Assembly: GCA_003568945.1 (NCBI GenBank)
Contig: BDIP01000056.1
Coordinates: 1 to 35,686 of the forward strand
From: Kipferlia bialata
Taxonomy: Eukaryota
Length of the DNA stretch: 35,686 bases
Direction of reading: 5' to 3'
Below the pieces are notes generated by a model. It did no database searches, was not told the origin of the DNA, and was given only the letters and a program-made list of their open reading frames with translations. This document shows positions 1 to 35,686 of this stretch, in pieces (positions within the stretch are counted from its first letter, which is position 1; the number at the start of each line of letters is the position of its first letter). A program made the translations under genes and the position numbers.

Positions 1-54
<54 letters not shown>
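1..54. repeat. (AT)n(AG)n compound microsatellite, representative of dozens in the SOD/ABCA introns
   Basis: Directly visible; similar tracts at e.g. 1175-1208, 2107-2134, 13652-13685, 24083-24108 and 26047-26087. Confidence 0.98.
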
Positions 55-789
55 GCCTTCAAGACCAAGATGGTCAACGGAGGTAATGCCGGGTAGATAT
101 ATATATGTGTGTATATATATATACATAGAGAGAGAGAGAGAGATGGTCAACGGAGGTATGGCCGGGTAGATATATTGAGTATGCCGAGTATTCCCCTCCC
201 CACCCTCTCTCTTTCTCTCTCTACATGTCTTTCCCCTTCCCCCCCTCACCCCTTAGGCCTTGGTGTCTTTGGCTCCGGCTGGGTCTGGCTCATCAAGAAC
301 AAGGACGGCCAGCTCGAGGTCGTGACCACCATGGCCCAGGTATGCATCTCTCTCTCTCTCTCTCTCTCCGACTTGTTATATGATATTATATGTATGTATA
401 CCCTTGTTGGTCGTGACCACCATGGCCCGGGTATGCATCTCTCTCTCTCTCTCTCCCTCCAATATATCCCTATAGTAATGATTGGGATTCTTTGGCTGTT
501 CTCTCTTTCTCTCTCTATCTGCACCCTTATTGTCAGGACAGGCCCCAGGGCACTCTCCTCCTCGCCCTCGATGTGTGGGAGCACGCCTACTACCTCGACT
601 ACGAGAACAGGAGGGCCGGCTTCCTCGAGGTATATATCTCCCTCCCCCCCTCTCTCTCTCTCTCTCTCAGATTCCTAGTAATGTGTCTCACTTTAGTCTA
701 ATACTTCTTTTACATTCATACTATATATTGACCCCTAGGCCATCTGGGGCAAGATCAACTGGGAGAACGTGGCCAAGCGCAACGAGTAA
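55..789 (+). CDS. SOD: Fe/Mn superoxide dismutase, C-terminal part (5' end outside window). Exons ~55-82, 257-339, 537-629, 739-789
   Basis: GT-AG spliced translation [84 protein letters not shown]. Contains the FGSGW and DVWEHAYY signatures. Segment 55-82 follows an (AG)n tract and could itself be an echo copy. Confidence 0.95.
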
Positions 790-1095
790 GCACCCGGCTG
801 CCACACCTAAGTGATGATTGCTATACACTACCCAGTCGGGACGCCGGCTGATACAGTGTGTGTGTCCAATGCGTGTTTTAGTTTTGAATGGCCATTCTTT
901 TCCTTAGAGTCAGAACACAAATAGATACAGCAATCTCTCTTCTGTGTGTTTGTGCTTTACTTTTTGTGGTCTATTGTTACAGTAATTATAGGTAAACGTA
1001 TGGGTCCATACAATAAACCTATCATTAACTCTCCAGTCTATTTTGTTGCAGGGAGTAGAGTGGACTCTGACTACTCTCTCTCCCTCTCTCTCCTA

Positions 1096-1173
1096 TCACT
1101 GTGTCACTAGGAATGAGCTGGCAGGGGCGCTGGCCTCATCCTCTAGTGGCCTAGAGTGAGATATATATGTATT

Positions 1174-1208
<35 letters not shown>

Positions 1209-2102
1209 GTACTGGCCTCATCCTCGAGTGGCCTGGGAGTGAGATGAGTACATTTATGTATACAGAGAGAGAGAGAGGGAGACAATACCTTCTCCCTGCC
1301 CTCCCTCTGTGCCGCACTGACACAAGAGAGAACAAGGAGCGGATTAAGTAGATCTAGATAGATATGCCTACACATATATGTACCTGCTCCCTACTCTCCC
1401 TCTGTGCCGCACTGACACAAGAGACCAGTGATAATATATACACTAATGTATGATGTATATACATACCTCCTCCCTGTCCTGCCTCTGCCCCACTCTGACA
1501 CTGAAACATCGGAGTCCTCAACAGTGCCTGGGGAGTGAGAAATAATAGGCATTGGCCATTTTGAACAGAAGACTATTGTTCTACTCCTCTACTTGTCATG
1601 GTAAGTAAACTTAGACAACTGATATACTAGCATTAGTAATACTAATGCAATGATGCTTTCTTTACCTGCGGATGTCTCTTCCACTGCCCCCTCCACCACA
1701 CTGAGGAATGCACCCTCGAGACCAGATATATATATATATATATTCATATATTAACAAATACATATATGTATATAGATACACCCACCTGCTGATGTCATCT
1801 CTACGGCTCCTTCCACCACGTTGAGGAAGGCACCCTCGAGGGATGAGAACACAAGGCCATACTCATGGGCTATGCCCTCACTCTTGAGGGCTATTAGCTC
1901 CTAGGGGATGAGTACAGTGTAAGTATGTGTATATAGATATGAATACAAATATATCTATATNNNNNNNNNNNNNNNNNNNNNNNNNNNNNNNNNNNNNATA
2001 CAAATATATCTATATATCTATATGCAGTGTAATAGTAGAGAGGACAAGGCCACACTCATGGGCTATGCCCTCAGTCTTAAGGGCTATTAACTCCTGTGGT
2101 TA

Positions 2103-2141
<39 letters not shown>

Positions 2142-5100
2142 TTTCTCATAAAATCACATATTATCACGTACCCTCAGCACCTCTGAGACTGTGTGGCCAT
2201 ATATATTGTGCTATATATACATATGTATATAGAGGGGGTATCTATTATATACACGTACCCTCAGGACCTCTGAGACTGTGTGCCCATAGGCCAGGGTGAA
2301 CTGAGAGACAATGCGGCATGGGGTGAGAACAGAGGACTATACATGTATAGATACATACAGATAAGCTACTGAAATAGAACGAAACCATATATATATGCCG
2401 TAGTGAATGGGAGACAATGCGGCCTAAAGTAAGCACAGAAGTGTAGTTCTATACATATATGCTATAGAGGTATGTACTGTGTGGGGTCATATATCATACC
2501 TGACACCGGTGTCTGCTGTAACCAACTATATATATATGGGGGCATACACTAATGTATTATATACCATATCATACTATACCATACTATCCTAATGTATCCT
2601 ATCCCATACCTGACACCGGGGTCTGCTGGGATGCCGTGTTGACAATGTGGCTGTTGACCAGGAAGAGTCTGTCAGTTAGAGGCCAGAGACTTGGGACCCA
2701 GCTCTGATATGAAAACAGAGACCATTTTACCTGTTTTGCACTTGAGTCCCATTGCTGGGTGCGTGTTTGACCGATATCAGATACCCACTGCCATATCTGG
2801 CCTTGAGGTGGAACCTCGATCCAATGGCCTGCATCTGGCCTACAGTCAGTATCGCGTAAGAATTGTGTCTTCGTGTGAATAAGAGGATCCTATATTATTA
2901 TATATAGGCCAATGGCCAATGGCCTGCATCTGGGCCTGGAAGTCAGTATCGCGTAAGATATTGGATTTAAAAGAGGACACTGAATCAGTATCGCGTGAGA
3001 TTTATGTTCGTTGTGGGAATTAGAACCTCTCACCTGCCACCATAACGCCTATCTTCTGGGACAGGGCATCGGCCTCCTCCATCTGGGGGTTAGGCATGGG
3101 TATACACATGTTTACAATATAACTCATATTAGTATACATATATAGAGAGACACGGACAATAGAGTAAGAGAATTGGAGAGTGATAGACGGGGCATCAGCC
3201 TCCTCCATCTGGATGTTAGGTGTTAGTGTACATACGTATACATAGTATCGATTATACTGATGGTCAATATACACAATCCCCTCACGTTGTGTGTTGTCAG
3301 CAGCAGCACCATGTGCTCCTTGGCCTTGTCGATGGTCTACTCTCTCTCTCTCTCTACATATATAGTNNNNNNNNNNNNNNNNNNNNNNNNNNNNNNNNNN
3401 NNNNNNNNNNNNNNNNNNNNNNNNNNNNNNNNNNNNNNNNNNNNNNNNNNNNNNNNNNNNNNNNNNNNNNNNNNNNNNNNNNNNNNNNNNNNNNNNNNNN
3501 NNNNNNNNNNNNNNNNNNNNNNNNNNNNNNNNNNNNNNNNNNNNNNNNNNNNNNNNNNNNNNNNNNNNNNNNNNNNNNNNNNNNNNNNNNNNNNNNNNNN
3601 NNNNNNNNNNNNNNNNNNNNNNNNNNNNNNNNNNNNNNNNNNNNNNNNNNNNNNNNNNNNNNNNNNNNNNNNNNNNNNNNNNNNNNNNNNNNNNNNNNNN
3701 NNNNNNNNNNNNNNNNNNNNNNNNNNNNNNNNNNNNNNNNNNNNNNNNNNNNNNNNNNNNNNNNNNNNNNNNNNNNNNNNNNNNNNNNNNNNNNNNNNNN
3801 NNNNNNNNNNNNNNNNNNNNNNNNNNNNNNNNNNNNNNNNNNNNNNNNNNNNNNNNNNNNNNNNNNNNNNNNNNNNNNNNNNNNNNNNNNNNNNNNNNNN
3901 NNNNNNNNNNNNNNNNNNNNNNNNNNNNNNNNNNNNNNNNNNNNNNNNNNNNNNNNNNNNNNNNNNNNNNNNNNNNNNNNNNNNNNNNNNNNNNNNNNNN
4001 NNNNNNNNNNNNNNNNNNNNNNNNNNNNNNNNNNNNNNNNNNNNNNNNNNNNNNNNNNNNNNNNNNNNNNNNNNNNNNNNNNNNNNNNNNNNNNNNNNNN
4101 NNNNNNNNNNNNNNNNNNNNNNNNNNNNNNNNNNNNNNNNNNNNNNNNNNNNNNNNNNNNNNNNNNNNNNNNNNNNNNNNNNNNNNNNNNNNNNNNNNNN
4201 NNNNNNNNNNNNNNNNNNNNNNNNNNNNNNNNNNNNNNNNNNNNNNNNNNNNNNNNNNNTTGTGTGTAGTGAGTAATAGCACCCTGTGCTCCTTGGCCTT
4301 GTCGATGGTCTACTATATATATATATATACATATAGTATATATATAGTATATACATTGTCTATACTACTCACATTGTGAGTAGTCAACAGTAGCACCCTG
4401 TGCTCCTTGGCCTTGTCGATGGTCTTCCACACACTCCTCCTGGTCATGGGGTCTAGACCGCTGGGGTGTAAGAGAATGACTCCATTGTCTGTATGTGGGA
4501 ACACACATTGTAATGAATACTCATAACATGAACTCACGTTGATGGCTCGTCCAGTATCAGCACCGAAGGTGACCCTATCATGGCTATGCCCAGAGATAGC
4601 CTAAGGGGTAAACTTACATTACTAACTGTGATATGTATACCTATACTGACTATTTCTTCGCAATACAATGATACAGAAGTATATCTATACCTCCTACGCA
4701 TGCCCCCACTGAGTGCGTCTGCCCTTCTGTGTATGGCACACTATATATATATACATGCACACTTACATATATATACTTACACTGAGAGAATTCTTACCGT
4801 CTACGCATCCCTCCACTGAGTGCATCAGCTCTTCTGTCTATGGCCGGACTGAGGTCCAGGAACTTGACCAGACCCTCAACCACAGAGTGCTCCTGATAGA
4901 TGAGAGTATATATAGAACATATATAGAATACATATTATATATGTACTATGTATACAATATATGATCCTATATATATATATTAATATGGAGGAACTTGACC
5001 AGACCCTCCACCACAGAGTGCTCCTATGATAAGAGTACATTTAGAACATATCGTACCGTATACACATATATTGTCTCACAATGTATATGTATGTAATACT

Positions 5101-8100
5101 AATATATTATTACATATACATATATAAGTATAGCTCTTTACACACCATCTTCCGCTGGACCCCTCTGATTCTGCAGAACAGGGAGAAGTGCTGGCGGACA
5201 GTGAGGGAGGGGAAGTAGCTGGGGGGTGAGATGAGGGTCAATGTCAGTATATACAATGAGAGAGACTATACATGAAGAGAGAGAGACACTATTGCACGTA
5301 CACGTCGTGCTGTGGGCAGAGGCCTAGGTGTTTCTGCACACTCCCAGGCCGTCTGGCCACATTGTCACCTGACACAAAGGCTGTGCCTCTGATATGTGAG
5401 ATATAGGAACATATAGAGTATACTCATAGTATTCTGAATATATTTATATATATATGACATCGTATGGCCAGTGGCCATTGGCCACACTGTCACCACTTTG
5501 TGACTTGTACGACCGACACCGCGAAAGATGGATATATCAATTGGGTAGTGTCTGTACCTGGTGGGTGCCGTGAGACCAGTGACTGCTCTGATTGTAGTAG
5601 TCTTGCCTAGGGTGAGGACAAAGGAATATCAACTATCACTGTACACCAAAGCACTCGACACTATGAGAGTATTCAAGGATAGGCCCTAACCTGCTCCGTT
5701 TGGCCCTAACAGTGCCATTGCCGTGTTGTTCTCCACATAGAAGCAGACGTCTCTGACAGCCACAAACCTGGGTTCAGAGGTAGATAATGATCAGCTTATA
5801 CCCTTCCAAAGACTCTCACTGTAACGGAAACACACGTGTAAGTAGTATACAGCAACGGAAAGCATATCAAGGACCTATACCTTGGCGGGTAGTACTTCTG
5901 CAGGTTGGTCACTATCAGCGGGTGCTGGTCTCTGGTGCACAGGGCAACCTCCTTCCTGGGGGTGAGGTTAGTATTGGTTATGGGTATCATACACTGATCA
6001 TACATGTATAGGTATATATATGTGTGTGTGTCTGGTGCACAGGGAGACAGCCTTCCTGGGGTATCAGAGGGGAATATCAGTGATAGTCTATCACTATCTC
6101 TAAACAGCGGTTATCCCTGAGTATCCTAACCTCTCCTCCAACACATCTGTGTCAACAATGCCATACTATATATATATATGTGTATATGTATATGTATATA
6201 TGTACATATACTATGCCTGTACCTCTCCTCCATCANNNNNNNNNNNNTGTATATATGTACATATACTATGCCTGTACCTCTCCTCCATCACATCTGTGTC
6301 AACAATGCAATACTATACATATATCTATATATATATAAGTGTACATATACCTTGCCTGTACCTCTCCTCCATCACATCTCCCTCTAAATATGTATATACG
6401 AGTACATATGTACTCATATATTTACATATATATATATATGAGTGTGTGTGTGTATATATCCCTCACCTCTCTTCCATCACATCTGTGTCCACTTCGTCGT
6501 GTCTCATGACGGTGTCCCTCACATTGTGTCTCCGAGGACGTCTGCAGGGCACTAGTGTCAGACACACATATATATATATATATAGTTAGATGGAATAGAA
6601 CTTAGTCCTCAATTAATAGTATATATATAGAAAGCCTCAGAGAGAGAGAGAGATGCATCAGGAACACTTCTAGTAAATCAGTACCTGGGAGCAGTGGGAT
6701 GGTATGTCATGAATGACTATACTAATATATACATATCGCAGCAGATGGTATGTATATACACACGTATGTATTGGTTTAGATAGTGTTCTGTCGAGTGTAC
6801 CTGGCAGCAGTGGGATGGACAGCCTGATGGCCCTCCCTCTACGGACACCAGTCTTGTCAGCAACACTGGTAGTCACCTAGGTATGAGTAGGGGAGAAGAT
6901 TGTTTGCTGAAAGAGTGCGTCAAAGGAACAATGGATTGTCAGCATAGACCAAAGAGTACCTCTGTGCCCGGGTCAACAGTAGGCAGAGAGGGGACTGGTG
7001 CACCGTACTCAGCTGGAAGCAGGTCGGCAAGCAGTGAGTGGCACAATAGTGATAAGCAACAAGTATAAGTGAATACATGACAGAAGTGTCCATGGTGTGA
7101 CAGATCCAATACCTATGGGTGGCAGGTGGCCCTGAAGAGTAGGGACCTCTAGTACGCCGTCATCTGGAGGTTAGAAGGACCCAAGTACGCAGATTTACAT
7201 ACCACTACTTGTGCTGCACTACGATATATAGATTGACACTTGTTAATACAAAATACATAGTATACATAGTATATGTGTAGAGTACCTTGGTTCTCGTTGG
7301 GCTGTCTGGCCTCTCTCTCCCCCTCTGTCTCTACCCCCTGCACTGACCCCTCCTGGTCCCTCACACTGCTCATCATGGCCAGTGTAAGACCTTCTGAGAC
7401 TGACTGGGGTGGGTATATATACTATACTACCTGTCTCATTGGATGAACACAATGATTAGGTACGAAATAGAGAGTAACAGGAGATTCTTTGAAAAGACAC
7501 AGACTACCTGGTTGACTATAAATGTGATGCTTGTCACAGACAATAGAGACTATAGTACCTGGTTGACTATGAATGTGGGTGTGGCTGACTCAGCGTGTGA
7601 GTCCCCAGTTGCAGTAACATAGGTGACATCAGTCGTGTCCACACTCTCACTCTCCCGCTGCCCACTTGCACTGTCTCGCTCTGTCTCACTCTCGACAGAG
7701 GCTGTGGGAAGTGGCGTAGCGGCAAGGCCTTAGCGTGAGTGCAAGAGTATAGTGTGTGGAGTGGTTACGGTGTATTCACTAATGCAGGAAATTCTCTGTA
7801 TACAGGATGCCTGGTAAGACTGGTACACCACTAGACTACACTTGGTCTCTCTTACCTGCGAACTCCTCCCTCTTCAATGCGGAATTGTCTACCTGGGGGT
7901 GAGACAACACACTGTCATAGAACAGAGCATAAGTGAAACATCAGGCAGAGAGAATAGCCATGCCTTCCCCCCTCTGACCCTATAGTACCTATAGTAATAT
8001 ACTATATATATACTGTAGTAGTAGAGTGTACATATATATAGCTACTTATGTATACAGTCATACCTGCCCTCTGACTGCCATGGCTGTAACACTGGATATA

Positions 8101-11100
8101 GAAGGAGAGACATTTACTACATAGCTATTGTATATATTAGTATATATATATTACTATATAGCCATACCTGCCCCCCTCTGACCGCCATGGCTGTGGGCAG
8201 CATGGACGTCTCCTCAATACTACATGTAGTCTTTAGTAACATGGCAGTATATATATATATATACATCAATAAGAGTAGGTTACACACCTGCCCCCCTCTG
8301 ACTGCCATGGCTGTAGGTAGCATCGATGTCTCCTCATCCTCAGTCTCTACTGGGTTGGGACTTAGCTGCCGTACTAGGGTAAGAAGAGACAGAGACATAA
8401 ATACAGCAGTATCAATGTATGGATATGGGCACACGTACCCGCGTCACCTTCGATAGACATATACAAGCAAAGACAGAAGTGTATACACGTACCCCCATCC
8501 ACGAGTTGAGCACTCCTCACCACCCTCTCTCTCTCTCTCTCATGTGCATAGTCGGTGTCAGCTGGTGACTCCACCATGGCACTAGGACCTGCTGTGTCCT
8601 GGATCACGGCATAGGGCGCTGTCACTATACCCTCTACCCCTATAGTGAGCGTTAGAGTATATATATAGACATATACATTTAGACATTCTGGATCACGGCA
8701 TAGAGCTCAGTCACTAGCGTCTCTGCATCTTCACTTGCAATAAGGACACATCTAGTGTGCTCAAAAGCAATAACAAGTCATAATACACATATACACCGAG
8801 TGTACCTTCTCCCTTCCCTGCCTTCCTCAACCTAAACAGGGGAGAGACAGCAAACCGAACCATCCGGAAGAGGACATCAAGGAGACTAATGATGGGGTAG
8901 AAGACAGAGCGACGGACACCGAGGGTACCCTCGTGATGAGAATATATGAATCCCACGCAGTATAGATACAGAGGGTATATTTGCGGTTGTATTACTGAAA
9001 AATTAGTGTCCCACACACACCTTCTTTGGAATGACTGCATCAAAGTACACGGCAAGCACAAGGTACAGGGCTAAGGTGAGAGAAGACACAATAACGGCAA
9101 GTAATACGGAAAGAGCCCAAAGGATGCAAGACAGTAGTTTTACCCGATACTCACTTCAAACCTTGACTGCCTCTCCTAGCAGTGTGGTATGCTAGTATTG
9201 TACTAGGACTATGTAGTATACACAATATAGATTCTTTGTAATCTAGAATATGTGCCACGTACCTCCGACCTTGACTGCCTCCTCTAAGAGTGGCATCAGG
9301 GGTGACACAAGGAGGGTATCCACATTGTACCCCCTAAAGGTCATCTTGCCAACCAGAGCAACACAGAGCTGGAAATGAGAGAAGGTCAAATAGCGTTGAT
9401 ATATATCACCGTCGTGTAGATAGTACTTAGCAGAGTTCTCACAGCGAATATACCATCATCGTGTAGAAAACGTACCATTGGGGGCACGTATGCGTGCCAG
9501 AGAGTGACAGGGTCATAGACACTGAAGCATATGACAGTAACAATGGCTGTGCAGCTGTAGAAGGCGTTCAGAAGGACACTGGAGACCTGGGGTTAGGGGA
9601 AGACATTACTCACTATATGGTGGGACCAAGGGGAGTATGAGAGGGAGGGTGAGGTACAAGTATGATAAGAGTGTAAAGAGAGGTATATACCTTGGTGTTG
9701 GGTAGGAATGCCGAGGCCAGCATCGAGAAGCACACTATGTTGAAGTAGAGGCTGCCCAGCACGATGGCGAGGGCTCCAAACGACATTCTACGCGGTTAGA
9801 GGGCAATATAGATTTCTATGCGACATTGCTGATATCCAATACCTCGTCATGGCGTCGATACTGAATATGTGGCCAGTCACATAGAGAGCCACGGTCATTG
9901 CGCCACCTGAGGGTGAGACAAACGAGTGACCAATAGCATCCATAGTTTAGAAGCAGAATAGTTGAAAGAGCCACTGAGAGGTGTATGATTCATCACTCAC
10001 ATAAGAGCATGTCGTATGCGGAATTGATTAGAATTACCATTAGAATCAGAGTAAATCCTTCCTTACTATATATATACTACCACTCACATAGTAACATGTC
10101 GTGTGCCAGCAGTACTACATATCTACATACAAAACATATATACTATATGAATTCTCACTTACATAAGAGCATGTCGTATGCCAGGAGTGTCAGCCAGTAC
10201 AGGTGGGCTGGCATCCCCTTGAGCTGCAGGAGGCTGAACAGCTTCAACTCTCTCTCCATGACTTAACGTGAGAAAGAGGGACAGATACACTAAAGTATTG
10301 AACGACATTTGGACAGCTTCAACTCTATCTCAATGACTGGGGTCAAAAGAAGGGACAGATACATACTCTCCACAGCCTCTAAATAGTTGATGATGAGAAT
10401 CTACGCGATACCTGGCTGGAATGCGAGTACAGGCAGCACGCTGAGTATGGCTATGGACACAAAGATGACAGCTGTGAATAGGGCCATGGTCTCTACGAGT
10501 ACACCAAAGGAGTAGTCCCTGGTGTATTGGAAGGGCTGGAAGGAGGCCGTGATGCCTATGGTTAGGAGGTATATATATACAGGTAAGAAATGAGTATTGT
10601 ACATTAGTACATTAGTATACAGAGGCGTGTAGTAGAAGGGTGGGAAGGAGGCAGTAATGCCTGGGGTCAACACACTGGGATATATGTTATAGGAGGCATG
10701 CCAACAGACATATATATATGTATGTATTGAACATACTACTGTACCTGCCGCATCTCGTGTCTGTCCAGTGGCTGACCGAAGGGCTGCACCGCTCAGCTGG
10801 GGGGTGAGATAACGCATAGACAGAAAGGTAGAAGATTTATGGCAAGGAAATGGTAATCTGGAGTTGTGGACACCCCACTGGGCAGAGAGAGTTCTTCATT
10901 GACAAAGATATACCATGCAATTGTCATCCTATACCTTCGCGTGTATGTCATTGACCAGTGACACGTGGGGAGGCAGGGAGAACGGGTTGGAGAACAGACC
11001 TGAGCCTCTGGGGGTGAACGCAAACACGACGACATATGCAATACATTGATAAGTGGGAATCATGATCTCTCCCTTAAGAGTAGCATCAATGAATACCTTG

Positions 11101-13649
11101 GGGCAGCAGGTGGTGCAGGGATTGCCTCATAGGACTTGGCAAAGTAGGCCTCGGGACTGCCTTCCTGAGAGGTCAGACTATGCTACTATACACGTGACGT
11201 ATATGAATATATGTATACATATATATACATATGCAAAGCGTCCTTCTGTTCGTACCTTGATGCCCGTCCAACTCATTCTGAGCTTGAGTCTCATGTAGGG
11301 TAGCACACCTAGGGTAAGAGATGCACAATCACACTCTCGTAACCTCTCCATGAAGGAACAAACACATTGTACTACACTATTGTACATATTGTTCCCATAG
11401 TACATGGAGTATCTATCCATACCCACCTGTCATTGGCGGCATGAATGTCTGCAGGGTTGGCTACACATCCGTATATACTTCTAGTGTACATGATATACAT
11501 ATATATGTGTGAATATATATCCACACCCGTCATGGGCGGCATGAATGTCTGCAGTGTGGGCTGCTGGACTGTGCTCTCAGGGGGGTCATTGAGGTACAGG
11601 GTCATCAGGGGTACACGTGCATAGAGTGTACGGAGAGGGGGGAGGATTGCCTGAAGTAAGGAGCATGGAGAGAGTATCTAAATAGAGGTCACTATCTGTA
11701 TTGGAAGGAGAGATTATACTGTAGAAGATGGTAGTAAGGACCCACCTCTGGCTCCTCGATGTAGTTGGCAGCGGAGGACGCCCAGGTGTACCCTCTCCTA
11801 CGATTAGCACTGGCACAATAGAGACTGTCTTTATATACATGTGGCAAAGTAATATACCTCAGCTGGTACATGATGTAGTTCTCAAATGTCCATGCATCAT
11901 AAGTATGTACTATACAATATATAATATCGAAAGAGTATATACTATATACATAACTGTGGTATCACAACCATATACAATATCCTATATACTACATTCTATA
12001 CATATACCATACCTCAGCTGGTACATGATGTAGTTCTCAAATGTCCATGCATCGTGGTACTGGGGGTGGTCACGGCCTGAGGGTCAGAGGGGTCAAGACT
12101 AAGATCATATGTATCGTGACAGTATTCTCAGAGAAGACCCACTGGTCCACTTCAACATATGTAGTGATTGTAGTGGTACTGGGGGTCGTCACGGCCTGAG
12201 GGTGGGAGGGGTCAGTGGAAACAGCATACATACATAGTATATGTATCACTGGGTGCTCTCCTATTTGAAGAGAGTGAATAGTTTGGGAATATCTTACTGA
12301 GTTCCTACTAGACACTGTATATATAGTATACTTATCTATATATATATACCTACTATTGTGGCAGCTGTGTCTATGTAGTGGTCGTATGTGCTGTTGTTAG
12401 CGTATCTCTCAGCAATGGCAGCCGGGTACTGAGCAACCAGGCCCTTGACACCTGGTGTTGATGAATATGACACTGTAGCTATAGTGATAGTGATGGTAAG
12501 TGCATATGACACTGTAGATATAGTGATAGTGATAGTGATGGTAAGTCCATACGATAGTGATTATGATACACTAGGTATATAGTAATTAATGAATCTCAAG
12601 GGGTATGATACACAATAGGTATACAATAATGTATGAATCTCTTGGGGTATGATAAACAGTATATGATGTGTACCTGGCAGGTATGGGTCTGGCAGAGCAG
12701 CGCTCGTGTAGATGTTGGAGACCTCTCCCTGGAGGTGAGATACATTGGCTGTAGAATACTACAAGGCATGATCTATATATACACTTTCAGGGACAGAATT
12801 ACCTGCAGTAGTGTATACTCCATTGCATTCGGCACGTGTTCTCTCTCATTGGAGTATGTGGGAGCCAGCTATTGTCAGATGTATGCATATCAAACACAAT
12901 CCACCGGGTCGAATAGACTTGTCAATAGGAGCGAGAGTACCTAATATATAAATTCAATGTTACATTGAATCTATGTAAGAGGTTAAACACAGTTGCTAAT
13001 GAGAGGGAGAGAGTACCTGCTTTATGACCAGGGACTCAGACGGTGGCAGAGACCCGTGGTGGGACCTGATGTCAGTGAAGAGACCACAATTTCCTATACA
13101 ATACTGTCCTACAGAAAACACTATTCCCAGTAATGAATGTACTATAGCGGATGATACTATAACACTGATACCTCGTGTCAATGGGTACCCCATTAATGTC
13201 CTGAGGAAGGAGAGCATTCTGGGGTTAGAGACATTTCCGTATATTGGATACCTACAGCAATGAAGATACTCTCACAAGTCTGGTGGATGAATCAAACATG
13301 TAGACTACACTATATGTATACCTCAGCCTCGACCAGCTGTGCCAGTTCCACCCATGGGTCATAAACATCCCTCTCCTCCTGTGTCATGATGGAGACATCA
13401 GACATCTGGGGTCAGTAAGTAAGTATACTGCACACATATATATATATATAGATATATATATGTCAACGTACATCAGGGCCACACCAGACATCTGGTAGGA
13501 GACAGTTAATACATATACACTGAGTAGAAGTCACACAGTGCAGTACAACCAAGATAGTATTGAAAGACAATTATGTGCAAGAGATGTTGGTTATAGAACC
13601 CTGTCGAGAGGGTACCGTGTGTGTATATACTATATATAGTGTATTCTCC

Positions 13650-13685
<36 letters not shown>

Positions 13686-16600
13686 GTATACCTTGTCGAG
13701 TGGGTACCGTGTGTTGTCAAACACAGTCATCGAGACTGGGACACCGTATCTCTTCATACTGGGGTGAGATTGATGTGGATTACAATCTACTGGTATAATA
13801 CTATCTAGTAAAGAATCTAGAGTAGTACTCAGTTGTTTAGAGATGTATACCAGAGTTATACTCACCTTGGGGAGATGTATTATGTATATATATCAGATAG
13901 ACCCACCTAGGTCTCTCTATCGATTACCAATAGTGAATACATATCAAATAGATTGACCCACCTAGGGGAGTTGTCACCAAAGACAGTGGCAGCTTGGTAC
14001 TGGACATTACCTGACTTGTCAGACACAGAGTAAGCAACGCGATACAGTAGGGAGATGCACACTATAGTAGGCACGTGGGAGTATGGTGGTATAGTATGGT
14101 GGTATAGTATGGTGACCCTCACCTTGGTACTGGTCTAGCAGGGTGCAGACATAGGGGTTGCCCAACATGTCATAGCCTGTGCAGGGCTCTGTTGGGTACT
14201 GGAGTCAGTTATAGAGAGCATACTCACTGTCACATACTGTATAGTAGGGCTTACATACCGTTGTATCTGATACATAGTCACTGAGCATGCACAGTTGACA
14301 GGCAGCCTCGGCCTCCTCTATGTAGCCAGCTGGGGTTATTCATTGACACTATAACAAGTATACAGAGAGAGGGAGTCTCTCATACCTACAGGCTCATCAA
14401 CGCTATCCCCAGTTTCACATACATTTTGACATATCATATATATGTGTCTCCCACCTACATACTCATCCACTAAGCCCACCATGAATGGGAACAAATGTGC
14501 CACCATGAGGTATGAGAACATGAAGCAGAGGAAGGGCAGGACAAAGATGCCAAGGAAGCCACAACGACGAGAGCTAAGAGTTAGAAAGAACTTCAAACTC
14601 AAAATAACTCCAAACTTAGAAGAACTTCAATCTTGGAAGTACTCTATACTTAGAAGAACTAACTTAGAAGAGGAAGAAGACTGTTAAGATCATATTCACT
14701 GTGAGTGTCAGTGATGATTACCTGTCCACTGCATACAGCTTGGACATCAGACCCCGTATGTATCTGGGTGTATTCAGTGGCGGGTTGAGCACATCTATCT
14801 GGGGGGTCAGTAGAGAAAGAGCAGGGTCTGCATGCAATGGTGACGACTCAACATTACCTTTGCCTCGCCTTGGGCGCGCTCTCTCTTCCTCCTCGCTCTC
14901 CTGGTGTCAGTGTAGTATTTATGAGTATTCAAACATGATACAGAATGAATGACTGAATATAGTAGATGCGTGTATGATACAGGGATTGACGCACCTACTC
15001 TCCCTCTGAGATATGGTACCCGTGTCAGTACCGTCACCTTCACCAACATAGCTGGGGTTCAGAGCGATTCACATCGGACACTAGAAATAGACTCGAATAG
15101 AGAAGATGTGGTATGCTAAGATTGTATGGGGTTATTGCATCTACCTGCCGGTCTCCGTCTCCTTTTGTGTAGGTGTAGCACCCACAGATGACCCTATCCA
15201 CTCCTCAGAACCCTCGCTGCCACCCCAGGCAAGCACCTCTCTCTGCAGTTAGGACACATACACGCATCGAGTAGTATACATGCTATTCATGACTAACTGG
15301 ATATTAAATTTGGTACCTTCTGTATGGCCCTCCTACTCTCATCTCCGCCCTCCTCTATGTGCATGTTGGCCAGTGATCTCTTATGTGATTCAGCCATGGC
15401 CCTAGAATTATTAGCTGCACGATACGTAAGACTACACGATAATTGGGGATATTGTATTATGAGTATTGAAGTTTACCTGTGGCCGACGTTGATGAACACC
15501 TCCTCCAGGCTGGTCTGGGTATGTCAGAGGGAGAGAGAGGGAAATGGGGCGAGAGAGGGGGAGAGAGGGAGGGGGAATTAGTGGAGAGCTTTCTAACTCA
15601 GGACGCCATATAGTAGGCCTAGTAGACAGAGAGTATGGGTACCTGGGTACACGATATGTCCTCTATGTACTCGAACCCCATCCCCTCTCTGGACTCTAGT
15701 ACACTGAGAAGATCAGGGAGCTTCGACTCTGTATCCTGACACGTCAGGCATAAGTAATGAGCAATCACACAACAGCCCACCGTCGGACAACACGTATATA
15801 GTAACGCAACGTATGAGTAGTAACCCCCACCTGACTGACACTGTATGTCAGGCTCTGCGCACTGTGGTCCAGGAGGGTCAGGGTGTGGGTGGGGGCCTGA
15901 GGTAAGTAGTGGAAGGAAGTAGTGAATAGAAGAGAAAAGTACTAGAATCAAGGTCTGGAATATGGTGTGCTTGGGGGCCTGAGGATATTAGTAGTATACT
16001 GAGAGAGACACATAAGGTTGGAAGCAATGAGAAGATCTTACCTCAGGGTCAGTTGCCAGTGCCTCAGTGAGAGTGCCTGGGGGGTGAGACAACTACAAGC
16101 CTATGACTCAATAGTTCAAGATATGTAGGAGAACATATGTGCTTATATGTCTGTGTATACTAGTGTATACAAGTATTCTAACCTCTGGCACCCTCCCCCT
16201 CCTCCTCCCCCACTGTGGGTGTACCACCCTCTGTGGTATCCATATACTCTATGGACATACTCTCACAGGTCCTGGGGTAAGTATACAACAGACTATACCT
16301 GCAGAAAGCCACTATGCCAAGTACATATATTCACGAAACACAAGTAGTGTGTAAACATGTATATATCAGTACCTTCTGACGGCACTGGCTATCACTGACG
16401 TGTGCGACGCAGAGTCAGCTACCACAGATATCACAAATCCAGTTCCGAACTTTGCCTTGGAGTAAGATTTAGATGTGAGACCAAAGACAGTACATACATA
16501 TGTCATAAAAGTGAAAGGTGAGACCCAAAGACAGGTACCCACTAATAAATAGACATACAATTACACACAAATACTATTCTTTGTTCTTCAGACTGTTGGC

Positions 16601-19600
16601 CCCACCTTGAGGTGCAGCACTGTGCCAAGAGCAGCAATCTGGCCCTGGAAGGTCAGAAGAGAAAGACATGTGTCAAAACGTACCTGAGCAGAGAGTGGAC
16701 TGCACTCCTGTGATGTACCTTGCTCATGATTGCCACCACATCCCCCAGCCTCTCAGCCTCTGGCATGTCATGGCTGGTCAGCATCACAGCGGGAGGGGGG
16801 GCCCACTTCCTAGGGGTTAGTACATATAAATATATGGTATCTTAGTAGTTAGACCCACTAGCGCAAGCGCGTAGTACTCTGGCTTATCGTGTAGCTTATA
16901 CCCGTACCTCCTGAGGTGTCCGTGTCTGCCGTATGTGGGCATCTGCTGCTTCTGTCCTGTGATGGCCTCCACTGCAGTCCACACAGTGTGTCTGGCAATG
17001 GGGTCTAGGCCTTAGGTTAGACTCTAAAATATACACGACATATATGTGGAGAGAGAGAGAGAGTACGAGGTTACAGAGTGTCTGGCAATGGGGTCAAGGC
17101 CTGGGGTGAAAACACTGATTGCTCTCTGACCATAAGCAATTCGTACATATTCATACCCCTCTACATACCTGTGGATGGCTCGTCCAGGAGATTATACTAT
17201 ACACATATATACATAATATCCACTGTAAATCTATCAATACTATATAAATAGTTACCTATACCTGTTGCGGGCTCGTCCAGGATGACCAGTACATATATAT
17301 ATATAGTAGAACTCACATACGTATATAAATATATATATTCATATACATATACACATACCCGTAGAGGGCTCGTCCAGTATGACCAGCTTGGGACACCCGC
17401 TAAAGGCCATGGCTATGCAGAGACGCCTCAGCATACCACCAGAGAACCTAAAGGTAAGATGGGAAACCCTATACATACATACCGGTACGTGTAGTATATA
17501 TGTGAGCATATAGAGGAATATGATGTATGATGTACACGTACTGTCCAGCTGGCTTGTTCTTGACATCGAGTAGGTCCACATAGCCCAGTAGCTCATGGGC
17601 CATGGCCTTGATGCACCTCTTGGGTATGCCTGGAGTGAGGGTGTCAACACATCAGAAACTGCTATTTCATGTTATGATATATATGTGGCATACCCCTAAA
17701 TCGTACATACTCACATGTACTGCATGGGAATATATACACATATATGTATTATTACCATAAACTCATATATATATATATGACATACTAACCCTTGATCATG
17801 CAGACTATCCACATGTGCTGGATGGGTGACAGGGAGGGCCAGATGGTGGTGTTGCCCTGGGGGCATATGCCTAGGGTGCGCCTGGTTGTATAAGAGAGAA
17901 TATCATGAGGTATTAACAATTCACACACTTATGGTCACTATCTATAATAGTACACATACACATCTTATCTGCAGAGGGTGCTATATATATATATATATAT
18001 ATAGTATACCTGATCTGCAGCGGGTGCTTGTTTAGTGCGTGGCCACTGATCCATGCCTTGCCCAGTCTAGAGGAGACGGGGTTGTCAGGCTTCAGAGTGC
18101 CTGGAGTCAGTTGGATACTGTAGAACACTCCTATATATATGAGAACAGCACCCGCTACTCAAGAGTGGACATATGGCGAGATACTCACCTGTGAGCATGT
18201 CTATTGTGGTACTCTTCCCTGCCCCATTGTGACCCAGGAGACAGAAGGTCTGGCCCTGCTTGATCCTGGGATGAGATGCACAATATAGACCAATCATATA
18301 CTTACGTATATAGTATTAAGATAGTGTATATATATGACATATGTATCTAGTGTGTAGGTCTGACCCTGCTTGATCCTGAGGGGTAAGATAGATCTATATA
18401 TAACAATTGTATACAATAGAGAAGTGTGCAGGAGTATATATACATGACAATAGTATCTGAAGTGAAGGTGAGCCCTCCTTGATCCTAAAAGATGAGATAT
18501 ATAGAGATATATAACGGAATAGCAACTCATTTGGATGGAACGACTACAGGACTGTAAGAACTCGGTATAATATCAAAGCTCAGAGCGAAGCACATAATTG
18601 GTACACGAACTCACTCCACCAGGAGTAGACATCTGCTCTGACGATATGTATATGGAATCGTACCTCAGAGTGACTCCATTCACCGCCTTGTTGTACTCTC
18701 TCTTCCCAGACTGGAAGGTCTTATCCAGAGAGTGGGCAACAACCTATCCAGTGAGATACCGGTATTAGTAAAGTGGTATGTGAGCAATCGCTACAATCTG
18801 TAAACTACAATACATATAGTGAGTGTTCACTGTACACTCACCACTGCCTTGTCGAGAGCGGGGTGGGTCAGGACAGACACCATCTCCTGTCTCACATCTG
18901 GGGTGACATGTGTGTATATATATATATACTATTAGTATATATACTCAATGCTATATATATAGGTAGGAATACTAGTATGTGACTCGGGGCAGACACCATC
19001 TCCTGCCTCACATCTGGTGGGTGAGATATATCAATATTAATACATATATATATATAGCCATATATACAGATATGTATATACACAGCCATACTATATATAG
19101 ATATGAATACATATGTAAATAGATGTGGGGGTGAAGGTAGACACCATCTCCTGCCCCACATCTGGGGTCAGACCTATACATAAAATGACATAGGGGGGAT
19201 ATAGTGAAAGTGTGGGTGTGTTAAAGTAGCTCTCTGTGGCGGGTGTAAGATGTACCTGAGTCCAGAGGCTCTAGTCTGTCAGCCGTCCCTGCTGCCTCAT
19301 TGTAGGGGAGAGGGACACGCTTGTGCTTGTCTGCACAATGAGACAAGGAGAGAGATAATTAAGGACATACCCAAAGTCTATAGTGTGTATCAGTATATGA
19401 TAGATGCATAGTCCAATATAGTACTATGATAGCTCAAATGCGTGAGACAAAGATCAGTCATTGCATGATAGTGTTCGTGTATATAGTGCTATCATAGTTC
19501 TGACACTGCATATTGTGCTTGTCTGTATTGAGACAAAGATCAGAAATTGCAGTGGCCATACCCAAGAGGTGTATACAAATATGATATATCTATTGTCCAT

Positions 19601-22600
19601 GACAGTACTCTAATACTTCAAATGCGTACCTCTCTTCTCCGCAGGCACAGTCTCAGACCAGTAACTCCTGGGAGGTCAGGATAGGGACGAAGACTACAGC
19701 CAGAAAGTACCTTCCAGAATAGTAATCATTTACACTGGATACAGATTGAGTATAGTACATGTACCTCTAAAGCCATCATATACACTCGGTATACTATATT
19801 GTGTGTTTCGTCTACACATATAGAGTAAAGAGAGTGTACCTCTTCAGAAGCTGGAAGGGGTTGCGTCCTGGACTGCCGTTGGAAGGCATCCACTCCCCTG
19901 GGGGTAAGAGAACATTGGATATACTACTATAGCCAAACAGCATATCAGTATCATCATTGGGTAAGAGCACAATGGAGATAATACACTAAAGCATTGTGTC
20001 CATATCATACATGGAGTGCAGTGTAAACTATACACTTCCACCCATTACTGTAATACAACGATAGTTAACATAAAGACTATACATGCTACATTACCTACCA
20101 CCCATGTGACAAGCAGCCACACGACCGAGTTGACCAGCATATTGATGAGGGCACTTGAGACAGGAGGGGTGTTGTACACACAACCTGGAGTCGGACGAAT
20201 CAATTAATGACGTTATTGCCTTGTACCATCTCTTTGTAGGATATATATGCTACTAGACCAGAATACCAAATCCCAAACACTTGTGGGTCCTCATCTGTCA
20301 CTATACTATAGCCACTACTCTACCTGTGTATCTCAGCATCATGAATACACACTGATCATATTGTAGTAGTATACCTGTTCCCAGGCACTTGTACCCATCG
20401 TACTGGTACAGGTCAGACCCAAAGAGCATCGAAAAGGTGAATCTAGGGTCAGAGAGAGAGATGTCTATACCACAGCGAACATTGACATTAACAACCAACA
20501 ATATATAGATTTATATACCTCTCTGTGGGTGGCACCAGTATGGTCTCGTATGTCTTCATGTCTATCCTCAGGGTGGGGAACACTACTATGTACACAGCCC
20601 TGAGGGTAAGACTTATACTAATACATATCAATGACAATGAAACGATGAGTATATAGTATCAGCCAACTGGGTGTTTCACAAAGTGAAAGTATATCAGTGA
20701 GAATACAATGGGTATGTGATTGTAGAAAGATACGTACGATAGTGCGACTGCAAACGGCACGAAGGGGAAGACGTTGAACAGGACAGTCTGGAGACCAGAG
20801 GGTATGAAGGAAGGGTCGTAGAAGAGGAGGTCTCCGTACATGTGACCTATCATAGGGCACATAATGCCTAGGGTGAGATGCATAGATAGAGAGACACACC
20901 ATCATAGCGAGAGGGTGAACACTTACCGAATATATAGATTCAAGTATATCCAGAAAGCATGGAAATTGTCAGACTTAAATATGGGTAATAATTCAAACTG
21001 AGACTGTGCTGGATACACACATAGGAGACATGCAATCATGGCCCTTATGATACAAATGAATACATATACACTGACTACCAATACCTATGATGGTTACCAA
21101 CAAGCATGCAATCATGGCCCCTATGATGCCAGATGTGACACACCCTACTAACAGACCGATGGAAGTGGCAGCGAAACCAAAGATGAAGAAGATCGTGAAG
21201 GTCACCTCTAAGAGTAAGTTTAGAGAGGGAGAGAGAGAGTATGGGAAACAAAAGACGAAAAAGATGGTGAAGGCGACTTCTTAAGGTTAGCCACATAAGA
21301 GAAGGAGTGAAAGAGACAACAACTCTGTAAGAAGAGAGGGACAAGCATAGAGAGCTAAGAGTCTGAGAAGAAAGTGAGAGAGCCTCGCAAGGTACGCACC
21401 GACATCTACGTATCCAAATATGTCGCAGTCTGGTATGGAGTGGAGGAGGTACAGGAAGGGCACAAGGGTGAGTGTGTACACAATCATCTGGACAAGTGAC
21501 CAGCTGAGCCAGTACAGTGGGTCCCTAGAGTGAGAAGACAACTCGATATACATATATAGATTATATATACATAGAAAGAGAGAGAGTAGCAGCTCAGCCA
21601 GTAGAGGGGGTCTCTGAGTGTCAGTGTCAGTCCACTGCCGCGTAGATACTTAGTCCCAGAAGATGTGTTGCGTTTCGTTTACCTGACCCCCATCACTCTG
21701 AGTGCTGTGAGCTTCCCCTGTCTCTTCTCCACCACTGCACTCTGGGCCACCATGAAGATCTGAGAGTTAGAAATACATATACATATTCACTTACAAACAC
21801 ATCAAGCCATTCACGTGAAGATCTAAGAGTGAGACAAGAAGTCATACACAGAACGAACACTACATCGACATCTAGCCGGTGAGACTGGTTTCCACAATGC
21901 ATGTCACTCCTCCATCACAGTCACAAAGAGCGAGGGAAGAGGCTGAGAGGAAATGCAGTAGTACCTGATAGGCGACGACCATCGTAAGCAGGACTGCACT
22001 GGTCAGGGGATCTGGAGTGTGAGAGAGAAACAACCGGGAACATACCAATAAATATAGGTATAGAGAGGGAGAGGGTATATACGGTATATACAGTATATAT
22101 ACAGTATATATAGTTGGTTATTACGATCCCATACCTGGCACCAAGAATGTGTCTGCCACACCTCTAGAGGGGTAACCCTTCACCTAGGGTGTTAGAATAT
22201 ACTATAGAGATAGCATCGGGTATGACAGACATACGATGAGGGATTCCCATTCGTCTGGTGTATTAGACATCCCATAGGGAAAGGGGTACATGACATCGTT
22301 GATGAGTATATGCTTGAAGTCTACATGATATACATGATATATACGTACCAGCGGGTCAAATATCGTCCCAGACTGCTCATATACAATGGCCTTCTCAATA
22401 GCATGCTGTGCATAGAGAGTGAAGCCTGACCACTGGACCTGGGATATGAGTTACATATATTATATATATATAATAGAAAATAGTATTACATATACATTAT
22501 GACATATTATGTAGTGGAATGGACAATAAGTTCAAATAAAACACAAAGACTACTGGCCCTAGGGGTACTAGTGATACATCATTGAGACAATAGAATCGCT

Positions 22601-25600
22601 ATACCACCCACCGTCCCATACTCCTCTGGCCAGTAAATCTAGCTCATATTACAGATACTAATACTATCCCCTCCTGCATATATACATATGTCTATAGAGT
22701 GCATAACCCACCGTCCCATACTCCTCTGCCAGTGGGTCAATATTTCAAAGACACACATATAGATATGAGCACATGTGTATGACTATCGATAGGCATGTAT
22801 AGATTTACGTAATGGTACACACTCACCGTGCCGTACTCCTCTGCCAGTGGATCTAGGCCATCCTGCATGTACAGGTAGGCATCGTCTGGGGGTACGGAGG
22901 GAGTACAGATAATTTTGTAAGCTAGTTCCTATTTATCACACAGAGGAAGAGATTATAGAAGGAATGCCATCCTGCATGGATACGTAGACATCGTCTGGGG
23001 GTAAAGAGGGAGGATGAATAATATATCAATTCCAATCACTGAGATAGTGATGCTCAAGTATGAGAGGAGCTAGTGGAAGAGAGTACAAGGAGGGTAACGA
23101 AATAGTGTTGATACACTCAGAGGAAGCAGAAGAGATGATATGCTCCGATACCTAGCACCGTCTGGTTGTAGTGTATGGTGTACTCAACGTTGGAGGGGAG
23201 GGTCTCAAGGTCAGTGAGACCAGCGAAGGAGACACCTGGGGTTAGAGAATATGAGTGTACTGTCTTCTACATATTACTCTAGAGTATGTCAAACATATAC
23301 ACATATATATGTAGTGGGCGAAGGAGACACCTGGGGGGTTATGGTGCCATAACACGAAAACATACGAGACAAATGAATAGGGAAACTAGTAGGTAACTGG
23401 TAACTCACCATATGACCCCTGGGTTATTGAAGACATGACATCATACCGTCAACATCCCCACTAATAGTACATGCAGTATATGGTAGAGTCTATATAGACC
23501 ACCTAGCCATACCTAGCCATATGACGCCTGGGTTGTTGTTTGCGTATCTGTCCAGCTCCCATCCAGAGTCAAACACCATGATGGACTCGTCCTCCCACCC
23601 AAAGTCGGCTAGAGTAAGGAATGTATATATATACTAATACTCAATAGGGTAATACTAATTACACACTATACTATTGTATGAACACCATGATGGACTCGTC
23701 CTCCCAAAGTCGGCTAGAGTAAGAGGAATATAGAGGTATACATATGTACCACTATAAGAGAATTCCAATCTAATACTAAATACACACTACTGTATGGACA
23801 CCATGATGGACTCATCCTCCCACCCAAAGTCAGCTAGAGTAAGAGACAAATATCCGAATACTCACAAGGGTAATACTTAATACACACTGGTCTACAATGG
23901 AATCATCCTCCCAATTTGGGTTACACAGGGAGAGATTAATAACATGCAGGGTCAGCGATGTATACAGTGAGGATAGTAGAAGACACATATGTACCCCACC
24001 TATGACTGCGTCCATTGTCCTGTTGACTGCCAGGTTGATAGCAGGGGCAAATACATATATACATATTCCTATATATATAAATGTGTGTGTGTGTGTGTGT
24101 GTGTGTGTAGACTATACACCAGTCTATAACTGTCTCCGTACCTATCACTGCATCCATTGTTCTGTTGACTGCCAGGTTGTTAGCAGGGGCAAAGGCTAGG
24201 GACACACACCCCGAGTCAGGCTGGGGTACACCCGGACCATGCCTAGAGGGTAAGGCATACATATATATATATATATATATATAGGGATAGAGAGAGAGAG
24301 ACACCCAGAGTCCGGCTGGGGGACACCCGGGCCATACCTGGGTAAGACAACATATGCATATAAGAATAGAGAGAGAGAGTGAAAGAGAGAGACACACACC
24401 CCGAGTCGGGCTGGGGGACGCCCGGGCCATATCTGGATAAGACACTACATACATATATAGATAGGGAGAGTGAGTGAACGAGAGAGAGAGAGACAGCCCG
24501 AGTCCGGCTGGGGGACACCCGGGCCATACCTAGTGGGTAAGGTATACGCACACACATATATATGAATGTATGCATATGTATATATATAGGGAGAGAGAGA
24601 GAGAGAGCGGAGTCAGGCTGGGGGACACCCGGGCCATACCTAGTGGGTAAGGTATACGCACACATATATATATGAATGTATGCATATGTATATATATAGG
24701 GAGAGAGAGAGAGAGAGCAGAGTCAGGCTGGGGGACACCTGGGCCATAACTGGGTTATATGGATGAATAAAGGGTGACGAGAGTATATGCCGAGAGTACC
24801 CACCCGTCACTGCCGTCAAAGACTGCACAGGAGGGGACAGGGGGGACGGCCTTGGCCTAGTGTTAGTACAGATATGTATATATATGTGTATATGTATATA
24901 TATAGATAGATATAGAGAGAGAGAAAGGAAGAGAAGTGGGGATAGCGTTGGTCTCTTGATGTCAAACTATATATAATACATGTAGAACGAGGGAGACAAA
25001 GAGAGTATAGGCCAGTATCGGTAAAGACACGTCGCGTGGTTTTTAAGGAGAGGTTGCACAACGCTGGAACTACACGTAAATACATATATATAGATATATC
25101 ACTCACCACTGGGTGGTTGTTTGGATCCAACGTGGACAATACTATGTTAGGCCACTGCCACAGGACTAGGACAATGGCCATGGGGACTAGGAACCTGGGG
25201 TAAGAGAGATAGATATACCTGTCACTAGGTAGACATGTATATTAATGTGTATATACACACAATTATACGTCAAGTACTAGGGCAATGGCCATGGGGACGA
25301 AATACCTGTATATATAGACATAGTGTATTATATTACTATATATTATTATATATATTTTTTTATATATACACATTGTAGATTAGTAATAATCTATATACTA
25401 GGACAGTGACTGTGGGGAGGAGATACCTCTGGTAAGAGCAAGCGATATACATATAGGTAGAGGTGACATATACCTAGTCACAAACAGCATCGTAGACTCC
25501 TTGACAGCTGACAGGAAATGCAGCATGTACTAATATATATATACAACCATACTATATGTATAGTATATATACTAATATACATATATAGTAGTACAGGACT

Positions 25601-25942
25601 ACACATATACTAATAAGTATAGACCTTGTTATGAACAGCATTGTGGACTCCTTGACAGCTGACAGGAAGTGCAGCATGGTGAGGCCACAGAACTGCTCAT
25701 AGAAGAAGCCTAGGATGAGATAATAACAGAAATGAAGCACTAGGATAATGCAAAGACATACTGAGAGGAGTGGGGGGGGGGGGGCTCACAAGATACAGGG
25801 TGGGAGCAACACATACGCACATACATATACAATGTATGATACACACTAGGCCTATGCGTAAATGTAAGACCGTATCTCATCTGTGTAACTAACCTCTGGG
25901 CCTGATGGCATCAGTAGCCTTCTTGACCACAGAGCGCGGCAT
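1096..25942 (-). CDS. ABCA: Full-size ABCA-subfamily ABC transporter (TMD1-NBD1-TMD2-NBD2), >70 short exons
   Basis: ATG at 25942 (MPRSVVKKATDAIRPR), TGA at 1098-1096. Phase-consistent GT-AG exons give VVEKRQGKLTALRVMGV, LLGHNGAGKSTT, FSGGMLRRL, ILDEPSTGLDP, TSHDMPEAERLGD, HLKAKFGTG, TSLEEVF, MERELKLFSLLQLKGM, DTDVMEER, LLGPNGAGKTTT, LSGGMRRRL, TTHNMEEADAL, HLKARYGSGY and SLEGAFL. Not every exon in 11-14 kb was resolved. Confidence 0.93.
1961..1997. other. Assembly gap (N)
   Basis: Run of n flanked by duplicated atacaaatatatctatat. Confidence 1.
2731..5767 (-). other. ABCA nucleotide-binding domain 2 exons
   Basis: Walker A GPNGA|GKTTT split by an intron (~5691/5606), LGLCPQHD (~5310), LSGGMRRR (exon 4892-4798), ILDEPST (~4540), TTHN|MEEADAL (4373/3083). 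Confidence 0.93.
3367..4259. other. Assembly gap (N) inside an ABCA intron
   Basis: 893 n, flanked on both sides by echoes of the TIDKAKEH...TTHN exon end. Confidence 1.
6129..6490 (-). repeat. Four intronic copies of the exon end 'TDVMEER|GT' plus the live exon end (small N gap 6236-6247)
   Basis: + strand motif acctctcctccatcacatct at ~6129, 6220, 6276 and 6360; the live copy ends at ~6467. Confidence 0.9.
16372..18743 (-). other. ABCA nucleotide-binding domain 1 exons
   Basis: Walker A GHNGAGKSTT (exon 18264-18189), Q-loop LGICPQ (exon from 17881), signature/Walker B FSGGMLRRLCIAMAFSGCPKLVILDEPSTG (17447-17360), H-loop LTSHDM (~16780). Confidence 0.93.
23513..23925 (-). repeat. Three intronic copies of acceptor + exon start 'ADFGWEDESIMV' upstream of the live exon
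   Basis: Copies at ~23681-23720 (4-nt deletion), ~23798-23840 and ~23895-23925 (degenerate). The adjacent intron sequence (taatactaa..tacacact) is repeated as well. Confidence 0.85.
24142..24755 (-). repeat. Five intronic copies of acceptor + exon start 'YGPGVPQPDS' upstream of live exon 24242-24142
   Basis: + strand motif gagtc(a/c/g)ggctggggg(a)cacc(c/t)gggccata at ~24308, 24403, 24499, 24610 and 24720, ~100-110 nt apart, separated by (AG)n/(AT)n tracts. Confidence 0.92.
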
Positions 25943-26045
25943 CTCTCTCTCTCTCTCTCTCTCAGGGATAGGACAGAAGACTGGCGTCAATGTGAATGAA
26001 AGTGGGGGAAGAGAGACCACAGAGACATGAGAGTAGGGGTAGCAT

Positions 26046-26076
<31 letters not shown>

Positions 26077-27087
26077 GACAGAGAGAGAAGCGATGTGGTG
26101 ACAGAGGGATGTGGTCGAATATATATATTGAGAACAAGAATATATTGAGTACGCGTATCAGAATGGTGAAGAAAGAGGGGGGGGGGGGAGAGAGAGAACA
26201 CTGAGTTGCACATCCACTGATTCAGTCAGGCTTCTCCCTCATGCAGATACTAATGCATATATACAGTGATAGTGAGGACTACTATAGGAGAGAGTAGGAA
26301 CATCGCAGACTACTACCCTATGGTCTCAATCCATCTCTGACCACCCCACCTACCTCTGATATACATCCACTTATACTAGCTGTTGGCAGCAATACACTAG
26401 CCTACACACATCACCCCTCCAAGAAACTATGCAAATAGAGGGTGACGATGCATATATCACAGTACCAGAGCGAGTTTGACTCCCATAACGGCCTATCAGC
26501 CATATAAAGCTATGATACACCCCCATACCTATCCAGAGTCCCTGTGGAGACCGGTACGTGCTGGAAAGGCCCAAACCGTTCTGCAATCGACGTATCCCAG
26601 TGCCTCCTCAATCCACCGTGTCTATGTTTACAGCCCACTACAGTCTGCACCGTTGGGGAGAGATACCCTCAACACATGCATATCTCATACTGAGAGAGAG
26701 AGAGAGAGAGAGGCTTTGGCCCACTAGGGGCACCTTGAGTAATGGAAATACGAGCATTAGGTGAATAGAAGGTGAGTAATGGATATGTACTGATTCGGAG
26801 TCGGGAGCGAACGGCTGAAACGTGAGAAGGACAAAAACGTCAAAGGGTGTAGTGAGAAAGACTCCCCACTGCCTCTACTCTCTTATCAACAGTCAGTGGA
26901 TAGCTTGCCTAGAGGTTAGTAAACGCAACACAGGCAAATAGCTTGTATATTGAGTCCATGTAAGGGTAATTCTGTGTGAGTCATCTGTAGGCTATATCCA
27001 ATAGATACCAGTTTATTACTTAGAGTAGATACTATCCACTAGATACTGAGTCAGTATCCCTGACCACCAGACAGGCCCATAGTGGAT

Positions 27088-28575
27088 ATGGCACCTAGGC
27101 AGCGTGCCCGTATCTACACCCCCCTGGAGACTATACTACAGGAGGGTGTGACGTCACATATCATCAGCAAGCTGAGAGAGGGAGGGGTGCACTCTGTAGA
27201 GCGTATCGCAATGATAACACCTCAGGCTCTGGTGAGAGTGAAGGGAATGAGTGAAAAGCGAGTTGAGGCCATAAGAGAGGCGGCCAAGGAGAGGCTTCAC
27301 ACACACTCCTTCATATCCGGGACAGAGTGTATGGAGAAGGTCGCCAACACATACCATGTGTCCACAGGGTGTGTGGCTGTGGACACGATACTGGGGGGAG
27401 GGATTGAGAGCAGAGGAGTCACTGAGGTGTATGGAGAGTACAGGTGCGTGTTGTCGTGAATCGAACCCCCCCCTCTTCTTTTCACAATAATCACATTCAT
27501 CTCATTCACCCCTCTATATCCCTCTATATCCCTCCATATTGCACCCTACACAATAACCACTTGCCTTTTGTCTCCTTGTGACACATAGGACCGGCAAGAC
27601 CCAGCTGTGTCACACTCTAGCAGTCACTGCACAGATGGGGGAGAACGGAGGGAAGGTTGGTATAAAACATACACATCGCATGTCGTGTATACTTGGAGTA
27701 TTCGTGTCTCTCTTCTTGTATATTCTGTCTAAAGTCTATTTATTACTGATACTCAGGTCATGTATATCGACACCCAGGGCACATTTCGCCCCAAGAGGCT
27801 TGAGCCGATTGCACAGCGCTTTGGCCTCGAGTTTGACAGTGTCCTAGAGAACATCGTCTATGCAAGAGTGTACACTCACACGCACCTGATGGAGATGATA
27901 ACTCCTATGTCAACTGCCATGGCGCAAGAAGAGTAGTCACACTATATACTAAATATCAATATCCCGTTACGTAAGATATGCTCCGCACTTACTAACCCCA
28001 AGGGTCAGGCTAGTCGTGGTGGACTCTGCCACCGCACCCTTCTTCGTTGACCTGCCTGGGAGACGTAATCACTCTGAGCGGGAGGAGGTATTGTTGTCCT
28101 TGGGAATACATATATACTATCACGTAGATGATCAGACGGTATATACTATATAGTATACAGTATATACCTCCTGCCCTGACTATCAGAAGCTTAGCGTGTA
28201 CCTGTCTAGCCTGATGAAGCTGTCCTGTGAGTTCAACGTCCCAGTATTAGTCACCAACCAGGTATACCGACGAAAGAGCAAACAACCCCACCAAAGTTAT
28301 ACGCTTGTAGATGTATTGTCCGCTTATTCTCCCTCTTTCTTGACAGCCAGGTCACAATGGATACCGACAATACATCTGGCCGTTACCGCCAGAACAAGCC
28401 TGTTGGGGAGAACGTCGTCGGACACTCAGTCACTACACGGCTGCGCTTCGGCAGATTCCTTTCGGGCGATTACAGGTGGAGCCGTAGCTGCTGCGTCCTC
28501 CACTCCCCAGGCCTCCCAGAGGAATGTGCAGACTTACAGATATCAGACGGGGGTGTCACTGACATTGACAATTGA
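27088..28575 (+). CDS. DMC1: DMC1/RAD51-family recombinase, divergent and DMC1-like. Exons 27088-27443, 27589-27655, 27757-27932, 28003-28087, 28187-28261, 28351-28575
   Basis: N-terminal HhH region (KLREGG...VKGMSEKRVE), STG...D.ILGGGIES, Walker A GEYRTGKTQLCHTL, YIDTQGTFRP, ARVYTHTHLME, Walker B LVVVDS, KLSCEFNVPVLVTNQV, GHSVTTR, ISDGGVTD. All introns are GT-AG and in phase. DMC1 rather than RAD51 is judged from motif resemblance only. Confidence 0.88.
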
Positions 28576-28806
28576 TACCTTTCAAGCTGACAGTCAAGTT
28601 GACAGTCAAGTTGACTGAGTCGAATACTGAGAAACAGTGCCCTGGGACACGTTTAATCGTTGGAGGTCAATTAGATATATCGAGTATTAATTACGACTGA
28701 GATGTGTCATAGAACACTTCAGACTCCTGTCTTTCATCGGCAAGCTAGTTACGGTAAACGGTGTAAACCCTTTGTGCGCCGTACTATATATACTATATAA
28801 CCAAAC

Positions 28807-29173
28807 AAGCTGTCCTGTGAGTTCAACATCCCAGTCATAGTCACAAACCAGGTACTGTCATTCAAGTGTATTTTAGGGTAAGACTCTTGTCACAAGAGTA
28901 CCTATAGTTGTTAGATACTTGACATTCAGGTCACAGAGAATACGACTACACAGGTTTTAACGTTGAAGACATGAAGAAGAAGCCTACTGGGGGTATGTTG
29001 TCGGACACTCAGTCACTACACGGGTGAACCTCCGCAAAGGCCCTCCCAACAACATTAGCTCAAGCCGCTGCTGCTTTCTCGTCCACTCCCCAGACCAGCC
29101 AGAAGATGCAGTTGGCTTCCAGTTATCAGACGGGGGTGTCACTGACTACGATGATATAGTCGTCATCCACTAG
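28807..29173 (+). pseudogene. Partial diverged copy of the recombinase 3' end (half of exon 5, intron, exon 6) with frameshifts
   Basis: KLSCEFNIPVIVTNQ|gt at 28807-28851, acceptor at 28929, then frameshifted KKPTGG.VVGHSVTTRVNLRKG...HSPDQPE...LSDGGVTDYDD..H* (TAG 29171-29173). Confidence 0.88.
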
Positions 29174-29445
29174 AGGACGTGTTTACAGACTCATTCAAAG
29201 TCTCTAGGCCAATCCTGTGTGTCGAGTTATTGTCGACGGTGACTTGCAGGCATCTAAGTTGCATGATGCTACTTGAGTCTGATTACACATAGATGATGAA
29301 TGTATTACCTACTATTGTTACACATATAGCCTGCTTTGTAACAATAGAATAGTGCAATGTTGGGTATACAGTTTATACAGTGCATATTGAGCAGAGAGCC
29401 ACTTTCTTGCATAGTCCACCTTATATTGTACGTCGCTATCGACCA

Positions 29446-30607
29446 TCAGCTGCCGTCCTCAAGAAAGAAGTAGTTATAGGGAATGGGGTCGACAGTAATG
29501 ACGCATGGTGTCCTTTTCGCCGGGTCCAAGCTGCCGCCTCCATAGAGAAAGTGTGTGTATGGGGAAAGGGAGACAGCTTTGGAGTAGTTCCAGTTTCGCT
29601 CTGTATATAGCCTGGATGGCCGGACAAGAACGGTCTCTCCACTCACAGTGTCAAAGAAGGTCATAATCGAGTCAGTCAACACCATAAGGTATCTGCCCGG
29701 CACCTACGGTAAGGGAAAGGGTACACTACCTATACTAATGTCCTACAGATACATACAGAGCAGTCAACGACGATAACAAGGTCCAAGCGTCAGTGTTTCA
29801 TTAATACCTGAACAGGGTACCGCAGTAAAGGGAAGGTGTACTCACATCTGCCCCACTCTCCTGTCGGAAAGGTGTAGGTTGGGCAACCGGTACCTGATGA
29901 CAATGACGGAATATACGCGGTCTTGCCCACAGACTTCATCCACCCGATCGTTTGATACTTGTAGATAAGCGGGATTACACCGCCACTACTCCAGAAACGT
30001 GAGTTGGGGTCGTATATATCGATGGTACCAGCATGCGTCCTGTCCCTCCTATAAGGGTACCGAGGAACATTGAACACAACTAGGTAACCAATGGTTACTA
30101 ACCATCGATACACACTGAGACCTGTCTTACACCGGGATGGGGCACATAAGCTCCTTCACCAGGGTCTGAGAGGTAGTCATGTTCACTCCACTGTAGAGTG
30201 TCGAGAGAGAGTGTGTTCAGAGTTGCTGTGGGAGTCACGTGACTCTTACCCTCACTTGAAGGAGTGCAATAGGTGTGGCTACGATAAACGTATAGTATGC
30301 CACCAGTACTACAGAATTTGGCCCATTCTATGTGTCTGAGGGTTCTCGGGGTCTCCAAGTGGCGTGCAGTGAAATGGTAGCACCCTGGATCTGGAGTGTC
30401 CAGGCTCTCTCTCTCTCTGTCGCCCTCTAACAGGAATGCTCCCTCATGGCAAGTGGACCCAGTTCCACACTGTAACAACAGCCCGTGATGACAGAGCACC
30501 AGAACAGTATAGCTGTCGATGGGGAACGCATGTAAGATATTTACTCTTACGACCCTCTCAGGCCACTGAATGGCAGTCTGTCTGTAGTGTACCGGGAAGG
30601 GCTCCAT
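29446..30607 (-). pseudogene. Divergent kelch/beta-propeller-like gene disrupted by a 14-nt insertion; intron 29807-29704
   Basis: ORFs 30607-30098, 30113-29808 and 29703-29446 join into one protein with kelch-like blade ends (LSLDTLQWSE, IDIYDPNSRFWS, FFDTVSGE). Frameshift at 30090-30103. Confidence 0.55.
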
Positions 30608-30923
30608 AGACTAGTAGGTTCCTGATCTAGAGATGGTGTCGACGACGATTGGTAAAGATGTATGTCATAACCTGCGAACAGACGAACATACATGTTGAAT
30701 ACCTCAACATGGGGGCCCAAAGCTTGGAAACTGGTTGTCGAAAGATGACCTCTCGATTCATCCAAATGATGCCGTCAGACGCCGGTTAAATTCGTGAACA
30801 ACACTGAAGGCATTCTGTCTTAAGACACGTTGTTCCTGTTGTAGGGGACCAGGCAGCACATAGATATCCAACCCCAACACACAAGAAAGTCTCCAACCTG
30901 AACGCTTGGAACTCTTTCGTGGC

Positions 30924-31855
30924 ATGTCCACCCCCTCCCACCCCCGCAAGGGTGTGTCCTATGTGCCCCTTGTCATTGATGAGGGTGGAGAGGCAGCAGG
31001 ACTGGGCACTCCGATGGCAGAGGTGGGGGTGGGAGATACATACACAGAGACATACACAGAGGGACACGCAGAGAGAACGGGTGTGAGAGAGGCCTCACCC
31101 ATTGCAGACAGAGAGACACTGGGAGACACAACGAGTGTCTTCACTGAGGCTGAGCCTGAGACTAAGGGTGTTAACCTGCCTGAGGCTATAGACATGAGAA
31201 GGACATCCCCTGCTACTACCACAGCGTCCCAGCCCAGCTACCCCACGACAATCTCCTGTAGCACCACTGGCAGATTCATGGATGGGGGAGAGAGAGAGGC
31301 AGGGCTGGAGCCAGGGGTCCTTGTGCTGGGGGTCAGGCTTGGATGTGAGGTGAGTTTACCTGTACATACGAGGGCATGAACGCTAAGTCCATATACAGTA
31401 TGCATACAGTTCACTTTGTGTGTAACATGCTGTGGTTACACTATAACTCTCTCTAACCAAAGAGAGACATCACGCTTCTTGACTTTCCAGACGAGTCAGT
31501 ACTCCCCATCCCATGCTCTCTCCTCTACACCTATGACGGTGTAGACAGGAGCATCCACATCAGGACCAACCCCCTCTCCACCCACAGCACCCTCACTAGA
31601 TCACAGTTGGTGACAGTAGTGTCTGACCACATAAGCCCTGTGGTAGTGGGTGTTACCAAGTGTCCTGTCGATGGACACAGGTAGGGTTACAAAAATATAG
31701 AGATAGAGATAATGTAGTAAATTTCTTTACTACTCTTTTGAAACCGACACAGGACAGGGGCACTGGTGCTATACGGGGCACAGAGAGTGGACAGGGAGGG
31801 AGAGGGAGGGGGAGTACCAGTGTACAGACTCCTACTCAACACAGTGCTGGACTAG
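30924..31855 (+). CDS. Hypothetical 248-aa protein. Exons 30924-31349, 31463-31680, 31753-31855
   Basis: ATG, donor gtgagt, acceptor ctaaccaaag, donor gtaggg, acceptor ccgacacag. Phases 0 and 2 match, and the 747-nt spliced frame is open to TAG. No family recognised. Confidence 0.75.
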
Positions 31856-32603
31856 GGACATGTAATCGTGTTGATATGTCTGATAGTGTAGCCTACCCCA
31901 AGGGAGATAGCCTATTCTTGATAGTAATATACAGGAAGATGTTGAAATACTTATGAGCGTCTTTAGGAATCAAGGTAATGGTCAGAAGCGATCATCATTG
32001 TTTTTAATTCCCGAAGAGAAGATGGAACCATTTTGGGAGGCGCGTTCAATGATTGAACTTCAATCAAGACGAATTTTAGAGTCGCACTTTCTCCATCTAG
32101 GAAGGCCCTGCATACTGTATTGGTAGTGTCAGGATGTCGTCGTTTGGCCAGTGCACCAGGTGAGATATGACTGTATCTTGATACGTTGGACTACGTTTCC
32201 ATGGCGATGCCCTTCATATATACCATGCTCAGTGCGGCGATCTAACAGGTTGCTATGTACTTCGCCGTGCCCTTCCTATTGTCACAGACCCAAGTTTAAA
32301 GCCCCGTAGTCCAGGGGCCACAAACAATGGACATGAGTGACATTGAAGAGCCTGACCCTCCTACACCTCACCCGCTTTCAATACAGACGTACTATTTCAC
32401 TGTGATTTGGTATACACCGAAGTTACTGGCGTCTATTGAGTATCCTTAGTACACTTGGGATGTAATGTCCTCTATGATAGGTCCTCTGCTTCGACCTGTC
32501 CTTGACACTGAAGGTATCACCAGTCCATGTCCCATTGTGTCAGTGGATACCGGTACCATGAATACACATATTCATGTGTACACTTCCGTGTGTTGGGTAG
32601 CTG

Positions 32604-33752
32604 TTACCAGTCGAAGTCCCACTCTGTGTAGTGCTTGAGTACTGAGTCAGAAACCCTGACCAGGAATGCAGCGTGAGGTGCTCCAATAGCGAGCAAAGTA
32701 CAATACGATAGTACCAGGATGTAGTTCGGTGATAGCCGACATAAGTGGGAGTCATCCAACCAAAGACGTCCAAGACCCGGGACGGGGTCGCACTCTGCCA
32801 GTTCCAGAGAGACTGGGTCTAGCAAGTGGGGAGGGCGTGGTACCATGTGTCCCACAAGCTCTTGGGAGTCAATGTTTCCAAGAATCAGAATGTTGCAGCC
32901 CAACACAGCACTGGGAGAGGCCCAAGCCGTACGCGCCCCACTGACACATGGACGCAGCACCCGCTCTGGAAGCTGATTAAGTAACTGACACCTAGGAGGC
33001 AGGAGGCTTGCACGAGAAGACACATCCCACTCTGGTACTTGCATAGCGGAAGTCTCAAAGGGCTGCAGGACGTTTGATTGCATCGCTTCAGAAGGCACTA
33101 GGTGCCAGAACCGTCGGCCTACAATTTGTGATCCAGACTCCCACCTACACCTACCTGTGACCACTACGAGACCACCAGTGGTCCTTGCGGTTTCAAGGGC
33201 GCGTATATGGCAGAGTGCCACGTCGTTACCCTCCTCTCCAACTACCGCTTGGGCTATCCACTCTCTCGTATCAATGTGGAACCTCCAGATGGTGTTGTGG
33301 AACGTAGGCTCCTCTTCGTCCATGTCCACCAGCTCTGCAGCTCCAACCCATACCACACCAGATAGACGAATGGGGACAAGGGTCACTCTACAACACTGGT
33401 GGAATGGACACTCGATCCTCTCACATGCCAGTGTGTCATCCAACTGTAGACTCACTATGTTGCACCTGATGTTGGTCTACATACAATCTAGATTCCGATA
33501 CCTTTGTTAGAGATACAACTAGAGTTGACTACACTCGCGCGATATGGTCAATTAGCATTACGTACATGAACTGAAAGCCCTTCTCACCAACCCACCCAGT
33601 CTTGCCAAGAATGATGGCAGTGCCGTCTCCAAGTGATGCACTCTGAAGGTCATATCCTAGGTCAACGTCCTCTAGGACCTGCGTGCAGCTGTCAAACCTG
33701 GAGACAGACTAAGACGGAACCACTCTAATCGTTGGTGAAGGCTCTTCACCAT
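32604..33752 (-). CDS. Divergent kelch-like beta-propeller protein. Exons ~33697-33566 and 33465-32604; 5' end uncertain (frameshift or tiny intron after ATG ~33752)
   Basis: SLGDGTAIILG..F|M.CNIVSLQLD joined by a phase-2 GT-AG intron. Long ORF with IWRFHIDTREW and LLDPVSLELAECDP..LCRLSPNYILVL, similar to the gene at 34599. Confidence 0.65.
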
Positions 33753-34598
33753 TATCCGACTTTCCCATCAACACTATGTTACTGTAACACAATGTCTATG
33801 TAAGTGTCTCACCTTGTACTATAAAGCAGAGCGACAGTATACAGTGCTTACTATACACTTTTAGACTAGGGTAGGTCTATCCAAACATTTACTTACCAGT
33901 GAAGGGGAGCTGACATGTTGGTTAAGAAAGGGCAGGTGCACTCAGGTGCCTATAACAGCGAACCAAGAGAAGACCTCATGTACTAAGGCAGAGAATGTGA
34001 TGTCCTCAACAGTAGCTCTTAGAAGTGATATAGACTGGTGCTCTGATTCAGAGCCTCTGAAGCTATCATCTTTGCCGTAATGTTCTCACCCACTCTGATA
34101 GAGTTTTGAGACAGATTGTTAAACAGTCTCCTAGAAGAATATCGTGTTGCTAGTGCCCGGAAGACCCACCTTGTGAGACTACTAAATTGGATATGTGTAT
34201 GAATAGGAGTGTTCCTAGTGAGTGTGCGGGTATAGTGCGTCAGTAAATGTTCGAGTATGTTGTCACAGTCTTGCGTTAATGTGTCACGAGGGGTTGACAC
34301 TGACAGCATCACCATCTCTCTCAGAACAAGCCCACAGTCCCTTTACAGAGTTTCGACACACTAAGTGGGATTCGTTGCCAAGCAATAGACCCCAGCGGTA
34401 TATACTCGAGTGTTTCATGACCTATACAACCGCTGAACAGTACAGCTTGGATTTGATGCCAATGTGAGACCATCACTGTACAGAGTCAGTTCGCACTTCC
34501 ATCTGAACTAACCTCCCTCTCAGCTCAATCACTCCTTTGGAGCGTACTTCAATAGCGAATAGTGTAGAGCTTGAAGGACTCGATTGTCGCGTCTTGTC

Positions 34599-35686
34599 AT
34601 GTGGCCTCTAGAGTGGTTCAAAGGGGTTACCACCCTTCCAGAGATAGAGCGTGTTCCCGAAGACACACCTGACAATAGCCCATGGAATGTAAGAGAATTC
34701 GCACAGGTAGACCTAGCAAGTCTTCTCTTCCCTCACTATGAGGTTTGCATTGCTCCTTGTTACATTAGTATTCTCACTTTTAGGCTGTGGCAGTGGATAA
34801 CTCAAGCGCAATGGTGACCCTTGCAACTGGATTTGGTGTCAGAGAGTGGTACATTGCGTCACTCCAGCCGGACCGCACACTGTATCGTACAAGAATAGCT
34901 GGACCCCCCAGTACAGCAGAAGTCAACGACATCCAACTGGTCCGGGTACGCAACCACATTGTGGCATAGGGGGGTTCTTTTTCGATAGAGAAAGAAACAC
35001 CACGTGTCCCGTCCGGTGTCTGGCTTTGTACTCCCTCGAGACCTGTGAGTGGGAGGTTATAGAGCAGACAGTTGACTCCTGCCCCTGCCTCCAGTTTGAG
35101 TCGTATGTGTTTACGCTTGGTGACTCTCTGTATGTTGTTGGAGGGAGTGATCGCTATCCCGAATACGGACCCTACCGCGCAAGCACGTGGGAGTGGAACG
35201 TAGAAACCAGGGCCTGGTCACGTCACGGTGATGTTCCAGCGGGTATGCGTGTATGTCAGGAAAACTTCTTTGGTAACACAATCGGTGACGTGCATCATGC
35301 CGTGTCTCGCGATTCGTCACGTGGATGCCATCTCTCTTTCTCGCGGAGGGGCGGCTGGAGTGAGGAGCCTCTTGCTTTCAGAATACCACGTATTGATCAG
35401 AACGTGATGACCCGCTATGTGGTGTCCAGCTGTCGAGTGGGTCGTCATGCACTGTGTGTCGCAGGCAGCACTAGAGGACAGAAGAATACTAGGGTGTTCC
35501 TCTTTGACTTCGTGTCCTTAGACCTTGTCCAGTGTCAGCCAGTAGCCCTGGAGGCTTGTGCCGTAGGGTACGTTCCCTCCATGGTTATGTTCAACCCCAC
35601 CACACTCCTATTAGTGGGATTCATCGATACGCTGGTTGTGGACGTGGATGAGAGAGTGCTGGGACCCGAGTACATCACTTCAATGA
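34599..35686 (+). pseudogene. Kelch-repeat gene with premature stop and frameshift, running off the window; intron 34743-34783
   Basis: HIVA*GG (TAG 34967-34969), then a frame change before LYSLETCEWEV, FTLGDSLYVVGG, TWEWNVETRAWS, LFDFVSLDLVQCQP, MVMFNPTTLLLVG. Confidence 0.75.

Follow-up and report, generated by a model that had tools for sequence, protein, structure and literature searches.

Exons of an ABCA transporter gene in Kipferlia bialata, a free-living flagellate, are accompanied by partial copies of themselves (hereafter echoes), and in eight cases the live exon lies nested between a 5' and a 3' echo. We consider it rather probable that the echoes are the dead halves of an older exon, the break in which was patched with a fresh exon together with its splice signals, with TA-rich padding on both sides. 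Behind this reading stand five observations: the assembly shows the nested order, the halves fit together, the spacers have a novel composition, the echoes have decayed and an RNA-like contig uses the nested copy. The window is the whole stretch of DNA analysed, 35,686 nt of contig BDIP01000056.1, and the pattern is described for this one window and essentially for one gene.

Half-exon echoes in the ABCA gene

The gene was modelled with 90 hand-corrected exons in one open frame, to which comparison with the annotated protein (P0002) added two exons and two extensions. The resulting 92-exon model equals P0002 (GIQ79794.1) to residue 2316 and over the last 70 residues, and its product contains both the two membrane domains (ABC2_membrane_3, twice) and the two ATP-binding domains (ABC_tran, twice) expected of an ABCA transporter. 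P0002 is the sole match of the live exon among 1.84 billion representatives, and its 90% cluster has a single member. With the whole protein as query, a paralogue was found, P0003 (GIQ79944.1), 75% identical over 2,328 aligned residues; searches with single exons, among proteins of up to 2,000 residues, returned no match. Two sequencing runs of one sample, X1 and X2, contain this DNA. X1 is possibly the source of the assembly, and X2 is RNA-like by our guess, no listed run being recorded as RNA.

Table 1. Coordinates of the gene, of the case at live exon 1900-1786 and of further cases.
Feature	Position	Strand	Remarks
ABCA transporter gene, 92 exons, one open frame, 2,412 codons	25942-1096	minus	annotated as GIQ79794.1 (g493.t1)
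Live exon, 115 nt	1900-1786	minus	spliced to the upstream exon in an X2 contig
5' half-copy (upstream echo), codons 1-19	2093-2037	minus	4 silent and 3 replacement codons relative to the live exon; no donor at its end
Putative branch-point-like motif and AG acceptor of the 5' echo, ctaaccacag	2103-2094	minus	read from the sequence
TA-rich spacer 1	2036-1901	minus	ends in the live acceptor; contains N gap 1961-1997
TA-rich spacer 2	1785-1727	minus	starts at the live donor gtgggt and lacks a terminal AG
3' half-copy (downstream echo), codons 19-38	1726-1666	minus	secure from 1720; followed by donor gtaaag
Abutting case, exon 2317-2259	5' echo 2423-2393; 3' echo 2201-2172	minus	overlap TAT; acceptor cat
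Cleanest abutting case, exon 12076-12013	5' echo 12195-12173 (bases 1-23); 3' echo 11898-11858 (bases 24-64)	minus	overlap 0
Abutting case, exon 22885-22827	5' echo 22994-22966 (bases 1-29); locus 22994-22612	minus	
Array of five 5' echoes, exon 24242-24142	24749-24293	minus	mutual differences mostly at third codon positions

A uniform search with a score threshold of at least 28, reached by 0.3% of control alignments, detects 64 echoes at 38 of the 92 exons. Their polarity is strict: 30 of 32 upstream echoes begin at the 5' end of the exon and 31 of 32 downstream echoes reach its 3' end, while none of the 64 is full length, so that no complete second copy with both splice sites exists. One of the three exceptions to polarity is an internal echo (21051-21029, bases 81-103 of exon 21207-21085) that has neither splice site. 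Exon 22885-22827 has two 3' echoes, one beginning with base 33 (at 22738) and the other with base 30 (at 22642). Echoes are probably undercounted, since the N gaps 3367-4259 and 6236-6247 lie within the 3'-echo arrays of exons 4460-4373 and 6551-6467. Nor is the pattern confined to the ABCA gene, as the 3' part (Sod_Fe_C) of a neighboring Fe/Mn superoxide dismutase gene (1-790, plus strand) has 3' echoes of its own, at about 68-96/141-169 and 318-346/409-437.

Several features of the window stand beside this pattern. Exon 2317-2259 is absent from the public annotation, and the same segment occurs in P0003. Its acceptor (2320-2318, minus strand) reads cat instead of AG, and an X2 contig uses the exon's 3' end. 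The cat may be due to assembly error or to mutation, or may be rescued through the 5' echo; a rescue route would run through the 5' echo (2423-2386), then a GT, then the AG at 2301, with the frame kept. Within 25625-25468 (minus strand), exon 2 has a live donor, gtctat, that seems weaker than that of its 3' echo, gtatat. Outside the ABCA gene, 28217-28563 and 28807-29146 are diverged tandem duplicates, the period being about 590 nt.

The case at live exon 1900-1786 had been described in an earlier note as three pieces, and all of them are present on the minus strand. This layout stands, with two of the starts shifted by one base (1900 instead of 1899 for the live exon, 2093 instead of 2094 for the upstream echo). 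The echoes do have splice signals of their own, the acceptor ctaaccacag upstream and the donor gtaaag downstream, and the exon rebuilt from them is indeed stop-free and of equal length (57 + 61 - 3 = 115 nt, 38 codons, with TCT counted once). The reported 7 silent and 2 replacement codons over 1720-1666 are an exact count; taken whole, the rebuilt exon differs from the live one at 11 silent and 6 replacement codons among 38. These two echoes are not chance matches: they align with scores of 92 and 70, whereas 7,656 control alignments of exons with distant introns never exceeded 34.

The nature of the TCT overlap is a separate matter. The six bases 1726-1721 come after a TA run, secure homology of the 3' echo beginning at 1720, and codon 20 of this echo matches the live codon at none of its three bases and encodes a residue also unlike the paralogue's. 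The overlap could therefore be filler, which would leave a 3-nt gap in its place; it may be chance. As a conserved signal TCT has to be abandoned: the other abutting cases overlap by TAT, 0 and 0 bases.

Fit of the halves and origin of the spacers

If an insert broke up a formerly contiguous exon, its halves should abut or lack only a few bases, and the fit is significant under most rules of counting, though not all. Among the eight two-sided exons of this single gene, overlaps assigned by hand are 3, 3, 0, 0, -7, -13, -33 and -46. Four of the eight thus abut, where three nulls predict 0.5, 1.4 and 0.7 (p 0.0002, 0.015 and 0.002). With automatic ends and the nearest echoes, five of eight meet within 4 nt (p 1e-5), and three of six do so without exons 1900 and 2317 (p 0.003), the presumed two cases of the earlier note, both at the gene's 3' end. 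Under the outermost-echo rule three of eight abut (p 0.008), and significance is lost when the same two exons are dropped (1 of 6, p 0.33). Hand-assigned ends show no large overlap (0 of 8), an absence without significance under the length null (p 0.25); with automatic ends, one overlap of 16 appears under the outermost rule, due to extension into filler. The gaps of the remaining cases, 7 to 46 nt, are such as trimming would leave. The earlier proposal that the two echoes are halves of one split former exon is thus borne out by three more abutting cases (2317, 12076 and 22885) and by the permutation tests.

The main rival, which we regard as fairly unlikely, holds that the echoes are independent small duplications with filler, each carrying a splice signal and part of an exon, and that their ends meet at a fragile spot or by chance. 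In its favor, 28 exons have one half only; a 5' half occurs at 22 and a 3' half at 22 of 88 exons, and their co-occurrence at eight is not above independence (p 0.13). Ends within arrays also often coincide, and the outermost-echo result depends on the two cases named above. Against this, chance falls short of the four abutting exons under each null, and the young case at 12076, the 3' echo of which is identical to its exon at 41 of 41 bases, abuts to the base. Independent events would moreover require a recurrent break site, and none was identified.

The spacers between echo and live exon differ in composition from the introns in which they lie. Their A+T content is 0.72 and their fraction of TA/AT steps 0.42 (n=64). 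The corresponding values are 0.60 and 0.22 for the outer portions of these introns (n=37) and, for introns free of echoes (n=54), 0.62 and 0.24; p does not exceed 2e-8. They measure 21-108 nt, splice signals excluded, and are equally TA-rich at the splice end and at the broken end. Fold-back repeats in the spacers exceed those of shuffled sequences by 2.2 nt (p 1e-5), with no such excess in echo-free introns; this may simply reflect long TA runs. The spacers form no sequence family that would mark a mobile element, as their 25 most shared 10-mers are only variants of TA and CT runs.

Plain tandem duplication would copy the adjoining intron. Here, 18 of 59 flanks score above the 5% null against the outer intron, mostly via TA runs, flanks are unrelated even beside identical exon copies, and flank similarity does not track exon similarity (p 0.4-0.5). 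The distinct composition, together with the lack of alignment to the outer intron, indicates that the spacers are new TA-rich DNA and not copied intron.

Decay, silent differences and the weaker alternatives

The echo halves look dead. Their inner ends lack GT or AG, stops and frameshifts occur across the set, and an RNA-like contig is joined at the live acceptor. Six of eight indels in the coding parts of echoes shift the frame, among them a 1-nt deletion in the 5' echo at 2423, and 3 of 62 changed echo codons are stops. The amino-acid replacements likewise behave as decay: compared with P0003, 47 differences are private to the echo and 4 are positions where the echo agrees with the paralogue, and replacements strike conserved and variable residues of the paralogue alike (47 of 284 and 17 of 80; p 0.32). 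By BLOSUM62, echo replacements are not milder than random (p 0.14).

Silent differences, in contrast, are far too many for a dead copy. Echo and live exon differ at 151 of 468 silent and 105 of 1,526 replacement sites, a pN/pS of 0.21 (0.15-0.30 in a bootstrap over exons); the density of silent differences is 4.7 times that of replacements, and a dead copy should show about 2. Dead copies simulated beside a live copy and passed through the same detector give a pN/pS of 0.47-0.53, the lowest value in 180 runs being 0.37. The same excess appears when one echo is taken per exon side (101 silent, 68 replacement; p 5e-9). Echoes compared with one another differ by 21 silent and 23 replacement changes (p 0.0002 against neutrality), which alone is compatible with the dead-copy model. 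The break-patch model by itself leaves this excess unexplained.

A diverged allele, acting either as the repair template or as a later recombination partner, is the source we favor, standing about level with rapid change in the live exon. The latter combines the break-patch layout with fast silent change in the live exon, by selection to keep it distinguishable from the echo near the splice site or by repeated mutagenic repair, and as a complete account it appears unlikely. It gains weight from a gradient, silent differences occupying 93 of 232 sites next to the splice site and fewer, 58 of 236, next to the break, with no such gradient among replacements (46 of 746 and 59 of 780), a comparison biased by the end-trimming of local alignments and by the non-independence of echoes within one array. 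It also gains weight from composition, G or C being more often in the live copy at silent sites (60 versus 37, p 0.025) and not at replacement sites (36 versus 35). The reduced spliceosome, 87 of 174 proteins according to the available part of PMC6679479, fits as well. On the other side, live silent sites must change several times faster than the adjacent dead copy, and a single error-prone copying would not suffice for the 115-nt exon, in which about 85 replacement sites would have had to escape an error rate near 0.3.

Read records bear on the nested order itself, which is read from the assembly and is covered by reads at the focal case on the 1872-2104 side only, within 1400-2104; the other abutting cases are known from assembly letters. 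X1 contains 0.99 of 1,056 words sampled from 9000-18900. Its record 6 covers 2023-2104 and its record 2 covers 1998-2052 and 1906-1942, both with no differing letters, and record 2, a DNA contig, bridges the N gap 1961-1997 with 37 letters on its short side. The 5' junction is thereby linked through overlapping contigs rather than by one spanning record, and the echo-spacer and splice junctions have fewer than 31 letters on one side. The same 18 bases flank the gap on both sides, so that it closes by an 18-nt overlap, and a third X1 record runs from the spacer end back to the echo end (depths 403, 827 and 494). From these overlaps and depths, the gap probably hides a further, collapsed unit of echo end plus spacer of about 123 nt, which perhaps arose by unequal exchange between echo and live exon. 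In X2, record 8 contains 1872-1901 and continues with 28 letters identical to the last bases of exon 2317-2259 as they stand in the nested copy rather than in the echo; the live acceptor of exon 1900-1786 is thus spliced to that exon. Over 1872-1935, an unspliced X2 contig has a depth of 7.1 against 9.9 for the spliced one, as retained introns, pre-mRNA or DNA would give.

It is very improbable that the assembly created the nesting by fusing two haplotypes or paralogues into a chimera at TA repeats. The assembly is built from short reads, the focal case contains an N gap and probably a collapsed repeat, and the species is reported as diploid in the available text of PMC5874029. Against a chimera, the junctions lie in coding sequence without a long shared word, a separate set of contigs chains echo, spacer and live acceptor without other letters at depths of 1:2:1, X1 (possibly the source data) holds nearly all of the sampled words, and strict polarity at 61 of 64 echoes is not expected.

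Even less credible is the reading of the halves as a second, selected version of the exon, used when excision at a short repeat, in RNA or DNA, takes out the nested piece. In its favor, the rebuilt exon is open and of equal length, and there is a silent excess between echo and live exon as between echoes. Yet the 310-nt piece between the focal halves is not bounded by GT..AG, nor is pairing predicted between its termini, as holds for all four inserts examined; the overlaps (3, 3, 0, 0) differ in sequence, and the insert ends share no conserved motif. The alternative exon proposed in the earlier note is also left unsupported: in the small part of the region that has cover, one X2 contig joins the upstream exon to the live acceptor, indels shift the frame (at 2423 within a 5' half), several echoes contain stops, and replacements spare conserved residues no more than variable ones.

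The least plausible source of the echoes or inserted copies is a close paralogue. P0003 exists, and residue 35 is E in both the focal 3' echo and P0003 and M in the live exon. Across the 80 codons where live exon and P0003 differ, however, the echo follows the live exon at 63, the paralogue at 4 and a third residue at 13, which contradicts P0003 as the source; echoes also occur in the superoxide dismutase gene, and the 90% cluster of P0002 holds one member. Three further candidates were rejected: indirect selection on echoes via gene conversion, which if frequent would erase silent differences, and long-lived full duplicates truncated later, given 0 of 64 at full length, both by argument only; and simple tandem duplication of the exon-intron junction, which fits neither the spacers nor the pN/pS of 0.21 against 0.47-0.53.

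A proposed break repair, known systems and intron history

For the break-patch reading, the following course can be proposed. A double-strand break would occur inside an exon, and the broken ends would be extended with TA-rich filler by Pol theta-type end joining, in a cell without Ku. An intact template would then supply a copy of the whole exon with both splice signals, which would be joined in. Only products restoring one complete, spliceable exon would survive, and such survival would account for both the polarity and the absence of full duplicates. Where such an event was one-ended, a lone 5' or 3' echo would result. With no second full copy of the exon in the window, the template would have been a sister or homologue; if it was a diverged allele, or if echo or live copies later recombined with one, the silent excess would follow. 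The enzymatic background is in keeping with this course, as K. bialata has PolQ (g1038.t1) and lacks Ku70, and loss of NHEJ occurs in metamonads, according to the available parts of PMC8516963 (including its Supplementary Data 2).

The closest described process is repair-mediated duplication by SDSA (Pace et al. 2009, PMC2671141), in which, in the available text, about 150 bp of nearby sequence is captured at a break and interrupts the target, with microhomology, small deletions and filler at the junctions (1-68 nt there; overlaps of 0-3 nt and TA-rich spacers here). Unlike that process as presented there, in which donor and acceptor are separate and about 1.2 kb apart and copied exons are without constraint, the captured piece here is the broken exon itself and becomes the working copy, filler of 20-110 nt lies on both sides, and 38 of 92 exons are affected. 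Since the window contains no separate intact donor nearby on the chromosome, that is, no second full copy, the pattern is not filed as repair-mediated duplication proper; nor is it filed as simple tandem duplication, the spacers being new and pN/pS too low.

Synthesis-dependent MMEJ, or Pol theta end joining (Yu and McVey 2010, PMC2943611), is similarly Ku-independent and yields local insertions with blunt junctions or 0-3 nt of microhomology. In the available account, its insertions are short and copied accurately from the flanks, whereas the spacers here are long and of low complexity and have no match in the flanks. Intron gain by tandem duplication or break filler, as described in the available parts of PMC2891723 and PMC3296678, resembles the present pattern in placing duplicated exon sequence inside an intron and in turning filler into intron. 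Here no new intron position arises: an intron already present grows longer, and half of the old exon remains as a fossil with its outer splice site. The 37-bp repeat across the exon-intron border of human F7 IVS7 (available part of PMC1557585) also places donor copies downstream of the used donor. Unlike the echoes, it is a head-to-tail minisatellite without filler, acceptor-side copies or complementary halves.

As to Kipferlia itself, the available text of the genome paper (PMC5874029) contains the string ‘duplicat’ 0 times, and its overview section does not mention such copies. Searches of an open-access library, judged by title and opening of the abstract, returned no account of the pattern in Kipferlia, nor of complementary exon halves around a replacement exon.

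A more far-reaching version of the break-patch reading is possible but doubtful: exons may be renewed in place from strongly diverged alleles with TA-rich padding, so that introns would be layered archives of former alleles and the genome would record a population silent diversity near 0.3. For gene predictors, the echoes are a warning, as they place dozens of decoy splice sites in one gene. If the pattern is genome-wide, the genome would densely record, under natural conditions, how breaks are repaired in a eukaryote that lacks classical end joining, and introns there would grow and renew their splice signals while their position is unchanged. Such a pattern would also pose a puzzle for the neutral theory of dead copies, since the fossils differ from the live exons as working alleles do. 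The question bears on all 124,912 introns of K. bialata (a count given in the available text of PMC5874029), which may be ancestral-looking or constantly rebuilt.

What the first reader, a model, noticed from the sequence alone, without database searches (positions are those of the whole stretch)
1211..25526. Gene-wide synonymous bias of exon echoes
Hand count of differing codons (synonymous:replacement) in six echoes: 1232-1211 2:0, 1720-1666 7:2, 3336-3286 5:1, 4737-4691 7:1, 8215-8168 5:0, 25526-25474 5:1. The total is 31:5, from hand-picked and therefore biased examples. Many exons of the gene have at least one echo. Introns thus seem to be built partly from former coding versions of their own exons, which could act as an archive or a gene-conversion reservoir (inference).
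Basis: partly seen in the sequence, partly recalled or inferred. Interest (0 to 1): 0.85.

Follow-up and report, generated by a model that had tools for sequence, protein, structure and literature searches.

The report
Introns stacked with displaced exon ends
In a transporter gene of the free-living protist Kipferlia bialata, about 40% of exons have a short copy of one end, splice site included, in the neighbouring intron, and these copies differ mainly at silent positions, so they likely came from other working versions of the gene through failed DNA-break repair, which would make one genome a record of past alleles.

Summary
Confirmed and extended. The gene is a Kipferlia bialata ABCA transporter. 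The six hand counts reproduce exactly, 31:5. A frame-blind search finds 63 echoes at 37 of 92 exons. They differ at 81/1258 replacement sites and 91/317 four-fold sites; codons 117 synonymous to 80 replacement. The bias is real but weaker than 31:5. Duplication followed by neutral decay predicts a ratio near 0.6; 0 of 1200 simulated sets reach the observed 0.21. Echoes also differ from each other silently, keep GT/AG, and mostly have unrelated intron flanks. 18 of 29 testable echoes lie with their exon on one full-depth contig, so they are not misplaced haplotypes. Both copies were therefore coding while they diverged (inferred). Likely mechanism: repair synthesis on a diverged allele or paralog aborts and is end-joined. 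An archive or reservoir function is unsupported. No RNA data; one gene only; donor not identified.

The parts
1096..25942 (-). ABCA-type transporter gene, about 92 exons (median exon about 77 nt in the draft model); host of all 63 echoes
   Evidence: Model of 2365 aa without internal stop; 2331 residues identical, 0 mismatches, to the public protein named ABCA [Kipferlia bialata]; ABC_tran; best solved relatives ABCA3/7/1/4
1205..1232 (-). Acceptor-type echo of last exon 90 (live 1150-1096)
   Evidence: 2:0 over 1232-1211
1289..1418 (-). Two donor-type echoes of exon 89 (1418-1384, 1323-1289); replacement-rich, alike to each other
1666..1720 (-). Donor-type echo of exon 88 (live 1900-1786), GT kept, flank unrelated
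   Evidence: 7:2
2038..2093 (-). Acceptor-type echo of exon 88, next to an N gap
2172..2423 (-). Exon 87 (2317-2259) with an echo on each side (2423-2393, 2201-2172); its own acceptor reads CAT
   Evidence: exon skipped in the public protein
3286..4311 (-). Two donor-type echoes of exon 83 (4311-4260, 3338-3287) either side of an 893-nt N gap
   Evidence: 5:1 for the outer one
4691..5023 (-). Exon 81 (4892-4798) with echoes on both sides (5023-4989, 4737-4691)
   Evidence: 7:1
6131..6379 (-). Stack of three donor-type echoes of exon 75; a 12-nt N gap lies inside the stack
7964..8216 (-). Stack of three donor-type echoes of exon 68 (live 8373-8288)
   Evidence: 5:0 for the inner one; on one 4542-nt contig with the exon, depth 468.7, no other letters
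10001..10660 (-). Echoes of exons 59 and 60 (10660-10627, 10336-10310, 10113-10088, 10019-10001)
11858..12195 (-). Exon 52 with a 41-nt identical downstream echo whose intron flank is unrelated, and an upstream echo
17073..17728 (-). Echoes of exons 25, 27 (two) and 28 in the first nucleotide-binding domain
18979..19161 (-). Two acceptor-type echoes of exon 21
23408..23913 (-). Exon 6 with three upstream echoes (intron part alignable, 91 identities in 122 columns for one unit pair) and one downstream echo
24000..24747 (-). Exon 5 with five upstream echoes, differing among themselves almost only at third codon positions, and one downstream echo
25474..25526 (-). Donor-type echo of exon 2 (live 25709-25625)
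   Evidence: 5:1

Best explanation
The echoes are exon-end-plus-splice-site copies lying in tandem with their exon, likely made when repair of a DNA break copied from a diverged working allele or paralog, aborted, and was closed by end-joining. Shown: tandem geometry in cis, silent-site bias, retained GT/AG, mostly unrelated intron flanks. Inferred steps: (1) A break near an exon end invades a homolog whose exon is conserved but whose intron differs. (2) Synthesis crosses the splice site and stalls, often in a (TA)n or (GA)n tract. (3) The extended end fails to anneal and is joined to the other end, leaving [exon end + splice site + intron piece] twice, one copy from each homolog. (4) Only duplications that span a single splice site leave the mRNA intact, so only these persist. 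(5) The dead copy then decays neutrally and the intron has grown by about 95 nt. The silent bias is thus inherited from the two coding ancestors, not maintained now. I lean to alleles of a very diverse population over paralogs, and to the echo being the displaced resident copy; both leanings are weak.
For: Replacement/four-fold ratio 0.21 (0.13-0.31). Simulated dead-copy model gives 0.57-0.67 and 0 of 1200 sets <=0.207; two constrained lineages with omega 0.1-0.2 give 0.16-0.27. Echo-echo pairs (17 pairs in 11 stacks): 19/309 vs 20/82, where two dead copies would give equal rates (Fisher 8e-6). GT kept in 24 of 30 (one is N), AG in 23 of 24; intron flank beyond the consensus no better than random pairs in 38 of 54, and in 10 of 14 near-identical echoes; mean flank score 0.06 against 12.8 expected at 29% substitution. 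The intron pieces either side of a single echo are unrelated in 20 of 22. Third-position divergence is homogeneous across 40 echoes (p 0.38) while replacement divergence is not (p 0.002); no drift towards AT (29:31). Outermost echoes carry more replacement changes than innermost, 25/210 vs 14/237, p 0.03, with similar four-fold rates (post hoc). Microsatellite within 14 nt of the junction in 22 of 54 vs 19% background; in 32 of 37 echo introns vs 15 of 52 others. Other full-depth contigs in DNA run X1 match several exons with 22 differences, all exonic, 14:6 codons, so a diverged coding homolog exists in the sample. Literature: end-joining of failed SDSA gives tandem duplications (PMC8654963); metamonads lack canonical NHEJ and Fornicata lack Rad51A and keep two Dmc1 (PMC8516963); Dmc1 stabilises mismatched joints (PMC6719624).
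Against: No donor was identified. Where the second copy overlaps echoes (exons 23, 28, 54), contig break points imply that it matches the live exon, not the echo (my inference). A minority of echoes look like plain whole-unit duplicates: flank similarity in 16 of 54, one 97%-identical 110-nt unit, and the SOD repeats. The junction microhomology test is weak, 6 of 40 vs 5.6%. An allelic origin needs four-fold diversity near 0.25-0.3, yet run X1 shows long contigs with no other letters (contigs drop variants). The RecA-like tail duplicate in the same window shows the opposite bias, 3:28. One gene only.
Confidence: 0.58

Rival explanations
1. Identical (sister) tandem duplication first; later the live exon alone is overwritten by gene conversion from a diverged allele or paralog, while microsatellite-rich intron parts scramble quickly.
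For: Gives the same silent bias. A second coding copy appears to share exact stretches of 32-37 nt with live exons (inferred from contig overlaps). In several stacks all echoes share a state against the live exon (17 sites). Similarity fades beyond the first microsatellite in a young SOD repeat.
Against: Echo-echo differences are biased as well. Echoes with about 6% decay at replacement sites should sit in intron pieces about 89% alike, but 20 of 22 piece pairs are unrelated.
Confidence: 0.17
2. The echoes are kept by ongoing selection as a gene-conversion reservoir or archive of spare exon ends.
For: Low replacement divergence and intact splice dinucleotides.
Against: Replacements are not conservative (BLOSUM mean -0.78 for 49 vs -0.49 expected); 6 of 63 gapped, 2 of 63 with stops; outer copies more decayed. 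By my reasoning, conversion frequent enough to be selected would erase a 29% four-fold difference, and collapse removes intact and damaged echoes alike.
Confidence: 0.07
3. Echoes are used now, as alternative half-exons or mutually exclusive segments.
For: Echo splice sites outscore the live site in 9 of 30 donors and 10 of 24 acceptors.
Against: No echo covers a whole exon; 0 of 54 have the internal donor/acceptor pair needed for an in-frame swap; the public protein uses no echo.
Confidence: 0.05
4. Assembly artefact: the two haplotypes were placed in tandem.
For: The species is suggested to be diploid (PMC5874029); three N gaps lie next to echoes; X1 may be the source reads, so it is not an independent sample.
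Against: 18 of 29 echoes in the laid stretch lie with their exon on single, separately assembled contigs without other letters, at depth 443-469, equal to an echo-free contig (469) and to unrelated contigs (about 410-510). Stacks of up to five different copies exceed two haplotypes.
Confidence: 0.04
5. Plain tandem duplication with neutral decay of the intronic copy; the bias comes from hand-picking.
For: Explains the geometry, and fits a minority of echoes with alignable flanks. The six named echoes are indeed extreme.
Confidence: 0.03

Closest known systems
Tandem duplications by polymerase-theta end-joining of failed SDSA (C. elegans helq-1; PMC8654963, abstract and section 12 read); aborted SDSA in Drosophila (PMC8951532, passages)
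   Same: Copied segment appears twice in direct tandem; size range there starts near 100 bp, here the period is 46-225 nt.
   Different: There the template is the sister, so the copies are identical at birth, and it is seen in repair mutants. Here the copies differ like two working homologs and cover about 40% of the exons of a natural gene.
Duplication of an exon-intron junction, human FGG exon 8-intron 8 (PMC9052919, abstract)
   Same: Same geometry: exon end plus donor site duplicated into the intron.
   Different: A single 403-bp event that disrupts splicing and causes disease; here dozens of duplicated splice sites appear tolerated (splicing not tested).
Intron gain by tandem duplication (Rogers model, name recalled; Hellsten et al., PMC3265369, abstract)
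   Same: Intron sequence derives from neighbouring exon sequence by local duplication.
   Different: There an exonic segment duplicates and forms a new intron whose ends are the repeats. Here 0 of 63 echoes sit at an intron end in that geometry; existing introns grow.
Mutually exclusive duplicated exons, and pseudogene conversion donors such as chicken immunoglobulin pseudo-V or trypanosome VSG archives (recalled, no call)
   Same: Non-expressed or alternately expressed copies with a coding-type divergence pattern.
   Different: Echoes are partial, cannot be swapped in frame, decay without conservative bias, and no targeted conversion is known here.

Membership tests
Tandem duplication by aborted homologous repair plus end-joining | Direct, adjacent repeat in cis | tested here: met
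   46 of 178 adjacent pairs vs 1 of 178 inverted; 18 of 29 bridged on single contigs
Tandem duplication by aborted homologous repair plus end-joining | Copies identical at birth over the whole unit (sister template) | tested here: not met
   Flanks unrelated in 38 of 54 and silent bias; met only by a minority
Tandem duplication by aborted homologous repair plus end-joining | Microhomology or templated insertion at the junction | tested here: inconclusive
   6 of 40 vs 5.6%; the donor sequence is unknown
Tandem duplication by aborted homologous repair plus end-joining | Genetic dependence on recombinase and polymerase theta | not testable with these tools
Homolog-templated variant (proposed here) | Divergence ranks replacement < silent < intron, as between working homologs | tested here: met
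   6% < 29% < mostly unalignable
Homolog-templated variant (proposed here) | A donor allele or paralog carrying the echo's bases and flank | tested here: inconclusive
   A diverged coding copy exists but does not appear to carry echo states where it overlaps
Rogers-type intron gain | Repeats form the two ends of a new intron | tested here: not met
   0 of 63
Mutually exclusive or alternative exons | Copy bounded by usable acceptor and donor, in frame | tested here: not met
   0 of 54
Mutually exclusive or alternative exons | Echo bases present in spliced mRNA | not testable with these tools
   No RNA holder listed
Gene-conversion donor archive | Ongoing constraint on the donor and transfer into the expressed copy | tested here: inconclusive
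   Decay is non-conservative; no population data
ABCA transporter (host gene) | Two ABC domains with ABCA-like sequence in one long chain | tested here: met

The most novel reading that the evidence does not exclude
Genome-wide, this fornicate, which relies on mismatch-tolerant Dmc1 and lacks canonical end-joining, keeps swapping exon ends with those of highly diverged alleles. Each failed swap pushes the former exon end into the intron, so introns are chronological stacks of past alleles and grow by accreting pieces of other alleles' introns. One assembly would then record population diversity (four-fold divergence near 0.3), selection strength and past interhomolog recombination in a lineage where sex has not been observed (recalled).
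Probability: 0.3. Interest if true: 0.85.

Novelty: new variant of a known kind. Interest (0 to 1): 0.66.

Why it matters
It would be a route of intron growth and turnover in which introns are rebuilt from other alleles' exon ends and intron pieces. It offers a way to read allele diversity and recombination history from a single genome of a scarcely sampled lineage. It links the unusual repair kit of Fornicata to a visible genomic scar. It also raises a testable splicing question: how a reduced spliceosome (87 of 174 proteins, PMC6679479) ignores dozens of near-consensus decoy splice sites about 100 nt from the real ones.

Tried and rejected
No whole genome is held, so the genome-wide test was not run. 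No RNA holder was listed; run X2, guessed to be RNA, covers introns and showed no GT-AG joints among the rows listed, which is no evidence either way. Only 6248-21900 could be checked against contigs; 34 of 63 echoes, among them five of the six named, remain unchecked in this way. Word searches with exon 59 and with the RecA-like tail copy found nothing. The full HMMER search with exon 54 returned the gene's own protein and one repeat-driven chance hit, so no outgroup or donor protein was obtained. A PDB search with exon 13 gave one chance hit at E 0.92. Mutational hot-spot or AT-drift explanations were rejected (29:31). Edge overrun was rejected by trimming. mRNA-derived insertion was rejected because echoes carry intronic splice signals. 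Nine full-text searches listed no paper that, by title and abstract start, describes such echoes in Kipferlia or elsewhere; the library lacks most subscription papers. The three supplements of PMC5874029 were listed but not read and could bear on ploidy. Earlier-finding look-ups gave nothing on this genome.

Full report
Setting. The window is eukaryotic and intron-rich. Two of its proteins match public records named Kipferlia bialata at 100%: a RecA-like protein and an ABCA transporter. I built the minus-strand model by script and by hand: 90 exons from 25942 to 1096, 2365 aa, no internal stop. The public protein agrees at 2331 residues with no mismatch, adds two exons that I had missed, skips my exon 87 and lacks 11 residues at the end of my exon 63. 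The two extra exons have no echo; counts per intron below use my 89 introns. Which copy is live is forced by geometry, since only one copy has the whole exon.

Observation. The six hand counts reproduce exactly, 31:5. A search blind to reading frame gives 63 echoes (13-56 nt, median 28) at 37 exons. 46 of 178 adjacent exon-intron pairs are positive, against 0.73% of 7569 distant pairs, 1 of 178 inverted and 1 of 176 second-neighbour pairs. 54 of 63 touch the splice-site end: upstream echoes copy the 5' end with the acceptor (24), downstream echoes the 3' end with the donor (30). An anchored scan finds none on the wrong side. Differences are 81/1258 at 0-fold and 91/317 at 4-fold sites, codons 117:80. 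So the bias is gene-wide, and the hand-picked six overstate it.

Not an assembly artefact where testable. Contigs of DNA run X1 carry 18 of the 29 echoes in 6248-21900 together with their exon, with no other letters, at depth 443-469; an echo-free contig has 469 and unrelated contigs about 410-510. X1 may be the source reads, depth is one figure per contig, and 34 echoes lie outside the stretch. Three N gaps lie near echoes. No RNA evidence was obtained.

Why plain duplication fails. If one copy dies at birth, it changes at all sites while the live copy changes at silent sites only, so the replacement/silent ratio cannot fall below about 0.5 (reasoning). Simulation with the same detection step gives 0.57-0.67, and 0 of 1200 sets reach 0.207; two constrained lineages with omega 0.1-0.2 give 0.16-0.27. 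Neighbouring echoes in a stack, both dead, should differ evenly, yet show 19/309 vs 20/82. Echoes keep GT in 24 of 30 (one is N) and AG in 23 of 24, with a branch-point motif in 16 of 24 (live sites 68 of 89). Beyond the consensus, the intron flank is no more alike than random intron pairs in 38 of 54, including 10 of 14 near-identical echoes. The two intron pieces around a single echo are unrelated in 20 of 22 cases. The ranking replacement (6%) < four-fold (29%) < intron (mostly unalignable) is what two working homologs show. Third-position divergence is statistically uniform across 40 echoes (p 0.38, low power) while replacement divergence varies (p 0.002), and the replacements are not conservative. 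This fits a silent difference set at birth plus later neutral decay. One result cuts slightly the other way: transitions are enriched at 0-fold sites (44/81 vs 32/91, p 0.014), as expected if some replacements were filtered by selection.

Mechanism (inferred). In C. elegans, ends extended by SDSA that fail to anneal are end-joined and duplicate the copied segment (PMC8654963, section 12). With a diverged homolog as template, the same steps give one copy from each homolog, with different intron flanks. Fornicata have lost Rad51A and keep two Dmc1 paralogs, and metamonads lack canonical NHEJ (PMC8516963, passages); Dmc1 stabilises mismatched triplets (PMC6719624, abstract). Anatomy agrees: each echo adds about 95 nt (median intron 105, 194, 292, 372 nt for 0-3 echoes); the piece between exon and echo is the shorter one in 17 of 18; microsatellites are enriched at junctions (22 of 54 vs 19%) and in echo introns (32 of 37 vs 15 of 52, partly confounded by length). 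Outer echoes are more decayed than inner ones (25/210 vs 14/237, p 0.03, post hoc), a weak hint that the echo is the displaced resident copy. A diverged coding homolog exists in X1: 22 differences, all exonic, 17 at third positions, 14:6 codons, at depth 340-423. These rows may come from more than one locus, and I cannot tell allele from paralog. K-mer peaks suggest that the species is diploid (PMC5874029, section 11).

Against and open. No donor was found, and the second copy appears to match the live exon where it overlaps echoes (inferred from contig overlaps). Some echoes are ordinary whole-unit duplicates. Junction microhomology is inconclusive. The RecA-like tail duplicate shows no silent bias (3:28); this shows that my pipeline does not create the bias, but also that not all duplicates here follow the rule. 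Seventeen consecutive introns have no echo (P 0.0009), which is unexplained. Current use is unlikely: 0 of 54 echoes can be swapped in frame. An archive function is not supported.

Comparison and verdict. It works like end-joining of aborted homologous repair and has the geometry of the FGG junction duplication (PMC9052919, abstract). It fails the identical-at-birth feature of sister duplications, the Rogers geometry (0 of 63; PMC3265369, abstract) and the test for alternative exons. PMC4888836 was seen in passages only and gave one-sided invasion merely as a reference title; PMC6679479 and PMC8951532 were seen in passages. Nine searches listed no description of the pattern. Verdict: a real and surprising feature, a new variant of a known kind, shown for one gene; mechanism likely but untested. 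Interest 0.66.

Noticed in passing
window 28807-29172 (+): Tail duplicate of the RecA/Dmc1-like gene (27088-28575): end of the penultimate exon, a different intron, and a frameshifted last exon. The last exon differs with a replacement excess (3:28 codons; 30/110 0-fold vs 5/31 4-fold), opposite to the ABCA echoes. No protein matched it.
   Followed up: partly
window 2318-2320 (-): The in-frame exon 87 has an acceptor reading CAT instead of CAG, while its upstream echo keeps TAG; the public protein skips this exon. Base error, mutation or non-canonical site not resolved.
   Followed up: partly
window 1-790 (+): 3' part of a superoxide-dismutase-like gene (name from recalled motifs; Pfam did not confirm the 30-residue piece) with young whole-unit donor duplicates, 318-408 vs 409-499 and 68-134 vs 140-206; similarity ends after the first microsatellite or TA tract.
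   Followed up: partly
window about 13700-16900 (-): A run of 17 consecutive introns without any echo (P 0.0009), largely one unbroken contig; possibly a region replaced by a long conversion tract.
   Followed up: no
window 11570-11584, 16755-16958, 17836-18232, 18866, 19284-19292: A second, full-depth coding homolog of the ABCA gene in run X1, seen only in exons; no separate protein for it was returned.
   Followed up: partly
window 1096-25942 (-): About 91 introns in 7.2 kb of coding sequence; the branch-point motif lies within about 7 nt of the AG in 68 of 89 acceptors; a few AAG and GAG acceptors.
   Followed up: no
window 29200-35686: No local direct repeats were listed here by self-comparison; several long open frames were not analysed.
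   Followed up: no
window 22235-22348 (-): Intron 9 reads open in frame for 38 codons up to a strong donor-like site; neither my final model nor the public protein uses it.
   Followed up: no

Follow-up and report, generated by a model that had tools for sequence, protein, structure and literature searches.

How does an intron come to hold a copy of the end of the neighbouring exon that differs from that exon almost only at synonymous sites? The question is raised by exon 83 of an ABC transporter gene in Kipferlia bialata, which has such a partial copy, here called an echo, on either side. The window analysed was an entire contig of 35,686 nt, and two of its proteins, P0004 (RecA-like) and P0006 (ABCA), bear that species name in the database. 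A sequence-only reading of the window had proposed that the downstream echo diverged while it was still coding, as a different allele, a paralogue or an earlier version of the exon.

Exon 83 and its host gene

The live exon carries the second ABC signature motif, and its 3' echo corresponds to exon bases 49-95. The alignment reported in the sequence-only reading is correct: live positions 4844-4798 and echo positions 4737-4691 form a gap-free 47-nt pairing that contains 8 differences, 7 of them synonymous (the last in the codon split by the intron) and 1 a replacement (D to H). The accompanying premise, that a neutrally decaying duplicate gathers mostly replacements, was too loose, because the live exon gathers silent changes as well and the proper null for this exon is 38% synonymous; the silent bias itself stands against that null (P = 0.006 for at least 7 of 8). 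The 5' echo, covering exon bases 1-35 at 5023-4989, is likewise real, with one synonymous difference, its AG kept and the upstream intron flank homologous too, but the description of the two echoes as roughly tiling was generous, since the 13 exon bases 36-48 lie in neither. These two echoes are known from the assembly; the read evidence discussed below covers 8545-13400 and 6248-16200 of the same gene. Alignment of all exons confirmed that echoes are general across the gene and are not special to the ABC signature motif.

The host gene was modelled by hand, and the model shares 2380 identical aligned residues with P0006. The annotation differs from it by omitting exon 89 and by giving later starts to exons 46, 53, 88 and 90; the later start of exon 53 is backed by RNA. 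Among the RNA matches listed, all 14 joints in 8545-13400 agree with introns of the model. To count as ABCA, a protein was required to be a full-length transporter containing two membrane regions as well as two ATPase domains that bear signature motifs; the 92-exon reading frame has two Walker A and signature regions, with a Pfam ABC_tran match on one ATPase exon (2.5e-07). Exon 89 (2317-2259, minus strand) has AT in place of AG at its acceptor, and its 5' echo at 2423 retains AG; this exon may be dead, may use a non-canonical site or may reflect an assembly error.

Table 1. Positions in the window of the ABCA gene, selected echoes and matches of a second locus
Feature	Position	Strand	Remarks
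ABCA transporter gene	1096..25942	-	hand-built model: 92 exons, 2438 aa, 0 internal stops
Annotated protein P0006 (GIQ79794.1)			2406 aa; database name 'ABC transporter A, ABCA'
Exon 83, live, second ABC signature motif	4798..4892	-	present in P0006
3' echo of exon 83 (exon bases 49-95)	4691..4737	-	own GT donor after it; 107 nt from live copy
5' echo of exon 83 (exon bases 1-35)	4989..5023	-	own AG acceptor before it; 131 nt from live copy
AT-rich filler, live donor to 3' echo	4738..4797	-	60 nt
AT-rich filler, 5' echo to live acceptor	4893..4988	-	96 nt
Exon 5, array of five 5' echoes	24293..24749	-	changes among the five: 7 four-fold, 1 non-degenerate
Exon 54 with 5' echo (22/23 identical) and 3' echo (41/41 identical)	11858..12195	-	echoes abut exactly in exon coordinates; RNA skips both
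Exon 90 with 5' and 3' echoes	1666..2093	-	tiling within 4 nt; differences: 11 synonymous, 6 replacement
Exon 61 start and its 5' echo (10660-10627)	10522..10660	-	only here are paralogue letters compared with those of echo and live exon
Second-locus matches	10450-10575, 12366-12454, 13306-13400		some second-half exons only

Echoes throughout the gene and their silent-site bias

Each ABCA exon was aligned to both neighbouring introns with codon-blind nucleotide scoring, at a threshold reached by 0.7% of 7656 non-adjacent pairs, which corresponds to about 1.3 pairs expected among the 182 adjacent ones. Sixty-two echoes at 36 of the 92 exons pass this threshold. They are 13-56 nt long and always come from one exon end: all 30 upstream echoes hold the exon start and begin at most 20 nt from it, with AG in place in 27, and all 32 downstream echoes hold the exon end and finish at most 6 nt from it, with GT in place in 25 and one echo running into N. 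There are 7 gap openings and 2 stops in the entire set. The nearest echo lies at a median distance of 105 nt (46-193), the filler measures 72 +/- 22 nt, and introns with an echo have a median length of 253 nt as against 103 nt without, or about 92 nt per echo. The echoes are thus direct, adjacent copies that include one splice site, as tandem duplication across an exon-intron junction would produce, and their regular geometry may be what remains of such duplications because selection removes events that break the exon or reach the next one. Comparison of the window with itself, which would have revealed a dispersed family of intron repeats such as introners or transposons, gave only local pairs and microsatellite matches.

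The intron sequence next to the echoes behaves differently on the two sides. Flanks align above the 95% null for 15 of 30 upstream echoes but for 3 of 30 downstream ones, and the downstream flanks are barely alignable even beside the echo that is identical to its exon over 41 nt. Such a lack of resemblance between downstream filler and the intron that follows the echo would be expected of a donor with introns already diverged past alignability. Nine exons have echoes on both sides, and in four of these the echoes tile within 5 nt (p about 0.005, with the 5-nt cut-off picked after seeing the data); the tiling pairs look as if an old exon had been split and a new copy with its flanks inserted in the break. 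In the exon-5 array, copy 2 differs from copy 1 at 4 sites in 110 nt and equals copy 3 over its first 24 nt, and the copy at 24639 reads, to judge by its letters, as a putative crossover product of its two neighbours. The two 3' echoes of exon 85 begin at one exon base and differ at 6 sites, 5 of them degenerate; they are separated by an 893-nt run of N (3367-4259), a gap that may hide a longer array.

The mismatches between echoes and live exons, 223 in 1917 aligned positions, are distributed over the three codon positions as 50, 38 and 135. This corresponds to dS of 0.38 and dN of 0.064 over the 62 echoes, with dN/dS of 0.17. A similar ratio, 0.18 (bootstrap over the 36 exons, 0.09-0.33), was obtained from the mismatches at four-fold degenerate sites (91 of 315) and at non-degenerate sites (79 of 1246). 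A value near the neutral expectation had been named in advance as fatal to the claim that the echoes diverged while still coding; computed on codon-blind pairs from this one gene, dN/dS was 0.17 as against 0.54-0.60 for simulated neutral decay, and the claim survived, the low ratio arguing that both versions were coding during the divergence.

The bias is robust to the choice of echoes and sites. The ratio is 0.155 with one echo per exon side (n = 45) and 0.175 with exon 83 dropped; it stays within 0.155-0.175 when the ends are trimmed, and it is 0.19 without the doubtful exon 89 and the 5' echo of exon 90. All seven echo-bearing regions show the bias, more weakly in exons 61-68 (4/18 four-fold versus 8/84 non-degenerate) and 88-92 (16/54 versus 20/185), and it is kept in the acidic linker (9/41 versus 4/144). 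It is also seen when echoes of one exon are compared with each other (17/56 versus 19/217, p = 9e-5). The silent bias is solid for the ABCA gene, and it suggests that the echoes are likely to derive from gene versions that were themselves functional, probably strongly diverged alleles.

Elsewhere on the contig, a Fe/Mn SOD gene (plus strand) has two 3' echoes, at 69-165 and 318-429, with well conserved intron flanks; read by eye, their 3 differences all fall in residue-changing codons. Echoes are consequently not limited to the ABCA gene, and, as far as these letters indicate, the silent bias may be. A RecA/Dmc1-like gene (plus strand) has its last two exons (28217-28576) duplicated about 590 nt downstream, at 28807-29161, with many residue changes, possibly as an alternative 3' end or a decaying copy. 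The remainder of the contig, 29400-35686, is richer in GC and poor in introns, with several long minus-strand open reading frames (e.g. 33476-32604, 290 aa) that we take to resemble kelch-type repeat proteins.

Possible sources of the diverged copies

The account we favour, and to which we give an even chance, is that the echoes are short tandem duplications spanning a splice site that probably arose, or were later renewed, through unequal exchange with an already diverged coding copy, most likely another allele. The process would begin with a break in or near an exon that is repaired on the homologous chromosome; if the exons were similar enough to pair and the introns were not, entry or exit could occur about 100 nt out of register. 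The survivors would be those events whose second breakpoint fell inside the adjacent intron and left one exon intact, a filter that would account for the unit size of 46-193 nt and for the rule that starts are found upstream and ends downstream. Further unequal crossovers between an echo and a live exon on the two chromosomes could then build arrays and refresh echoes while keeping the old junction. The difference between an echo and the live exon would accordingly be the sum of the donor-recipient divergence (about 0.30 at silent sites) and later decay (at most about 0.07); the former value, four-fold minus non-degenerate divergence, gives the silent distance within the donor pool for either an allelic or a paralogous donor. 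When the simulated template was pre-diverged by 0.3, the ratio was 0.19 and both raw rates were matched. The echoes themselves are most likely functionless.

The repair genes of these organisms may be linked to such a process. The available part of one survey reports that metamonads are without Ku70, Ku80 and DNA-PKcs, and that fornicates have lost Rad51A and retain two Dmc1 paralogues (PMC8516963); in the accessible portion of another study, Dmc1 residues are tied to the stabilisation of mismatched joints (PMC6719624). Stabilisation of this kind by Dmc1 would permit exchange at 85-90% identity. The main weakness of an allelic donor is that it requires silent diversity of about 0.3, above the 0.20 given for Schizophyllum commune in the part of PMC4576712 available, and hybridisation of diverged lineages would ease this difficulty. 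The isolate, moreover, shows one allele, with no allelic variation across the 4856 nt that were compared with DNA reads.

The evidence comes from one gene in one isolate. Extended to the genome, the proposal would be that K. bialata introns are an allele fossil record of a recombining, hyperdiverse population (silent diversity about 0.3, higher than any value met in the literature search), laid down by Dmc1-only, Ku-less repair that pairs exons and does not align introns; we hold this wider version tentatively, as somewhat less probable than not. If the allelic reading is true, a single genome would yield a record of recombination; on the wider version, sex, diversity and the growth of introns in this free-living fornicate would be measurable from one homozygous genome. 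A genome-wide pattern would offer a direct mechanism for intron length, at about 92 nt added per echo, and would bear on genetic exchange and diversity in this free-living Giardia relative, from which one sample was found.

The same duplication mechanism could instead have drawn on a paralogous ABCA gene, present or since lost, through ectopic exchange. This is unlikely in our estimate. The reads contain a second locus that is transcribed, is 84-87% identical at exons 48, 53 and 61, has other letters at exon 56 too, and has a similar depth (309-419 versus 468). Its differences from the live gene (17/126, 14/89 and 14/95) fall mostly at third positions and are close to the live-echo difference, and the SOD echoes, which lack the silent bias, can be counted on the same side. 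One of the paralogue contigs at exon 61 has a loose end at 10523, which runs into an AT run 1 nt from our echo junction and is probably the paralogue's own exon-61 echo. However, the two paralogue contigs there do not have the letters of our echo, and at a variable site they share a third codon unlike that of both the live exon and the echo, which argues that the paralogue in the reads was not the donor of this echo. Coinciding junctions, combined with letters that follow the live exon of the same locus, suggest that exchange with live copies refreshes the echoes, and the exon-5 array points the same way. Over exons 62-67 no second locus was found (at 82% identity or more over 8707-10326, which includes exons 62 and 66 and four echoes), in a comparison whose filter may drop contigs; the paralogue exists and is transcribed, and with such a filter little can be concluded from its not being seen at other exons. 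The strong bias in the acidic linker also counts against a paralogue, because residue differences would be expected there at that distance.

Direct searches for the paralogue were also made. Protein searches with single exons scored 0 of 2 and 0 of 30 candidates, and a HMMER search returned the gene's own protein and P0007, in a database where a paralogue more than 50% identical would hide in the same cluster; P0007, an unnamed repeat protein, was judged a chance match. A metagenome scan (16 of 64 parts) found at least 80 loci at 30-39% identity, none of them Kipferlia-like among the matches listed. As to the sources first offered for exon 83, an allele or a paralogue can give the observed ratio, but an earlier exon version by itself, with the echo frozen and the live exon drifting, cannot bring it below about 0.5.

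A different possibility is that the echoes are still translated in minor isoforms, as alternative half-exons under present purifying selection. The low dN/dS, the mostly intact splice dinucleotides and the scarcity of gaps and stops would all follow, and the live site's score is equalled or exceeded by the echo's own in 10 of 30 acceptors and 9 of 31 donors. We nevertheless consider this improbable. Each echo has one splice site, an in-register GT/AG pair that would allow a half-exon swap is present in 4 of the 62, and if an echo were included as an additional exon, part of the ATPase signature would appear twice. RNA run X2, which is spliced, was compared over 8545-13400, a stretch that holds 9 of the 62 echoes and lies apart from those of exon 83. 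In that stretch one 1950-nt contig of depth 9 skips 7 of the 9, its joints removing echo and filler within one pre-existing intron, and the 7 exon pieces of this contig have no other letters among the matches listed. As regards the remaining two, the joint at the exon-56 echo is absent among the matches listed, and an unspliced contig (8612-8834, depth 6.1) reads through the intron between exons 68 and 69, where the exon-69 echo lies, an observation that could favour isoforms. No echo copy was seen in spliced RNA, within the bounds of a single depth-9 contig, 9 of 62 echoes and contigs that drop rare forms; nor, in the stretch tested, was a new intron of the AGGT type spliced between copies.

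Several features of the RNA stand on their own. X2 holds 0.37 of the words of 6248-16200, where exon interiors alone would give 0.22; the excess hints that introns are retained or that the run contains DNA. At exon 62 (10261, minus strand) the RNA uses a weak-looking acceptor, with an intact C-rich acceptor 75 nt upstream at its echo, and at exon 68 (8929, minus strand) a GAG acceptor is used. If it is genome-wide, the pattern would amount to a natural splicing experiment, in which splicing ignores intact decoy sites lying about 100 nt from the live one even though about one-third score no worse. For annotators it carries a warning, since echoes resemble coding exons.

The simplest explanation would be ordinary tandem duplication of the resident exon followed by neutral decay, with the silent bias arising from ascertainment or mutation bias. 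It would give the tandem geometry and the echoes that are identical to the live exon, such as the 3' echo of exon 54, and the SOD echoes do look neutral. For this ABCA gene it is contradicted, and we regard it as very improbable. Detection was codon-blind, and neutral simulations passed through the same detector at 12 settings (four ages, transition bias, AT bias) with 15 runs each gave mean ratios of 0.54-0.60 and a minimum of 0.37 in the 180 runs, compared with 0.18 observed. The four-fold excess is present for each of the four live bases and persists in the trimmed and subset ratios. Drift towards AT-rich intron composition is absent, with 29 GC-to-AT and 31 AT-to-GC changes at four-fold sites. 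Copies identical at birth and decaying neutrally would show a ratio of about 0.5 or more and alignable intron parts; the observed ratio is 0.18, and flanks align above the null for 3 of 30 downstream and 15 of 30 upstream echoes. By reasoning rather than simulation, the ratio would also stay at about 0.5 or higher under concerted evolution between echo and resident exon, under repeat-induced mutation or under selection to diverge, and error-prone copying with a selection filter would have to run at an implausible error rate. Copying from cDNA is unlikely, as intron sequence and not the next exon comes after the echoes.

That two haplotypes or paralogues were joined in tandem through microsatellites by the assembler is hardly credible, even though the assembly is a draft built from short reads and three N runs interrupt the window, one of them between the exon 85 echoes, because DNA run X1 contains 0.99 of the sampled words of 6248-16200 (17 echoes), a single X1 contig spans 8545-10971 with six echoes and no other letters, and RNA joints skip exactly the echo-bearing introns. 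The five main X1 contigs among the matches listed in 8545-13400 have a depth of 459-501 and no other letters; X1 is possibly the source of this DNA, and it excludes a mis-join there without representing a second isolate.

Comparison with known systems

Exchange with a diverged coding copy, as proposed here, has familiar relatives. When diverged coding copies exchange sequence by interlocus gene conversion or unequal crossing-over, many silent differences arrive together. Unlike the outcome of such conversion, the displaced half-exon in an echo survives next to its replacement as a relic within the intron and is not overwritten. Mutually exclusive duplicated exons resemble echoes in being tandem copies with low dN/dS. 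In that arrangement each copy is a whole exon with its own acceptor and donor, whereas the echoes are half-exons with one splice site and are skipped in the RNA contig. Short internal tandem duplications are tolerated, like the echoes, because splicing removes the extra copy. The echo unit differs in bringing a ready-made splice site and intron sequence, in that no new intron appeared in the stretch tested, and in that its copies were non-identical at the last exchange.

Tandem duplications that cross an exon-intron junction are already known, as described in the available parts of PMC4974935 and PMC3443670. The K. bialata genome has 124,912 introns according to the portion of its report available (PMC5874029), and the words 'duplicat', 'heterozyg' and 'ploid' are absent from the main text of that report; the accessible parts of PMC6679479 and PMC9933649 hold nothing on the echo pattern. 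In searches of open-access literature, no description of dense exon-end echoes with coding-type divergence turned up among the papers listed. In Daphnia pulex, new introns driven by DNA breaks are like the echoes in that repeated repair leaves direct repeats and lengthens introns; the repeats in the part of that study available are internal to newly gained introns, and exon-end copies with coding-type divergence are not among what it reports (PMC4202315). A parallel in geometry is the potato RdRp gene, where, in the available part of the account, the duplicated unit also crosses a splice site and leaves a former exon piece in an intron (PMC4974935). The potato case is a single event in which a new intron arose via a cryptic donor, whereas the echoes lengthen existing introns, accompany 36 of the 92 exons and owe most of their divergence from the live exon to silent sites. 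The echoes are a real, gene-wide feature of this ABCA gene, and what appears to be new in them is not the junction-crossing duplication but its density and the coding-type divergence of the copies.

Follow-up and report, generated by a model that had tools for sequence, protein, structure and literature searches.

Studies of C. elegans have indicated that failed SDSA can be closed by polymerase theta end joining (TMEJ), leaving tandem duplications whose size ranges from about 100 bp to 10 kb (PMC8654963). The products reported there for helq-1 resemble the copies described below in being head-to-tail partial copies, from about 100 bp, that involve one extended end; as given in that report, however, the template is normally the sister, the copies are identical at birth and their median size is about 1 kb. 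In Kipferlia bialata the nearest units mostly measure 50-230 nt, are centred on splice sites and differ by about 0.4 at silent sites. All 46 splice-site-anchored copies that we found at 88 exons are collinear partial duplications, none of them reversed, whereas their divergence does not follow the course of copies that are identical at birth and neutral afterwards (dN/dS 0.15 against about 0.46). Later allele exchange could reconcile an origin by TMEJ with so low a ratio.

Double cuts at SPO11 hotspots in mouse are described as yielding inserts (15-349 bp) as well as tandem duplications, and homologs are joined at nearby breaks, all of which could give a nested form; the events reported occur mainly without ATM, by end joining, in a mammal (10.1101/2020.06.23.168138). 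ATM is listed as present in K. bialata (PMC8516963). Intron gain by tandem genomic duplication of AGGT, as outlined in PMC3443670, resembles the present case in that a local duplication turns coding sequence into intron. The copies in Kipferlia differ by creating no new intron between duplicated sites: each runs across a splice site that is already there and makes the intron longer, and the splice joints fall at the sites of the live exon, with the copy skipped. Gao and Lynch are said to have described in 2009 how internal gene duplication converts coding sequence into intron.

In the hypervariable Schizophyllum commune, crossing-over is reported to be concentrated in conserved exons, which is the setting that a model based on diverged alleles needs; the part of that report considered here mentions no leftover exon halves, and hyperdiversity is known in S. 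commune, whereas in Kipferlia it is a requirement of the model (PMC4209137). Full-length duplicates with both splice sites, as in mutually exclusive exons, were found at 0 of 88 exons. Splice-junction duplicates are a known kind of event; meeting halves and allele-like copies are without a prior description among the papers listed by our search, which covered the main texts of open papers. The main text of the K. bialata genome paper contains neither 'duplicat' nor 'exon'.

Host gene and data

The window is the whole stretch of K. bialata DNA that was analysed, 35,686 nt of contig BDIP01000056.1 (assembly GCA_003568945.1). An exon model and the peptides of the annotated protein P0003 place a full-length ABCA transporter gene of about 90 exons at 1096-25942 on the minus strand. 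The model was self-trained and then curated by hand, since the automatic version took some of the partial exon copies in introns (echoes, below) for exons; it holds 88 exons and 2284 aa with zero stops. Counting three tail exons, 89 of 91 exon peptides are found exactly in P0003, an ABCA protein of 2406 aa. The annotated protein has 32 residues before exon 68 (8806-8930, minus strand) that are extra to the curated model. The best solved matches of the host protein are ABCA4, ABCA1, ABCA7 and ABCA3. The only paralog found, P0005, is 76% identical over 2279 aligned residues; a single-exon query for paralogs, in a search limited to 2000 aa, returned no match. All echo statistics refer to this one gene.

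An exon between two halves of itself

Exon 8 of the ABCA gene (22827-22885, minus strand; 59 nt, phase 1) lies between the live exons 7 (23152-23235) and 9 (22349-22438), both on the minus strand. In its upstream intron, directly after ccccag, a 5' echo (22963-22994) repeats the acceptor and exon positions 1-29, or 1-32 when a terminal ATT is counted, with 26 of 32 letters matching. In the downstream intron, directly before gtgggt, a 3' echo (echo 1, 22712-22741) repeats the exon from position 30 or 33 to 59 together with a GT donor; it matches positions 30-59 at 25 of 30 letters, and the codon table gives three silent differences apart from the ATT codon. Each of the two echoes has a score near 22, where the highest null score is 12.9. 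The upstream spacer (22886-22962, 77 nt) ends in the live acceptor, and the joint 22885-23152 has GT..AG ends; the downstream spacer (22742-22826, 85 nt) begins at the live donor.

A preliminary description of this DNA, made from its letters, had reported these half-copies, and we find them at the same coordinates. Joined, they form a 59-nt in-frame exon, 50/59 identical to the live one, with the peptide given in that description. Its further claim that exon 8 is live also holds, as the peptide is present in P0003 and RNA-type contigs join 23152 to 22885 and 22827 to 22438 with no letters between. Exon 8 and its neighbours being joined in this way across GT-AG introns, the echoes are skipped in the assembled transcript. 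The splicing comparison covered 22125-23950, and the contigs, from run X2, are called RNA-type by guess, although GT-AG introns are absent from them.

The halves do not, on the other hand, make up an intact older exon, as had been thought: all four amino-acid differences between the joined peptide and the live exon are absent from P0005. Two further features had been overlooked, namely a second 3' echo of exon 8 and the recurrence of the pattern at about a third of the exons. Echo 2 (about 22612-22647, minus strand) has a 1-nt insertion and reads CTAGAT as in the live exon; its start falls at exon position 25-31, the likeliest values being 25 and 30 (posterior 0.25 and 0.26). The two 3' echoes are sisters, because TAT, GGG and the donor flank are common to both.

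Positions 30-32 read ATT in both halves, against CTA in the live exon, and the 3-nt overlap of the preliminary description is present in that sense. Alignment alone does not fix it, since it places the end of the 5' echo at position 29 (90% range 27-32) and the start of echo 1 at 31 (31-36). Two unrelated intron trimers would agree by chance with a probability of 0.019, or 0.072 for two bases unlike the live exon. The shared ATT may have arisen when the target, in an Ile allele, was duplicated, or it may be spacer sequence; the former, which had been put forward as a target-site-like duplication, is weakened by the CTA of echo 2 and the Leu of P0005 at this codon. The other meeting cases stand at -4, +2 and -4. 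Whatever the origin of the ATT, the halves of exon 8 meet near position 30. The acceptor flank of the 5' echo is homologous to the live one (z 3.2-3.6), and the donor flank of echo 1 has no detectable homology to the live downstream spacer (z about 0).

Echoes along the ABCA gene

Every exon was compared with its two introns. As a null, 524 unrelated exon-intron pairs gave 21 matches with a maximum score of 12.9, and the cut-off for an echo was set at 13.5; lower-scoring matches were set aside and the second echo of exon 6 was omitted. The 88 exons yielded 55 matches at or above this score, 46 anchored on a splice site and 9 gapped or internal, the latter being set aside. Including the tail exons brings the anchored echoes to 52, spread over 31 of 91 exons and collinear throughout. 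The 5' echoes lie upstream with AG and the 3' echoes downstream with GT, the exceptions being one GC and one echo that runs into an N gap; reversed or full-length copies number 0 among the matches at 88 exons. A superfluous donor or acceptor would be the same burden in either intron, from which we infer that this polarity comes from the mechanism, which excludes randomly trimmed whole-exon duplicates. Some echoes carry frameshifts and a stop. Just 2 of 52 share at least 31 nt exactly with their own exon, and the longest exact match at exon 8 is 15-17 nt. In 10 arrays divergence does not clearly rise from the inner to the outer echoes, and hence there is no serial-nesting gradient.

Halves that meet recur at other exons, all on the minus strand. 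At exon 54 (12013-12076; locus 11858-12195) the 5' echo covers positions 1-23 (22/23 identical) and the 3' echo 24-64 (41/41). Exon 5 (24142-24242; locus 24000-24749) has five 5' echoes, three of them reaching position 45, and a 3' echo that begins at 50, which leaves a gap of 4 nt. At exon 90 (1786-1900; locus 1666-2093), which has an N run in the upstream spacer, the 5' echo reaches position 56 and the 3' echo starts at 61, again a gap of 4 nt. Exon 89 (2259-2317; locus 2172-2423), whose gapped 5' echo reaches position 23-32 and whose 3' echo begins at 30, is a possible fifth case that was left uncounted.

Some of these loci have further peculiarities. The five tandem 5' echoes of exon 5 (24293-24749, minus strand) show about 10 silent and 2 replacement changes among themselves, and all five, like P0005, keep Tyr at a codon that is His in the live exon. 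Exon 89 fits the reading frame and is conserved in P0005, but CAT rather than AG precedes it (2259-2330, minus strand) and the annotated protein skips it; its 5' echo has the AG and a 1-nt deletion. An error in the consensus, a damaged allele or a non-canonical acceptor could account for the CAT. Exon 85 has two 3' echoes (3287-3338 and 4260-4311, minus strand) that flank a long N gap and differ by 5 silent changes and 1 replacement; they could be tandem echoes or two haplotypes.

A proposed one-sided repair and the meeting of halves

Since 23 of the 32 echo-bearing exons are one-sided, a one-sided event is taken as the main process. We give an even chance to the explanation that the half-copies are skipped remnants of one-sided, imprecisely closed break repair in a very diverse or hybrid lineage. 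A broken end within an exon would copy some of that exon together with a splice site and 30-190 nt of intron; the extended end would fail to re-anneal and would then be end-joined to the other end. One such event would produce exactly one echo, either an acceptor with a 5' half upstream or a 3' half with a donor downstream. Only products in which one exon stays whole would survive, and with exon definition the half could be ignored in splicing. Metamonads are reported to be without Ku70/80 and DNA-PKcs, with alternative end joining full in some and partial in others (PMC8516963). Two young 3' echoes in the Fe/Mn superoxide dismutase (SOD) gene of the window (68-170 and 318-460, plus strand) keep an almost unchanged intron flank, as young local duplications would, and such duplicates are what they look like. 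As part of the same evenly weighted explanation, exon 8 would have needed at least two one-sided events, with ends that met by chance or at a re-used break position.

The two-sided exons are a difficulty for one-sided repair. A 5' echo is present at 20 exons, a 3' echo at 21 and both at 9, where 4.6 are expected if the two are independent (p 0.012). Three gapped echoes were added back by hand for this test only, and exon 89 was entered at -11 although its gapped alignment is nearer zero. The overlaps between the halves are -4, -34, -1, -43, +2, -49, -13, -11 and -4. Four of nine thus fall within 5 nt, against about 0.8-1.4 expected (p 0.002-0.025 over three nulls), and two of nine within 3 nt (p 0.08-0.13). 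The preliminary description had proposed to ask whether such offsets peak at 0 to +4 nt. Within the ABCA gene there is clustering near zero, which is borderline once exon 8 is left out, and the meeting cases span -4 to +2 instead.

These figures bear on another explanation, possible but doubtful in our judgement, according to which a single break near position 30 of an old exon 8 received the present exon with both of its flanks, 221 nt in all, likely from a diverged homolog. One-sided echoes would come from the same process, one end having been seamless or one half later lost, and are covered by the same doubt. The meeting within 5 nt of four pairs agrees with a single break, as does the fact that no two-sided exon shows an overlap above 5 nt, although the null probability of that absence is 0.14. 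The excess of two-sided exons (9 over 4.6) is about the number that meet, the halves of exon 54 abut at 23/24, the inserts would measure 206-317 nt and the ATT agreement has the low chance values given above. The mouse SPO11 inserts are of similar kind, at 15-349 bp and with joining between homologs; the deletions in that report, as far as the portion considered goes, come without non-homologous insertion from the homolog (10.1101/2020.06.23.168138).

The 5-nt window, however, was picked after the data had been inspected, and without exon 8 the test is borderline: three of eight pairs lie within 5 nt (p 0.009, 0.050 and 0.057 under the three nulls) and one of eight within 3 nt (p 0.33-0.42), with p 0.024-0.15 at 7 nt. 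Five two-sided exons have gaps of 11-49 nt, and at exon 8 both echo 2 and the paralog point to Leu/CTA and not to ATT. The result suggests a coupled class of meeting halves, in which one insertion and two events at a re-used break followed by recombination give the same pattern. The preliminary description had read exon 8 as renewed by insertion of a fresh copy. What speaks for insertion is the close meeting of four in nine pairs, the doubling of two-sided exons over expectation and the largely coding-like divergence of the echoes (dN/dS 0.15); the majority of one-sided exons and the borderline test without exon 8 speak against it. Freshness at the same locus has to be given up, as it leaves the silent excess described below unexplained.

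Silent divergence between echoes and live exons

The nearest echo on each side of an exon, 38 echoes in all, was compared with the live exon. This gave a dS of 0.437, a dN of 0.067 and a dN/dS of 0.153 (bootstrap 0.094-0.24), about 91 of 147 differences being silent and codon positions contributing 32/27/95. Simulations of copies dead from birth, with a matching score threshold, gave 0.447-0.465, with a minimum of 0.263 in 600 runs. Among echoes the ratio is 0.28 (14 pairs). Third-position divergence is not overdispersed across echoes (chi-square 33.9, 37 df), third-position G+C is 0.69 in echoes and 0.71 in live exons (introns, 0.38 G+C), and 13 of 95 third-position changes are of CpG type. 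When 60 distinct amino-acid differences were polarised by P0005, 42 were echo changes and 3 live changes, with 14 unresolved and 1 unaligned. P0005 was itself considered as the template, through paralog conversion, and was rejected because the live exon is nearer to it than the echo is, at 297 against 262 of 370 codons.

A ratio so far below the simulated 0.46, together with amino-acid decay mostly on the echo side, makes it likely that echo and live copy go back to separate coding alleles, which differed by about 0.3 at silent sites. Judged by sequence, the echoes are probably dead and have decayed by about 0.05 per site, and some 0.3 of the silent divergence would have built up while both lineages were coding. 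The simplest source of the excess is different alleles, or the parents of a hybrid. Under one-sided repair, a diverged homolog would have served as template, or later recombination would have swapped in another allele of the live exon. The silent diversity required, near 0.3, would be extreme and counts against the combination of one-sided repair with alleles. Among the contigs compared over 22125-23950 there is neither a second allele of at least 88% likeness nor an unsplit exon 8 nor a transcript that uses an echo, but this absence carries no weight, as the DNA contig of the locus itself does not appear among them. The allelic part is also weakened by the 5' echoes, which alone give 0.27 (0.154-0.46) and so touch the dead-from-birth value (3' echoes, 0.086), and by the rise of the ratio to 0.31 when every echo is padded by 6 nt. 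The published K. bialata draft has two k-mer peaks, from which diploidy was concluded, and the text considered here gives no diversity figure (PMC5874029).

Ordinary same-chromatid tandem duplications, dead from birth, with a silent bias that reflects selection on the live exon alone, would dispense with such diversity, but we regard them as improbable. In their favour are the geometry, the echo-side position of the amino-acid changes, the SOD echoes as young local duplicates and an upper bound of 0.46 for 5' echoes alone. The predicted overall ratio, near 0.46, is nevertheless far from the observed 0.15 and further still from that of the 3' echoes, and silent sites in live exons would need to evolve about 5.5 times faster than those in the intronic copies, although neither CpG changes nor composition give a signal of it.

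It is very improbable that a short-read assembler has put two haplotypes in tandem. The window does contain N gaps, some between near-identical copies, and no DNA contig bridges the exon 8 locus among those compared over 22125-23950. N is absent from 22500-23200, however, and exact matches between echo and live exon are at most 15-17 nt here, with the long exact matches noted above confined to 2 of 52 echoes. Frameshifts and a stop within echoes likewise do not suit an artefact. Run X1 contains all (1.00) of 937 sampled words of 15000-24000, but X1 may be the source of this DNA. Least probable of all, despite low dN/dS and retained splice dinucleotides, is that the halves are in use, spliced together in a non-canonical way as an alternative exon, or that they are relics of whole-exon duplicates that were mutually exclusive. 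In five meeting cases no GT follows the 5' halves and no AG precedes the 3' halves, RNA-type contigs join across echoes, full-length or reversed copies are lacking and echo residues depart from the paralog.

Spacers, flanks and the rest of the window

The spacers measure 32-189 nt (median 75), and echo-bearing introns are 2.4 times longer than the others (median 256 against 106.5 nt). Dinucleotide repeats cover 0.24-0.42 of the first 60 nt of the spacer, compared with about 0.1 in echo-free introns. Enrichment of microsatellites at the junctions themselves was considered and dropped: they occur at 23/38 junctions against 0.19 in echo-free introns, but the rest of the spacers is much the same (35/74, p 0.23).

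Acceptor-side flanks are partly homologous, with z above 2 in 6 of 19, and on the donor side z exceeds 2 in 0 of 18, whereas simulated flanks with 30% substitution and up to 10% indels stay detectable in 71-100%. As the flanks are less alike than the simulated ones, they would be older, faster-evolving or partly filler. This pattern speaks for a later exchange that renewed parts of the exon rather than for one recent copy, and the lack of donor-flank homology counts against both one-sided repair and single-break insertion in their simplest form.

Echoes may be regional within the window. Positions 25950-35686 hold no near repeats scoring at least 15, and dinucleotide-repeat cover is 0.02-0.05 beyond 27500 against 0.07-0.20 before. 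A Rad51-family gene, the protein of which is 100% identical to a record named Kipferlia bialata, is followed directly by a diverged partial copy of its 3' exons (28807-28854 and 28997-29155, plus strand), with 88% and 49% protein identity and 72% DNA identity over 158 nt. A 290-codon open frame at 32604-33476 (minus strand) has no Pfam match.

Implications for Kipferlia

A general statement of single-break insertion would be that Kipferlia renews its exons, breaks within exons being patched with an exon and its flanks from a strongly diverged homolog while the split old allele is left on both sides; we consider this rather unlikely. If it were true, introns would be a fossil archive of extinct alleles, with silent diversity near 0.3 within a single assembly. 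About 125,000 introns are reported for K. bialata (PMC5874029); these would supply thousands of cases for the offset test, which could settle whether single-break renewal takes place. Should the silent excess prove genome-wide, the assembly of one free-living fornicate would measure past allelic diversity or hybridisation, the echoes would explain part of the lengthening of introns, and the introns of Kipferlia would reveal how exon breaks are repaired in a lineage that lacks Ku.
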